A stretch of DNA of 64,000 bases from a virus (Duplodnaviria > Caudoviricetes). Numbering within the stretch: the first letter of the stretch is position 1; the number at the start of each line of letters is the position of its first letter. The position numbers were made by a program, and so were the translations under genes. The notes below the pieces were generated by a model. That model was given only the letters and a program-made list of their open reading frames with translations. It did no database searches and was not told the DNA's origin. This document shows positions 1 through 64,000 of the stretch, piece after piece. The DNA lies in the IMG/VR virus record IMGVR_UViG_3300042922_001473, one strand, 5' to 3'.

Positions 1-72
1 ACTAATATAGTTTCAGAATCATTATCATCCATTAAATCAACTTGATATAGTTTTATATTTTACCCTTTCTCT

Positions 73-474
73 TTATAAATCTTTTATATCAAATACAATG
101 CCTTCACAGTATTTATTACCTTCACAATATATATAAAATGTTTCATGCGGAATTGTGGTTTCATATTTGAAAACAAAACTCCTATCATGCAATACTTTTA
201 TGATTTTAGCTTTTTCTTTTGCTCTCATAAAATACTTACATTCACACTCACATTCTTTGATAATACCATCTTTTTCAATATATATCTCAACATTTCCATA
301 ACTGCCAACTTCATCATAAATTGCACCTTCAAATTCAGTACAATCATCAGAAAATCCGAAAACAATAACATATCCTAATTCTTTAGCTATTTCTATTTCT
401 TCTTTAGTTAATTCATTTCCATATTCTCTATTATTTAAGCTATTAGCAAATTCTTTAATATCTATTTTATTCAT
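73..474 (-). CDS. phage-type hypothetical protein
   Basis: 133 aa, AGGAG RBS; LNNREYG..E and VFGFSDD motifs resemble phage hypothetical proteins. Confidence 0.7.
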   Translation of the reverse strand: MNKIDIKEFANSLNNREYGNELTKEEIEIAKELGYVIVFGFSDDCTEFEGAIYDEVGSYGNVEIYIEKDGIIKECECECKYFMRAKEKAKIIKVLHDRSFVFKYETTIPHETFYIYCEGNKYCEGIVFDIKDL

Positions 475-511
475 TTTGTTCTCCTACTTTTAAAATTTTT
501 TATAATTTCCC

Positions 512-610
512 TTAATTGGAATTTCTTTTCTGAATTAAATTACAATAATCAAAACACATCTGCATACCTTCTGGGATTATCTTTCCGCAGAACACACATC
601 TGTTATCTAT
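512..610 (-). CDS. small Cys-rich zinc-finger-like peptide with ATA in start position (possible pseudogene)
   Basis: Not in the ORF track. GAGGGAG RBS, then ATA-DNRCVFCGKIIPEGMQMCFDYC...; CxxC..IPEG..C pattern. Confidence 0.5.
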   Translation of the reverse strand: MDNRCVFCGKIIPEGMQMCFDYCNLIQKRNSN

Positions 611-787
611 ATTTACTCCCTCTATTTAATAGCAGTACTATCTTGATAATCTTTATTGATTATATATATTATACCATTAATGTTGACTATTGTCTATATT
701 AACATTTTTATTATGCCTTTTTGAGAAAATAAAAAAGACACTATATTATAAGTGTCTTCAAATTTACTATTTACTATTTACTATTTA

Positions 788-1159
788 TTAATTTGAAAAT
801 TTGCTTAAAGCAGTTGCAACAACATCTGATTTAAAAGGTTTTACAATAAATCCTTTAGCTCCTGCAGTTACAGATTCTAAGACTAAAGATTCTTGCCCCA
901 TCGCACTAACCATTACTACTTTTGCATTCGGATTTATTTTTAAAATATTTTTCAATGCTTCTATACCACCCATTTCTGGCATTGTAATATCCATTGTTAT
1001 AATATCAGGAATATAGGTTTTATACTTTTCAATGGCTTCAACTCCATTATAAGCGTTACACACTACTTCGTATCCATTAGTTTTTAATACGCCTCCTAAT
1101 ACTGTATGCATAAATTTTGAATCATCAACTATCATTACTCTTTTCATTTTTATTAACAC
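788..1159 (-). CDS. cheY: single-domain response regulator, CheY-like
   Basis: VMIVDDS, MDITMPEMGG (phospho-Asp), VSAMGQ, FIVKPF; closely resembles Bacillota CheY; no other che genes nearby. Confidence 0.85.
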   Translation of the reverse strand: MLIKMKRVMIVDDSKFMHTVLGGVLKTNGYEVVCNAYNGVEAIEKYKTYIPDIITMDITMPEMGGIEALKNILKINPNAKVVMVSAMGQESLVLESVTAGAKGFIVKPFKSDVVATALSKFSN

Positions 1160-1297
1160 TCTCCATTTTATGATTTTATTCTTGATTTCTATAATTGTTT
1201 ATATTATAATAGTCCATATCATAGACTATTGTCAAATACTTATTTGTTCAATATAAGTTTATTAGAAGATATAAATAGTAAATATCAAGGAGCTTCA

Positions 1298-1567
1298 ATG
1301 TTAAGAAAAAAAATTAATAAAGAAATATTTGAAAATAAAAGAAATCATATACCTCATGGAAAATATTGTTACGATGCAAATACATCATGTCCATTTTGGG
1401 AACTTGACACATCAAAACAACTCTGTTCTAATGGATTTTGTCATTTATTAAAAAAGGGTGATTGGGAAGAAAACTTAAATGTAAATAATAATACTAAAGG
1501 AAACCTCTGGGATTGTATAAAAGAGTGTAATATTAATACTGAACATTTACTACTCCATTCCAATTAA
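1298..1567 (+). CDS. Cys-rich phage-type hypothetical protein
   Basis: ATG at 1298 follows AGGAG, so it is preferred over the track start at 1229; IPHGKYCY..CPFW..GFC..LWD..KEC. Confidence 0.6.
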   Translation: MLRKKINKEIFENKRNHIPHGKYCYDANTSCPFWELDTSKQLCSNGFCHLLKKGDWEENLNVNNNTKGNLWDCIKECNINTEHLLLHSN

Positions 1568-1618
1568 TTAAATACCTAATTTCATATGCATTTTAAAATA
1601 TTGAAATAAGGCTAATAT

Positions 1619-1645
1619 AAAAACTCTCTATATAGAGAGTTTTTT
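1619..1645. terminator. bidirectional intrinsic terminator
   Basis: AAAACTCTCTA-TA-TAGAGAGTTTTTT between convergent genes. Confidence 0.7.
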
Positions 1646-1656
1646 ATTTTACAATA

Positions 1657-3324
1657 TTAATTTTCAATTATTAAGTTTCCATCAGAGTCATAAATACTTA
1701 TATTAAAATCTCTTGGAACTACAGTAACATTTATATCAATTGAGCTTGCTCCATCTAATGTTGTTAGTGTTACTACAGAAGTTCCTTCTTTTAATCCAAC
1801 TATATTGTATTTAGAATTTCTTGCTTGTAATGCTTTTACTACTTTTTTATCTGATACAGTTGTTTTTATTTTCTTAGAAAGAGTTTCTTCTGGTATTACT
1901 ACTGCGGAAAATTCATATCTATCCCCTACTTTAATAGTTATGTTTGTTTCGGGAACAATAATTCCGTCAACAGTACTTATTGTACTTACTAAGCAAGAAG
2001 CTGTATATCCACCATCTTCTGTTGTTACAGTTATTACTGCATCCCCAGCACTTACTGCATACACTTTACCTTTAATTACTTTTACTACTTTACTGTTGCT
2101 TGATGACCATTTAACATTTTTATTAACTGCATTTTCTGGGTAGACTGTAGCTGTTAGCATTTCATTTTCTCCAACTTTAAGTTCAATCATATCTTTATTT
2201 AAAGATACACCAGTAACAGTTGAATCAACATTAACTACAAAATCTATTTTTGCTTCATCAGAGTCCTGAGTTACAGTAGCTGTAATAGTTGCAGTTCCGT
2301 TTGAAATTGCTTTTATTTTTCCGTTTCTAATAGTAGCTATTGATTTATCAGAAGTTGTCCATTTGATTTTATAATCACTTAAAGATTTTGAATTACTTAA
2401 ATCATCGGTAACAATAATTTCAAGTTCTTCACCAACATTTAAGTCTGCAGAGCTTATTTTGTTATCATTTTTATCAAGAATAAATAGTTTTTCTACATCT
2501 GATACAACTACAATAGTTGCTTGACCAGTAAAACCACCGTCTCTTGACTTGAAATGAACAACTGTTTCACCCTCATTTAATCCTGTAACAGTACCTTCTT
2601 TATCAATTCTAATTAAGCTTTTTTCTGCAATTTCATAAAGTATTGTTTGGTCAAAAGCATTTTCTGGATAAACTTTTACATCAAGTGTAAATTTTTTTCC
2701 AACTTCTATAATGACATTATCTGTATTAACCTTTAACCCAGTGACCATTGGTGTAACAGTTACCTCACATATAGCTTTGTATCCACCATCAACAGTTGTT
2801 ACTGTAATTATTGCTTTTCCTTCTTTCACTCCTGTTACTACACCGTTAACAACCTTAGCTACAGCAGGATTATCAGTAGACCATGTTACATCTTTTTTAA
2901 ATGCATCTGTCGGCAGTATATTTGCTGTTAATTTAACTTTTTCTCCGACATTTATGTCAAGATTTGTTTTATCAAGTTCTACTCCAGTAACTGTTGAATG
3001 TACATTTACTGTAAATTTTACCAAAGTTTCATTATCTTTTATTTTTGCAGTAATTATTGTTTGTCCTTCTGAAACACCTATAAGTTTTTTAGATGCATCT
3101 ATTCTTGCAATTTTATTATTATCTGAAGTAAATTGAGTAACAAGAGTATCTATCTCTTCATTAATGTCAGAAGCAACAATAACTGTTTCAAGTGAAATTT
3201 TGTCTCCAACAAGTATATCTAAGCTACCCATATTTTCTGCATTAACCGCTAATGGATTAAATACAAATAGACAGCAAAGAATAATCAATGTCATTGACAT
3301 TTTTAACAAATTATTATTTTTCAT
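1657..3324 (-). CDS. secreted protein with ~6 bacterial Ig-like (Big_2) domains
   Basis: Signal peptide (..AVNA); repeated VTGVxL..L.VGE..L.A.V.P..A....V.WSS....A.V..G.V.AV..G.A.ITVTT.DG motifs. Confidence 0.9.
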   Translation of the reverse strand: MKNNNLLKMSMTLIILCCLFVFNPLAVNAENMGSLDILVGDKISLETVIVASDINEEIDTLVTQFTSDNNKIARIDASKKLIGVSEGQTIITAKIKDNETLVKFTVNVHSTVTGVELDKTNLDINVGEKVKLTANILPTDAFKKDVTWSTDNPAVAKVVNGVVTGVKEGKAIITVTTVDGGYKAICEVTVTPMVTGLKVNTDNVIIEVGKKFTLDVKVYPENAFDQTILYEIAEKSLIRIDKEGTVTGLNEGETVVHFKSRDGGFTGQATIVVVSDVEKLFILDKNDNKISSADLNVGEELEIIVTDDLSNSKSLSDYKIKWTTSDKSIATIRNGKIKAISNGTATITATVTQDSDEAKIDFVVNVDSTVTGVSLNKDMIELKVGENEMLTATVYPENAVNKNVKWSSSNSKVVKVIKGKVYAVSAGDAVITVTTEDGGYTASCLVSTISTVDGIIVPETNITIKVGDRYEFSAVVIPEETLSKKIKTTVSDKKVVKALQARNSKYNIVGLKEGTSVVTLTTLDGASSIDINVTVVPRDFNISIYDSDGNLIIEN

Positions 3325-3445
3325 TTTTTCCTCCTTTTTTGAATTTATATATTATAGTTAGTTTTTTAATAATTAATTAATAAAAAAACAGCAATTTAAA
3401 ATAAAATTGCTGTTTAATATTATTTTTAAGGCTTAGTTTATAGTA

Positions 3446-3697
3446 TTACTTATTATATTCTTCAAGTAAAGCATCAGTAAGTTCTTTTCTAAAGTCTTTG
3501 TCAGTTGAATGAGCAATATCTTTAAACTCACCGTCTTTAGTTTTTCTACTTGGCATAGCAATAAATAATCCATTTGCACCATCCACAATTTTTATATCAT
3601 GAACTGCAAATACATTATCAAATGTAACAGATGCAAATGCTTTTACTTTACTATCTCCCTCAAATTTATTCAATCTAACTTCTGTAATTTTCATCAA
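3446..3697 (-). CDS. spoVG: septation/sporulation regulator SpoVG
   Basis: MKITEVR..KAFASVTFD..FAVHDIKIVDG.NGLFIAMPSRK..DGEFKDIAH. Confidence 0.92.
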   Translation of the reverse strand: MMKITEVRLNKFEGDSKVKAFASVTFDNVFAVHDIKIVDGANGLFIAMPSRKTKDGEFKDIAHSTDKDFRKELTDALLEEYNK

Positions 3698-3914
3698 AAC
3701 ACCTCACTTTCTCGTAATTTCTATATAATACGTTCCAAATTCTTGAATTATAAAATAAAAAGTGTTTAATATGGTTTTATACTGCTTTACTAAATAAAAA
3801 GTTAAGTATTGATACCAATTTGAAGATTAAAAAACAGCACTATATAAATGCTGTTTCTTATTCAACTAAATTAACTTACTTATTTGATTAAATAATCTAT
3901 ATCTGCAAAATTAT

Positions 3915-5394
3915 CTAAAAACAGAAAAGAATACCCCTCCATCTTCTAAAGTTGGGGATGAATTTTTACGTCTGATAAGACGTTATATGTATTGAAATTT
4001 CATCATTTAGATGATATAATAAGAACATAAGTTCTTTAAAAGGATGTGAATATACATATGCGATTGTCATTTAAATTCAAACCACAACTAAATAGTTTGC
4101 AAGCTAACATTATTGAAGAGTTAAGTTATCATACTACAAAATTATATAACATAGTTAACTATGATAATTTAACCTATGGTGTAAAATCATATTACAAAAT
4201 GAATGAAGTATATAATTCTAATTGGCATAAGGAATTTCTTCATAGTCATAACTATCAGCATAGTCTAAAGGTTTTAGAGCAAAACTGGAAAAGTTATTTT
4301 AAATCAATTACTGATTTTAAGAAAAGCCTTTCAAAATACAATGGTATGCCAAAACCACCAAAGTATAAAAATTTAAATGATAGGAAAAATGAAATAATAT
4401 TTACTTCTGCAGGAATTAGAATTAAAAACAATACTTTAATGCTTTCACTCTCTAAAGCTATGCAATTAAAATATGGTGTAAATAGTCTTAATTTTGAAGT
4501 TTCTAATAAACTTCAAAGCCTATTTAATTGGAATAGCCTTCAACAAGCAAAGATTTGCTGGAACAGTTCATTAAAAGAGTGGAGCATAATTTTAATATAT
4601 CTAAAAGAAGAAGTGGTTTTATCAAATGACTTTAATAACATTATGGCAATTGACCTTGGTTTAAGCAACCTTGCAACAATGACATTCTTAAACAATGAAG
4701 AAAGCTATATAATCAATGGAAAACCACTTAAGTCAGTAAATAGCCATATTGATAAGAAGATTTCACATTTGCAAAGAATATCAATGCACATGGTTGGCAG
4801 TAAAAATCATAAGGATTCTAAAGAAATAACACGTCTTAGAACTTATCGTGAAAATTATATTAATAACTATTTGCATAAAGCAAGTAAAATTATCATTGAA
4901 TTAGCACTAAAACATAAGTGTAGCACTATAGTTATTGGCGATATCCATGGTATTAAACAAAACTTAAACTACAATAAGACATTTGTTCAAATACCAATAC
5001 TTAAACTAAAAGAAATGATTAGCTATAAAGCAAAATTACAAGGGATAGAAGTAAAACTTCAAAATGAAGCATATACTTCTGGTTGTAGTGCAATTGATTT
5101 AGAATTAATAGCTAAATCACATTACAATAAAAAAAGAAGAATATGCAGAGGCATATTCCAAAGTAACACAAACATTAAAATTAACTCAGATGTGAATGGT
5201 AGTCTTAACATATTAAGGCTATATACAAAAGACACATGTATTCCCAAACTAATAACAACAGCAAGGGATAAGGGCTACGTGAATAGCCCAATAAAGCAAA
5301 GGGTGGCTTAGGTAGTACCTAAGTGAAAACTTAAATACAACTACTTTATAGAAGCCCCACTTTTAGCGTTAGCGTAAGTGGTGGGAGTATTCAC
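3915..5394 (+). mobile_element. non-autonomous IS200/IS605-family element (tnpB only)
   Basis: Left-end hairpin ~3934-3960; right-end GAAG-hairpin ending TTCAC at 5394; removing the element restores the ORF 5926->3880; left boundary uncertain by ~3 nt. Confidence 0.85.
4046..5311 (+). CDS. tnpB: RNA-guided endonuclease TnpB family
   Basis: AIDLGLSN (RuvC-I), YLHKAS, IVIGD, NEAYTS, NSDVNGSLNI (RuvC-III). Confidence 0.9.
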   Translation: MNIHMRLSFKFKPQLNSLQANIIEELSYHTTKLYNIVNYDNLTYGVKSYYKMNEVYNSNWHKEFLHSHNYQHSLKVLEQNWKSYFKSITDFKKSLSKYNGMPKPPKYKNLNDRKNEIIFTSAGIRIKNNTLMLSLSKAMQLKYGVNSLNFEVSNKLQSLFNWNSLQQAKICWNSSLKEWSIILIYLKEEVVLSNDFNNIMAIDLGLSNLATMTFLNNEESYIINGKPLKSVNSHIDKKISHLQRISMHMVGSKNHKDSKEITRLRTYRENYINNYLHKASKIIIELALKHKCSTIVIGDIHGIKQNLNYNKTFVQIPILKLKEMISYKAKLQGIEVKLQNEAYTSGCSAIDLELIAKSHYNKKRRICRGIFQSNTNIKINSDVNGSLNILRLYTKDTCIPKLITTARDKGYVNSPIKQRVA

Positions 5395-5926
5395 CAAATG
5401 TTCTTAATTCATAACCAACAGTTTTATCTTCAATACTATTTTCAACAGCATTTAGACACACCCCATAAAGATATTGTGCTAATTTATAATATTTTTTTGG
5501 TATTATACAATATTTTTTTTCTTGATGACTAACCAAGTAATAGGTTATATTTCTACCTTCTGTTAGATAATATATTTGTTGCTCCTGCATTTCTTCACAC
5601 CTCTTTACTTTTTCACAATCGAACCAAATACCTACTAACCTTACAAAAAAGGCGTTTGGAATAATATTTCCATTCATATCAGTAGCACAACCAGAACATA
5701 CTTGATAAATATTATGATTTGTGTCATACCATAAATGTTCATCATTTTTAATTTGTTCTGCACCTTTAACTTGTTTTGCTGTAAATTTATGAAATTCGCC
5801 TCCACAAGTTACTGATTTCATAATATCTCTATCCCTTTGTTCACACATACACTCTGTATCCGTTGGTGCATAAACCATTAATTTTTCAGTATCTCCCCAA
5901 TCTATCATTTCAACCTTTTTAATCAT
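5369..5926 (-). CDS. hypothetical protein; native C-terminus displaced by the IS insertion
   Basis: Strong GGAGG RBS; the last residues GEYSHHLR come from the IS right end. Confidence 0.7.
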   Translation of the reverse strand: MIKKVEMIDWGDTEKLMVYAPTDTECMCEQRDRDIMKSVTCGGEFHKFTAKQVKGAEQIKNDEHLWYDTNHNIYQVCSGCATDMNGNIIPNAFFVRLVGIWFDCEKVKRCEEMQEQQIYYLTEGRNITYYLVSHQEKKYCIIPKKYYKLAQYLYGVCLNAVENSIEDKTVGYELRTFGEYSHHLR

Positions 5927-6137
5927 TATATTTCCTCCTTTAAATTAAGTAAATATCTCCAAATAATTTATTTGTTATAAAACGCCTTACCTTTTTATCT
6001 TCTATATTATATACAAACTCCCTCACATAAATCAAAAAAATAATCAACTTGTTTTATTAAAGCAATACCAAATGAATATGATATAAAAAGAAATTAAGAA
6101 GGAGAACTTCGAGTTCACTTTAAAAAAGGAGGATTTT

Positions 6138-6806
6138 ATGGAAAATTTAAAATCTATTAAAAGACTTGAAAAATTTCATAACGGAGGTTTAATAGCAGAT
6201 ACTTTTACATTATTATCAATTTTACTTATTAAAGACTTACGTTCAAAACTTATATTAGTAGCTTTTTTTATTACTTTTACAGCATTTTTATTTATAACTA
6301 AATCAGAGATAAAAAGCATGAGAGAAGAAAGGGTAAGAAGACGCAACAACTTTAATAAAATAACTCAGGCTTATAATGAATGTATGAGTATGCTTTATTA
6401 CATTGAACAATTATATATAAGCAATGGTTATAGCGTAGAAAAGATACCAAGTCTTAATAAATTGCATAAGGAACTCAGCAATTGTCATTTTCCTGAAGAC
6501 TTTATTTCTCTTCAAGAAAAATTGAATATAGAATTTGAAGATGCTCTTAATTTTATATATTCAAAAAAGAGAAAGTCCAAAGAAGATACAGTTAGTGATT
6601 CTGAGAAAGAAAGTTCAGTAGTAAAGTATTTAAGAATATTAGGATTAAATGAAGATACTTCTAATTCTTCAGACATTAAAAAAGCATATATAAAGATGAT
6701 TAAGAAATATCATCCAGATTTTAATGGTAATTCTATAGAAGCAACAGAAAAATCAAAAGAAATAAATGATGCTTATGACAATTTGCAAAATTACTTTTAT
6801 GCATAA
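6138..6806 (+). CDS. membrane-anchored J-domain (DnaJ-like) protein
   Basis: Two N-terminal hydrophobic segments; C-terminal ILGL..IKKAY.K..KKYHPD..KEINDAY. Confidence 0.85.
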   Translation: MENLKSIKRLEKFHNGGLIADTFTLLSILLIKDLRSKLILVAFFITFTAFLFITKSEIKSMREERVRRRNNFNKITQAYNECMSMLYYIEQLYISNGYSVEKIPSLNKLHKELSNCHFPEDFISLQEKLNIEFEDALNFIYSKKRKSKEDTVSDSEKESSVVKYLRILGLNEDTSNSSDIKKAYIKMIKKYHPDFNGNSIEATEKSKEINDAYDNLQNYFYA

Positions 6807-6869
6807 GGTTAAGGGAGATTTAATAATCTCCTTTTTATTAATTGAATAATTATTCCAGGAGGATTTATT

Positions 6870-7595
6870 ATGGCAATATTTTACCATATATCAACAGAAT
6901 TAAATCATAATGGTCAGTTCGAACCAAGAATACCAGAACATAGACATAAGGATGCTGAGAATATAGAAATTAAAAGAGTATGTGTAGCTCCTTCCTTAGA
7001 GGATTGTTTAACTGCAATTCCCAATGGAGGTATGAGACTTGAATCATATGATATTGATAGAAGAGGATACTTTTTAGTTATTACGATTGATACTGATAAA
7101 TTAGGTATATCTTCACAGAGTATTATTACATCAGAAGAACTTTACGAAAAAGATTATGTTCGTGACGCTAACATAACAAATGAGCATTGGATTACTTGCT
7201 CTTTTACTGTCAGCCAGGAAGATATGTTTATCATCAAGCTAAATGGTTGGCAGGAACAAGTTTATGACGTATTACCACATTGTATTTATGCTATTGCAGA
7301 TGAAAAATATGAAGGAGATTATTTTGAGGCATATGAAGAAGAATATGATAAAGGAGTTCCTTGTTGTACTGCGATAGAAGATTTAGATTATACATGCGAA
7401 AATGTAAATGCAGGTGAAGAAGTAAACTTAAGATATTATGATGATTTTGAACAGGAAGATATTCTTGATTTACTTAAAAATTATCCAGTTGAAACTATGG
7501 AAGTTTCTATTGATGGAGTTTTATTTAAGGTAAAATCAAGTTGCAATTTAAAAGATTTATTCTTGTCACATTACAATATGTTAGGTTTTGTATAA
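6870..7595 (+). CDS. putative ADP-ribosyltransferase-fold protein (FYH..F.PRIP..RVC..E.W family)
   Basis: FYHIS, FEPRIP, KRVCVAPS, NEHWI; paralog of 11375-12103; the ART fold is inferred. Confidence 0.55.
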   Translation: MAIFYHISTELNHNGQFEPRIPEHRHKDAENIEIKRVCVAPSLEDCLTAIPNGGMRLESYDIDRRGYFLVITIDTDKLGISSQSIITSEELYEKDYVRDANITNEHWITCSFTVSQEDMFIIKLNGWQEQVYDVLPHCIYAIADEKYEGDYFEAYEEEYDKGVPCCTAIEDLDYTCENVNAGEEVNLRYYDDFEQEDILDLLKNYPVETMEVSIDGVLFKVKSSCNLKDLFLSHYNMLGFV

Positions 7596-7597
7596 AG

Positions 7598-7639
7598 CAA
7601 AAAAAACACTTTACGAATAATTCATAAAGTGTTTTTTTG
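7598..7639. terminator. bidirectional terminator
   Basis: CAAAAAAAACACTTTA..TAAAGTGTTTTTTTG between convergent genes. Confidence 0.7.
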
Positions 7640-7658
7640 TCTTAGCGAAGAGTGCTAA

Positions 7659-7868
7659 TTATACTAAAATATTAGAGTTTTCTAATATTCTTGTATCTAT
7701 TAAATCATCATCTGCTATTACAAACTTATTAATTCCATTTTCTTTTAACACTATACATATTGCTCTTTTAATTTTATTTTCCAAATTTATTTGTTCAACA
7801 GTATTGTCATTAGGAAAAATGTATGTTATAAGCAAATTTCCCCTACCATTCTTATTTATACTACTCAT
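7659..7868 (-). CDS. hypothetical protein
   Basis: 69 aa, overlaps the stop of the upstream gene. Confidence 0.55.
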   Translation of the reverse strand: MSSINKNGRGNLLITYIFPNDNTVEQINLENKIKRAICIVLKENGINKFVIADDDLIDTRILENSNILV

Positions 7869-8160
7869 ATTTTATCCTTTTTGTTAAATCCTTAAATCCA
7901 ATACTAAGAAGCATTTCAACCATTTTATTTATTGTAAGCACTTCCTTAGTTTTATCAATTTTAGCAAGCAACTCAATAAGCTCAGGCATCTCAGCTAAAG
8001 TACTCCATCCATCATAATATACTTCAAGTCTTGGAAAAGGATTCCACCTAATAGCAAATTCGCCTTGTGTTCCTTTATCGTTTTCAGAATAAAATCCTAT
8101 CATTATTTCATTTGAATAAGCTTCCGAATCTACAAGAAAACCTTTAATATATGTATCCAT
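7861..8160 (-). CDS. hypothetical protein
   Basis: 99 aa, GAGGT RBS; GEFAIRW..PRLEVYYDGW..L motif. Confidence 0.7.
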   Translation of the reverse strand: MDTYIKGFLVDSEAYSNEIMIGFYSENDKGTQGEFAIRWNPFPRLEVYYDGWSTLAEMPELIELLAKIDKTKEVLTINKMVEMLLSIGFKDLTKRIKYE

Positions 8161-8239
8161 AAATACCTCTTTTATTTATTTGATATATTATTATAGGCTA
8201 TAAATTTAGAAATATTTAGAAAAAATATATTTTTGTTTT

Positions 8240-8362
8240 TTAATTTTTGTTCATACTATACTTTGTTGTATCTATCATTACTTTGATGAAAAAATATGTA
8301 ATACTAATTATTGCAACAATTCCACCAAAAGTTAATAATACCAAACTCATATTTTCAGACAT
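8240..8362 (-). CDS. 40-aa single-pass membrane peptide
   Basis: Not in the ORF track; AAGGAGG RBS; MSENMSLVLLTFGGIVAIISITYFFIKVMIDTTKYSMNKN. Confidence 0.65.
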   Translation of the reverse strand: MSENMSLVLLTFGGIVAIISITYFFIKVMIDTTKYSMNKN

Positions 8363-8466
8363 ATCAACTATCCTCCTTTTAAAAGTTTATAAAAAGATAT
8401 AAAAAATGTTTATAAAAAATATTTTTGCTCTTGAATAATCTATTTAATTTGTGGTATAATACATAA

Positions 8467-8552
8467 AAAGACACAGTTTCCTTTTTCAAGTTTGTACAAA
8501 TTAAAAGTATTTCTTTATTAGTGAGCTATTCCCAGTAGCTCTATTTTTTTTT
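8467..8552 (+). ncRNA. candidate antisense sRNA (type I antitoxin-like)
   Basis: Promoter TTGAAT(8431)-N18-TATAAT(8455) with TG; terminator GAGCTA-ttcccag-TAGCTC plus T-run overlapping the stop codon of 8541-8798. Confidence 0.6.
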
Positions 8553-8798
8553 GTTGCTTTTCTTATTGTTTTTCTTATTGCTTTTTTTGTTGCTTTTTTT
8601 GTTGCTTTTTTTGTTGCTTTTTTTATTCTTATCAATTTTCGTATGAGTTTCATATGTAGTAATACCAAGATTTATTTTTGAACTATGGTCTATTTGTGGA
8701 AATACACTTAGTTTTAAGCAAAGAATAAATACTGCTATAATCCCAATAAATGATATTATCCCTATAACGAAAATCAAAATTTTCAAAATTTCTATCAT
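8541..8798 (-). CDS. small hydrophobic protein with basic (KKSN)n tail; candidate type I toxin
   Basis: AGGAGG RBS; N-terminal TM helix; 12-bp tandem repeats encode the Lys-rich tail. Confidence 0.7.
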   Translation of the reverse strand: MIEILKILIFVIGIISFIGIIAVFILCLKLSVFPQIDHSSKINLGITTYETHTKIDKNKKSNKKSNKKSNKKSNKKNNKKSNKKK

Positions 8799-9052
8799 AG
8801 TATGTTCCTCCTTTGTACTTATTTCTCAAAATACGAGATTTATCTTATTAACTACAAGTTAACAATTGTAAGTACAAAACTTTCAGGACACTGTGTCTAT
8901 TGGCATAAATTGTCTATAGAAGGAACATATCTAAGGGGAAAATTTAATTTGTACATTTTTAAAATCAATTTACATATATATTATAACATATTATTCCAAA
9001 TTTTTAAAGAGGTACGTATGATTTTTTTTAAATATTTTTATAGATAAATTTT

Positions 9053-9277
9053 TTAGGTTTTAATTTTTAAATACAAACCTTGAGTTTCCCACTCCTAATG
9101 TATGCTTTCACATGCAGTAGGAAAAACCTCTGGTATAGGATTAAATTTTTTCGCCAATTCTATTGAGTATATAATAACTTATTCTGGGATTTGTTCTGCA
9201 CCATATCCATTCCAGTTGTGCTTCAAATCTTTAAAACCTTCAATCTTCTTAATTGATTCTTCTCTTTTTTATTCATA
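9053..9277 (-). pseudogene. hypothetical protein pseudogene (NWNGYGA..VFPT..EWE family)
   Basis: GGGGGAG RBS and ATG; coherent frame broken by in-frame TAA and TAG. Confidence 0.65.
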
Positions 9278-9289
9278 ACTCCCCCACTT

Positions 9290-10069
9290 TTATTTAATAC
9301 CTTTTATTTTTACTTTAACTCCTGGTAAATCTTTAACTAATGCAAGTTCTTTTTCAAGATTATTAGCCATAATTTTTTTATTCCATAAATGATTGTTAAT
9401 ACCATATCCATTTTTATAATATTTAAGTGCCCCTAAATAATTTTCATATTTATCTGCGTTTAATAGAGTTATATAATAAACTGCTTTAATATCTATTTCA
9501 TTTGCACTACAAATGCTGACATTTTCCATATCTATAATCTTACTTAGAAACGCCTTCTCTTCATTTTCCATATCCATATTTATTATTTTTTCCCAGGATT
9601 GTTCAAGTGGAGAATATCTATATCCTCTTTCTTTTAGCTTATCTTTTATTTTATAACAGTTTCTCACTTTTACAGCAAGTTCATTATTTTTATAGCTTAA
9701 AAGAGGCACTTTCCAATTATTAATATCACCAAAATATTTTTCCAATCTAAATTTATCAGCATTATCACTAACTGCTATAATATCTTTCTTTGAAATAATG
9801 CCCATACCAATAGCATTAATCAGTAATAAATGCATTATCTCATAAAATTCTTTAGTATGGTCACTATCATATCTTATCATGCAATCAATATGATGACTTA
9901 CCTCATGTATAGCAGTTGTTATTATATGATTTGTTGGGCGTGATAAATTAAATATCTCTATTTTCTTTTGTTTTAAATAATACCTTCCATGAATTGTTTT
10001 TCTTTCTTCTGACTTTATTTCTATATCAAATTTTTTAAATTTATAATTTTTACTATCAGGATAAGCCAT
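9290..10069 (-). CDS. SprT-like/zincin HEXXH metalloprotease-domain protein
   Basis: HGRYY...TAIHEVSHH...DHTKEF; the frame stays open upstream to an ACG near a GGGGG RBS (~10113). Confidence 0.7.
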   Translation of the reverse strand: MAYPDSKNYKFKKFDIEIKSEERKTIHGRYYLKQKKIEIFNLSRPTNHIITTAIHEVSHHIDCMIRYDSDHTKEFYEIMHLLLINAIGMGIISKKDIIAVSDNADKFRLEKYFGDINNWKVPLLSYKNNELAVKVRNCYKIKDKLKERGYRYSPLEQSWEKIINMDMENEEKAFLSKIIDMENVSICSANEIDIKAVYYITLLNADKYENYLGALKYYKNGYGINNHLWNKKIMANNLEKELALVKDLPGVKVKIKGIK

Positions 10070-10209
10070 ATCTATAATATCTCTTAATATATTGTAAATC
10101 TTGTATGATAACGTTTTAAATTCCCCCTTTTTTCTATTTTTATATTCTATGCTCTTGTATTTTTATTAATAAAGAAATAGTAATTAATAACATCTGATAG
10201 TAAAAATGA

Positions 10210-10996
10210 AAAAGCACTGAGAAAATTTTAATGGACTCTATTTCAGAGTCAAAAAACTTAGTTAAAATCACATCCGATTTTTAATGTAACTATTGGTGTT
10301 ATTTTTTAATAAATATCAAGTATAATATTAGAAAATATAAATTAGGGGTTTGTCATTTGACGAATATGTTGATTGCATTACGAACAATAAAATAGAAATT
10401 CTTCTATTTAGTTATAACAGTAAGGAGAAAAATGAAAATGAAGGAAGTATTAATAGTAGGACAACACACTTTTGAGATAGTAGATTTTATTCCTTATGGT
10501 TATCATATTTGGAATATTGGAAAAAACATGAAAGAAGATTATTTACCTTTAGTACAACTTGGTGGGTATGATGGTTGTCAAGTTATTGGAATTATGAAGG
10601 CTTTACCTTTAAAAAATGCACAAAAAATACTAAGTGTAATTGGCGAAGGTAATAATACTCCAGGAAAAATGAAGGTTTGTATTGATAAATACGAGGTTAA
10701 CGGCATAAACCAAGAGAAAACCGAAAAAATGAAAGAAGCATTGGAAATTATGCTTAAAATTAAAGGGATAGATAACCTATAATCAGTAAAGTGAATATCT
10801 TTTCAACTAAAGTAATTCGTTTTATAATTCTATTGTAAACAAAATAACACAAAACGCAGAGAAAAATTTCTCTGCGTTTTTGCATATGATTTATTTAAAT
10901 TAAATTAGTTACAATTAAAAATTGTATGTGCATTTAACTATAAAAATAAATTTTGCACCTCAAAACTGAACCCTTTAAGAAAATTTCAGTGCTTTT
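10210..10996. repeat. imperfect inverted repeats (10210-10291 / 10907-10996) bounding a one-gene cassette
   Basis: Shared AAAAGCACTGA and TAGTTAAA..CACAT.C.ATTTTTAA(T)TGTAACT blocks in inverted orientation. Confidence 0.65.
10432..10782 (+). CDS. hypothetical protein
   Basis: 116 aa, AAGGAG RBS; FEIVD.IP.GY.IWNIG.NM...YLPL; own terminator at ~10850-10882. Confidence 0.75.
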   Translation: MKMKEVLIVGQHTFEIVDFIPYGYHIWNIGKNMKEDYLPLVQLGGYDGCQVIGIMKALPLKNAQKILSVIGEGNNTPGKMKVCIDKYEVNGINQEKTEKMKEALEIMLKIKGIDNL

Positions 10997-11016
10997 AATA
11001 TTATAGTATAAAGTTT

Positions 11017-11289
11017 TTAAATATTTAGTAGATTGATATTATTGTTATCGTATTTTTGACCTTTTCCTAACCAATAATCAAGAATTTCTCTCCTTCCATC
11101 TCTTGAATTAAGACAATCTATTACGAAAATATCTATATGTTTGTCATTTTTGGGAAATTTAAATTTAGAAATCCCAACAACTTCAGAATATGATGTCTTA
11201 ATTTTAAGGTGCTTAATAAATTCATCTATTTCCTTTTGTGTAACACCTGTTAACATTAAAGAATATCCATCTTCTTCTACAATAATCAT
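11017..11289 (-). CDS. hypothetical protein
   Basis: 90 aa, AAGGAG RBS. Confidence 0.6.
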   Translation of the reverse strand: MIIVEEDGYSLMLTGVTQKEIDEFIKHLKIKTSYSEVVGISKFKFPKNDKHIDIFVIDCLNSRDGRREILDYWLGKGQKYDNNNINLLNI

Positions 11290-11374
11290 TGTAAAAACTC
11301 CTTCCTTTATTTTGAAGTTAATAACTAATATCCATATTTCTTCTATTAGGATAACTAATCTTTTTATTTTTGTC

Positions 11375-12103
11375 TCAACTTACTTTTTTATAACAAGTAC
11401 TTAGAATAATATCTACAGAAGTAGCTCTTTCGTTACTTGATTTATCTTTCAAATATGACCTAAGAACACTCCATTTTAAATTACTAACTTTCTCCCAAAC
11501 CTTGCCAATATTAACATTAGGAGGAGCTATTATTGTAATTTCATTTAGATTATCGTATTTAATAATGCAACCAGCTTTTTTAGCTAATCTACCTACAGAT
11601 TTACATTCTTTATCATTTAAAAGTTCATATACATATGTTCTTTCAAATGGTTCTATTGAATGTTCATATTCAATATTTTTAACCACATATTTTGACCTAT
11701 ATCCGAAACATTTATATTTCTTTAAAATAATATCCATATTTGTAATTCTTATAATTTCTTCTTTACATATTGCATCTTGGTTTATAACCCAGACCTCTTT
11801 CCCCATTAAAGCATCAGGAACTAAGTTTCTTCTAACCAAGGAAGCTGAATTTATCAAATTTTCTTTACTTATACTGTTTTCGTCTAAACTGTATAAGTAT
11901 ATTATTGAAGGGAAATTTAAGCTCTTCTCAAATTGAATAAGATTTTTTGCTTTTAAAACACCTGATGGCATTGTAGTTAAAGCTCTATTTATGTTTGTAG
12001 AAAAACATATTCTTTTTATAGTTTTATCTTCTCCCTCTATTCGACATTTAGGTATTCTTGGATAAAACTTTTTTACTTTTCTTACAGAAAAATGATACAA
12101 CAT
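11375..12103 (-). CDS. putative ADP-ribosyltransferase-fold protein, paralog of 6870-7595
   Basis: LYHFS, FYPRIP, ED..IKRICFS, KEVWV. Confidence 0.55.
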   Translation of the reverse strand: MLYHFSVRKVKKFYPRIPKCRIEGEDKTIKRICFSTNINRALTTMPSGVLKAKNLIQFEKSLNFPSIIYLYSLDENSISKENLINSASLVRRNLVPDALMGKEVWVINQDAICKEEIIRITNMDIILKKYKCFGYRSKYVVKNIEYEHSIEPFERTYVYELLNDKECKSVGRLAKKAGCIIKYDNLNEITIIAPPNVNIGKVWEKVSNLKWSVLRSYLKDKSSNERATSVDIILSTCYKKVS

Positions 12104-12119
12104 TTAATCACCTTCTTTT

Positions 12120-12860
12120 TTATTTCCAATAACAATATAAGCACTGATATTGGCAACCATAACCATTTTTATGAGTTGAGTATGTTAATAGTTCAGTTTT
12201 ACTTGCTAAACATAGACAGGTTCTTCTTTGACCTTTTAAAGTGTCATTATCTGTTTTAAGATTTAACAAATCCAAATCTTTTTTAGAAACACAACCAGTT
12301 TGTGATGCCTCTGTTAGATATGTTTCTGAACAGCTTTCAAAAACTAAATTCCGACTATCCTTCATTTCTTTTATTAAGCGATTTACTTCATTAAATTCAG
12401 ATTTCATAGCTTGGAAATCTCCTGTAAATGGAACTGGAATGCCTGCAGTTTTAAATCTTTCTCTAACATGAGGGTACATATCTATAACGCTTATTCTAAA
12501 TCTTTTCACATCATTACTAATGTAATCAATTACGTTTTTTACATTTTCAAGACCTTTTTTTGTTGGAATAATCGGGTCGATTCTAATAACTATATTTTGA
12601 CTTGGAAATCCTGAGTTTATCAACCTTTTGACCTGATATAATTGTTTTTTAAAATCGGGAATATTTGGTTCAACAATTGTTCCACCATATCCAGTGCAAG
12701 TCGCATGAAGTATTACCTTATCTTTATATTTTAAAATTTCCTCAATAAATTTATCAGTTATATTTTTAGTTATTATAATAGCACCGTCTATTGAGTTCAT
12801 TTTTTCTACCCAGGTATAATCTAAACTTGCATCTCCTGCTTCTGTTATTCCTATTTTCAT
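12120..12860 (-). CDS. DUF1848-like (radical-SAM-related) protein
   Basis: TCTGYG..EPNIP, IRIDPIIP, ESCSE, GCV, GQR..CLC, C-terminal CxxxCxYCY. Confidence 0.75.
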   Translation of the reverse strand: MKIGITEAGDASLDYTWVEKMNSIDGAIIITKNITDKFIEEILKYKDKVILHATCTGYGGTIVEPNIPDFKKQLYQVKRLINSGFPSQNIVIRIDPIIPTKKGLENVKNVIDYISNDVKRFRISVIDMYPHVRERFKTAGIPVPFTGDFQAMKSEFNEVNRLIKEMKDSRNLVFESCSETYLTEASQTGCVSKKDLDLLNLKTDNDTLKGQRRTCLCLASKTELLTYSTHKNGYGCQYQCLYCYWK

Positions 12861-12887
12861 ATATTAATTCTCCTTTGCTCTAAATTA

Positions 12888-13283
12888 TTACGATTCAAGA
12901 ATATCTTTTATTCTTTTAAGCTTGTCTAATGATAATTTGTTTATATAATCTGAAAAGTAATTTTTCCTCAATTCATCATATAAAGCAATGCTTTCTTTTT
13001 CATCTAACGCATTTTGACGTTTTGAAAATAGCTTATAGTTTGAACAACCTACTGTATAATGTTCTCTATAGTCATTAGCTACTACAAATTTCATATTTAA
13101 ATTTTTATAAGTTCCATATTCTACAGTAATGAATTTTTTACCAACAGATATAACTTTACATTCTAAAAGCCATTCTCCTACATTTTCTAAAGTCATACCT
13201 TCTTTTATTCTATGAAAAGCATTGCTTTTTTCTTCTACCATCATGTAAGCTATCTGACCTCTTATGAATTCTTGATTTTTCAT
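12888..13283 (-). CDS. phage-type hypothetical protein
   Basis: 131 aa, RBS; V.SVGKKFITV motif. Confidence 0.65.
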   Translation of the reverse strand: MKNQEFIRGQIAYMMVEEKSNAFHRIKEGMTLENVGEWLLECKVISVGKKFITVEYGTYKNLNMKFVVANDYREHYTVGCSNYKLFSKRQNALDEKESIALYDELRKNYFSDYINKLSLDKLKRIKDILES

Positions 13284-13464
13284 ATATCTACTCCTTAATT
13301 AAATATTTTAATATAAAATTCCTTTTACATAATATTTTTATATTATAGTTGTTTTTTTATTGCATTATAAAAGCAGTTATAATCATTTATAACTGCTTTT
13401 ATAATTTCTTAGTTCCTCAACATATGAAAATCTCTAAGCATTAAAATTTTAATACATATTTATC

Positions 13465-13806
13465 TTAACATTTAATATCTTCTACATAGCAATCAAATCT
13501 CCAATACGGGAATCCATTTGATATATTTTTGCATTCAATGATACTAATTACTTTTACATTAACTTCTATATATTCTTTTAAAAATTCTTCTAATTCATCT
13601 TTATTTACATTATTAAAGTATTGGCTTTCATTACCAAAAACTTTTTTATGACAACTATTATATTTTTTACTATCCCATTGGTATAGCCTATCGCTAAAAT
13701 ATGTTCTGTTTGGATTAATTCCCTCATAAAATTTTATAGGAACAATTTCAATATTACCATTACTATCCTCAATATAGTAATTATAATCATCAAGTATTTT
13801 ATTCAT
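13465..13806 (-). CDS. hypothetical protein
   Basis: 113 aa; SDRLYQWD..KY, NGFPYW. Confidence 0.7.
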   Translation of the reverse strand: MNKILDDYNYYIEDSNGNIEIVPIKFYEGINPNRTYFSDRLYQWDSKKYNSCHKKVFGNESQYFNNVNKDELEEFLKEYIEVNVKVISIIECKNISNGFPYWRFDCYVEDIKC

Positions 13807-13855
13807 GCTGTTAACACCTTTCTTATTAATTTATATTAGTGTTTTCTTTTAACCA

Positions 13856-14011
13856 TTATTTTCTCACTTTTTTATACTTACTTATTTCATTCTTTAAATA
13901 GAAAATAGCATAGCCATCAGTTGTTCTTCTTATAGCTATAATATTGTTATATTTAAACGGTAAATATTTCATTGTTAACCTATCGCATTTAATATATCTT
14001 ACAAACATCAT
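13856..14011 (-). CDS. small hypothetical protein (51 aa)
   Basis: Not in the ORF track; GGAGG RBS; ATG overlaps the upstream TGA. Confidence 0.4.
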   Translation of the reverse strand: MMFVRYIKCDRLTMKYLPFKYNNIIAIRRTTDGYAIFYLKNEISKYKKVRK

Positions 14012-14259
14012 GCCTCCAAATAAATTAAATATTTAATTTCATTTTCAAGATTTTTGATACAATCATGCATGGTGTAGCTAATATAAAAACCTTCTTTGTG
14101 TTTTTTATATTCTCTTATTATATCTTCTACTGAATAAGTATAATATCTACCTTTTATGAATTTAATGATTTTGTTAGTATTTTCCTGCTTAAAATATTCT
14201 TTTTGACCTTCTGCTGAATATTCATCATACAAATCAAGCATTCCGTTTCCACTACTCAT
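14008..14259 (-). CDS. hypothetical protein
   Basis: 83 aa, GAGGTGG RBS. Confidence 0.6.
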   Translation of the reverse strand: MSSGNGMLDLYDEYSAEGQKEYFKQENTNKIIKFIKGRYYTYSVEDIIREYKKHKEGFYISYTMHDCIKNLENEIKYLIYLEA

Positions 14260-14274
14260 AGTCCCACCTCTTTA

Positions 14275-14898
14275 TTATCTAATTAGTTTATCATCAGGCA
14301 CATTATGTTCAGATAATAATTTCCCTTCTGATAGTGCCATATCATATATTTCTTTTGCGTTATCTGAAGTATAGTTTTCTAAAAAGGTTTCTCTATCTTC
14401 ACCTTGAAGTTTACTTACGAACCAAATCTTATCAACATCAAATTCCTTAGTTGCAATTACACTGCCTCTGTCATCGTAAGTATCAATTTGTAACCCTATT
14501 GCTTTATCAAAATCAGCTTCTGTTTTTTTAATAGTTAATTCATTTACTAATTCAAATAAATTAGTCCTATCTAAAAGAAATTTTTCTTTTTCTTCTTTTG
14601 CATACTTTTCGAATTTAATTAAATGGTAACGCTTTTTTTCTAAATCATTCTCTATAGAAGCTATTATTACATTTAACTGATTAATTCCTTTCATAATTAA
14701 TCCTTTTGTAATTGGAACAAATTCACACGTATCTTTGTCCTGAAATTTTTCAAGCCTTACTTTATCATCCTCAGTATAAATGCCAGCATGTGGAATAAAT
14801 GCTGTATATCCCTTTTCATTTGCTTTCCACCATGTTTCTACATTGTTAATCCTTGTCCATTTATTACTTTTAATAAAATATTTTCCTGTTTTAAACAT
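14275..14898 (-). CDS. hypothetical protein
   Basis: 207 aa; WW.AN..GYT.....AG.Y motif seen in phage proteins. Confidence 0.65.
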   Translation of the reverse strand: MFKTGKYFIKSNKWTRINNVETWWKANEKGYTAFIPHAGIYTEDDKVRLEKFQDKDTCEFVPITKGLIMKGINQLNVIIASIENDLEKKRYHLIKFEKYAKEEKEKFLLDRTNLFELVNELTIKKTEADFDKAIGLQIDTYDDRGSVIATKEFDVDKIWFVSKLQGEDRETFLENYTSDNAKEIYDMALSEGKLLSEHNVPDDKLIR

Positions 14899-15025
14899 AT
14901 ATAAATTTCTCCCTTTAATTTTATTTTGAATTTAAAATACCTTTTTTTATATCTCTTATATTATATTTACATTTTGAACAATTATAAAGAACTGTTAATG
15001 TAAAACAGTTCTTTATAAAACAGTA

Positions 15026-15658
15026 TTAGTCAAGATTTTCATTCTTAACTTTCTTTAATACACTTAATAGTTTAAAATACTTTTCTTGACTATCAATGCA
15101 ATTAATAATAATTCTTTTAAATTTCCCCTCTTTTCCGTAAAGCCAATTATCTAAGTCAAGTTCTTTATATATAGTCTCAGATACATAAACCTTTTTATAA
15201 TAATCAATATCCGCTTCAACTTCATCAAGAGTATGATTTTTAATAATAAGTTGTTTAGAAGATAACTCCATTACCATATTAACAATATTTTCAAAGTAAT
15301 CAATTCCATTCCAAGTATTATAATCATAATCACTATCGCTACTGTTTTGAAAACTTACCCATGTTTTAAACATTCCTTTAGCTGACATTGGGAAAACAGT
15401 TCCCGATACAGCTAAAATTTCTTTTTCTTCCCAATATATAAAAGAAATATTAAATAATTGATATAGCCACATTTTATCTAATTTAAATCCAATTTTAGTA
15501 TTATCTGTTTCTTCCATATCATAAGATGGGATATCGTATTTACAATCATTAATAAATTCATATGAATTTTTAGTGCATTCATTTGTAAAGTTTAAACAAA
15601 AATCAAGAACTTCTTCTTTTTTCATATTTATAAAACCTAAACTAAATTTATAACTCAT
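15026..15658 (-). CDS. hypothetical protein
   Basis: 210 aa; FQNSSD.DYDY..W motif. Confidence 0.7.
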   Translation of the reverse strand: MSYKFSLGFINMKKEEVLDFCLNFTNECTKNSYEFINDCKYDIPSYDMEETDNTKIGFKLDKMWLYQLFNISFIYWEEKEILAVSGTVFPMSAKGMFKTWVSFQNSSDSDYDYNTWNGIDYFENIVNMVMELSSKQLIIKNHTLDEVEADIDYYKKVYVSETIYKELDLDNWLYGKEGKFKRIIINCIDSQEKYFKLLSVLKKVKNENLD

Positions 15659-15704
15659 TTATATACATCCCTTCATTTTATCATGTAAAATACTTTTACA
15701 TTAT

Positions 15705-16598
15705 TCATATCCCTGGATTGTAATGCCCTTTTACTTTGTTACAGGCATTAGTGCAATCAAATTCTTTTAAATCAGCATTTAAAATATCTTCTGTTATTAC
15801 AGGAATAAGTTTTTCTTTAACACTTTCAGTTTTCTTTAAAAGTGCTTCTTTTCCATCTTCTGTTTTTAACCAATCAATTGCTTTAAAATATAAATTCATC
15901 TTATCCACCGATTCATTTTCAGCTAATTCATTCATTTTATCAGATATAGAGATATTTTTTGCTTGACTTAAAGCTCTATCTTCCAAGGACTTAATATTTT
16001 TAAGTATATTGTTTATGTTTAAATCTATAAAACTTGGCACTTCACCAACTAAAGTTGCAAGAAATCCGTTTTTTGAAGGAATTCCTATGCCAGGCAAAGC
16101 AACATCCCAATCTTTTTTCCTATTTTCCCATTGTTTCTTTGTAACCTTTTTTGGTTTCTCAACATTACTCCAATAGCCATAATATTTTACAAATTCAGAG
16201 TTTTCCCATATTTTTGCGTATTCTTCATTTTCACTATAAAATAAACATAATATTTTCCTATTACTTGGAATAAATCATATACTACATTCTATATCAAACG
16301 TAGGGTTTCGCTGTTCAGTTTTCTTAATTTTTTTATTTTTATCATAGATATTTAGATATGTATTAAAAAAAGCAGAATAATTTAAATATTTCTTATCTTT
16401 TTTAAATACATTTAAAAATTCTTCTTCACCTTTTAGCGTCAGTGTATCTATCATATTTACAGCTATTTGTGATATTAGTTCTTCAGTTATTTTAATTGAT
16501 ACTAATTTCATTTTTTGTCTTAAATCCATTGTAAAATCTTGAAGCTGTTTTAAATTCATACTCGGCAATTTATATCCATTGTATATTTTAGTACTCAT
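15705..16598 (-). pseudogene. one gene (MSTKIYNG family) interrupted by a single in-frame TGA at 16275-16277
   Basis: Track ORFs 16275-16598 and 15705-16097 are in frame; the 59 codons between them are open (FIPSNRK...YYGYWSN..KP..V...QW..R..DW). Confidence 0.75.
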
Positions 16599-17317
16599 TA
16601 AACACTCTCCCTTACAAACCTTGGATTATTACCAAATATATTTAAACTTATATGCCCAACATCAAATGACCAATTTTCATAATCTTTTAAACTTTTTAAA
16701 TTATTTATACATTGGGTAGCGTCATCAGGTAATTGGAATTTCGTTGCATCATAAAGATTTCCTTGAATCATATACCCATCTTTAAAATCAGAAACAAAAG
16801 ACGGATAACTTCTATCTTTTAAATATGCTAAAACCAAATAAACCTGCCTATCTTTTAATGATTTTTGTTTAATTTCAAATAGATTATTATTTTGGAAGTC
16901 TGATTTCAACTCTGGATTTTCATATATACTATCCAATATTTCATATGAAGATGTTAAACTACCAACTATTTCTGATAAAGAATATAATCTTCTTTCTCCT
17001 ACGGAATTTATACCGTCTATGCACCAACCTAAGTTACTTTTTACCACTATTCCTTCCCATTTATTTTCAGGTTCTTCATACCCATAAGCTATTACTTCAA
17101 TATAATCGCCTTGATATATGTCAGCACCTGTTTTAGTATCATTTATTCCAATACTCCAAACAATTTCATAATTAAAAACTTCTTCTAATCTGTAGTCAGA
17201 CTGTGGTAATTGTTCATTAAACCATAATTTACTCTGTTGGTCTATTAAAAATCTACCACAATTTGAAGTCATCCATTTTTCATTTCCATTGTCCCATATT
17301 TTATATTTTTCATTCAT
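16598..17317 (-). CDS. YopX-family phage protein with C-terminal extension
   Basis: KIWD...W, G..D..G.DIYQGD.I, EI..SIYENPEL. Confidence 0.8.
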   Translation of the reverse strand: MNEKYKIWDNGNEKWMTSNCGRFLIDQQSKLWFNEQLPQSDYRLEEVFNYEIVWSIGINDTKTGADIYQGDYIEVIAYGYEEPENKWEGIVVKSNLGWCIDGINSVGERRLYSLSEIVGSLTSSYEILDSIYENPELKSDFQNNNLFEIKQKSLKDRQVYLVLAYLKDRSYPSFVSDFKDGYMIQGNLYDATKFQLPDDATQCINNLKSLKDYENWSFDVGHISLNIFGNNPRFVRESV

Positions 17318-17344
17318 ATATCTTCTCCTTAAGTTAAGATTACC

Positions 17345-17599
17345 TTAGTTATATTCTGTTTCATTAATTATTTCAGGATTAATAGCAAAATCTTTACATA
17401 TATCTGTCAAGTTGACTATACAGTAATTGTTTTGCAAAGAGCCTTTTATGCCACTTCTGTCCATATAATCTTCTCCAAGTATTTCAGTAAATGCTGGCAA
17501 ATCCTTTAATTCTACATTTAATAATAATTTATCCCCTTGGTTTTGTACTTGATTAATTTCACAAAATGCCATAAATGCTTTTAATGCTGTTTCATCCAT
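17345..17599 (-). CDS. hypothetical protein
   Basis: 84 aa, GGGGG RBS. Confidence 0.6.
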   Translation of the reverse strand: MDETALKAFMAFCEINQVQNQGDKLLLNVELKDLPAFTEILGEDYMDRSGIKGSLQNNYCIVNLTDICKDFAINPEIINETEYN

Positions 17600-17623
17600 A
17601 ATTTTTTGTCTTACCCCCTATAT

Positions 17624-18100
17624 TTATTCTTTTAGATTCTTAATAAAGCTTTCAAGTTCTTCAATTGTTTTAAACCGAAAAAATTCATCATCTTTTTTCA
17701 ATGAAAGTGTAATTTCCTGAGTTTCCCCACTACATATACTCATTGAATAATCTTTTAAAATAGTTTTTGAATCAAAAATTAATTGAAATACTTCAGTTGA
17801 GGAATGTCTATCATCCTTAGCAATTTCTTCAAGTGTTTTTGCTATTTTAGACATTGTTCCATTATAAAATCTACTTCCTGCGTTAGTTTGAAAAAAAGAT
17901 ATTGATTGATTAGAACCATCATACATCGCTTTAAGAAAGCTACTCATTAAACTTCTAATGTCAGCTAAATGACGCATAGAATTAGAATTTTCATTATCAT
18001 TTAATTTTATTGCTATAATTTCAAGACTTTTTGCTATTGAAGGGATATGAACACTAAAATATTTTTTACCCATACCTGTATTATGAAAATTTATACCCAT
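17624..18100 (-). CDS. hypothetical protein with internal duplication (F..T..G..F....IAK.LE.IA)
   Basis: Motif occurs twice; AGGAG RBS. Confidence 0.65.
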   Translation of the reverse strand: MGINFHNTGMGKKYFSVHIPSIAKSLEIIAIKLNDNENSNSMRHLADIRSLMSSFLKAMYDGSNQSISFFQTNAGSRFYNGTMSKIAKTLEEIAKDDRHSSTEVFQLIFDSKTILKDYSMSICSGETQEITLSLKKDDEFFRFKTIEELESFIKNLKE

Positions 18101-18185
18101 AAGTATATCTCCTTTAGATTATTAGTTGTTTTAACAAACACCTTTATTACTTGTTTTTATATTATAGATAATTTTAAATAATTAA

Positions 18186-18767
18186 TTAAGCAATTTTGAC
18201 AATTAAATAATCGTCTGACTTATCAATAGAAACTATTTTCTTATTTGACGTATCTACCAGCATTTCTTCTTCATGGATATAAGGGTTTTCTTTATATATT
18301 TTATTTATGTCTAAGCCAATACAGTTATCTTCTAAAATAAATAGAACATTTAAAACCCTATCATATACTTCATCCCAGGTTATTAATCCATTATCCACTT
18401 TTTTTTCATAAATTCTTAAATAACTTTCATTATCGTTTTCTCTAAAATGCTTATCCTTATCTTCTTCCAAAATTTCAATATCTTTTTCATTTAGTACTTT
18501 CTTAGAGATTTTCCCCAATGTTTCTTCAGGTATATATTCATCTTTAGCAAATCCTACTGCAATGTTTAAGTTTTTACTCCAACTACTATAATTATCCCAA
18601 TATGGAAATAAACTACCTACTTTTATTTCTTCTGCAGGAACTCTTGCCCCTCTATATAATTTTCCATTTATATTTTCTTTATATTTTTCAATTACTTCTT
18701 CTAAACAAGCTCTATCCTTTGGTCCTACATAATCTTTAATTATTTGTTTTTCTCTATCATTTAACAT
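18186..18767 (-). CDS. R-S-E class ADP-ribosyltransferase-like protein
   Basis: LYRG...YSSWS....A..FA...HEEEMLV: Arg, Ser-x-Ser and ExE motifs in canonical order. Confidence 0.7.
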   Translation of the reverse strand: MLNDREKQIIKDYVGPKDRACLEEVIEKYKENINGKLYRGARVPAEEIKVGSLFPYWDNYSSWSKNLNIAVGFAKDEYIPEETLGKISKKVLNEKDIEILEEDKDKHFRENDNESYLRIYEKKVDNGLITWDEVYDRVLNVLFILEDNCIGLDINKIYKENPYIHEEEMLVDTSNKKIVSIDKSDDYLIVKIA

Positions 18768-18790
18768 ATATGTACCTCCGAATAATTTAT

Positions 18791-18826
18791 ATTTACATTA
18801 TATCATATTTATGGTATAATGTAAAT
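18791..18826. promoter_or_regulatory. symmetric bidirectional sigma-A promoter
   Basis: Near-palindrome that reads TTTACA-N17-(TG)TATAAT on both strands between divergent genes. Confidence 0.65.
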
Positions 18827-18939
18827 TATAAATTACATATTTATTAATAAATAATACATTTGTTATTCTATTGATTCTTAGTATATTTTCGAAATGAATA
18901 TTAAAGATAAAATTTAAAATAAGAAAGGATATATTTTAT

Positions 18940-19149
18940 ATGAACGATATTAAATTAAATCAAATAAGAAAATGGAAGACTGATACAAATAATGAACATT
19001 TTAAAATAATTGTTGATAATGGCATACATTATGGAAATCATTTTTATATAATTGAGTATTTAACGGATAAGAGAAAACAAACAGTAACAGAGCCAGAGTT
19101 AATTAGGTCTGTTATATCAAATGTATATGATGATATTGATTTAAATTAA
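18940..19149 (+). CDS. hypothetical protein
   Basis: 69 aa, AAAGGA RBS. Confidence 0.55.
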   Translation: MNDIKLNQIRKWKTDTNNEHFKIIVDNGIHYGNHFYIIEYLTDKRKQTVTEPELIRSVISNVYDDIDLN

Positions 19150-19353
19150 TTTTTAATTGGAGGTCAATATGAAGGTATTAAGATTTCAAAGAACTAAAGA
19201 AATAGAAGCAAAAAGTTATTATGAGGACTTAATGGATATATGGTTTGCTTGTTAACATTATAAATATTGCTAATATTTATGAGACACCTAAAAATTTGAT
19301 AATGAAAAAGAAATCATACAGGTAAAAGTACTGTTATATAAAGGAAGAAAATT

Positions 19354-19803
19354 ATGAGCATTAGTAGTAAATATAATCTGCATTATGGTGACGAAAGAAG
19401 AACAATTATTAGTATAGAAAATATTAAAAGTGTATCTGAAAAAGAAAATAGATATGATTTATTTGAATTAAATAATATAATAGAACACTCATTAGGGTTT
19501 AATACAAGGGGCTGTGAAAATAACCTTATAAAATTAGGATTTGACATACCAATATCAGAGTGTTTTAAAGGTGAATATGAATATTGTGATTTTTGGCATT
19601 ATCAAGTGGATGCAGTATTTAGAAGGTTTGTCAGGAATGATAGTTGCAATTCAATATATGTAGGAACTAAAGAAGGTATAGATTATAAAAAACTAAAGAA
19701 AAAACCTAATAATTGGCAAAAAATGATGTTAGAAAAGTGGAATGAATTACTATATCCTTTAGCGGATAAAAACGGATGGATAAAATTAGTTATTTGGTGG
19801 TAG
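19354..19803 (+). CDS. hypothetical protein
   Basis: 149 aa; Y.DFWH..., C-terminal WW. Confidence 0.65.
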   Translation: MSISSKYNLHYGDERRTIISIENIKSVSEKENRYDLFELNNIIEHSLGFNTRGCENNLIKLGFDIPISECFKGEYEYCDFWHYQVDAVFRRFVRNDSCNSIYVGTKEGIDYKKLKKKPNNWQKMMLEKWNELLYPLADKNGWIKLVIWW

Positions 19804-19937
19804 AAACTAAAACAAGAATAGTCGGTTAAATAAAAAGGTAGTTTAGGTATGATAATGAAAAAATAATCATATAGTTATATAAATTTTAAATATTACAGTA
19901 TAATAAAATAATTACAAAAGAAAAAGGAGAACATAAC

Positions 19938-20597
19938 ATGTTTAATAATACAGAAACAAAACACCCAAGTTTTGGAACATTATCATTTAGTAGAGTAAAT
20001 GGAGGTACAAGAAATTTATTTGGAAGCTCTATAAAGCACAGAGACACTATAGTAATGCGTTTATATGAGGCATGTATTGAAAGAAATTTGAATCGTGATT
20101 GGATTCGTGGAGACAAGGTTATTGCAGAAGCTGAAATGTCTTATAGTCAATTTGCAGAAGCTATTACTGCAATGAATATGGGTTCTGGTGTTCCTGTTAC
20201 ATTAAGATATATAAAAAGTGTTGGAGTTATTGAAGAATGTCCTTTTGTAGACAAAGTACAACAATTTGAAGAAGAGTTTTCAGAGCATGTTGATGAATCT
20301 AACCAAGCAATTAACAATATAATAAACGAAGTTTCTTCAATTTTTAGCGAAAAGAAAAACTTAACAAAAGCAGACAAAGAAAATATATTAAGAAGCTTAC
20401 AACAACTTCAAATGAATGTTGGTTCAAACACTAAATTCATATATGAACAATTTAATGAACAAATGGATAAAACTGTATCTGAAGCTAAAGGTGAAATAGA
20501 AGCTTTCATACAAAATAAAATAAATTCTATTGCCAATGTAGCTTTAGTTGAGCACAAAGATGAATTTAAGAAATTAGATAGCCCTATAAACTTTTAA
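19938..20597 (+). CDS. conserved phage/plasmid hypothetical protein
   Basis: HPSFG..SFSR..G...LFGSSI.H..., MS.SQFAE.IT.MN.G.GVPVT. Confidence 0.75.
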   Translation: MFNNTETKHPSFGTLSFSRVNGGTRNLFGSSIKHRDTIVMRLYEACIERNLNRDWIRGDKVIAEAEMSYSQFAEAITAMNMGSGVPVTLRYIKSVGVIEECPFVDKVQQFEEEFSEHVDESNQAINNIINEVSSIFSEKKNLTKADKENILRSLQQLQMNVGSNTKFIYEQFNEQMDKTVSEAKGEIEAFIQNKINSIANVALVEHKDEFKKLDSPINF

Positions 20598-20611
20598 AGA
20601 TAGAGCCGACT

Positions 20612-21193
20612 ATGTATTTAAATAATGATGATTATAGATTAATAAATCAATTTAAAGATATTATCAAAGCCAATAAAACAATTATGAATACATTGTCCAT
20701 TATGGAATCTTTGAATTTATCAGATTGTTGGCTAACAGGTGGGGCAATACGTTGTGCTGTATGGAACTGGATACATAACTATGAATCGGACAGAAATTTA
20801 AAAGATTTGGATATTGTTTATTATTCAAAAGAAAAAATTAAAATTGAACATGATGGCAAATTTGTAAATTCTGTGCCCATGGAATTTACAAATCAAGCTT
20901 TCATTCATGAATGGTATGAGAAAAAATACGGAATTAATTTAAAACCATTAGTAAGCGTAGAAGATGGCTTATATTTATGGAGTGATTCTTGTAATTCTAT
21001 TTTATTAAGACGTATTAATGGAGGATTAGAGATAAAATCATTAACAGGTTTATCTGATTTGTGCAACGGAATTATTAGACCAATTAAAGAACGTTATGAA
21101 AAATATGGATTACCAGCTTCTGATTATTACAAAAGGCTGGAAAAATGGGATGTAATAAATAATTATCCTAAAATAAAGATTTTATATGAATAA
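20612..21193 (+). CDS. nucleotidyltransferase family protein (NTP_transf_6/DUF925-like)
   Basis: W.TGGAIR.AVWN, KDLDIVY, NQA..H.WY, GL.DL..G.IRP. Confidence 0.8.
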   Translation: MYLNNDDYRLINQFKDIIKANKTIMNTLSIMESLNLSDCWLTGGAIRCAVWNWIHNYESDRNLKDLDIVYYSKEKIKIEHDGKFVNSVPMEFTNQAFIHEWYEKKYGINLKPLVSVEDGLYLWSDSCNSILLRRINGGLEIKSLTGLSDLCNGIIRPIKERYEKYGLPASDYYKRLEKWDVINNYPKIKILYE

Positions 21194-21222
21194 TAACTAA
21201 AACAATAAAAAAACAGAGAATA

Positions 21223-21906
21223 TTAATTCTCTGTTTTTTTATTGTTATCTAAATATGTTTCAAGTTTATTTTTTGCGTCTTCCAAATATCCTTTTCTTGA
21301 TGCATAAATTAATTCGTTACATTGATTTTCCGTTAATATACCTGAGTTTCTTTTCGTTACACAATTATATGCAAAATCAAGTATTATTGTAAATTCTCCA
21401 ACATGCTTTTTATCGCATAGTTGGTCACTTGGAATTTTAGTTAAATCTTTACCTTTGAATCCTCCTTGTACTATATGAAATTGATATTCATAAGGAATAA
21501 AGCTAATACCCACATTATTTTCTGTAAGTTGTACTTTATAATACTCACTTACTATATATGCAGGTTTATTATTTCTGTGTAATTTAAGAATGTTATAGTC
21601 ACCATCTTTAAGGGACTTTGTAATAAAGTCTTCTGCTTCTTTTGTAGTAAATACCATTTCGAAAAACGGTCTTTCTTCTCTCCACTGCACGACTTTAGTA
21701 TCATAATTTTCAATCATTTCATCTAATGTGCTTGTATCGTTATCAGTAAACTTATCAGCATAAAAATCCTCATAGCCAAGAAATTTAAACTCCTTTAACA
21801 TATCCAGTGGATAAAATGTAGTAATTTTACCTTCTGTATATCCATAAACACCTATTTTTATTTCTTCATCTTCAACATGATTTCTGTTTTTAATGTATTC
21901 GCCCAT
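21223..21906 (-). CDS. hypothetical protein
   Basis: 227 aa, AAGGAG RBS. Confidence 0.65.
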   Translation of the reverse strand: MGEYIKNRNHVEDEEIKIGVYGYTEGKITTFYPLDMLKEFKFLGYEDFYADKFTDNDTSTLDEMIENYDTKVVQWREERPFFEMVFTTKEAEDFITKSLKDGDYNILKLHRNNKPAYIVSEYYKVQLTENNVGISFIPYEYQFHIVQGGFKGKDLTKIPSDQLCDKKHVGEFTIILDFAYNCVTKRNSGILTENQCNELIYASRKGYLEDAKNKLETYLDNNKKTEN

Positions 21907-21953
21907 TTTTAAAGCTCTCCTTTTTTATAGTTTTCTTTTAATATCTTACAATG

Positions 21954-22397
21954 TTATGACGCATAACTTAATCTAAGTTTTTTTAATATTTCATCATGTA
22001 ATACCCATCTTTCAGGAACAGACCCATATTTCAGTAAAAAAGCATTTCTTTCTTTTTCAGTAGTTTCAACAGAATTTAATAGAAAATTAGCTCTATACTT
22101 AGGATTAATTCCTGCTGTCTGAATAATATTACAGCCAGGGAACTCCACTTTGTACTTATTCTTAAAGTAATTTACTGCTTCATCCATATCTTTGCAATTA
22201 TCAATCGTTGCAATAAAGTTAGGAACTACATCATTTATTGAACTATTAATCATTCTATATGACTGATTTTTTAATGCATCTTCCCTTTCTTTTCTTCTCT
22301 TTTCCTTTTTTGCCTCTCTTTTATCCCTTATGACTTTAACTTCTTTCTCCATACCAAGCAAAATATCTAAACTTTCAAAACCTTTAATTTTTGCCAT
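21954..22397 (-). CDS. hypothetical protein
   Basis: 147 aa, GGAGG RBS. Confidence 0.65.
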   Translation of the reverse strand: MAKIKGFESLDILLGMEKEVKVIRDKREAKKEKRRKEREDALKNQSYRMINSSINDVVPNFIATIDNCKDMDEAVNYFKNKYKVEFPGCNIIQTAGINPKYRANFLLNSVETTEKERNAFLLKYGSVPERWVLHDEILKKLRLSYAS

Positions 22398-22522
22398 TTT
22401 AAAGCCTCCATTATATAAATATTTAATTTATTTCCCTATTTTATATATTTATATATTATAGTAAAGCTTTAGTTTTTTAATTATTGATAAAAATAAAAAG
22501 CAGTAAAATTACTGCTTTAATT

Positions 22523-23026
22523 TTAATAATTTTCAGCTTCAGCTAATATCCAGTTTTTAAATTTGTTTTCCTCTTTAAAAACTTTCTTTATTCCATCTTC
22601 GTGAATGACTTCTAAATCCCCATTTTCTTTTTCTTCAAAACGCCACCCATCTTGAATTAAATTCTGAACCGTCATAGTCAGTATTCTTGTTTCACTAATA
22701 AATGGAGCAATTTTTTCTTCAAAGGGCGTTTCTTTTTCGAGCTTAGTCTCTAAAGACGCAATAATACTCCCAAAATCATTATCAGTAGGGCATAGAATAG
22801 TATTGTCCATTGTATCTACAACATAATAATCACTTTTATCATTCGCAAAACGAGAATTGCCCTTGAACCCGTAATCAACATATACCTTGTATCGTTCACC
22901 TATTATTCTTAAACATTTTAAGGCAACTGATTTATATATAAACAGCTTATCTTCCCTATATTCTAAAGAATCCCCTACATATTGTTTAAATAATAAGTTA
23001 TTATTAATAGGTTGAATCCGTTCCAT
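22523..23026 (-). CDS. hypothetical protein
   Basis: The ATG (MERIQ) after AGGAGG is a more likely start than the track start at 23101. Confidence 0.65.
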   Translation of the reverse strand: MERIQPINNNLLFKQYVGDSLEYREDKLFIYKSVALKCLRIIGERYKVYVDYGFKGNSRFANDKSDYYVVDTMDNTILCPTDNDFGSIIASLETKLEKETPFEEKIAPFISETRILTMTVQNLIQDGWRFEEKENGDLEVIHEDGIKKVFKEENKFKNWILAEAENY

Positions 23027-23115
23027 GTGTATCCTCCTAAAAAATCTTAAAATTACTTTTATTATATATTTATAATACCACACAAATGACGCTTCCACCA
23101 CTTTTTGTGTGAGTT

Positions 23116-23373
23116 TTAACTACTTAACATATTTCTATACTCGTTCAAAATCTTATTAGAATTTTCTGCTACTTTCTTGACTGAATATTCAGGTGCATTC
23201 ATTCTTTTTTCATTTTTTAACAATTGTTCAAGATAAAAATATATTAAGCTATAAACAATCCCTAAATTATCACAGCTTTCTTCATCATGACATGTTTCCC
23301 CTACTGCATTAATATGTCCTATTATTTTTTCACATATATCTGTTATTCCAAAAAGACCTTTCACCTCAAACAC
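23116..23373 (-). CDS. hypothetical protein
   Basis: 85 aa; IG.I..VGET..D motif. Confidence 0.55.
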   Translation of the reverse strand: MFEVKGLFGITDICEKIIGHINAVGETCHDEESCDNLGIVYSLIYFYLEQLLKNEKRMNAPEYSVKKVAENSNKILNEYRNMLSS

Positions 23374-23524
23374 TCCTCTTCTCTAATTTTTAATCTATTA
23401 CATATATTTTTAACGACAAACATATGTTACTGTTTATATATCCTTTATTATATTATTTTTTCATATATTGCCATGATAAAATCACCACTCCCAGATTCAA
23501 TCATGGTTTTCATCGCAAAATCCT

Positions 23525-24427
23525 TTATAATACCCTCCACCTATTGTAACAACATGGTTTTGGACATCTTTTTATCGGTTTATATTTTTTAACCAAACCT
23601 ACATATTCATTAAATTCGGTTTCTTCTAAAAATATAGTAATATTTTTCCAATACTTTATTTCTTTCTTCTTTTGTTTTACAAATTCATATAGCTTTGGAA
23701 CTTCACCCGAGTGTTCTTCGATTAACTGATTAATACTTCTTGTTAAGCTAATACCACCTAATGAGCCATTCTTAAAACGTTCATTTTTGCGACATACATA
23801 TATTGCAGTGTTATTATCTTTTATTATATCTACTTTAAAGTATGGACTTAATTTTTCAAGAAATGTTTCTTCCGAAATCCACGCAAACTCTGTTTCATGT
23901 TTTTCATATCCTTCTCTTTCTTGTATATGGTGAACTATATCCCCCTCTTTCAAATAAGAAGTTTCTATGAATTTAACTCCATCAATTTCATATTCTTTTA
24001 TTATAGGCTCTTTTGTAGGTTTTTTACTGAATGTATTAAATATAAATACCCCATTAGGAATTAATAGTTCTGAAAACTTTGCAATTGAAGTGCTTAAAAA
24101 CCAATAAGTTACTGCTTGTTGGCAGAATATTGCATTAAATCTCATTCTATTATGAAATTGATTTACGAACTCTTCTACAGATAAATTAAAAAAGCTTATA
24201 TGACGTTTTTTTAATTCTTCAATAGGAGTCATTTCTATTTCTTGGTCTACATAAAAGACAATACCACCTTGATTATGTGCTTCAAAAGTTAATCTTCCAT
24301 TTCCTCCACATAAATCAAGAACTGAATCACCCTTCTGTATCTTCGCAAGGTCTACTAAAACTTTTGAGCTTCTATTAAAATATCTTTGATACAATTTTTC
24401 ATATTCTGTATACTTAGGATATCTCAT
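23525..24427 (-). CDS. class I SAM-dependent methyltransferase
   Basis: VLDLCGGNGRL motif I, VD, G.FIFN. Confidence 0.85.
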   Translation of the reverse strand: MRYPKYTEYEKLYQRYFNRSSKVLVDLAKIQKGDSVLDLCGGNGRLTFEAHNQGGIVFYVDQEIEMTPIEELKKRHISFFNLSVEEFVNQFHNRMRFNAIFCQQAVTYWFLSTSIAKFSELLIPNGVFIFNTFSKKPTKEPIIKEYEIDGVKFIETSYLKEGDIVHHIQEREGYEKHETEFAWISEETFLEKLSPYFKVDIIKDNNTAIYVCRKNERFKNGSLGGISLTRSINQLIEEHSGEVPKLYEFVKQKKKEIKYWKNITIFLEETEFNEYVGLVKKYKPIKRCPKPCCYNRWRVL

Positions 24428-24428
24428 T

Positions 24429-25577
24429 TTATTTACCTTCCATTTCTGTTATTAAATTTCCTTCTTTATCAAACAGTAAAAAACAACCATGATTTTCAAT
24501 ATTAAACGAACCAGTTATATTCCTAACACTATCCCTTACAGTTCCAGGAAATGCATATGGTAGTGTTGGATAATTATTATCTTCTTCATGATAATGCACT
24601 ATTACATCAATCTTTGGATTTTTAAATATATTAGCAAGTAACGGTGCATTTAACGAAGCTTTTTTTATCCCATAAACAATTACCTTTTTTAAATTATGGT
24701 CTACATCCTTCACAACAACAGTCTCTTCTAATTCTCTTTTTCCCCTTGCAGTTGTAAAAAACATTTCATTATCAATTCTTACAGCGATAGTTCCAAACTT
24801 ATACTTTCCCCCATATATCTTTTCGAACTTTTCTTTATATTTTTCTTTATAAAATTCAAACTTTCCTACTACTTCCTTTGTACTAATTGCTTCATCTTCC
24901 TTATAACATGTTGTAGAACTATGCATAGTGGAATAATGTTTGTCATTTAATGCTTCCCAAATAAAATCAGGATATGTTTCCATATTTAACTCGATGATAC
25001 TTCTTTCCTTTGTTATTGCGTATTTTTTTGTAAGGTCTTTGGTGTCATTTGCAAATACAGCAGTAGCTTTAGAGTTTAATACCACTTCATAACCAGCTTC
25101 TATGAGCTGTTCATGATTATATCCCGAAAGAAGTTTAAAACCAAAAACTGCAGTTTTAGGGCTGATAATTTTAATCATATCTATTATTCTTGGAGCTATT
25201 ATAAATGGTATATTAATTACCTCACCTGGCTCGTAGTTATGCGAAGGAAACTTCCCTTTAAAAGGTTCTTTAGGAATTAAATTAGCAACTGCACTTCCAA
25301 GAATTACTGCATCCATTTCAGGAGCTAACTCCAATACTTTATCTTTATAATCATAATATCCGTCTTGATAAATTATCTTTATATTAGGACTATTTGGTTC
25401 TGCAAAGCCTTTAGCTACTAAATATGTAATTGATATATTGTCTTTACCAAGTTCTGATAATTCGTCAGCTAATTTTGCTATTAACCCACCTTTAAATTTA
25501 TTAGTCACTAACTTAACATCATCCAATTTTCCATAAACAGGTCCACCTGTTATTAACACTTTCTTTATATTTTTCAT
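24429..25577 (-). CDS. CoaB/DFP-C (phosphopantothenoylcysteine synthetase-like) fused to a class II aldolase/adducin domain
   Basis: VLITGGP...D.V..VTN..G, SAVA, GFKL, AND; C-terminal TTARG, ASLNA, IVHYH, PGT, NHG. Confidence 0.75.
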   Translation of the reverse strand: MKNIKKVLITGGPVYGKLDDVKLVTNKFKGGLIAKLADELSELGKDNISITYLVAKGFAEPNSPNIKIIYQDGYYDYKDKVLELAPEMDAVILGSAVANLIPKEPFKGKFPSHNYEPGEVINIPFIIAPRIIDMIKIISPKTAVFGFKLLSGYNHEQLIEAGYEVVLNSKATAVFANDTKDLTKKYAITKERSIIELNMETYPDFIWEALNDKHYSTMHSSTTCYKEDEAISTKEVVGKFEFYKEKYKEKFEKIYGGKYKFGTIAVRIDNEMFFTTARGKRELEETVVVKDVDHNLKKVIVYGIKKASLNAPLLANIFKNPKIDVIVHYHEEDNNYPTLPYAFPGTVRDSVRNITGSFNIENHGCFLLFDKEGNLITEMEGK

Positions 25578-25606
25578 ATATATCCTCTCTTTTTTTATTA
25601 TAACTG

Positions 25607-25858
25607 CTATATCTGATTTATTGATTCAGTAAATTTTTCTAAATCTTCTTTTATGCTTTTTACTTTATTTATATACTGCGAACATTGTTCTTTATATACA
25701 TCTGCCAATCTCCTTGTCTTGCGTAAATCAGCTAAAGTTTGTCTTAACAATTCTCTTAACAAAGCTTGATTATTATATTTCTCAATTAAGATTTCTTCTA
25801 ATTCATCTTCTGATAATAGTATTAATTTCATTGGATTATCAATTATATTGTTTTCCAT
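25607..25858 (-). CDS. hypothetical coiled-coil protein
   Basis: 83 aa. Confidence 0.55.
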   Translation of the reverse strand: MENNIIDNPMKLILLSEDELEEILIEKYNNQALLRELLRQTLADLRKTRRLADVYKEQCSQYINKVKSIKEDLEKFTESINQI

Positions 25859-25897
25859 AATCGCCTTCCTTAATTATTTCGCTATTTTTTATATTTT

Positions 25898-26194
25898 TTA
25901 TGCAATATTTTTAGCAATCATTTGTATTCCTTTATATGAATTCGCATAATGTAAATATACAAAGGAAAAATTTATATTTTTATGTTCTTCTTTTAACTGA
26001 GACAAAACTAACTCTGATATTTCTTCTTGAAATTCATAGGTAACTTTATTAAAGAATTCAATTGTTGTTGAACTTATTCCTCTTTTAACATTCTTTTTAA
26101 ATTCCTGAATACAGTATTTTTTAAAGCTTTTTACATCCTTTTTAATAATCTTGTCTTTATTTTTCTTAGCTTTTAACTCGTAATTTATAGCCAA
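25898..26194 (-). CDS. hypothetical protein
   Basis: 98 aa, TTG start, sigma-A-like promoter upstream. Confidence 0.55.
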   Translation of the reverse strand: MAINYELKAKKNKDKIIKKDVKSFKKYCIQEFKKNVKRGISSTTIEFFNKVTYEFQEEISELVLSQLKEEHKNINFSFVYLHYANSYKGIQMIAKNIA

Positions 26195-26335
26195 TATATC
26201 ACTTCCTGACTTATTTTTAAATTATAATATATTATACCATAATTTAAGGATTTTGTAAATTAATTTTTACAATAATATTAATAAATAAAAAAGTCTATAA
26301 AAGATTCTAATGGAACTTCCGAATTGTTACTTCCC

Positions 26336-26389
26336 AAATATAAAAAATATCCATTTTGTAATATTACAAAATGGATATTTTTTATATTT
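26336..26389. repeat. 54-bp perfect palindrome, no loop
   Basis: AAATATAAAAAATATCCATTTTGTAAT|ATTACAAAATGGATATTTTTTATATTT. Confidence 0.9.
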
Positions 26390-26616
26390 TATTTTTTTCT
26401 TCTAAAGAAGTAGATACTGTTGGTTCAATATCTAAACCAACACGAAGACATTAACTTACACTTGGTATCACTCACATAAGCTTCAACAGCCAAAGAATAA
26501 AACAAATTCCGAAGAACTTAGTCTTAATTAATAAGTAACGAACTTCTTCAACACATGATTTCTGCCATAATCCAATAAAGTAATCTATATCGTCAACTGT
26601 AGCACGCCCATTCACG

Positions 26617-28523
26617 CAGACAATAGGCAAGGTAGCCCACTCCTTCAGGGGTGGGATGAATTGCCTCTTACTATAAACTCTGAAAAGAAAAAAGGGTAAG
26701 CATTTAATTTGACAAATGCTGAAATTTATGTATAATAGAATATTGTATATTAAAATCATGAAAGGAGTTGAAATATATGCCTAAATCAAATACTAAATCT
26801 TTTATACTGGAATTAAAATTAAATGCTGAAATATTTCAAATTCAAATTTTAAACAAAAGATTTGAGATTGCTCGCAAAATGTATAATTCAACTCTTTCGT
26901 ATGCTTTAAAGCAACTAAAATTGATGCAAGAAAATAAAGAATATAAAGACGCTTTAAACAACTACATTGAAGCTAAGAAAAATAATGATAAATACAATAT
27001 TAAGCTTCATTTGGAAACTTTAAATAATATTAGACTTTCATTTTGTTTATCTGATTATCATTTGCAGGAATATATAATTAAATCAAAAAGAAATTATGAA
27101 AGCCATATAGATATAAATACCTCCCAGAAAATTGCTTCTACAGTTTGGAAAGCAACTTCAGATGTTCTGTTTAAGAAAGGCAACAAAGTTCACTTTAAAA
27201 AATTTGGAGAGTTATTATCCATAGAAGGCAAATCAAATAAACAAGGTATTCGATTTAAAGATAATTTTCTAATGTGGAATGGTCTTAAAATTTCAGTTAA
27301 AATAAGAAACAATGATATATTTGCTAAAGAAAGTCTTGAAAACCACAATATTAAATATTGCAGAATAATTAAAAAAATAATAGGTAACAAAGAAACCTTT
27401 TATTTGCAACTAATATTGGAAGGAGTGCCTCCTGAAAAGAAAGTTAATTCTACTGGTGAATTAAGACATAAACTTTCAGAAAACAAAAGAGTTGGTATTG
27501 ATTTAGGTACTTCCACAATTGCAATAGTTTCACAAGATATTGCGGAGTTAAAAGAACTTGCTCCAAATATAATGAAATATGAAAAAGAAATAAATATGTT
27601 ATTAAGATATCTTGGCAGAAGCAAAAGGGCTACAAATCCATTTAACTATAATAAAGATGGTACTATAAAAAGAGATATTAAGCTAAAGTGGATAAGAAGT
27701 AAAAAATATATAAAAGCTTTGTTTAAATTAAAAAACCTATATAGACTGAAATCGCAATATATAAACAAAACTCATAATAAATTATGTAATTTTATTTTAA
27801 AATTGGGTGATGAAATTTATACAGAAGAAATGAATTTTAGAGCTTTAGCAAAACGTTCCAAGAAAACTGAAATTTCAGTTAAAACAGGTAATTTAAAAAA
27901 GAAAAAGCGTTTTGGCAAAAGTATATTAAATAAAGCCCCAAGCAAAGTATTAACAATATTAAATAGAAAACTAAACTATCAAGATAAAGAACTTATAAAA
28001 GTAAATACCAGAAAATATAGAGCAAGTCAATATAATCATGTAACAGATACCTATAAAAAGAAAAAATTAAGCCAACGATGGAATTATATAGATAATTGTA
28101 AAATTCAAAGAGATTTGTATTCTGCGTTTTTACTAATGTGTGCAAAAGATAAAACAAAACCAGATAAGGCACTTTGCAATAAAGAATTTCATGAATTTAA
28201 AAAGAATCACAATGAGTGTATAGAAAAAATTAAGTACAGTGATAATAAATTAATAAACAGTTTTGGAATAAAGAAAATAGCATAATAAATAAAATAAAAA
28301 GGTTTAGCTACGAGCCTTAAATTAGCGTCAATATTTCAATAGAAATATAGTTAATAAAGTCTAATGGAAATTAAGATACTATAACAATGTTGTAAATTTA
28401 AAGAGAATATAAAAAAGAATATGCAATGCATATTCTAAATTATATTAACAATCTTAGATTGAGAGTGTTATTAAGCTTTTTAGTACATTAGAACACCACT
28501 CTTAAAGGAGTGGGAGTAGTCAG
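26617..28523 (+). mobile_element. non-autonomous IS200/IS605-family element (long tnpB)
   Basis: Left-end hairpin CCCACTCCTTCAGGGGTGGG; right-end GAAC-ACCACTC..GAGTGGG..TCAG; boundaries uncertain by ~2 nt (shared GCA). Confidence 0.8.
26768..28285 (+). CDS. tnpB: RNA-guided endonuclease TnpB family (505 aa)
   Basis: GIDLG, TEEMN, QRDLYSA: intact RuvC D-E-D; ~240-nt 3' region available for the omegaRNA. Confidence 0.85.
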   Translation: MKYMPKSNTKSFILELKLNAEIFQIQILNKRFEIARKMYNSTLSYALKQLKLMQENKEYKDALNNYIEAKKNNDKYNIKLHLETLNNIRLSFCLSDYHLQEYIIKSKRNYESHIDINTSQKIASTVWKATSDVLFKKGNKVHFKKFGELLSIEGKSNKQGIRFKDNFLMWNGLKISVKIRNNDIFAKESLENHNIKYCRIIKKIIGNKETFYLQLILEGVPPEKKVNSTGELRHKLSENKRVGIDLGTSTIAIVSQDIAELKELAPNIMKYEKEINMLLRYLGRSKRATNPFNYNKDGTIKRDIKLKWIRSKKYIKALFKLKNLYRLKSQYINKTHNKLCNFILKLGDEIYTEEMNFRALAKRSKKTEISVKTGNLKKKKRFGKSILNKAPSKVLTILNRKLNYQDKELIKVNTRKYRASQYNHVTDTYKKKKLSQRWNYIDNCKIQRDLYSAFLLMCAKDKTKPDKALCNKEFHEFKKNHNECIEKIKYSDNKLINSFGIKKIA

Positions 28524-28653
28524 CAAATACCTGCCATGTTTAAAATTTCATATTTTTCAAATGTAGGGTTAAAAACACAGCCTCTTGAATTATCATTTTT
28601 ATAGTTAGGGCAAGTTTCAGCAGTTTCTTTTGTATATTATTTATTATTCTCCT

Positions 28654-28917
28654 CTATTTATCAATTTTTAATTTATTTGACAAATACTCATATTTTTCTC
28701 TAACATTTATATAATTTAAGATTTCATCATTCAATTCAACATTACTGTTTTCTTCTATAAAATAATCAGAAGGTAAATTATTATCGTAACTACTAATTGT
28801 GTTTAAGACTTCTATTGTAGGTAATAGATTGCCTACTTTAAGAAAAATTAATGTATCTTCATTAATGCTCAAATTCTCTGTTATTTCTTTTACTGTATGG
28901 TTGTTTATGTAAAGCAT
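28654..28917 (-). CDS. hypothetical protein, possibly degenerate XRE-type HTH
   Basis: T.KEI.E.L.I...TL..L..G...PT pattern. Confidence 0.4.
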   Translation of the reverse strand: MLYINNHTVKEITENLSINEDTLIFLKVGNLLPTIEVLNTISSYDNNLPSDYFIEENSNVELNDEILNYINVREKYEYLSNKLKIDK

Positions 28918-28984
28918 CAGACTTTCATTAAATTTACTTTTATTAAATACTTTAATACAAATTCCCTCCTTCTAAATTCAAATC

Positions 28985-29386
28985 TTAATCTTTCCATTTA
29001 TGATTATAGGATTTTCCACAATTAGTACAAAACTTTATTTTATTTCTTTCATTTATCATACCTTTGTAATATCCTAATTGGTGAATTGTGTCTTTTTTAC
29101 AATCTATACAATACATTTTTTTTTCTTTAACACAAACATCTCCAAAATCAAAACAATTAAATACATTTATCTTTTTCATTGCCTTTTCTATTTTATACTG
29201 GGCATTATCAACAATTCTATCCATTCTTTTATATTCCTCAAAAATAACAGAATTTAAATAATCTTGTATTTCTTCAGCATTTTTATCGCATTTTCTCTTC
29301 ACGCTGTTTAAATACATTTTATTGTATACTATACATAATAGTACAACACATAAAGGCAATACTCCTAACACAATAATATTCACCAT
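28985..29386 (-). CDS. membrane-anchored zinc-ribbon protein
   Basis: N-terminal TM; CIDC..T.H...CTNCG. Confidence 0.65.
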   Translation of the reverse strand: MVNIIVLGVLPLCVVLLCIVYNKMYLNSVKRKCDKNAEEIQDYLNSVIFEEYKRMDRIVDNAQYKIEKAMKKINVFNCFDFGDVCVKEKKMYCIDCKKDTIHQLGYYKGMINERNKIKFCTNCGKSYNHKWKD

Positions 29387-29411
29387 ATCTTAATACTCCT
29401 TTTATCTAATA

Positions 29412-29765
29412 TTATAAAAAGCTATTTACTTCCTTCATTTCCACAACTTCTTCATCAGTAAAAAATATTTGATGATATCGACTATATATTTCTTCTACAT
29501 TTTTCTTTTCAACTATATTCCATATGATTGATAATACATTCGCTAATGGGTACATAACATGGTCTTTATCCATTATGTATCCATCTCTATTTATATCATA
29601 CATTAAATATTCACCGACAGAACATCGTAACCCAGACCTATTTGCCCACTTATATGTTATACCTTCATGCTCTACCCCATCGGTAGTTTTAAATATGGGA
29701 TATACTTTTTGCAATTTGCTAACAGGAATTTCTTTCTCTTTTTTAGTTTTATTAAATAATTTCAT
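29412..29765 (-). CDS. hypothetical protein
   Basis: 117 aa, AAGGAG RBS. Confidence 0.65.
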   Translation of the reverse strand: MKLFNKTKKEKEIPVSKLQKVYPIFKTTDGVEHEGITYKWANRSGLRCSVGEYLMYDINRDGYIMDKDHVMYPLANVLSIIWNIVEKKNVEEIYSRYHQIFFTDEEVVEMKEVNSFL

Positions 29766-29972
29766 TGATAAATTGCTCCTTTAAATATTATCTTTATTTG
29801 TTAAAATCATTTGCTTTTATAATATAAACATTATACCATATTTTTTATATTTTGTAAATTATTTTATCACTTTTAAATAAAGGGTTTACATTTTTAAAAA
29901 AATTATTGTTTTTATATATTATAAACTAATTAATTTTTAGTTTTATAATTTAAAAGAAAGGAGGATTATAAT

Positions 29973-30377
29973 ATGCCAGAAATTTTATTAAGCCCACAAC
30001 CACCTGTTGAATATGATGAAAATGATATAATTGCTATGGTAACTGACGGAGAACAGATATATGATGCATTGTCAGATGCAATATCAGAAATCGGTTTAGC
30101 TAAACTTACAAGTATGATTATACCTATAATAGCAGTAGATATTGAAAATAAAACAAGATTATTGGGTGACATTCAGACGATAAACACACTTTATTGGACT
30201 TATTCAATTGTTATATCATTAGTTAAAACAGCTCTGCAAAAAGCTAATCTACAAGACAGAATAAATAGATTAGGACCTGGGGACACATTAAGAGTGACTA
30301 CAAAGTATTATGAATATCAAAGTGCAAGTGGTAATGCTTGGACAAGACGTTGTGTAATTGAATTTGATGTAGGATAA
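29973..30377 (+). CDS. hypothetical protein
   Basis: 134 aa, GGAGG RBS, terminator downstream. Confidence 0.7.
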   Translation: MPEILLSPQPPVEYDENDIIAMVTDGEQIYDALSDAISEIGLAKLTSMIIPIIAVDIENKTRLLGDIQTINTLYWTYSIVISLVKTALQKANLQDRINRLGPGDTLRVTTKYYEYQSASGNAWTRRCVIEFDVG

Positions 30378-30508
30378 AAAGCAAAAGGGCTAATTTTTTA
30401 ATTAGCTCTTCTCTTATTCGTTAAATATTGTCAGTATTTACATACAATTCTATTTGTGGTATTATAATTTAAATAGAAAAAATTATATAAAGAGGGGGAA
30501 TAATAATA

Positions 30509-30802
30509 TTGAATGACGATAATGATTTTTTAAATCATTGGGATGAAGAACGAAAAAAAGGTAAACTTAAATATGTACTAAATGAAAATAAAGTATTTTT
30601 ATTTATAAAATTTCCAATAATTTTAATAACTGCGTTTTTAATTGGAGGTATTGCTCAAATCTATACTGGGTTTACCATTCTTACTTCTAATACTATAATA
30701 AAAACTCTAATTATTAGTTCGCCTACATGGATAACTCCAATATCTTTCACATTGAAAAAATGGAAAAAAAACGAAAAAAGATATATTGAAATAAAACATT
30801 AA
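30509..30802 (+). CDS. two-TM membrane protein
   Basis: W...RKKGK.KYVL, two hydrophobic segments, W..NEKRY. Confidence 0.7.
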   Translation: MNDDNDFLNHWDEERKKGKLKYVLNENKVFLFIKFPIILITAFLIGGIAQIYTGFTILTSNTIIKTLIISSPTWITPISFTLKKWKKNEKRYIEIKH

Positions 30803-30949
30803 AATAGTCTTTAGAAAAATTTCTAAAGACTATTTTTTTTACTTTTATTTAATTTTTTAGTAACTCAATAGCCTTTCCATAAGATATTACTTCTATTTCT
30901 TCGCTATTATTGTTTTATTTTTATCTACATACATGTTTATAATTCCTTT

Positions 30950-31399
30950 CTAATTATAACATGAACCAAGGTTTTTTTGAGGTATTTTTTTTATTTCTTT
31001 ACCATATCTATCAAGAAACTTTATCTCACTACTACCCCAACCATAATGCTCAATATATGACATAAAAACATCATCTAAGCCTGCTTTCATTTCATAACCA
31101 TTAATTCCTCCATAATTATATGAATGCTTTAATATTGTGAACTCACTGTTAGGAGTTACTCCATAAATAATTTTATACATTCTATTATTGCCATAACTCA
31201 AAAATATAAAGTATCCGTCTTGACTTGCTTTTGCAGTTTCAACGTAAAATGTTTCAGCCTTGTAAATATCTGTCATTAACGATAATTCTTTTGATACAGA
31301 CAATAATTCTTTTATATGCTCAGTATAATTTACTTGAATTTGTTTCTTTTCAAACCCTTTAAAAATCTTCTTTACTATTTCAAGTTGGTTTTCGTTCAT
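30950..31399 (-). CDS. hypothetical protein
   Basis: 149 aa, GGGAG RBS. Confidence 0.65.
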   Translation of the reverse strand: MNENQLEIVKKIFKGFEKKQIQVNYTEHIKELLSVSKELSLMTDIYKAETFYVETAKASQDGYFIFLSYGNNRMYKIIYGVTPNSEFTILKHSYNYGGINGYEMKAGLDDVFMSYIEHYGWGSSEIKFLDRYGKEIKKIPQKNLGSCYN

Positions 31400-31516
31400 A
31401 GCTATCTCCCTAAAATTTTATTTTCAACCCTTTAAAAACTAATATATAGGAAATATAGATTTTTTCTATACTTCCTATGAAAAAGCTAATAATTAAATAC
31501 TGTCTTTGCTAATTTT

Positions 31517-32116
31517 TTACTGCTCTATTAATTCATATCCTATTGTGATTGTTACCTCAGTTTGAGGAGAATATATGAAATATTCTGCATATTTTTTATT
31601 GCATAATTTATGCACATATAATTCTTTTTTAAGTATATAAGTATTATCTAAATAATTAAATGATTCCAGTTTTTCTTCTGTACCTTTAACTATCTCAGAA
31701 TTGCAAAATAAATAATTATCAGAATACCCTTTATATTCTTTAAATTCGGAAGTATTTGTTAAAAATTTTTTCCATTCGTAGTAGTCTACGAAATTATATT
31801 TTTTTCTAAATTCTTCTTCCATCTCTTTTATTTTTTTATCAACTGATACATAATCTTTACTATCATCGAAATATATCACATTACCTTTTTTATTAACTAT
31901 TGCAAATTCTATTTCTTCTTTAACTAATGAACTATTTTCCCAATAACCCCGAGAAGGATATACTGTATACCACTCCCCACTCTTAGTATCCCTGTTAAAA
32001 TACTTCTTCATTTCAGGAAATATTTTGTTATCCACAATTCTAAAAACTTCTTGAAAAGTTTCTTGGCATAATCCATAATCTGCATGATGAAATGTTACAT
32101 ATATTTTTGTTGTCAT
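31517..32116 (-). CDS. hypothetical protein
   Basis: 199 aa, AAGGAG RBS. Confidence 0.7.
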   Translation of the reverse strand: MTTKIYVTFHHADYGLCQETFQEVFRIVDNKIFPEMKKYFNRDTKSGEWYTVYPSRGYWENSSLVKEEIEFAIVNKKGNVIYFDDSKDYVSVDKKIKEMEEEFRKKYNFVDYYEWKKFLTNTSEFKEYKGYSDNYLFCNSEIVKGTEEKLESFNYLDNTYILKKELYVHKLCNKKYAEYFIYSPQTEVTITIGYELIEQ

Positions 32117-32138
32117 ATTTTTCTCCTTTTTAATTTAG

Positions 32139-32813
32139 TTACGCACAAACCGACTCAAATTGTTCTTTAATAAATGCTTCATCTAAATCAGTATCTCCTA
32201 AGATATAATCCTTTCCAATATATTCGGCATTAAAACGAAAGAAATTATATATCGTTCCATAAATACTCTCCATATATTTAAGCCAATGCATATGACCTAT
32301 AATACGATTTTTAGTTTTAGATTCATATTCTTTAAATTCTTTTATATTTTCGAAGTAAAATGAACCATACCCATTAATAGCTTCAACCAAAATGCAATCA
32401 AGTATTGATAGTTTACCTGTAAACCTAATTGTATCTTTCACCCAGTCAACAGTTACTTTCAAATCTTTTTCTGTAATATTTTTTAATCCGTTTTCTTCAA
32501 TCTCAGCTCCAAAAAAATCAATTAAATTTTTAAAATCATTTTCAATTTTTGAAGCAAGTTCAGATTCATACCTTTCTAAATATTCAAACATATAAGTATC
32601 TTCATATCTTCTATTCTTAGCTTGTACTATTAATTCCTTCAAAGATTCAATATCTTGTAAAGAAATAACCTTCTTAGCCATCTCAATTTCAGACGTTTCA
32701 ACATTAAAATTAATATAATCCATATAAAAATTTTTACAATCATATACATCTTGTAAATCAATCTTGTAAACATCTTCTAAAAATTCTTTTAAACTCATTG
32801 TTAAATTGTTCAT
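32139..32813 (-). CDS. hypothetical protein
   Basis: 224 aa, AAGGAG RBS. Confidence 0.7.
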   Translation of the reverse strand: MNNLTMSLKEFLEDVYKIDLQDVYDCKNFYMDYINFNVETSEIEMAKKVISLQDIESLKELIVQAKNRRYEDTYMFEYLERYESELASKIENDFKNLIDFFGAEIEENGLKNITEKDLKVTVDWVKDTIRFTGKLSILDCILVEAINGYGSFYFENIKEFKEYESKTKNRIIGHMHWLKYMESIYGTIYNFFRFNAEYIGKDYILGDTDLDEAFIKEQFESVCA

Positions 32814-33085
32814 ATATAACTCCTTTTTAAAATGTTTTATTAAACTCCAAAATATTTAAGTTTCTAAATTATATGCTTTATTAAATTCTTTTATCATTTT
32901 TATAACAAGCTCCACTGATTTCTAAAAAGAAGTTGGCTTGCTATTTTTTTTTTCCAATTACGTTTTATATATCTTTAATTTGCCATGTATTATAAATGTT
33001 TTAAAGTAAATAATAAGTACAAATTAAGAAATTAATTTTAAGCAGGTATCATCTTGCTAATAAAATCATAACGGAGGAAATCAAC

Positions 33086-33313
33086 ATGGCAAATTCTAAC
33101 ACTGGAAACAATAACATAGTAGTACCTGAAGCTAAACAGGCACTTAATCAAATGAAAGCTGAAATAGCTAATGAACTTGGGTTATCTAATTACGAGCAAG
33201 TAGATAAAGGAAACTTAACAGCAAGACAAAATGGTTATGTTGGTGGATACATGACTAAAAGATTAGTTGAAATGGCTCAAAGACAAATGAGTGGGCAAAG
33301 TGGAATGAGATAA
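33086..33313 (+). CDS. alpha/beta-type small acid-soluble spore protein
   Basis: VVPEAKQAL.QMK.EIANELG....DKG.LTARQNG.VGG.MTKRLV..AQ. Confidence 0.95.
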   Translation: MANSNTGNNNIVVPEAKQALNQMKAEIANELGLSNYEQVDKGNLTARQNGYVGGYMTKRLVEMAQRQMSGQSGMR

Positions 33314-33613
33314 TTAGAAATTGAATACATTTTTACTTATAACCAGGGATAAAACTCTGGTTATTTTTGTGTTATAAACAAAATTTATCTATCTATCTAT
33401 AATATAGCAATACATCTTTTTTGTTGACGATATTTTCGATGAAGAAGAATGTATTGTTCTTGAATTTTAATAAAGTAAGAAGTAGGTTAAATCCTGCTTT
33501 TTAATGCTGATTTAAGAATTTTTTAAAGTTATAATCTAATATTTAATCACCTATAATATAAAAACAAATTTTCAAGGAATTTAAATATTAATATATAAAA
33601 CAGGAGGCTTTAC

Positions 33614-33958
33614 ATGGAAAAAACGCTTTATTTAAAATATCACGAGGAATATGAAAATGATTATGAATTCAGTCTTGAACCATTAGAACTTGATGAAGAC
33701 GATGAAGAAGGATATAAAATATTAACTGCAAAGATTGAATTAACGGATAATAAAAAGGTATTTGTTATACAGGATAATGATAGCGATAGATATATCTACG
33801 GTATTTATACATTAAATACAACACAATCTTCTTTGCTTGAAATAATTCAATTAGTTCATAAAGCTGATTATAGGGATGAAGTGCTATATAAAACACTTGA
33901 AATTGTTTTTGGTAAGGACATAAATAAAAATAATGATTACAATATAGTTAAATTTTAA
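33614..33958 (+). CDS. hypothetical protein
   Basis: 114 aa, AGGAGG RBS. Confidence 0.65.
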   Translation: MEKTLYLKYHEEYENDYEFSLEPLELDEDDEEGYKILTAKIELTDNKKVFVIQDNDSDRYIYGIYTLNTTQSSLLEIIQLVHKADYRDEVLYKTLEIVFGKDINKNNDYNIVKF

Positions 33959-33975
33959 AACTTGGAGGAAGCATT

Positions 33976-34257
33976 ATGGCAATTATACAAGTATTAACTC
34001 TTCAAGGGAACACAAATAGAACAGTTTTAAAAGATTATCAAGGTGAAATTTATAAAGGGTATGGAATAGTTCATTGGCTATCGGCAGGAAGGAAATCTTA
34101 CTTTGCTATACATCTTAAAACAGGAAGAATAATTGGCATTTTAAGTGGAGGAACTTCTTCAGACACAATTAAAGGGAAAATAGATTGTGCTAAAAAGCAT
34201 ATCAATCCTTCAATGGAATATGATGAAATAAAAGAAACTTTATCAGAAAAATTATAA
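33976..34257 (+). CDS. hypothetical protein
   Basis: 93 aa, GGAGG RBS. Confidence 0.65.
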   Translation: MAIIQVLTLQGNTNRTVLKDYQGEIYKGYGIVHWLSAGRKSYFAIHLKTGRIIGILSGGTSSDTIKGKIDCAKKHINPSMEYDEIKETLSEKL

Positions 34258-34497
34258 AGCCAGTTAAATTTAAATAGCATTTAATTAAATATTAACTGCT
34301 ATTTTTTTATCACTTTCGAAGGATTAACGTGATTTATATTAAATGAATAATCTATAATATATAAGATTTTGAAAAAGGTTATTAATTTAATAATACTTTA
34401 ACAGGATGAAAAAATGAAAAAAATAATTTATTTATTAAAGGAAACACTTTATAACACTAAGAACCTATAATTACTTTATATTAAAAGGAGAATCAAT

Positions 34498-34722
34498 ATG
34501 ATATTTAGAAAATTTCAAGTAAGAGAATTCTATGGAACTTATTCAGTAATATTTAATCATGACTTACCAAATGACCAGACAATTGTATATGAAAATAACA
34601 AACTGATTAATCTTCCCTACGTTGTTGCTGTTCAAAAAGCAAGAGAAATGGAAGAAGAATTTAAAAATGGCAAATTGAAAGTTGATGTTACAGACAATAG
34701 TGAATGGATTATAATATCTTAA
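34498..34722 (+). CDS. hypothetical protein
   Basis: 74 aa, AAGGAG RBS. Confidence 0.6.
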   Translation: MIFRKFQVREFYGTYSVIFNHDLPNDQTIVYENNKLINLPYVVAVQKAREMEEEFKNGKLKVDVTDNSEWIIIS

Positions 34723-34734
34723 TATGAGGGGAAA

Positions 34735-34992
34735 ATGAAAAACAAAAAGATTGATTTAAAAATTGCAAAAGACGAAGATGGACTATATTACGCAAATATT
34801 TACATTGAAAAGATATGTGTCAAAACTCCAGAATATGAGCATTTTAGGACATTGAAAAAGTTCATTAAGGATAATTATAATATCAAAATATTACCTTTAA
34901 AAGAATTGTCATTTGAAAAATTTGGTGGAACGCTTTATTTAAATATTAAAAATATACCATATATAATAAAACCGAAAAAAATGATACTGTAA
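34735..34992 (+). CDS. hypothetical protein
   Basis: 85 aa, GAGGGG RBS. Confidence 0.6.
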   Translation: MKNKKIDLKIAKDEDGLYYANIYIEKICVKTPEYEHFRTLKKFIKDNYNIKILPLKELSFEKFGGTLYLNIKNIPYIIKPKKMIL

Positions 34993-35197
34993 AACATTAT
35001 TGCTTTAAATTATCTTTTTTAAATGATTATGGAGTATATAGTCTTAATGAAAGTAAAGCAAATATATTAAAAAAATATAACGTTGGCAAAACAATGAATT
35101 TAGGCGACAAATGCGATGGAACTTCAATGGTAAGTGTTGTCAAAGAAATTACTAACATAGATTTTTTAAATTAATGAAAACTAAAAAACGCTCTAAT

Positions 35198-36241
35198 TTA
35201 GAGCGTTTTTTTTATTATTGACAAAATATTATATCCATACTTTTCAACCTTTTTTTGTCCAAATCCTTTTATTTGCAAAAGTTCTTCTTTATTCTTAGGC
35301 TTATATTGTATCAATACATCTAATTCTTCATTATTAAATATGAAATATGGTTTAACGCCCTCTGATTTAGAAGTCTCTAATCTATATTTTTTTAACGATT
35401 CATATAATTCAATGTTTATATTTTTTTCGCTATTTTTAATAATGTTAGCACCTGTATTATTCATATTTTCCAAGAAATCATTACTTGTTAACAAGTATTT
35501 ACTGATATAATCTATCTTTATTGGCTTATTATTTTTTATGAGAAAATTAGCAATCTCATACATATATTTTTCAAGTAAATTTTTATCATTTTTTTCATCA
35601 TTTAACTCTTTTTTTAATAAATTCACTACCTGGTCATACTTGTATATGTTTTTTTGTAACTGTTTTGAAGCTTTTATTTTATTGACTATTGTTTTTGTAT
35701 TTGCCATAATAACTGCAGATTTTACTGGTAAAGTTTTTATTAATTCTTCTTTTGTCAGAACTTCATGTAATATTTTCACATGTCTTTCATTTTGAGTAAT
35801 CGGACTATACATTCCTTCTTTTTTAACAAACTTTCCAGAATTATTTTTTATTATTCTAATAAAATCACCATCTGAGGTTATCTCGATATCTCCACTTAGC
35901 TTTTTTGTTTCCAGTACATATATGAATTTTTTCGTAATTATAATAAAGTCAAACTGTGCTACATAGTCACCATATTCGAGCCTAATATCATGAAGACAAA
36001 TCATTGGTATAAATGAATTTTTTAATTCATAATAAACATTCCCCTCCCCTTCTAACCCATATTTAAGAAAATTAATATCTCTATCAATTAACTCTTTCTT
36101 ATTGGTATGGACTTTATTCGAAAGTTCTATTAAATCATTAAGCTGTTCATTTTCCCTGTGAAACTCTTTTAAAAAAATTGTGTTATCAATTGTCACTTTC
36201 CCATTAATTAACCGATAAAGTGATTTTTCGATTAAAGACAA
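35198..36241 (-). CDS. NERD nuclease-domain plus HRDC-domain protein
   Basis: G.EGE..V..EL, HDIRL, AQFDFIII, LETKK, SP..QN.RH; C-terminal LKKYR.....E...PY.IF....L...P.....L..I.GFG..K..KYG. Confidence 0.88.
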   Translation of the reverse strand: MSLIEKSLYRLINGKVTIDNTIFLKEFHRENEQLNDLIELSNKVHTNKKELIDRDINFLKYGLEGEGNVYYELKNSFIPMICLHDIRLEYGDYVAQFDFIIITKKFIYVLETKKLSGDIEITSDGDFIRIIKNNSGKFVKKEGMYSPITQNERHVKILHEVLTKEELIKTLPVKSAVIMANTKTIVNKIKASKQLQKNIYKYDQVVNLLKKELNDEKNDKNLLEKYMYEIANFLIKNNKPIKIDYISKYLLTSNDFLENMNNTGANIIKNSEKNINIELYESLKKYRLETSKSEGVKPYFIFNNEELDVLIQYKPKNKEELLQIKGFGQKKVEKYGYNILSIIKKTL

Positions 36242-36253
36242 TTAACTCACCCC

Positions 36254-36679
36254 CTATTTAAATTTAATAAACTCCTTTTTTGCAATAGCAACAGTTTGTG
36301 CCATTTGTTTTAATACTACTTCAAGATTACTTGTTTTGCAATATGATTTTAAAAATATAGCCTTTCCGTCTTCTATATGAAATGAAACTCCTATATAATC
36401 TGCTGTTAATTCGTTTGTCTTTTTTAACGTACTAAATAAATCATCTTCTGCTTCTTGAATAGATTTCATTACATATACCTCAACTGTATTGTCTTCATTG
36501 TGAAAGCATATAGCAATATCATATACTGTTTCTCTATCTATTAATTCTCCAAATGATATGATTTTTTGTGTATTATTTTTTGTAATTTTGAAGCCACTTT
36601 CCTTATATCCTTCCTTTTTTGCAAACTCTATGAACTGTTCTAACAACCCAACATTTTTATTAGTATTAAATAACTTCAT
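36254..36679 (-). CDS. hypothetical protein, possibly YbjN-like
   Basis: 141 aa; L...NEL...Y..V.F.I..G pattern. Confidence 0.5.
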   Translation of the reverse strand: MKLFNTNKNVGLLEQFIEFAKKEGYKESGFKITKNNTQKIISFGELIDRETVYDIAICFHNEDNTVEVYVMKSIQEAEDDLFSTLKKTNELTADYIGVSFHIEDGKAIFLKSYCKTSNLEVVLKQMAQTVAIAKKEFIKFK

Positions 36680-36883
36680 TATTTCCTCCTATTATTTCAT
36701 TTTATTTATCGTATGTTATTAAAATTGAAATAATAAAATTTAGTGTTTTATGAATGTTTACACTTAAATTATTAATTCCTCTATTTATTGTTATAAGATT
36801 ATTAGAATATAATAGAATATATAAATTTATAAAAAAGGTGTTTATATAATACAAACAAATATAAAAATGAGAGGATAAAAATT

Positions 36884-37195
36884 ATGAAAGTAAAATATGA
36901 TGGATTTGATTGTGAGGTAGTTTTTAATAAATATTATAACGGAAACAATTATATTGAGTTAAGAGATTCAGAAGACGGGCTTCCTTTATTAGTAGCAAGT
37001 ACAAATCTTGAAGCTCCTATGGATTCCGAAATGGTTTTAATTAAAAATTATGATGGAAATGAGGGCTTAGAAAAAGCATTGTTAGAATCTGGTATTTTGG
37101 ATAAATTCATTGCCTATATTCCAAGTGGTTTTGTTTCAATTCCTATGTACAAACTAAGCGAACAAGCCCTGTTGGAGATTAAGAAAAACAGTTAG
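36884..37195 (+). CDS. DUF4313-like hypothetical protein
   Basis: Y.NG...I.L....DG.P....STNL, NEG....L...GI, SGFV..P.YK. Confidence 0.55.
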   Translation: MKVKYDGFDCEVVFNKYYNGNNYIELRDSEDGLPLLVASTNLEAPMDSEMVLIKNYDGNEGLEKALLESGILDKFIAYIPSGFVSIPMYKLSEQALLEIKKNS

Positions 37196-37240
37196 TAGAA
37201 AATTATAAATTTAAAACTTAGAAAAGTTAGGAGAATTGAA

Positions 37241-37711
37241 ATGGAAATACAATTTATCGAAAAAGAAAAATATATAGCACCATATGGAATATCAAGCGAA
37301 GGAGAATATACTCCTGTATTTATGATTAAAGACAAAAAGGAATTTTTTATTGGTAATATAGTAAAACAAATTGGTAATTATAATGGGTATGATGAAAAAA
37401 ATTATCAAAGGCGTATAGAGGAAATAGAAAAAATAAAAAAAACACTGTTAGAAAATAACGGAGCATACTTTAAACAACATGGTAAGTATGAGAATCCTTT
37501 TGATTTATTAAAATGGATAATTAAAAATAATTATACTTTTATAAAACCTAATAGCGAATTATTTAGAGAGTGTAAAGGGTTTATTGATTTTCATGGAAAT
37601 TTAAAAGAATATTCGTCTTCTTTTATGTATAGAATTTATGACGAAATATTTTTAGATAAATTAAAAAATGAAATAGATAAACTTAATACAAAATTGCAAG
37701 TTGAGGTATAA
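37241..37711 (+). CDS. hypothetical protein
   Basis: 156 aa; DFHGNL.EYS..F.YRIYD. Confidence 0.7.
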   Translation: MEIQFIEKEKYIAPYGISSEGEYTPVFMIKDKKEFFIGNIVKQIGNYNGYDEKNYQRRIEEIEKIKKTLLENNGAYFKQHGKYENPFDLLKWIIKNNYTFIKPNSELFRECKGFIDFHGNLKEYSSSFMYRIYDEIFLDKLKNEIDKLNTKLQVEV

Positions 37712-37716
37712 ACATT

Positions 37717-37980
37717 ATGAAAAATTATGAAGCAAATTTATATGATATGAATAACAGGAAAGTTCATTATGTCACGTTAGCAGATAATAATACTATTATA
37801 AAACTCTGTGACAACAATGTTACTGACATTAAATATCATACGCCTTGTGGTGAAGGAGATAGACATTTTGTTGATATTTACTATTCTGACGGAACTGCTA
37901 TGAGGTTATTTAATATTGAACATATTGCATTTTGTGTTCAGGAAGTTGAAAAGAAAAAAGAAACCGATATTCCATTTTAA
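37717..37980 (+). CDS. hypothetical protein
   Basis: 87 aa; I.YH.P.GEGD.HFVD...DG...R.FN. Confidence 0.65.
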   Translation: MKNYEANLYDMNNRKVHYVTLADNNTIIKLCDNNVTDIKYHTPCGEGDRHFVDIYYSDGTAMRLFNIEHIAFCVQEVEKKKETDIPF

Positions 37981-38055
37981 TTATAAAAAGAGAATCAAAA
38001 TATAGCGAAAAACAAAAGAGAGAATTAAAGAATTCTCTCTTTTGTTTTTCATTTT

Positions 38056-40116
38056 TTATAAAATTTTTTGCACTCTTTCAATAGCTTCTATATCACAATC
38101 CATTAATGTCCCCGTAAGATATAAAAAATCCACCCATTCATCGCTTTTAATTGGAGTTAATATATCATCCTTACAATTTATATCTCTATTTCTATCAGAT
38201 GTTTTTATCAGCTTATTAAACCCGTACATAGTTAAATAATCTTTACATCTTTTATCTAATTCATATTCCTTTAAATGTAAATCACTATTACCTGTCATTA
38301 TTCTTCCATGATGCTGTAATAACATATTAAACTGTATTAAATCAACATAAGGTTTTAATACTTGTGCTGAAATTACCGAATGCTTTCTATTCTCAAACAT
38401 TCTGGGATTACCCTTTCTATAAGGAAAATGAGCTAATAAGAATGTTTTTGCGTTTGCCCAAAACTTACCCTGCCATAATACGTCTAATTTTCCAAGGTCA
38501 TGTAAACCTGCAATATTTGAAATCTCTAAAGCATTATTTACTGTATAATCAGAAAAGTTGTCAGCAATTAGTTTCTCATACATTATTTGCTTCACATTAA
38601 ATGAATGAAGTATCCATGCCTCTTCCTTATAATCTTTAAACACCCTTTTACTTTTAACGATATTACTTATAGGAAACTCAATGCATTTACTTCCTGGTTC
38701 TAATCTAAAACCCGTATTGTCATAATAACAATCATACCCTTTTATTATGATGGTACTCCCTATGTCCACTTTATCACATTGTACTTCTTCAATGTTGTTT
38801 AGTTTGTAACGATATAGAGTATTTGTTTTACTTAATTTTTCTAAGTCTGTTAAACTAACTGATACAGTTTGTCTATTGAAGCTACTGACAGCAGGGTTAT
38901 AATCAACAACGATGTTTACATTTTTAATATCCCTGATAAGTTCTTTTTTATTTCCATTTCTTAACTTGTTTTTATGTTTATTTATTTCTCTGTCCGTAAC
39001 ATATTTTTCATAATAAGGATTTAATATTTCATTAATCCATTTCTTTTGGATATCCCATGAGAAATTTATCCCTTGATTAAAAACTATTTTCTTTATTGTT
39101 TCCATTACAACATCTTTATCATAAACACCTTGATAAGCACCTAAATAGCAAATAATCTCTCCTTCTCCACCCCACCTTACAACTCTACCGTCTCTTTGAA
39201 TAAGAGAATCTATAGAGCTTATAGACGAGTACATTCTTGAAGTAGAAATATCCATTCCTGCCTCTATTACCTGAGTTGAAATTAAGATTTTATTGTTTTC
39301 TTTAGAACCTTTGCCAAAGTATTTAATGGTTTTTTTCTCTGCTTTAAACCTATCATCTAAAAGAAGCTTACTATTTAATACGATGCACCTTGATTTATCT
39401 TTAATTTGAAGATAAACTTCAAACAATTCTTTTATGGTATTGCATATAATGATTTGCTTTTTATCGTAATCATTAATCTTCTTAAAATCAAGTTCTTTTT
39501 CATATGTTATTTTGACTTTTCTATTAGCAACTGAAGGTCTATCTGTTATAATAACTTCCATATCATATCTATTTTTTAAAAAATTAATAAGATATTCTGG
39601 CATTGTAGCTGTCATTATAATAAATCTATTTTTCCTGTTTTTTAATGCATCAAGCATTAGTAATGTAGTATTTAATGTTATAGCAGGGTCAAAAAGCTGA
39701 ATTTCATCAAATATCATATTTGATTTAACAACATTTTTTCCCTTTCTAAATGATTGCACACCTAATCCTAAATATCCAGAAAGTACCTGGTCAATTGTTG
39801 TAACAGTATAATCGTTTTGAAGAGTGGTATCTTCTTGTATTGAAGAATGATTTAGTTTATAAGGCTTTTTATTTAATATCTCATTATAACCATCAAGTCT
39901 ATCACAAATAGTCGTAGCAAGTGTTTTTTGAGGAAGAACATATATATGCCTTCCTCCCCATTTATTTGCAATATAATAACTTCCTTCGGTCTTCCCTGAG
40001 CCAGTTGAACTTAACACAAGTAAGTTCTTATCTAAGGGAACTTTTGATAATTTTTCCTGCACTTCTGTCAATTCAACTTTATTTGTCTTAAACAATGTCT
40101 TTAAAAAATCCTGCAT
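38056..40116 (-). CDS. cas3: Cas3 helicase-nuclease with C-terminal HD domain
   Basis: STGSGKT, TTIDQ, FDEIQ, MTAT, STQVIEAGMDIS, QRDGR; C-terminal LHS..V, LHDLGK, KHS, HHG, MDCD. Confidence 0.92.
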   Translation of the reverse strand: MQDFLKTLFKTNKVELTEVQEKLSKVPLDKNLLVLSSTGSGKTEGSYYIANKWGGRHIYVLPQKTLATTICDRLDGYNEILNKKPYKLNHSSIQEDTTLQNDYTVTTIDQVLSGYLGLGVQSFRKGKNVVKSNMIFDEIQLFDPAITLNTTLLMLDALKNRKNRFIIMTATMPEYLINFLKNRYDMEVIITDRPSVANRKVKITYEKELDFKKINDYDKKQIIICNTIKELFEVYLQIKDKSRCIVLNSKLLLDDRFKAEKKTIKYFGKGSKENNKILISTQVIEAGMDISTSRMYSSISSIDSLIQRDGRVVRWGGEGEIICYLGAYQGVYDKDVVMETIKKIVFNQGINFSWDIQKKWINEILNPYYEKYVTDREINKHKNKLRNGNKKELIRDIKNVNIVVDYNPAVSSFNRQTVSVSLTDLEKLSKTNTLYRYKLNNIEEVQCDKVDIGSTIIIKGYDCYYDNTGFRLEPGSKCIEFPISNIVKSKRVFKDYKEEAWILHSFNVKQIMYEKLIADNFSDYTVNNALEISNIAGLHDLGKLDVLWQGKFWANAKTFLLAHFPYRKGNPRMFENRKHSVISAQVLKPYVDLIQFNMLLQHHGRIMTGNSDLHLKEYELDKRCKDYLTMYGFNKLIKTSDRNRDINCKDDILTPIKSDEWVDFLYLTGTLMDCDIEAIERVQKIL

Positions 40117-40502
40117 TATTTCTGTCCTCTTAACTTTTCTAATAATGTCATATCGTAATCCTTTGTAACAAATTCTACTGTTAATTTATGATTACATGCA
40201 TTACCCAAATATGTATAAATTAACTCCATATCTTTAGAAGTAAATTCAGTATTTAAAAAATTATTAATACCATTCAGCATAAATTCATGAAGCCTATCAT
40301 TTCTCCACTTTTGAGAAAAAGGTTCTGATTTGTATGCAGGTCTTGATAACCACTCAATTACTTTACATTCTAAATCTAAAGGTGTTTTACAATCAGATAT
40401 AACAAGATACTCATTGCTACGTTTATGTGCTATAAACTCACCCTTATTATTCATAAAGCTATCTGGAAATGCTTCTATTAAAGCCTTTATACTATTCTCC
40501 AT
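40116..40502 (-). CDS. phage-type hypothetical protein, translationally coupled to cas3
   Basis: AFP.SF.N...EFI, K..EWLSR, IY..LGN..N..L motif; TAATG overlap with cas3. Confidence 0.7.
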   Translation of the reverse strand: MENSIKALIEAFPDSFMNNKGEFIAHKRSNEYLVISDCKTPLDLECKVIEWLSRPAYKSEPFSQKWRNDRLHEFMLNGINNFLNTEFTSKDMELIYTYLGNACNHKLTVEFVTKDYDMTLLEKLRGQK

Positions 40503-40735
40503 TTTTCTTTCTATCCTTCCTTTATCTTATTTATTAAAAAATTCCTTGTTTTTTCAAAATTAACTTTATATTATACAAATAAATTATATTTTTATTATAT
40601 ATGTAAATGATAATCCTCAATGAAAAAGGCACTTAAAAAAAGCCCCTCTTATACTAAAATTTAGAACTACTTATTAATCATATTTCAATTCTATATATAT
40701 TTTTTATCTTTAGAAGTTTTACATTCTAAAGTAAA

Positions 40736-41164
40736 TTAAAACAATAGTTTGATATGTAACTTATTATCGAGTATTTCTACTGTTAAATTATTTTTATTAG
40801 TGCCGATTGTACCTACATATTTAGTATCAGTGCTTAGAACATTTAATATAATTTGCTTAAATAGTTCTTTATTTTCAGCTCTTTTATTATAGTTTTGCAA
40901 AAAACTTATACAATCTGCTATATTGTCTAAATTTGCATTTTTATTTGCAATAATTTCTCCATAAGTAAATTTTGAAATATTACAATGTTCAATTATTTCT
41001 ATTTCATCATTTAAATTAATATATATATTTATATTATTACTTGTTTTTTCTTCTTTTAAGGTTATATTATCATTTTTATGATTTAATATAAAATCTATAG
41101 TTATCTTTTGACAATTAAGCATAAAATAAAAACCATGATTAACAATAGAATCCAAATTTTTCAT
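40736..41164 (-). CDS. hypothetical protein between cas5 and cas3
   Basis: 142 aa, GGGG RBS 12 nt after the cas5 stop. Confidence 0.6.
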   Translation of the reverse strand: MKNLDSIVNHGFYFMLNCQKITIDFILNHKNDNITLKEEKTSNNINIYINLNDEIEIIEHCNISKFTYGEIIANKNANLDNIADCISFLQNYNKRAENKELFKQIILNVLSTDTKYVGTIGTNKNNLTVEILDNKLHIKLLF

Positions 41165-41176
41165 TATATCTACCCC

Positions 41177-41815
41177 TTAAATTTTAATATTTTTGACACA
41201 ACAAATTCTTTTTTCTTGTTTTCTATTTCTTTTTTCACTAAACAAATAAATATCTTCAAATTTTATTTTTGAACTTACCCAGTCATACATTTCGTATAAA
41301 TAACAGTCACCGTCTACTTCTTCTACCCAAGGCATAAGTACGTTTTCTAATTTATCTACCTTTTCAATACTTTCAAGATAAACCATGCTATCTGAGTTTC
41401 CAATCACTTCAATATTGTTTAAATACATTTCAAGATTTGAAATTGAATTATCTATATAGAAGACAATTTTATCTACGTCTACAAACTCCCTTACACCTAC
41501 AGAAGTTATATTCTCTCCGACTTCTAACTCTTCATCTTCCTTTTGTTTTCCATAGTAGGAATTTGAAGCTAATTTAAGCTTTACAGTGTTTTTAACAAAT
41601 TCCCCAGGATATTGCACATAGATTATTGCATTTTTGATTTTATGAAATAATTCCTTTGCTTTTTCTACTCCATCCAATTGAATAACAGAAGATAATATTG
41701 CTCCTCTTAGAGTATAAGTCATTGGATATTCATAACTTCTTGAATTTAAGTGACTATCATTATAATTTTTAAGCGAAAATAGCGATGCTGTTTTGAAAGT
41801 AACTTTACTAATCAT
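41177..41815 (-). CDS. cas5: CRISPR-associated Cas5
   Basis: N-terminal F...SLFSLK......S..YP..YTLRGAI; VREFV; G.SDS loop; context. Confidence 0.8.
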   Translation of the reverse strand: MISKVTFKTASLFSLKNYNDSHLNSRSYEYPMTYTLRGAILSSVIQLDGVEKAKELFHKIKNAIIYVQYPGEFVKNTVKLKLASNSYYGKQKEDEELEVGENITSVGVREFVDVDKIVFYIDNSISNLEMYLNNIEVIGNSDSMVYLESIEKVDKLENVLMPWVEEVDGDCYLYEMYDWVSSKIKFEDIYLFSEKRNRKQEKRICCVKNIKI

Positions 41816-41845
41816 TGATTCCTCCGATAATTTTTCGATAATTTT

Positions 41846-41920
41846 ACTTAAATAATATATTATTAAATGTTAAGTTGTAAGAAACACATATTTTCAATAG
41901 TTTGTAACTAAATATTAAAA
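41846..41920 (-). ncRNA. mini-array / crRNA-like regulatory RNA candidate (two divergent repeats, 15-nt spacer)
   Basis: Repeats at 41891-41920 and 41846-41875 (~20/30 identity for the latter); ATTGAAAA handle; own promoter upstream; seed match to 47349-47359. Confidence 0.6.
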
Positions 41921-41944
41921 GTTTTTTCTTGTATTTATAGTCAA

Positions 41945-41974
41945 TTATATCATATTTTATTGTTTATAGTCAAC
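41945..41974 (-). promoter_or_regulatory. sigma-A promoter for the mini-array and cas5
   Basis: TTGACT-N18-TATAAT with extended TG. Confidence 0.7.
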
Positions 41975-42191
41975 AAGTTAGTCAAAAAATATAATGCCTT
42001 AATGACATTTTTACAGAATAACACTTTGTAAAATATTAAATGTGCTGATTTGTTAGAATCCTATGTTTTGTAATAACAATGTGATAAATATTAATATCAA
42101 ATAATTTTTCTACATTTTTAACTTCAAGTAATAATTTTTAATAACAATATGTTAGATATTAAACTAATTCATAATATTTGATAACAATAAA

Positions 42192-42728
42192 TTATTTTAT
42201 ACTTTCAATTAAAAGTGGCTGAGAAGTAAATGATAATCTTTGACTTGAATATTGATATAACCCATTCCATTCTCCATAAACACCATCTAAATCAAACCAG
42301 AATATTCCTTCTACCCTTTCTCCCCAAGTTCCATCAAGGTCGGCTGATTCAGCTACAAACAATTCTCCACGATAACCTTCGACACTTCCATATGTTAGCT
42401 CTTCCATGGGTGTTAGGTAACTGTTCATACTACTCACTTTTCCTAAAACTTGTATTTCCCTAATAAGTTGTCCATTCTCGGAAATTAGATATAAATATCC
42501 AACACCATCTGGTTGATTTATAAACTCAATTCTACGCTTAATATTCTCTCTTTCTAAACTACGTGTTATCTGAGGTAAATCATCTTCCTTAATTAATTTA
42601 TTAACTGCCTGTTCATTTGCTTTTGAAGCTTGTTCTGTTGTTTTAACCTCCCTTTCAGGTATTTCAATACAACCTACTAATCCTAATAACATAATTGACG
42701 CTAATACTATTGATACTATTTTTTTCAT
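42192..42728 (-). CDS. phage-type lipoprotein embedded in the CRISPR array
   Basis: Lipobox LVGC; SLERENI.RR, GKVSS.NSYLTP, DGTWG...GIFW...G...EW; AAGGAG RBS. Confidence 0.85.
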   Translation of the reverse strand: MKKIVSIVLASIMLLGLVGCIEIPEREVKTTEQASKANEQAVNKLIKEDDLPQITRSLERENIKRRIEFINQPDGVGYLYLISENGQLIREIQVLGKVSSMNSYLTPMEELTYGSVEGYRGELFVAESADLDGTWGERVEGIFWFDLDGVYGEWNGLYQYSSQRLSFTSQPLLIESIK

Positions 42729-43053
42729 TATCGTTCTCCTTTTTTTATTGTTTTATTTTAACAAACTATGAGGAAATACCAGATAGTTCGATTATTTTTA
42801 ATAACAGTGTGTTGAATATTAAGTCTAAACCCGAAACGTCTAAATTTAGCATTTTGAAATATCAGTGTGCTTTATATTTAATAGTTATATGGCAGTATTT
42901 AAATAACAATTATATAGAATGTTTAGCGAATATATTGCAGTTGGTTACTCTAACTCTACAAAATTTCAATAACAGTATGTTAGATATTAAATTCAAATAG
43001 ACGACTCTGAAAATCTGTAATAGATAATTTTTTAATAACACAATGTTGAAATT

Positions 43054-43284
43054 TTATTTTATATTAAATCTTTTACATCTTGTCATAATAAACGCTATAT
43101 TTTCTTTACAGCAGATTTCATACATTTGTTGTGCGATATGACAATTCGTTTCTTTGTTATAGGTCATTTTTTTGCAATATAGACACATACATTCTTCTCT
43201 TCTAATACTATCTGTCGTTTTGTTAGTCCATATTAATTCATTGTAGTGTTCTTCTAATACTGGATTTGTTTTTATTTCACTCAC
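43054..43284 (-). CDS. small Cys-rich protein embedded in the CRISPR array
   Basis: 76 aa; RREECMCLYC..NCHIA...YEIC.......TRC; stop codon lies inside a repeat. Confidence 0.7.
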   Translation of the reverse strand: MSEIKTNPVLEEHYNELIWTNKTTDSIRREECMCLYCKKMTYNKETNCHIAQQMYEICCKENIAFIMTRCKRFNIK

Positions 43285-43763
43285 GCCCCTTACAATTCTT
43301 ATCCTTTTGGATTATCTGATATTTCCAGAAGGCTCACTTTAAAAACATTGTGTTAGATGATAAGCCAATAGTGGCGGTAATTTTCTTACTTTTGCGTAAA
43401 CATTGTTTTAATTACATTATGTTCGTAATATTAAGCAATAAAGAAAAAACATTTTATCAAGTATCTTTTTTTTTATAATACTATGTTAGATATTAAACGG
43501 AAGGAGCGACTATTATGAAGTATCTGTAAGCGTCATTTCAATAACAGTATGTTAGATATTAAACTCAATTGAAAGTGTTGAGGAATTAACTGCCCCCATA
43601 TTTAAATAACAGTATGTTAGATATTAAATTAAAGCATCGACAAGTCCCGAAGCAATAGGAACTGAATTTTAATAACAGTATGTTGGATATTAAACAAGTT
43701 GCTATTTGCATGTAATAAGCTTCCTAATAATTAATTACAATAACACTATGTTAAATATTAAAC

Positions 43764-43929
43764 CCGTCAAAAATATCAGTAATTCCAATACACACAGAAG
43801 CATAATCTTATATATTTTTCTGTCTACCATAATGCTGTTTTTATTTTTCAAATTCTAAGTACCAAATCTACTTAGTATTTGAAAAATAACCCAGTTATAT
43901 TATAAAAAACCGATAGACAGAAATCTTAA
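43764..43929 (-). promoter_or_regulatory. array leader with long hairpin
   Basis: AT-rich region between the cas7 stop and the first repeat; TATAAT at 43899-43904 (- strand); nested inverted repeats. Confidence 0.6.
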
Positions 43930-44937
43930 TTATTTAGAACTGTTTTTAATGTAATTTATGTTTCTTTCAACAATGAAATCAAGAAATTTATCATTAGTAT
44001 ACTGGTCAATCAATGTATCAAAGGCAACAATATCTTTGAACTCTCTGCATACAGATGATAATTTCGAATTAACTTCAATAAAATCATCATTTAAAGCACT
44101 ATACTTTGTAAGTTTTTGGTTTCTGTCAGTTTTTTCAGTTATAATTCCTGATACTTTCCCTAAATGAGGCATATTTGTATTGCACATTGCTCCTTCTATA
44201 TCCATAATCGTATTTCTAAGAGCATTTAAAGCTTTTTTAATTCTTTCTTTTATTTGTTCTTTATCAAGTGTATAAATCATTCTTTCATCATCGAAACCTA
44301 TCCTTCCAAGGTCAAGAGATACTGTTAATGCATATTCAGAAGAACGAATAGGTCTATAGTAAATCATTTGAGCATTTTGGTCTTTATTTGTATTTGCCTC
44401 AGAAGTTGTATCAAATGAACCATCTTCATTTTTAATCTGCTCTTGTTTTGTCTTGCCATTCTTTTCTGATAGGTCTACTCTATTGTACAAAACACTATCA
44501 TTTCTTGTTCCCTCTTTAGCAATAGCCCATGAGAATTGTGCAGTAGTAAATCTTTTTTCATTATTTCCTTTTCCTGCGTTCATAAATCCACATATATCAT
44601 CTATTACACATTCTTTAACCTTATTTCCACTTGCACTAAATCTATCATCTTTTTCTTTAACCTTCCCATTTTTCATTGGTGAGAAGATTTTACAAGTATC
44701 GCAGAGTTCTATTAAATCTGATAAAAGTCTTAAATTCTTACTATAAACATGCTTTAAAAGGTTTCCTGTAATAGCATTTCTAAGTTCACCGTCTTTCAAC
44801 TGTATTGTTCTTGTCTTAACAACATTGCCAATTGATTCCTCATTATTTAAAGCCTCTGCATTTAATTCCATATTAAACATAAAACTCAATTTAAACATAT
44901 TATCATCTATTTCTATGCCATATTTATTATCTATCAT
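43930..44937 (-). CDS. cas7: Cas7 (DevR/Csa2-like)
   Basis: LN...LNNE..IGN...R, NAITG..LKH, LCxxC..C..DD..GF, R....QFSW, Y...V.LDL.RIG. Confidence 0.88.
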   Translation of the reverse strand: MIDNKYGIEIDDNMFKLSFMFNMELNAEALNNEESIGNVVKTRTIQLKDGELRNAITGNLLKHVYSKNLRLLSDLIELCDTCKIFSPMKNGKVKEKDDRFSASGNKVKECVIDDICGFMNAGKGNNEKRFTTAQFSWAIAKEGTRNDSVLYNRVDLSEKNGKTKQEQIKNEDGSFDTTSEANTNKDQNAQMIYYRPIRSSEYALTVSLDLGRIGFDDERMIYTLDKEQIKERIKKALNALRNTIMDIEGAMCNTNMPHLGKVSGIITEKTDRNQKLTKYSALNDDFIEVNSKLSSVCREFKDIVAFDTLIDQYTNDKFLDFIVERNINYIKNSSK

Positions 44938-46268
44938 TATTCAATATCCTCCGATTCTTCCATATCATTAGTTTCAATTTCTTCAATTTCTGTTTCTATA
45001 TCTGTTCCTTTTTTCTTATAATAAACGCTTGAATAAGTTAATATTGCATCCCCTATTGTTCTTACTGCCTCATTATTATCTGCAAAGTTTATAATTTCCT
45101 CTATTTCTTCTTCATTAATACAAGGTCTTTTCATATATTTCCAATGCAATAAACTTATTTGTCGCATAACTTTTGATAAATCTGTAATGGTATTACAGTT
45201 TAATAGTAAAACCTGTATGTCATATCCTATCTTATCTCTTAATAGTGATTTAAGACCATTTGCCACTCTTCTTATACTTTGATTTTTATAAATTTCTTGT
45301 ACTTTATGATTTTGCAATCTCACCAACTCCTCTATCATTTTTTCTTCTAATAATTCTTTTTTCTTAGCATATATCTGTATTAATTTTGAAAAATTATTAT
45401 ATTTTGTATTTAGTAAAAACTCAGAAGTAATTATCTTAACGTCTTCGCTTACTTTAGAATATTCTATTTTCATTAACAATATCTCGCATAAATCAATGCT
45501 TATATCAAGCATAGGCACTTCGAAGTTTAAATCTGCCATTGGCTTCTTGCTTGTGGGAGATAACTGCATATAAAGAGCCTTTTCATAATTGCCTATCATT
45601 AATTCTGATTTAAATTTTATTAAGGTTTTAAGATAAATTTTTGCATTTACAATGGATTTTGAATTTTTTCCAAAGAAAGTAAAGTGCTTTATTTCGCCTG
45701 TTTCCTTATTTGAATATGTCCAGTTATAAGGTCTTTGTATTCTATCTATTTTCTTAGGAAACAGTATTATATTTACTTCATAATCTGTCTTGCAGTATGT
45801 AGTAGCCACTATAAAGCCAAGAAATGATAATTGGTTTTCAAAATCATTAACATTTTTTGCTTTAGGAGACAACCCTCCTCTAATACCTTTAGTGTAAAAA
45901 CAAGTTCCACAGTATGTCGCACCTTCTGATTTACTACCTTTCAAGAATTTATCATCAAGTGTTTCATAATAATTAAATATCATTTCCATGTTTTCTTGTT
46001 TGTCCAAAAATTCATTAAGGTTATTTAATCTAACTTCCTTTTCACTTCTATTTAAGCTTGAATTAATACTCCACATATCATCTACTGATAAGGTGCTTAA
46101 TATCAAATCCTTATAAGCAAAATCTTCTTTTGTCTCTATTACGAAATAAGCTTTTTTATTCGTTAAAACCCAATCTATGCCATTGTCGTCAAGAATTTTG
46201 CATAACCCGTAAGCAATACAAAGTTCCATTATTTCATTTTCTTTTTTTATAACTTTAAATTGCTTCAA
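44937..46268 (-). CDS. Cas8-like large subunit
   Basis: Position between cas6 and cas7; AYGL..IL, KGIR; helical Cas11-like C-terminus; coupled to cas7. Confidence 0.7.
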   Translation of the reverse strand: MKQFKVIKKENEIMELCIAYGLCKILDDNGIDWVLTNKKAYFVIETKEDFAYKDLILSTLSVDDMWSINSSLNRSEKEVRLNNLNEFLDKQENMEMIFNYYETLDDKFLKGSKSEGATYCGTCFYTKGIRGGLSPKAKNVNDFENQLSFLGFIVATTYCKTDYEVNIILFPKKIDRIQRPYNWTYSNKETGEIKHFTFFGKNSKSIVNAKIYLKTLIKFKSELMIGNYEKALYMQLSPTSKKPMADLNFEVPMLDISIDLCEILLMKIEYSKVSEDVKIITSEFLLNTKYNNFSKLIQIYAKKKELLEEKMIEELVRLQNHKVQEIYKNQSIRRVANGLKSLLRDKIGYDIQVLLLNCNTITDLSKVMRQISLLHWKYMKRPCINEEEIEEIINFADNNEAVRTIGDAILTYSSVYYKKKGTDIETEIEEIETNDMEESEDIE

Positions 46269-46280
46269 TTTATCACCCCT

Positions 46281-46958
46281 TTATGCTACTTCCCATAAGA
46301 AGCCATGTCCTGTAGATGTATTTTCCCCTGCTCCACAATTGTATATAGCGTTTATAACGTCATAATCACCCGAAACTTCAAGCATACATTTCCAGCTAAA
46401 TATATGTCCTTTTTTATATTGTTCTACATTTCTTTTTGGATTAATAATATTAAAATTTATATCTCCTTTAATTCCGAGTTTTTCAGCTTTTCTAATTGCA
46501 TTATTCTTTAATCTTAATGCTACCTGCTCCATATCAGAAAGAAGTCTTTCTTCACCTTTACCTGGAATATTAACTATAACTTTAGTTTTAAATAAATATT
46601 TATCCTTTTTAACAAGTTCATTAACAGGTTCTATACTTGCTACAACAATTACCATATCTTCAATTCTTATTAGTTGATTTTTTACTACGCTTTCTATAAA
46701 TTCATTAACAAAGCTATCTTCTCCCGTTAGATAAAAGTGAATATTATCATCTTTTATGAACACATTTGTAAATGTAAATAATCTCATTTCTTTGTTTTTC
46801 AGGTGTAGCATTTCTGCAGATTTAGAATTTATGTTATTTAACAACATGGAATATATCCCATGTGTATAATTCATTTTATTTTGATTTACCTTTTCAATTA
46901 TTTGTCCTGAAATTTTAATTCTCATACACAGTATCCGCTTATACTTCCTTTCCTTCAT
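46281..46958 (-). CDS. cas6: CRISPR endoribonuclease Cas6
   Basis: LFTF, C-terminal GAGENTSTGHG glycine loop; true start probably MRIKIS. Confidence 0.88.
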   Translation of the reverse strand: MKERKYKRILCMRIKISGQIIEKVNQNKMNYTHGIYSMLLNNINSKSAEMLHLKNKEMRLFTFTNVFIKDDNIHFYLTGEDSFVNEFIESVVKNQLIRIEDMVIVVASIEPVNELVKKDKYLFKTKVIVNIPGKGEERLLSDMEQVALRLKNNAIRKAEKLGIKGDINFNIINPKRNVEQYKKGHIFSWKCMLEVSGDYDVINAIYNCGAGENTSTGHGFLWEVA

Positions 46959-47319
46959 ACTTAGCTTTTAATCTTTCATAATCTTTTCGTTCATTTTCTT
47001 CCATTTCTCTTTTATAGTTTTCTATGTGCTTTTTCTCTTGATTTATTCTTTTTTCTTTAAAGTTTTCAATATCTTTATTTGTAACTACTTTCTTTTCTAA
47101 TAAAATATCTATCATAAATTTATTAGAAAATAAGTATTTTTCAGTTATTAATTTATTTGTTACTATAGTTTGCTTATTATCATCTTCACTAATTTCTTGG
47201 GATACACATAAAATACCACCATCAGTTGTTGCTATCATTATATAATCAGCATAAAGTGCCATATTTGTATATGCTATTGTTTTACCTACTAAGTCGTTTG
47301 GGTTATTTATTAAGTACAA
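46939..47319 (-). CDS. phage-type hypothetical protein, first gene of the cas operon
   Basis: TTG at 47319 follows AGGAGG (the track start at 47397 lies in the promoter); DLVGKTI, ER..YERLKAKY. Confidence 0.7.
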   Translation of the reverse strand: MYLINNPNDLVGKTIAYTNMALYADYIMIATTDGGILCVSQEISEDDNKQTIVTNKLITEKYLFSNKFMIDILLEKKVVTNKDIENFKEKRINQEKKHIENYKREMEENERKDYERLKAKYEGKEV

Positions 47320-47365
47320 GTTTTGTTTCCTCCTATATTTTTCTACCATATGTATTTCTATAAAC

Positions 47366-47394
47366 ATTATATCAACTTTGTTGTCTATTGTCAA
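47366..47394 (-). promoter_or_regulatory. consensus sigma-A promoter of the cas6 operon
   Basis: TTGACA-N17-TATAAT with extended TG. Confidence 0.85.
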
Positions 47395-47508
47395 CAATTA
47401 AATTTTATTGACTATTTTTTATATTGGTTTAAACAGAAAAAATTTATTTTTATCTTATTAAAGAATATAATTTAGTATTAAAGAGCAATTGAAAGCGAGG
47501 AGTTTTAA

Positions 47509-47967
47509 ATGAAATTTACCAAAATTATAACTATTATTTCAACATCTTTAGTTATATTATCTACAGGAGTACCTGTGACTATTGAAGGTTTAGAGTTGAC
47601 CATGACAGACAATGCACTAATTAATTCTAATAATATTCTGTCTATAAAAGACAATATTGATATAAAATTAAATCAAATTGTTAATGTTAATCTTTTCAAA
47701 GAGGATGATTTTAAACTGATAAGCCATGATAAACAAGTAAAAATAAGCGAACAGCAATCTTTGTCAGCCTTAAAAGAGAAAGTTATCGACTTAACTGATG
47801 AACTTGAATACTTAGGGTTATTTTCAGACGGAGAAGTTGATTGTTATAAATATAAGGTTATAACAACCATAGAAGATTTATTAAATACTTCTATAGTATT
47901 TGTAAATGCAGATAATAAAAATGTGTATATATCAGGAAAAAATTCTTTTTTGGTTGAAATGAAATAA
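47509..47967 (+). CDS. secreted hypothetical protein
   Basis: Signal-peptide-like N-terminus, GAGGAG RBS. Confidence 0.6.
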   Translation: MKFTKIITIISTSLVILSTGVPVTIEGLELTMTDNALINSNNILSIKDNIDIKLNQIVNVNLFKEDDFKLISHDKQVKISEQQSLSALKEKVIDLTDELEYLGLFSDGEVDCYKYKVITTIEDLLNTSIVFVNADNKNVYISGKNSFLVEMK

Positions 47968-48113
47968 TATTCTTAAAAAAGGTTATACTAAAATAGTCGC
48001 AACTATAAATGATTTATGTTAAAATTAAAAATAGCTTTGACAAATATATGCAATTAATATATATTATAGAAGATATTTTTTAAGGCTTCTACACAGCTAA
48101 CAAGGAGTAATTA

Positions 48114-48977
48114 ATGAACATAAAAGATTTTAATGCGTTTTGCTTTAATATTTCGAAATGGTTAAACCAAAAAGGGGATATGGATATTTTAAATAACAAA
48201 GCCTTTTGGCTTATAATAAAAATAAATGGCGAAACGGTTAATAACAATGAAAAGAATCAAAAAGGAATAAATATTTTCAATGAAATCATTGAACTTAGAG
48301 TGGTAACTATTTCTAAAATAAAATCAGTTTACATGAGATTCAGCGAAAAACTTTTTGACTATTTTTTTAATGATATGAAAAACAGTGAGTTTTACAAAGA
48401 TAGATTTAGATATGTTTATAAATTTTGGTATAAAAGCGATAGCTTTATTATAAATTCATTTAATTTCTTAGATTACTTTTCCAGCGAATGTGAAATAGAA
48501 ATTATCGGAATGGGAACTGGAATTTCTTATCTTAATACTGAAAAACTTACTTTTAAACAAAAAGAGGAATCTTTACTTAATGATTTCAAAGAAATTGACA
48601 ATTGGGATGTTAATACTGAAAATAATAAAAAATTCATAAATTCACTTTTAAGAGAATTATCTATTAGACATTATGTAAATGGTTTTAAAATAAAATTAAT
48701 AAATAACGAAAATAATGAAGAAAATAAGTCCTTTTTATCTTATAATGAAAAAGATGGTTATTCTGTTGTCACTTTAAGCATAGATAAAAAAAATAACTTA
48801 GGTACATTTAGCATATATTCATTGACTAAAGAAATCAGTGAAAATTTATGCAACAATAGATATATAGATTATGTGACAGATGATAATAGTAATATAATAG
48901 AATTTCTCAACAGCGAAAGCGAAACTTTAATTAATGAAGGTTATAATATCTCAATAAAACAAATTAAAACTACTTAA
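48114..48977 (+). CDS. hypothetical protein
   Basis: 287 aa, AAGGAG RBS. Confidence 0.6.
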   Translation: MNIKDFNAFCFNISKWLNQKGDMDILNNKAFWLIIKINGETVNNNEKNQKGINIFNEIIELRVVTISKIKSVYMRFSEKLFDYFFNDMKNSEFYKDRFRYVYKFWYKSDSFIINSFNFLDYFSSECEIEIIGMGTGISYLNTEKLTFKQKEESLLNDFKEIDNWDVNTENNKKFINSLLRELSIRHYVNGFKIKLINNENNEENKSFLSYNEKDGYSVVTLSIDKKNNLGTFSIYSLTKEISENLCNNRYIDYVTDDNSNIIEFLNSESETLINEGYNISIKQIKTT

Positions 48978-49107
48978 ATGTATTCTTTTTTTGTACTTTT
49001 TTAATCAAACCCTATACTTATAATGTAAAAAGATATAAACCCTCCCTTTAGTTATATATTTTAATTATTTTACTATTATAATTAAAAACAGAAGGAGGAT
49101 TAAAAAA

Positions 49108-49779
49108 ATAATAAAATTAAAAAGAATATTATTAGTAACTACAGTTATTTCTATTTTGGTTACAAGTACAGTATTTGGTTCTGCTATAAAGGAAACAATA
49201 TCTGTATTATATGATAAAGGTGTTAGTGTTAAAGTGGATGGTGCTAATTTAAATTTAGGTGATAAAGCTCCAATAATATATAATGGAACTACTTATTTAC
49301 CTGTTAGAGCTGTGGCTGAAGCTATAGGTAAGCCTGTTAATTGGGATAATGATACAAGAACTGTTTATCTTGGAACAATGGACAAATTGACTAAACTTAC
49401 ACCTGAAATGATAAAGGGAGATTGTACCACATTTACAAAACAGACCGATAGATTATCTATTGAAAATTACTCAGTCTTAGAAGGTATACCTTTTGAATGG
49501 TTCGATAATAGTACAGATTTTATAGTTAATAGCAAATTTACAAAAATGAAATTTACCGTTATAGTAAAAAATCCTGATAAGAGAACTGGGGTATATGTAA
49601 AAGCTGGCAAAGAATATAAAGAAGAATTATTTAAGGGAACTTTTGATGAAGGATTAAATACAGCAACTTATGAAGTAGATATTTCAAACAGAGATAAGGT
49701 TCGTGTATATTTTAATACTAACATATTATATGGAGACGAACACCCACAAATTATCATTGGAGATGTTACTTTTCAATAA
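49108..49779 (+). CDS. secreted stalk (copper amine oxidase N-terminal-like) domain protein
   Basis: PIIYNGTTYLPVRAVAEA.G..V.WD..T.TV; the in-frame signal peptide begins at an ATA after GGAGG. Confidence 0.8.
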   Translation: MIKLKRILLVTTVISILVTSTVFGSAIKETISVLYDKGVSVKVDGANLNLGDKAPIIYNGTTYLPVRAVAEAIGKPVNWDNDTRTVYLGTMDKLTKLTPEMIKGDCTTFTKQTDRLSIENYSVLEGIPFEWFDNSTDFIVNSKFTKMKFTVIVKNPDKRTGVYVKAGKEYKEELFKGTFDEGLNTATYEVDISNRDKVRVYFNTNILYGDEHPQIIIGDVTFQ

Positions 49780-49823
49780 AATATGCACAAAAAAAGAGAA
49801 GATTTTAACCTTCTCTCTTTTTT

Positions 49824-52800
49824 TTATTCTACTATTATTAAATCAAGCCTATCACTTAATGTTGTTTTTATTTCACTATCAGCTAAAGCATTTACAAGTG
49901 TTCTTGCATTTTGAATATAAACTTCAATTTTGTACTTTTCTGCTTTTTCAACTGCTTTAGTTGCTTCTTGTATTGCTACTGCTTCAGCAGATGGAAATAT
50001 TATTGGTCTTAATACTTCTAATCTATTTAACAATGTTGTCTTAATTTCACCATTTTCCAAAGCATTTACCAGAGCTTCTGCTTTATTAAAGTAATACGTT
50101 GATTTATATTTCTCTGCATAATTTACATAGTTAGTTGCATTATTTATTTGTCTAATTGCGTTCTTTTCTGCAATTAAGTTATTGTAATTAGTTTTTAATG
50201 TTTCAACTCTTTGCAATAAATCTGCTTTTTCAGGTGTGCCATCAGCTATCATGTTTACTCTTTTTATTGCGTATAGAATTGTATACTTAGTAGGAGTTTT
50301 TTCTGCTCTTAAAACAGCGTTGTTAGCATATTTTATTACTGTTGAAGAACTTCCACTACCATCTATTGGCACTATAGCATCAAGCCTATCATCTAAAGCT
50401 TCTTTTTCAGGACTATCAATTAATGCATTTACAGTATCTCTTGCAGTTGAGATATATGGCTCTCTTTTATAGGTTTCCGCAATTTTTACTTTTGTAGTAG
50501 CATTTTTTAATTCCTGTGCTATTGCATTTTCTTCGATTTTTTCTTTTAAAGCTTCCAATCTATCAAGCAATGCTGTTTTTTTAGGAGAATCGTATAATGC
50601 ATTTACAACTTCTTCTGCATCCGTTAAATATGGGTTTCTTTTATATGCTTCTGCAATTTTTACTTTTGTTTCAGCATTTTTAATAGCTTCTGCTGTATTA
50701 GTTTCACCACTTCCTGGATTATCAACAATTACTTGAATTGAATTTAATCTTTCAGTTAATGAAGTCTTTTTTTCGCTGTTTGATAATGCATTAACTAATG
50801 CTCTTGCATTGTCTACGTCAGCTTGTAATTTGCTACCTTCTGCTTTAATAACTGCATTTGTTGCATTTGCTATTATTTGCTGTAATTCTTTTTCAGCATC
50901 AATTATAGCTTGTACGGTGTCAAGTCTTCCGTTTAATGAAGTTTTTACTTCACTGTTTGGAAGTCCATTTACTAATACTCTTGCACTATCTACATCTGTT
51001 TGTAATTTACTACCTTCTGCTTTAACTACTGCATTTGTTGCATTTGCTATTGCTTGTTGTAATTCATTTTCAATATCAATCATAGACTGTACAGCATTTA
51101 ATCGTTCAGTTAATGAAGTCTTTTCAGCTATTTGTGGTAATGCATTTACTAAAGCTCTTGCACTATTTACATCTGCTTGCAATTTACTACCTTCTGCTTT
51201 AACAACTGCATTTGTTGTATTTGCTATTGCTTGTTGTAATTCATTTTCAGCATTTATAATTGCTTGCAAATTATTTAATCTTGTTAATAAATTTACTTTA
51301 AATTTTGTATCTGGTAATGAGCCTACGCTTGCGTTTGCTATATTATAATCATTTTGCATTAATGTATTTTCTGCTAATATTATTGAATTACCAGCATTTA
51401 TTACATTTTGTAGTCTTTGAGCATTTAATGTCATTTGTGATTTACTATCAATATCAATTATTGTTTCTATTATAATTTTTACTTCATTTAATTTTACTTG
51501 AGCTTGTTCATAATTTTCTATTAATAGAAGATTAATAACATCTAAAAACCCATTTATTGTGTCTATATCTTGTGGTAATACTTCTATTTTGTAATAAATA
51601 TATATTTGAACAGCATCAAGTCTTTTACCTAAGTCGGTAATTTCAGGTTCAATAAGTTCATTTACATAAATTCTTGCATTATCGACATCTGTTTGCAACT
51701 TAGACATTTCTGCTTTTTTAACAGATTGCGTTGCTATTTTAACTTTATTTATATATATTTGAAGAATATCCAATCTTTCATTTAATGAAATTTTTTCTAT
51801 AATATTATCTAATAGATTATTGACTAATATTCTTGCATAATCAAGGTCAGTTTGTATATGAGTTCTTTCAGCTTTTTCAACTGCTTGAATAGCAAGTGCA
51901 AGATAATCTACAGGTATTGTATTAACTCTTTCTTCTAATGAAGGTTTTATTGTTTCAGTATATTGATTGTCAGGCAAGTTACTAATCAACTCTTGTGCTT
52001 TATTAATATCTTCTGGCAATTTTGTTTCTTCAGCTTGTTCTATTGCCCTTATAACTTCCTGTATCTGTTCTTTAATATCAACTATTTCTTGAATTACTTC
52101 TATTTCTTGCGTTAAAGTTTCTTTAGATTCGTGAGAATCAGGCAATATATTAATCCATTCATTTGCTTCATTAACATCTTCTTGATTATTAGTTTCTTCT
52201 GCTATTGTTATAGCATCTTGAATTTTATCTACTATTATCTCATTTTTCAATTCTGTGTTAGGAAGTTCTGCAATTGCTTCAACTGTATCAAGTTTCATAG
52301 CATTAAAAATTAATGTTAACTCATGTGCTATTTCGATAAATGTAACCTTATCTTCGCCTTCTGGTAAATTAACTACATCTGCATTAATAGTATTTATAGT
52401 TGTCTCAGCAATAACCATATCTCCAATTAAAATTTGTGTAATAAAATCATTACTGTTATTTACTAAACTGTTTAAAGCTTTTAAATATGCTTTATCTTCT
52501 CCTTCTGGTAAAGAATTTAATAATACATCTATATCTACTATAGTCGCAAGTGGTAATTTATTAATCATGAAGGTTTTTATATTGACAGAGCTTGTTAAAT
52601 ACATTGGCATTTCAATTTTTAAAGATGCAATATTTGCAAATGGCACAACTCTATTTTTTAAATTATTAATTAATTCTTCTAATGCTTTTTTAATATCTAT
52701 ATATCTTTGAACATTATTTAGTTGCTCTAATAAATATGTTTTTTCTATACTATCTGATAAACTATTTACTAATGCAAAAGCATTATCAATATCATCTTGT

Positions 52801-55800
52801 AATTTTGTAATCTTTGCTAATGCAACCGCATTTGTCGCTTCAGCTAATGTGTCTTTGTTATTTATATACTTTTGAACCATGTCTAATCTTTCAATTAATG
52901 AAGACTTTATTAATTCTGTTTCTGGCAAAACATTAACTAATGTTCTTGCATTATCAATGTCTATCTGTTCCTTTGTTGTTTCAGCTTGTGATACTGCATT
53001 TTTTGCATTATTTAAAGCTGTTTCATAGATAACGGTATTAGATGTAGCTATTGAACTTTCATTCCCTACTTTATCTGTTGTTTTAGCATTAATTATATAT
53101 TCTCCGTCAACTAAAGCTACTTGACCAACATAAATAGTCCATTCTCCGTCATTAATCTGGTATTTGGAATCATTAACTCCACTACCACTATCAGTTCCAT
53201 GTGTTATAACTAATTTACCTAAAATAATTTTTATCGTTGGTGCAGTTGGCAATATCTTATCAATATTATTTATAGTAATAGTTTTTATTGTTACATTTTC
53301 ATTAGTATCTTTTGCATAAATTGAATATGTCCCATTCTCTGAAACAGTAAATGTTTCTTGCAATTCATTTCCTGATGACATAAAATACTCTGCATTTTGT
53401 AAGCCCTTTGCCCACTTTTTAACAGCAATTTCTTCATTATCAGTTACTAATGCAGTGACAATTACGTTTTGATTTGTTAATGCAGTTATATTTGCAGAAA
53501 GATTAATTACAGGGTCAATAACATCTTGATATTCAAGTAAATTTAAAGTATAGCCAATTCCTTCAATATAACTTGAAAATGTTGTATTTATAGTGTATAC
53601 TGTTGCAGTTTTTTCAGTTAGTGATTTTCCTGCATCGACAAAAGCAGATGTTTCCACTGTTTGTTCCCCATTATATAAGTTGTTGATTGAAGCAAGATTT
53701 ACAGCCCCACCAAATGCATAACTTCCAATATTAGATAATGAGCTTGGAAATGTAACACTTGTTAAACTTTTACTATCTCGAAATGCCCCATAAAATGCTT
53801 GATATTTAGAAGACCAACATATACCGTTACATTCCCATATAGAATATACCTCTACATGTGCATTATCAATAGTTGTTAAACCTTCTGAAAAGTTAATTTC
53901 TTCTAATTTGTCATTGCTAAAAAATGCACCTCCACCAATTGATATTACAGTTTCAGCAAATGATACAGTCAGTATATTATCACACTCATAAAATGCAAAT
54001 TTACCAACTCTTGTTACGCCTGTTTCAACAATAACATGTTTTATTTTTTCTTTTATCTCAAAATATGGTGCATTTGTTACTCTATTATCAAAATTAAACA
54101 CCATATCATTCATATTTCCTGTTCCACTTATAGTGAAAATTCCAGTATCTGAATCAAGAGTTCCTATAACATTAACACCTAACTGATATACACCTATATT
54201 TGAAAGTTCTTCAAAAGTATACCCAGCATTAATAAATGATTTAATACCATTAAGATTTTCAAAATATGCTTTTCCAATCTTAGTTGAAGCATTTTTACCA
54301 GAATTAGTAAAGACATTTACTATTGATTGATTGCCTTGATACATATTTATTATTTCAGCAAGATTATCACAATTAGCAAATGCTCCACTACCAATAGTAA
54401 CTACTGAACTTGGTATTGTAATACTGATTAAACCATCGCATTCATTAAATGCAGAAGAAGATATAGTTAAAACTGAATTTGGTATTATGATTGAAGCTAT
54501 TCCAGATTTATAAAATGCATTACTACCTATTTTAGTTACTGTTTCAGGAATTATAATGGAAGTTAAATTTATAAAGTTATTATAAAATGCATTATCTCCA
54601 ATACTTGTAACGCCCTCTTGAATAATTACTGTTTTAATTAAATTTCCAATTGAATAATAAGGAGTATTAATTCCTAAGAAATCTGTCATATCACCAGTAC
54701 CACTAATAGTAAGTATTCCTGTCTCTGCATCAAAAGTTCCTATAACATTAGTACCTAATTGATATACTCCTATATTTAATAATCCTTCAAAAGTATATCC
54801 AGCATTTATTATCGCATTAACAAAATTAATATTTTCATAATAACCTCTTGCATTTTTAGAAGGTTTATTTAACCCAGAATTAGTAAATACATTAGTTCCA
54901 ATAGTTTGATTTCCAGTATATTCATTTATAATTTCTACAAGATTATCACATTCACTAAAAGCATCACTTCCTATTGTAGTTACTGAACCAGGAATGGTAA
55001 TACTTGTAATATTATCACATTCTTTGAAAGCACTATATTCAATTGATGTTAAAGAATTTGGGAATACTATTGTAGTTAAACCATCACAATCATAAAAAGC
55101 ACTACTTCTAATTATTTTTACAGTGTTTGCAATTGTAATAGAAGTTAAATTTTTAAAAGCATAAAATGTATTATTTCCTACATTTGTTACACCTTCTTCA
55201 ATAATAACTGTTTTTATTTTATCTCTAACAGGATAAAAAGGCTGATTAATTGAATTATAATCATTCATATTTCCTGTGCCACTTATAGTTAAAATACCAG
55301 TTGTTATATCAAGTGTTCCCGTAACATTAGTACCTAACTTATAAGTACCCACAGTTTCAACACCATTTAATATATACCCTGCACTCGTAATAGCATTGTT
55401 AAAATTGTAGTTTTCAAGGAATGAATTTGCTTGTTTAGTTAATACATTGCTTCCTGCACCAGTAAAAGCATAACGGTCAATTATTTGATTGCCTTTATAC
55501 AAGTTGGTAATTTCTGCAAGATTATCGCATGAATAGAAAGCATATTCTCCAATATTAGTTACAGAATTTGGTATATTTACTGATGTTAAATTGTCGCAAT
55601 CATAAAACGTGTTATATCTTATAGTTGTTAATGAATTTGGAATATTAATTGTTGATAAGCTATCACAATTATTAAATGCATTACCTCCAAGATTTGTTAA
55701 ATTTGCTGGAAGCACAACAGATGATAACTTTACACAACCATTAAATGCATAATCTCCAATACTTGTTACAGAATTTGGTATTGTAATAGATGTTAATATA

Positions 55801-58628
55801 AATAAGCCATTGAATGCATAATTTCCTATACTTGTTACGCCTTCTTCAATAACAACAGATGTGATTTTATATTTAATAAAGTTATATGGAGCATTGTTGC
55901 CAGAAAAATTTGTCATATTTCCAGTACCACTTATAGTTAATACTCCAGTTTCTGCATTAAAAGTTCCTGCAACATTAGTTCCTAAAACAAAATTCCCCCA
56001 ATTGGCTGTTTCATTTACCTTATATCCTCTACTTGTAATTGCATTGATAAAATTTGTATTTACTAAATCTGCAGTTGCATATTTTGGATTTATATTATAA
56101 CCAGCATTATAGAAAGATGCATAAGAACTTATATCAATTGTTTGATTTCCTTTGTACAGGTTAATAATTTCAGCAAGATTTCGGCAATCATAAAATGCAC
56201 TTACACCGATAGACGCAACAGAACTTCCAATTGTAACCATTGATAAATTTTGACAATTTGCAAATGCCCCACCACCAATTTTTGTTACTGAATTTGGTAT
56301 TACAATAGATATTAATTTATTGCAATAGGCAAATGCATTATCTTCAATGGTTAGTACAGTATCAGCTATGGTAACTGTTTCTAAATTGTTAAAGTTATAA
56401 TAAAAGGCATATTTACCAATACTTGTAACACCTTCTTCAATGACAACACTTTTTATTTTATCTCCTATATAATAGTATGGAGAATCATTGCTATTATTAA
56501 AATTTGTCATTGCACCCGTACCACTGATAGTAAGTAACCCAGTTTCTGAATCAAAAGTACCTATTACATTAGTACCTAATTGATAAACTCCGATATTTGA
56601 TAATTCACTAAATTTATATTGACTGTTACTAACTACATATCTAATAAAATCATAATTTTCAAAGTAACCCTTTGCAATTCGTTCTGCTATAGGAACATTA
56701 ATACCAGCATTTTTAAAAGACGCATAATTACTATTGTCAACAATCTGTTTCCCTTTATATAAGTTTATTATTTCAGCAAGATTTCGACAATCATAAAATG
56801 CACTTACACCGATAGTGGCAACAGAGCTTCCAATTGTAACCTTTGATAAATTTTGACAATTTAAAAATGCCCCACCACCAATTTTTGTTACTGAATTTGG
56901 TATTACAATAGATATTAATTTATTGCAATAGCCAAATGCATTATCTTCAATGATTAGTACAGTATCAGCTATGGTAACTGTTTCTAAATTGTTAAAGTTA
57001 TAATAAAAGGCGTATTTACCAATACTTGTAACGCCATCTTCAATGACAATAGATTTTATTTTATCTCCTATATAATAGTATGGAGAATCATTGCTATTAT
57101 TAAAGTTTGTCATTGTACCCGTACCACTGATAGTAAGTAACCCAGTTTCTGAATTTAAAGTACCTATTACATTAGTACCTAATTGATAAACCCCGATATT
57201 TGATAATTCATTAAATTTATATTGACTATTACTAACTACATATCTAATAAAATCATAATTTTCAAAATAACCTTTTACAATTCGTTCTGCTATAGGAACA
57301 TTAATACCAGCATTTTTAAAAGACGCATAATTACTATTATCAATAATCTGTTTCCCTTTATATAAGTTTATTATTTCAGCAAGATTTCGACAATCGAAAA
57401 ATGCATTCATGCCGATAGTGGCAACAGAACTTCCAATTGTAACCATTGATAAATTTTGACAATTTGCAAATGCCCCACCACCAATTTTTGTTACTGAATT
57501 TGGTATTACGATAGATATTAGGCTATTGCAATGTGCAAATGCATTATCTTCAATGGTTAGTACAGTATCAGCTATGGTAACTGTTTCTAAATTGTTAAAG
57601 TTATAATAAAAGGCGTATTTACCAATACTTGTAACACCATCTTCAATGACAACAGATTTTATTTTATCTCCTATATAATAGTATGGAGAATCATTGCTAT
57701 TATTAAAGTTTGTCATCGCACCAGTACCACTGATAGTAAGTAACCCAGTTTCTGAATTTAAAGTACCTATTACATTGTCACCTAATTGATAAACTCCGAT
57801 ATTTGATAATTCATTAAATTTATATTGACTATTACTAACTACATATCTAATAAAATCATAATTTTCAAAGTAACCCTTTGCAATTCGTTCTGCTATAGGA
57901 ACATTAATACCAGCATTTTTAAAAGACGCATAATTACTATTATCAATAATCTGTTTCCCTTTATATAAGTTAATAATTTCAGCAAGATTTCGACAATCAT
58001 AAAATGCACTTACACTGATAGTGGCAACAGAGCTTCCAATTGTAACCTTTGATAAATTTTGACAATTTGCAAATGCACCACCACCAATTTTTGTTACTGA
58101 ATTTGGTATTACGATAGATGTTAATTTATTGCAATTTGCAAATGCATTATCTTCAATAATTGTTACGGTATCTGCTATGGTAACTGTTTCTAAATTATTA
58201 AAGTTATAATAAAAAGCGTATTTACCAATACTTGTAACACCATCTTCAATGACAACAGATTTTATACTATCTTTAATCGAGTAATATGGCTGATTATTGC
58301 TTGAATAATTCGCCATTGCTCCTGTTCCACTAATTGTAAAAACTCCTGTTATATCATCAAATACTCCTGTTATACCCGTTCCTAATGAATATGAAGTAGT
58401 TAAAGCTTCTGCTTTTATAGGAAGCAACAGTTCTTTAAATTTATTCAAAACCCCCTTCCCTTCACCATTTTTATTCTGCTTTTGTGAATTATTATTTAAA
58501 AACTTTTCAAGTTCAGCACCTTCAAGCACTACTGGTTGCGTATTAGCAAATGCTTGAAATGGAAAACTTGTAATAATCATTAGCGAAGCAAGAATAATGC
58601 TTAAAACTTTGTTTATTTTTGTTTTCAT
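49824..58628 (-). CDS. giant secreted BspA-type leucine-rich repeat (LRR_5) protein with helical-repeat C-terminus
   Basis: Signal peptide; many IPNSVT.IG..AF..C..L repeats with LTISGTG.M caps; Ig-like linker; ~53-aa ATNAVVKAE..LQ.DVD.AR.LVN.L repeats. Confidence 0.92.
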   Translation of the reverse strand: MKTKINKVLSIILASLMIITSFPFQAFANTQPVVLEGAELEKFLNNNSQKQNKNGEGKGVLNKFKELLLPIKAEALTTSYSLGTGITGVFDDITGVFTISGTGAMANYSSNNQPYYSIKDSIKSVVIEDGVTSIGKYAFYYNFNNLETVTIADTVTIIEDNAFANCNKLTSIVIPNSVTKIGGGAFANCQNLSKVTIGSSVATISVSAFYDCRNLAEIINLYKGKQIIDNSNYASFKNAGINVPIAERIAKGYFENYDFIRYVVSNSQYKFNELSNIGVYQLGDNVIGTLNSETGLLTISGTGAMTNFNNSNDSPYYYIGDKIKSVVIEDGVTSIGKYAFYYNFNNLETVTIADTVLTIEDNAFAHCNSLISIVIPNSVTKIGGGAFANCQNLSMVTIGSSVATIGMNAFFDCRNLAEIINLYKGKQIIDNSNYASFKNAGINVPIAERIVKGYFENYDFIRYVVSNSQYKFNELSNIGVYQLGTNVIGTLNSETGLLTISGTGTMTNFNNSNDSPYYYIGDKIKSIVIEDGVTSIGKYAFYYNFNNLETVTIADTVLIIEDNAFGYCNKLISIVIPNSVTKIGGGAFLNCQNLSKVTIGSSVATIGVSAFYDCRNLAEIINLYKGKQIVDNSNYASFKNAGINVPIAERIAKGYFENYDFIRYVVSNSQYKFSELSNIGVYQLGTNVIGTFDSETGLLTISGTGAMTNFNNSNDSPYYYIGDKIKSVVIEEGVTSIGKYAFYYNFNNLETVTIADTVLTIEDNAFAYCNKLISIVIPNSVTKIGGGAFANCQNLSMVTIGSSVASIGVSAFYDCRNLAEIINLYKGNQTIDISSYASFYNAGYNINPKYATADLVNTNFINAITSRGYKVNETANWGNFVLGTNVAGTFNAETGVLTISGTGNMTNFSGNNAPYNFIKYKITSVVIEEGVTSIGNYAFNGLFILTSITIPNSVTSIGDYAFNGCVKLSSVVLPANLTNLGGNAFNNCDSLSTINIPNSLTTIRYNTFYDCDNLTSVNIPNSVTNIGEYAFYSCDNLAEITNLYKGNQIIDRYAFTGAGSNVLTKQANSFLENYNFNNAITSAGYILNGVETVGTYKLGTNVTGTLDITTGILTISGTGNMNDYNSINQPFYPVRDKIKTVIIEEGVTNVGNNTFYAFKNLTSITIANTVKIIRSSAFYDCDGLTTIVFPNSLTSIEYSAFKECDNITSITIPGSVTTIGSDAFSECDNLVEIINEYTGNQTIGTNVFTNSGLNKPSKNARGYYENINFVNAIINAGYTFEGLLNIGVYQLGTNVIGTFDAETGILTISGTGDMTDFLGINTPYYSIGNLIKTVIIQEGVTSIGDNAFYNNFINLTSIIIPETVTKIGSNAFYKSGIASIIIPNSVLTISSSAFNECDGLISITIPSSVVTIGSGAFANCDNLAEIINMYQGNQSIVNVFTNSGKNASTKIGKAYFENLNGIKSFINAGYTFEELSNIGVYQLGVNVIGTLDSDTGIFTISGTGNMNDMVFNFDNRVTNAPYFEIKEKIKHVIVETGVTRVGKFAFYECDNILTVSFAETVISIGGGAFFSNDKLEEINFSEGLTTIDNAHVEVYSIWECNGICWSSKYQAFYGAFRDSKSLTSVTFPSSLSNIGSYAFGGAVNLASINNLYNGEQTVETSAFVDAGKSLTEKTATVYTINTTFSSYIEGIGYTLNLLEYQDVIDPVINLSANITALTNQNVIVTALVTDNEEIAVKKWAKGLQNAEYFMSSGNELQETFTVSENGTYSIYAKDTNENVTIKTITINNIDKILPTAPTIKIILGKLVITHGTDSGSGVNDSKYQINDGEWTIYVGQVALVDGEYIINAKTTDKVGNESSIATSNTVIYETALNNAKNAVSQAETTKEQIDIDNARTLVNVLPETELIKSSLIERLDMVQKYINNKDTLAEATNAVALAKITKLQDDIDNAFALVNSLSDSIEKTYLLEQLNNVQRYIDIKKALEELINNLKNRVVPFANIASLKIEMPMYLTSSVNIKTFMINKLPLATIVDIDVLLNSLPEGEDKAYLKALNSLVNNSNDFITQILIGDMVIAETTINTINADVVNLPEGEDKVTFIEIAHELTLIFNAMKLDTVEAIAELPNTELKNEIIVDKIQDAITIAEETNNQEDVNEANEWINILPDSHESKETLTQEIEVIQEIVDIKEQIQEVIRAIEQAEETKLPEDINKAQELISNLPDNQYTETIKPSLEERVNTIPVDYLALAIQAVEKAERTHIQTDLDYARILVNNLLDNIIEKISLNERLDILQIYINKVKIATQSVKKAEMSKLQTDVDNARIYVNELIEPEITDLGKRLDAVQIYIYYKIEVLPQDIDTINGFLDVINLLLIENYEQAQVKLNEVKIIIETIIDIDSKSQMTLNAQRLQNVINAGNSIILAENTLMQNDYNIANASVGSLPDTKFKVNLLTRLNNLQAIINAENELQQAIANTTNAVVKAEGSKLQADVNSARALVNALPQIAEKTSLTERLNAVQSMIDIENELQQAIANATNAVVKAEGSKLQTDVDSARVLVNGLPNSEVKTSLNGRLDTVQAIIDAEKELQQIIANATNAVIKAEGSKLQADVDNARALVNALSNSEKKTSLTERLNSIQVIVDNPGSGETNTAEAIKNAETKVKIAEAYKRNPYLTDAEEVVNALYDSPKKTALLDRLEALKEKIEENAIAQELKNATTKVKIAETYKREPYISTARDTVNALIDSPEKEALDDRLDAIVPIDGSGSSSTVIKYANNAVLRAEKTPTKYTILYAIKRVNMIADGTPEKADLLQRVETLKTNYNNLIAEKNAIRQINNATNYVNYAEKYKSTYYFNKAEALVNALENGEIKTTLLNRLEVLRPIIFPSAEAVAIQEATKAVEKAEKYKIEVYIQNARTLVNALADSEIKTTLSDRLDLIIVE
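55990..58390 (-). repeat. four near-identical 603-bp intragenic tandem repeats
   Basis: CCAGCATT anchor at 56101, 56704, 57307, 57910. Confidence 0.9.
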
Positions 58629-58769
58629 TTGTTTATATTTCCTCCTTTTTTAATTTATTTTTAAAAACAATATTATATATTACTATTAAATTATCAATTA
58701 TATTCAAATTTCAGCTCTAAACCTTGATAAAATAAAAAAGAGAACGCCCTGTGACATTCTCTCTTTTCA

Positions 58770-61700
58770 TTATTCAATTACAATTAAATTTAATCTATTA
58801 GTTAAATCAGTTTTTTCATGACTTTCAACAAGTGCATCTACAAGCATTTTTGCTTTTTGAATATAAGCTTCAATCTTATAATTTTCAGCCTTTTCAACAG
58901 CTTTTGTTGCTTCTTGCATAGCTATTGTTTCAGCAGAAGGGAATATTACTGATTGAAGAATATCTAATCTTCCTTGTAATGTTGTTTTTATTTCACCATT
59001 TTCTAAACTACTTACTAAAGTTTGTGCTTTATTAAAGTAATATGTTGATTTATATTTTTCTGCATAATTTACATAGTTAGTTGCGTTCTCTATTTGCACA
59101 ATTGAATTTTTTTCTGCAATTAAGTTATTATAATTAATCTTTAATATTTCAACTCTTTGCAATAAATCTGCTTTCTCAGGTGTACTATCAGCTATCATAT
59201 TAACTTTTTTTATTGCGTATTGAATCGTATACTTAGTAGGAGTTTTTTCTGCTCTTGTAACTGCAATTATTGCAAATTTAACTGTAGTTGAAGAACTTTC
59301 ACTACCATCTGACGGGCTTATAGCATTAAGTCTGTCATCTAAAGCTTCTTTTTCTGGACTATCAACTAATGCATTTACCACATCTCTTGCAGTTGAAATA
59401 TATGGTTCTCTTTTATAAGTTTCTGCAATTTTTACTTTTGTAGTAGCATTTTTCAATTCCTGTGCTAATGTATTTTCTTCTATTAGGGCTTTCAAAGCTT
59501 CCAACCTATCAAGCAATGCTGTTTTCTCAGGAGAATCATATAATGCATTTACAGTATCTTCTGCATTCGTCACATATGGGTTTCTTTTATATGTTTCTGC
59601 AATTTTTACTTTCATTTCAGCAATTCTAATAGCTTCTGGTGCATTAGTTTCACCACCTTCAGGATTATCAATAATTAATTGAACTGCATCTAACCTTTGA
59701 TGTAATGAAGTCTTTTCAGTGATATTTGGTAATGCATTTACTAATACTCTTGCACTATCTACGTCAGCTTGTAATTTGCTACCTTCTGCTTTAACAACTG
59801 CATTTGTTGCATTTGCTATTGCTTGTTGCAATTCTTTTTCAATATCAATCATAGACTGTACAGTATTTAATCGTTCAGTTAATGAAGTCTTTTCAGTTAT
59901 TTGTGGTAATGCATCAACTAAAGCTCTTGCACTATTTACATCTGCTTGTAATTTACTATTTTCTGTCTTAACTACTGCACTTGTTGCATTTGCTATTGCT
60001 TGCTGTAATTCATTTTTAGTGTCAATTATAGCTTGTACGGTGTCAAGTCTTTCAGATAATAAACTTTTTTCAGTTATATTTGGCAATGTATTTACTAATA
60101 TTTTTGCACTATCAACATCTATTTGTGTTTTAGAATTTTCAGCCTTAACAACTGCTTCTGTTGCTCTCAATATTTGGGTTGCAAGTATTTCATCTTTTTC
60201 CGCACTGTTTGGCAACTGATTTATCAAATCATCCAAGTCATTAACTATATCTTCAAGTTCTGTCAATTCTTCAGCAGAAGGATTAGTTAATATTTCGTCT
60301 ATTCTGTCAATTAAATCTTGAATTTGTTTGTTAATTATAGCTATCTGCAAATCGTTAAGTCTTGTTAATAATGATGCCTTTTGAGAAATCGAATTATTAA
60401 GTGCATTTACTAAAGTTCTTGCACTATCTACATCTGCTTGTAACTTAGTTGTTTCAGCTTTTTCTACCGCTAATGTTGCATCTATTACGCAATTTATTAC
60501 ATAGTCTACTACATCAAGTCTTGTGGTTAAATCAGCTTTTTCTGGATTTACCAAAACATTTATTAAAACTCTTGCACTATCAACATCTGATTGAAGTATA
60601 GTTATCTCAGCTTTTTCTACTGCTAAAGTAGCTATACGAACAGCTTCTTGATAATCAATATAAGCTTGAACTATATTCAGTCTATTAGTTAATGAAACTT
60701 TGTCACTTCCAGTAGGTAATGCATTTACTAATACTCTTGCACTATCTAAGTCTGTTTGTAACTTAGAAGCTTCTGTTTGTATTACTGCATTTTTTGCTAT
60801 ATTTAATTCTTCTGTGTTGCCTCCTGTTTGAGGAATTATCAAGTCTGGCACAATTACTGGCGACAGTTGATTGTCAGTGTTTCCAATACCTAATTGACCA
60901 TAATTATTTTGTCCCCAAGTTTTTACAGTCCCATCATCTAATAATACTGCTGTATAACTTGAACCTGCTGTGATTTGATTTACATTTGCAATATCTGGTA
61001 TAATTCTTTTTTGTGTTACCATGTTGGTAGGTAAATCTTCAATACCTAATTGTCCATATTGATTATATCCCCAGATATATATTGTTCCATCTTCCAATAG
61101 TGCTAATGAGTGATTTTGACCTCCTGCCAATTGTTTAACATTTATTAGCCCAGTGATTATTACTGGTGATAGTTTATCATATAAATTACTTGCAGTTATT
61201 TGTCCATTTCCATTTTCACCCCATCCCTTAACTGTACCATCTTCATGTAAAACCAATGAATGAGCAATTCCTGCTTCAATTTGTTTCACATTAGAAAGCC
61301 CAGGAATTAATATTGGAGATTTCTGTGATATTGTGTTTCCTATTCCTAATTCTCCAGAATCATTGTCACCCCATACCTTAACTGTGCCATCTTCTAATAA
61401 AGCTAATGAGTGATAAGCTCCAGCTTTAATTTGTTTTACATTAGTAAGTCCTGACACTATTGTTGGAGTAGTTTTAAATGTAGTATTACCAATGCCTAAT
61501 TGTCCACTATAATTAATTCCCCATGATTTAACTGTACCATCTTCAAGTAAAGCTAATACATGGTCAGAACCACTCGCAATCTGTTTTACATTTATAAGAT
61601 TTGGAACAGTTATGGGTGAATATTGATTTAATTTGTTTTCAATACCTAATTGCCCAGTAAGATTATAACCCCATGCTTTAACTGTACCATCTTCCATTAA

Positions 61701-62000
61701 TGCAAAAGTTTGATAGTTTCCTACTACCACTTGCTTCACATTTGTTAATTCAGGAATAATTACTGGAGATAATTGGTCTATAGTATTACCAATGCCTAAT
61801 TGTCCATAATTATTTTGTCCCCAAGCCAACACTGTTCCATCACTTTTTAATATTAATGTGTGATTATAACCTGATATTATTTTTGGTTCTACACTTAAAG
61901 CAGAACTTTCTATTGGATTAGATAAAACATTTGTTAACATCATTAAAAAGATTAACAATGCTAACAATTTTCTTTTTAAATTGTTAATAATTTTATTCAT
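58770..62000 (-). CDS. secreted RCC1/BLIP-II beta-propeller protein with the same helical C-terminus
   Basis: Seven G..HSLAL.EDGTV..WG.N..GQLG repeats; tail near-identical to 49824-58628. Confidence 0.92.
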   Translation of the reverse strand: MNKIINNLKRKLLALLIFLMMLTNVLSNPIESSALSVEPKIISGYNHTLILKSDGTVLAWGQNNYGQLGIGNTIDQLSPVIIPELTNVKQVVVGNYQTFALMEDGTVKAWGYNLTGQLGIENKLNQYSPITVPNLINVKQIASGSDHVLALLEDGTVKSWGINYSGQLGIGNTTFKTTPTIVSGLTNVKQIKAGAYHSLALLEDGTVKVWGDNDSGELGIGNTISQKSPILIPGLSNVKQIEAGIAHSLVLHEDGTVKGWGENGNGQITASNLYDKLSPVIITGLINVKQLAGGQNHSLALLEDGTIYIWGYNQYGQLGIEDLPTNMVTQKRIIPDIANVNQITAGSSYTAVLLDDGTVKTWGQNNYGQLGIGNTDNQLSPVIVPDLIIPQTGGNTEELNIAKNAVIQTEASKLQTDLDSARVLVNALPTGSDKVSLTNRLNIVQAYIDYQEAVRIATLAVEKAEITILQSDVDSARVLINVLVNPEKADLTTRLDVVDYVINCVIDATLAVEKAETTKLQADVDSARTLVNALNNSISQKASLLTRLNDLQIAIINKQIQDLIDRIDEILTNPSAEELTELEDIVNDLDDLINQLPNSAEKDEILATQILRATEAVVKAENSKTQIDVDSAKILVNTLPNITEKSLLSERLDTVQAIIDTKNELQQAIANATSAVVKTENSKLQADVNSARALVDALPQITEKTSLTERLNTVQSMIDIEKELQQAIANATNAVVKAEGSKLQADVDSARVLVNALPNITEKTSLHQRLDAVQLIIDNPEGGETNAPEAIRIAEMKVKIAETYKRNPYVTNAEDTVNALYDSPEKTALLDRLEALKALIEENTLAQELKNATTKVKIAETYKREPYISTARDVVNALVDSPEKEALDDRLNAISPSDGSESSSTTVKFAIIAVTRAEKTPTKYTIQYAIKKVNMIADSTPEKADLLQRVEILKINYNNLIAEKNSIVQIENATNYVNYAEKYKSTYYFNKAQTLVSSLENGEIKTTLQGRLDILQSVIFPSAETIAMQEATKAVEKAENYKIEAYIQKAKMLVDALVESHEKTDLTNRLNLIVIE

Positions 62001-62135
62001 TTTTTATTTTTTCTCCTTTTTTTTATTTATTAATATTTAATAATATACAAATAATAATAAATTTATAATTCAATAAAAGCTGACTTATTTTTGCAAAATT
62101 TAATTTATAATATAAAAAACAGAAACAAGGAGTTT

Positions 62136-62428
62136 ACATATATTAACAACTGGTTTTTTGTGGACAAGTTGTCATAGAAAGATTGAACGAAAATGAAAAA
62201 ATACATATATAATCTATTTTAATAATAGAAAAAAGCATCACATGTAGGTGTATCTTTTTTAAAAGAAAAATTAGAAGGTTATGAAATAAATATTGATTGG
62301 GAAACAGTATATGAAAATGGAATAGTTGAATTTGTAATAGATTATAAACCCATAATCGTTATAACATCAATTATGAAAATAATTGAAAATCTAAATGATT
62401 TAGTAACTTTTAAAGAATATGTAAAATA
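62136..62428 (+). pseudogene. degraded hypothetical gene
   Basis: AAGGAG RBS without ATG; coding-like frame (..HVGVSFLKEKLEGYEINIDWETVYENG..EYVK*) broken upstream. Confidence 0.4.
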
Positions 62429-62464
62429 AAAGAGAGAAGATTTTAACCTTCTCTCTTTTATTTT

Positions 62465-64000
62465 TTATTCTACTACTATTGAATTAAGTCTATCACTTAA
62501 AACTGTTTTTGTTTCACTATCAGCTAAAGCATTTACAAGTGTTCTTGCATTTTGAATATAAACTTCAATTTTATAATTTTCAGCTTTTTCAACTGCTTTA
62601 GTTGCTTCTTGTATTGCTATAGTTTCAGCAGAAGGGAATATTATTGGTTTAAGAATATCTAATCTCTCTTGTAATGCAACTTTCGTTTCACCATTTTCTA
62701 AACTACTTACTAATGTCTGTGCTTTATTAAAGTAATATGTTGATTTATATTTCTCTGCATAATTTACATAGTTAGTAGCGTTGTTTATTTGTCTAATTGC
62801 ATTCTTCTCTGCTATTAAGCTATTATAGTTAGTCTTTAATGTTTCTACTCTTAATAATAAATCTGATTTTTCTGTCGTACCATCAGCTATCATGTTTACT
62901 CTTTTTTCAGCATAAAGAATTGTATACTTAGAAGGAGTTTTTTCTGCTCTTGTAACTGCGATTATTGCATATTTAACTGTTGTTGAAGAACTTCCACTAC
63001 CATCTGTTGGGATTATAGCATTAAGTCTGTCATCTAAAGCTTCTTTTTCTGGGCTATCAACTAATGCATTTACAGCCTCTCTTGCAGTTGAGATATATGG
63101 CTCTCTTTTATAGGTTTCCGCAATTTTTACTTTTGTAGTAGCATTTTTTAATTCCTGTGCTAATGCATTTTCTTCGATAAGATTTTTCAATGCTTCTAAT
63201 CTATCAAGTAAAGCTGTTTTTTCAGGAGAATCATATAATGCATTTACAGTATCTTCTGCATCTTGTAAATATGGGTTTCTCTTATACGCTTCTGCAATTT
63301 TTACTTTTGTTTCAGCATTTTTAATAGCTTCTGCTGTATTTATTTCACCACTTCCTGGATTATCAATAATTACTTGTACTGCATCAAGTCTTTCGCTTAA
63401 TGAAGTCTTAATTTCACTATTTGGAAGTGCATTTACTAATACTCTTGCACTATCTACATCAGCTTGAAGTTTACTACCTTCAGCTTTAACAACTGCTTGT
63501 GTAGCCTTTGCTATTGCTTCTTGTAATTCATTCTCAGCGTCAATAATTGCTTGTACTATATCAAGTCTTCCGTTTAAAGAAGTCTTTACTTCACTGTTTG
63601 GAAGTGCATTTACTAATATTCTTGCACTATCTACATCTGTTTGAAATTTACTACCTTCGGCTTTAACTACTGCATTAGTTGCATTTGCTATTGCTTCTTG
63701 TAATTCATTCTCAGCATCAATTATAGCTTGTACGGTGTCAAGTCTTCCGTTTAAAGAAGTCTTTTCAGTGATTTGTGGAAGTACATTTACTAAAGTTCTT
63801 GCACTATCTACATCAGCTTGAAGTTTACTACCTTCGGCTTTAACTACTGCATTTGTTGCATTTGCTATTGCTTGTTGTAATTCATTCTCAGCATCAATTA
63901 TAGCTTGTACGGTGTCAAGTCTTCCGTTTAAAGAAGTCTTTTCAGTGATTTGTGGAAGTACATTTACTAAAGTTCTTGCACTATCTACATCAGCTTGAAG
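62465..64000 (-). CDS. third surface protein with shared helical C-terminus (5' end outside the window)
   Basis: Frame open to the window edge (512 codons); same repeats and tail; downstream terminator matches that of 49824-58628. Confidence 0.88.
   Translation of the reverse strand, partial: LQADVDSARTLVNVLPQITEKTSLNGRLDTVQAIIDAENELQQAIANATNAVVKAEGSKLQADVDSARTLVNVLPQITEKTSLNGRLDTVQAIIDAENELQEAIANATNAVVKAEGSKFQTDVDSARILVNALPNSEVKTSLNGRLDIVQAIIDAENELQEAIAKATQAVVKAEGSKLQADVDSARVLVNALPNSEIKTSLSERLDAVQVIIDNPGSGEINTAEAIKNAETKVKIAEAYKRNPYLQDAEDTVNALYDSPEKTALLDRLEALKNLIEENALAQELKNATTKVKIAETYKREPYISTAREAVNALVDSPEKEALDDRLNAIIPTDGSGSSSTTVKYAIIAVTRAEKTPSKYTILYAEKRVNMIADGTTEKSDLLLRVETLKTNYNSLIAEKNAIRQINNATNYVNYAEKYKSTYYFNKAQTLVSSLENGETKVALQERLDILKPIIFPSAETIAIQEATKAVEKAENYKIEVYIQNARTLVNALADSETKTVLSDRLNSIVVE

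Follow-up and report, generated by a model that had tools for sequence, protein, structure and literature searches.

Validated CreA RNAs have been described as using precisely guide positions 1-5 and 7-11 as their seed (PMC8501985), and in the I-B system of Parageobacillus (Bacillota) 11- and 15-nt guides, within a range of 11-15 nt, repress without cleavage (PMC10551041). In I-F1, a short guide from a mini-array causes repression but no interference, and Shmakov et al. reported mini-arrays targeting the cas6 promoter in I-B and none in bacterial I-A, with spacers typically of 20-60 bp (10.1101/2023.03.03.530964). CreR is known from I-B, I-E and V-A systems, with I-A not listed (Liu et al., 10.1101/2023.03.10.532045), and a limited literature search found no published case of a regulatory guide in type I-A. 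The window, by which we mean the whole 64-kb stretch of DNA analysed, contains a mini-array with its own predicted promoter immediately upstream of cas5. We consider it probable that this mini-array acts as a CreR-type autorepressor in a type I-A system that has no adaptation genes in the window and is likely to be carried on a large mobile element. CRISPR self-regulation is an already known mechanism; what is probably new is its occurrence in bacterial I-A and the placement of the guide at the head of a cas5-cas3 transcript.

The cas locus, its subtype and its carrier

The cas locus is encoded on the minus strand in the order orfX, cas6, cas8, cas7, a degenerate array, the promoter P2, the mini-array, cas5, two unrelated ORFs and cas3 (Table 1). 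One ORF, orf142, has no family match and is missing from related cas loci, and unrelated phage-type genes are inserted throughout. Cas8a, Cas5a, Cas7a/Csa2 and a CCN PAM (the PAM taken from relatives) were found as markers of type I-A, and the nearest solved relatives of Cas7 and Cas3 are annotated as Cas7a/Csa2 and their partner Cas3, while no solved relative was found for the HD part of Cas3. Judged by these proteins, the system is a bacterial variant of type I-A. The original prediction had set its PAM in the context of both I-A and clostridial I-B systems; of the two, the system belongs to I-A. In archaea, type I-A systems are laid out with separate Cas3' and Cas3'' proteins and a Csa5 small subunit. 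In contrast, the window encodes a single helicase-HD fusion with the HD domain last, and the separate Cas3'/Cas3''/Csa5 layout is not seen.

No cas1, cas2 or cas4 was seen within the 64-kb window. The same compact bacterial I-A variant (38056-46958 of the window and its relatives) is found on Bacillota megaplasmids and chromosomes, with no cas1/2/4 nearby. A protein of the window is recorded on a 534,699-bp contig, and relatives are located on the 502-kb Bt407 and a 404-kb C. perfringens megaplasmid, on metagenomic contigs of 517-523 kb and on some chromosomes; a cas1 match is absent from two of the three host genomes tested. The carrier is likely to be a large mobile element. Two of the plasmid-borne loci, L003 (Bt407 plasmid) and L004 (pJFP838A), have no array within 9 kb, and cas3, cas6 and cas8 of L004 are split or frameshifted. 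Beyond the cas locus, positions 49824-64000 (minus strand) of the window encode large surface proteins arranged in tandem, which carry LRR_5 repeats and have 59-aa repeats in common.

The main array is decayed and AT-rich along its whole length, with many repeats retaining 18-21 of 29 positions and with further short spacers of 12 and 15 nt. Two intact ORFs lie between its repeats, at 43054-43284 and 42192-42728 (minus strand); a homologue of the lipoprotein is encoded on the Bt407 megaplasmid. The 15-nt spacer starts from 42896 within 42941-42882 (minus strand); its positions 1-5 and 7-11 match a CCA-flanked site that lies in the spacer before it, 45 nt upstream. This is the same 45-nt geometry as at 7516/7561 of the related locus L020. 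The repeat ahead of the 15-nt spacer forms a poor hairpin, no promoter is apparent, and the match may reflect either local duplication or a guide able to stop transcription across the array. An isolated repeat-like 29-mer, ranked 8th by the repeat profile, is located 7.5 kb from the array at 34268-34296 (minus strand); its hairpin is lost and it has no PAM-flanked target in the window.

It had been proposed to read the PAM from protospacers of the canonical spacers. The window's own spacers gave no convincing protospacer, and the PAM comes instead from relatives with Cas7 55-67% identical. Array spacers of L001 and L019 (the latter locus with two tandem copies of the I-A system and arrays that match Geobacillus phages) match Bacillus and Geobacillus phages and plasmids, and four of the five protospacers are flanked by CCN (CCA, CCA, CCG and CCG), the fifth by TCA with seed mismatches. 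The spacers of L002 gave weak matches only and were left out. In the CCN cases the spacer begins directly after the 8-nt handle, and the same register sets CCA directly before the target in the window.

The mini-array and its match at the cas6 operon promoter

The mini-array is the promoter-separated tail of the long degenerate array, 92 nt after the last array repeat, and consists of one spacer between degenerate repeats akin to those of the cognate array; it has no Rfam match. With a repeat profile built from relatives only, psiR1 ranks 27th and psiR2 15th among approximately 128,000 positions, outscored by roughly a dozen genuine repeats of the array, and the claim of two highly diverged repeats just upstream of cas5 is thereby confirmed. 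The 5' handle of psiR1 is ATTGAAAA (41898-41891), and departs from the canonical handle only at the variable last base. Repeats at 41919-41891 and 41874-41846 leave a spacer of only 16 nt, so that guide position 17 falls inside psiR2 and the matches at positions 15-17 carry little weight. Placing the second repeat at 41860-41831 instead would lengthen the spacer to 30 nt; this alternative was rejected as its profile score is far below that of 41874-41846. The minus-strand promoter predicted for the mini-array was recovered 1 nt from its proposed position: P2, predicted from its match to the sigma-70 consensus at 11 of 12 positions, lies 24 nt upstream of psiR1 and has no adaptation leader. Transcription from P2 is predicted to start at about 41937.

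Table 1 Positions of the mini-array, its target site and the genes of the surrounding cas locus.
Feature	Positions	Strand	Description
P2, predicted promoter of mini-array and cas5(-orf142-orf128-cas3)	41944-41973	-	TTGACT-N18-TATAAT, extended -10; consensus match only
psiR1, degenerate repeat	41891-41919	-	18/29 vs canonical; both ends, 8-nt handle and 5-bp hairpin kept; three compensatory pairs
psiS, 16-nt guide	41875-41890	-	canonical spacers of the locus are 35-40 nt
psiR2, degenerate repeat	41846-41874	-	19/29; 5-bp hairpin kept; one compensatory pair; ends 30 nt before cas5 start
P1, predicted promoter of orfX-cas6-cas8-cas7	47366-47394	-	TTGACA-N17-TATAAT, 12/12, extended -10
PAM CCA	47346-47348	+	about +12 to +14 of predicted P1 transcript; CCN family PAM from relatives
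Seed target (guide 1-5, 7-11)	47349-47359	+	about +11 to +1 of predicted P1 transcript
orfX	46939-47319	-	126-aa phage-type protein, first gene under P1; phrog_11750 E 2e-29; overlaps cas6 start region
cas6	46281-46925	-	longest ORF start 46958; gene-caller start 46925
cas8a	44937-46268	-	I-A large subunit; PADLOC Cas8a E 1e-88
cas7	43930-44937	-	DevR/Csa2 type; PADLOC Cas7a above Cas7b
Main degenerate CRISPR array	42012-43762	-	~15 repeats; interrupted by 76-aa ORF and 178-aa lipoprotein ORF
cas5	41177-41815	-	Cas5a, I-A; first coding gene of predicted P2 transcript; PADLOC E 1e-15
cas3	38056-40116	-	helicase first, HD domain last; catalytic motifs present

The canonical repeat forms a small stem in which positions 10-14 pair with 18-22, ending at the cut expected for an 8-nt handle. 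Despite their divergence, psiR1 and psiR2 each keep all five stem pairs, and they are the only repeats of the window below 21/29 identity with the full 5-bp stem. Across the alignment of the window's repeats, three stem pairs are changed on both sides, a number matched in 0-2 of 500 shuffles and with slid controls lower, and other complementary versions of the stem are present in the repeats of relatives. For psiR1, minimum-energy folding predicts this stem. Both hairpins have little stability (about -1 kcal/mol or unfolded, with z near 0), and the chance of stem retention in psiR1 is 0.07 given the mutated positions, or 0.01 with random positions.

The handle, the guide reading from 41890, the target at 47349-47365 (plus strand), the adjacent CCA and the pattern of matches were all found as originally described. 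Guide positions 1-5, 7-11 and 15-17 match the target and positions 6 and 12-14 do not, with the first mismatch at position 6, and at the seed target the guide pairs with the non-template strand of P1. The consensus promoter beside the site is likewise as described, except that the first gene behind it is orfX, followed by cas6-cas8-cas7. P1 and P2 are the two best sigma-70 promoters in 36000-49500 (13.5 kb), and both have an extended -10. A near-palindrome of 14 bp is present at 683-696, 1222-1235 and 47381-47394, with three half-sites around P2 (41985, 41973 and 41944), and promoters of a similar kind lie ahead of cas genes in L003, L015 and L019.

A count of the PAM and seed pattern, which the original prediction had proposed genome-wide, found this single site in the 64-kb window, with 0.03 expected. 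The P1 region has three CCN sites, and a random 11-mer guide matches one of them with a probability of 3-5e-5; allowing for approximately 20 repeat-adjacent guides, the probability of a chance match is about 1e-3. The matching guide lies downstream of the sole strong internal promoter. P2 itself has no PAM-flanked guide match and was rejected as a target, as was a seed-only match at 12009 (minus strand), which is flanked by GAA. A pooled scan near cas starts in 15 loci gave 2 perfect seeds in 17,574 guide-CCN pairs, compared with 1 in 38,908 control-PAM pairs. This excess is small, and the case therefore rests on position and architecture, as opposed to a family-wide enrichment.

Guides and repeats in related loci

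The three nearest Cas7 relatives share 66-68% identity, and for two of them the contig stops short of the array. Searches with Cas7, Cas5 or Cas3 found no closer relatives in the viral or genome contigs searched, Cas7 has no match in the phage collection, and in the Cas7 tree the window has no supported sister group. Among the relative loci retrieved there is no orthologous guide, and hence no guide-promoter covariation. A 10/10 seed match was found in one of 14 relative loci (L020), by way of a different guide: at 7516-7580, identical in L021 and L022, a short array precedes cas6, and its first spacer, 18 nt long, has a 16-nt match to a CCT-flanked site lying 45 nt upstream. No clear promoter was found for this short array, which is a candidate for an analogous second autorepressor in the same Cas family; the match could also be explained by a 45-nt local duplication. 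A 9/10 CCT-flanked match in L010 and L017 lies inside the repeat itself, is probably a 14-nt duplication, and was not counted.

A repeat is located 19-30 nt before cas5 in five other loci (L016, L023, L034, L035 and L037), as a lone repeat in L037, and many relatives with a repeat just before cas5 have no such guide. The pre-cas5 repeat is thus common in the family and not special to the window's guide. Arrays or lone repeats end 16-150 nt before the starts of cas5, cas3 or cas6 in the same five loci and in L019, L001 and L015. Cas6-cut leaders on cas mRNAs, with an 8-nt handle left near the ribosome-binding site, look like a trait of the family, which weakens any special coupling to the window's guide and makes processing at psiR2 plausible.

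Proposed autorepression, its alternatives and described systems

In the mechanism we favour, P2 would transcribe psiR1, the 16-nt spacer, psiR2 and cas5, probably continuing to cas3, and Cas6 would cut at the base of each hairpin to release an RNA of approximately 45 nt with an 8-nt handle, the 16-nt spacer and a 21-nt 3' handle. Cascade loaded with this RNA would recognise CCA and pair through guide positions 1-5 and 7-11 with about +1 to +11 of P1, and would so keep orfX-cas6-cas8-cas7 from being transcribed. With its R-loop short and partial, the complex is not expected to trigger Cas3. In archaeal I-A systems, Cas3 is a stable component of Cascade and becomes active only once the R-loop is full; a short guide that does not cleave would be in keeping with this. 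The resulting negative feedback would set the levels of Cas6, Cas7 and Cas8, and would be relieved when anti-CRISPRs or array crRNAs, for which the main array is the proposed source, draw Cascade off. The CreR-like autorepression put forward in the original prediction came through every sequence test that was run, namely a CCN PAM in the right register, a unique site at the predicted transcription start, both hairpins and the CreA seed.

It is somewhat unlikely, if still to be taken seriously, that decay and chance account for these observations, with the repeats an eroded array tail, a general promoter of the element inserted to drive cas5-cas3, and the 10-base seed beside CCA a coincidence in AT-rich DNA. 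Many array repeats are equally decayed, other short spacers occur among them, a repeat directly before cas5 is common in relatives, the seed match is not conserved there, and the control-PAM match indicates that 10/10 seeds do arise randomly in such scans. However, the probability after multiple testing is low, the match coincides with the predicted transcription start of the strongest promoter, the handle is intact, and full stems are not what the similarly eroded repeats display. Even less easily accommodated is an effect at the RNA level only, which we regard as very unlikely: Cas6 would set the 5' end, stability or translation of the cas5 mRNA, and P1 and P2 would be under a protein repressor at the -35 near-palindrome. 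The pre-cas5 repeats of the five loci named above, the lone repeat of L037 included, are consistent with this, as is the overlap of the near-palindrome with the -35 of P1 and of two other promoters (683, 1222 and 47381), and a protein operator is possible, its statistics being marginal (4 occurrences compared with 1.6 expected, 5 of 100 shuffles as high, and a motif that includes the -35 consensus itself). Such an effect would nevertheless leave the 16-nt spacer and the PAM-flanked seed match unexplained, and it can coexist with repression by the guide.

Repression of P1 by the guide is also a step of an addiction or anti-anti-CRISPR module of the CreA/CreP type, and the probability of such a module overlaps with that of autorepression. 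The guide would here silence a toxic, phage-derived orfX, and loss or inhibition of Cascade would release OrfX together with more Cas proteins. We consider this improbable. The targeted promoter has orfX as its first gene, OrfX is of phage origin, and none of the related cas loci retrieved contains it. CreP is likewise a captured phage protein (10.1101/2024.01.05.574328), and OrfX may be a CreP-like toxin. On the other hand, OrfX has no toxin family, PADLOC match or KilA-C domain, and nothing in the PDB matches its predicted fold (pLDDT 87) at E<=0.001, the single match being viral and uncharacterised. Its homologues, in SPbeta-like and AR9/PBS1 phages, occur in ordinary runs of small phage genes without cas genes, and with phage-type genes inserted all over the locus, orfX may be a passenger. 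Distinctly improbable is the most far-reaching version, in which this is the first regulatory guide in an element-borne bacterial I-A system and balances a split operon, each Cas5/Cas3 transcript yielding one repressor of the Cas6/Cas8/Cas7 operon, while the same switch restrains OrfX as a new phage-derived toxin and the element is addicted to its Cascade.

If autorepression by the mini-array is correct, crRNA-like control would reach into bacterial I-A, for which the published survey had no mini-arrays to report, and into a compact system that lacks adaptation genes. The circuit would also be a small one that can be tested, in which the guide occurs naturally at 16 nt, the PAM is CCN and the leader of a cas mRNA is where the guide is released. 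As the mechanism is established, the advance would be one of range and wiring, or more than that should OrfX turn out to be a toxin.

Guide-promoter covariation aside, the mini-array appears to have all the features of CreR (10.1101/2023.03.10.532045) that can be tested in sequence: it is a degenerate two-repeat mini-CRISPR with its own promoter and a conserved 8-nt 5' handle, and it has a partial, PAM-flanked match in or next to a cas effector promoter. Unlike CreR, it belongs to I-A, lies 5.4 kb downstream inside a split operon where it would head the cas5 transcript, and has a 16-nt spacer in an adaptation-less, apparently mobile system. With the mini-arrays of Shmakov et al. (10.1101/2023.03.03.530964) it shares a cas6-operon promoter target, as in I-B, a PAM-flanked seed and a mismatch at position 6, and with their validated I-F1 example a spacer shorter than canonical. 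What sets it apart from those mini-arrays is an upstream repeat that falls short of near-canonical (18/29) and its place at the end of a decayed array, in the same orientation as the cas genes. CreTA and CrePA differ in that OrfX has no toxin similarity and would be co-transcribed with cas6-cas8-cas7; the window nevertheless resembles their CreA (PMC8501985; 10.1101/2024.01.05.574328) in its 1-5/7-11 seed, in its two highly diverged repeats and in a target promoter that drives a small captured phage gene.
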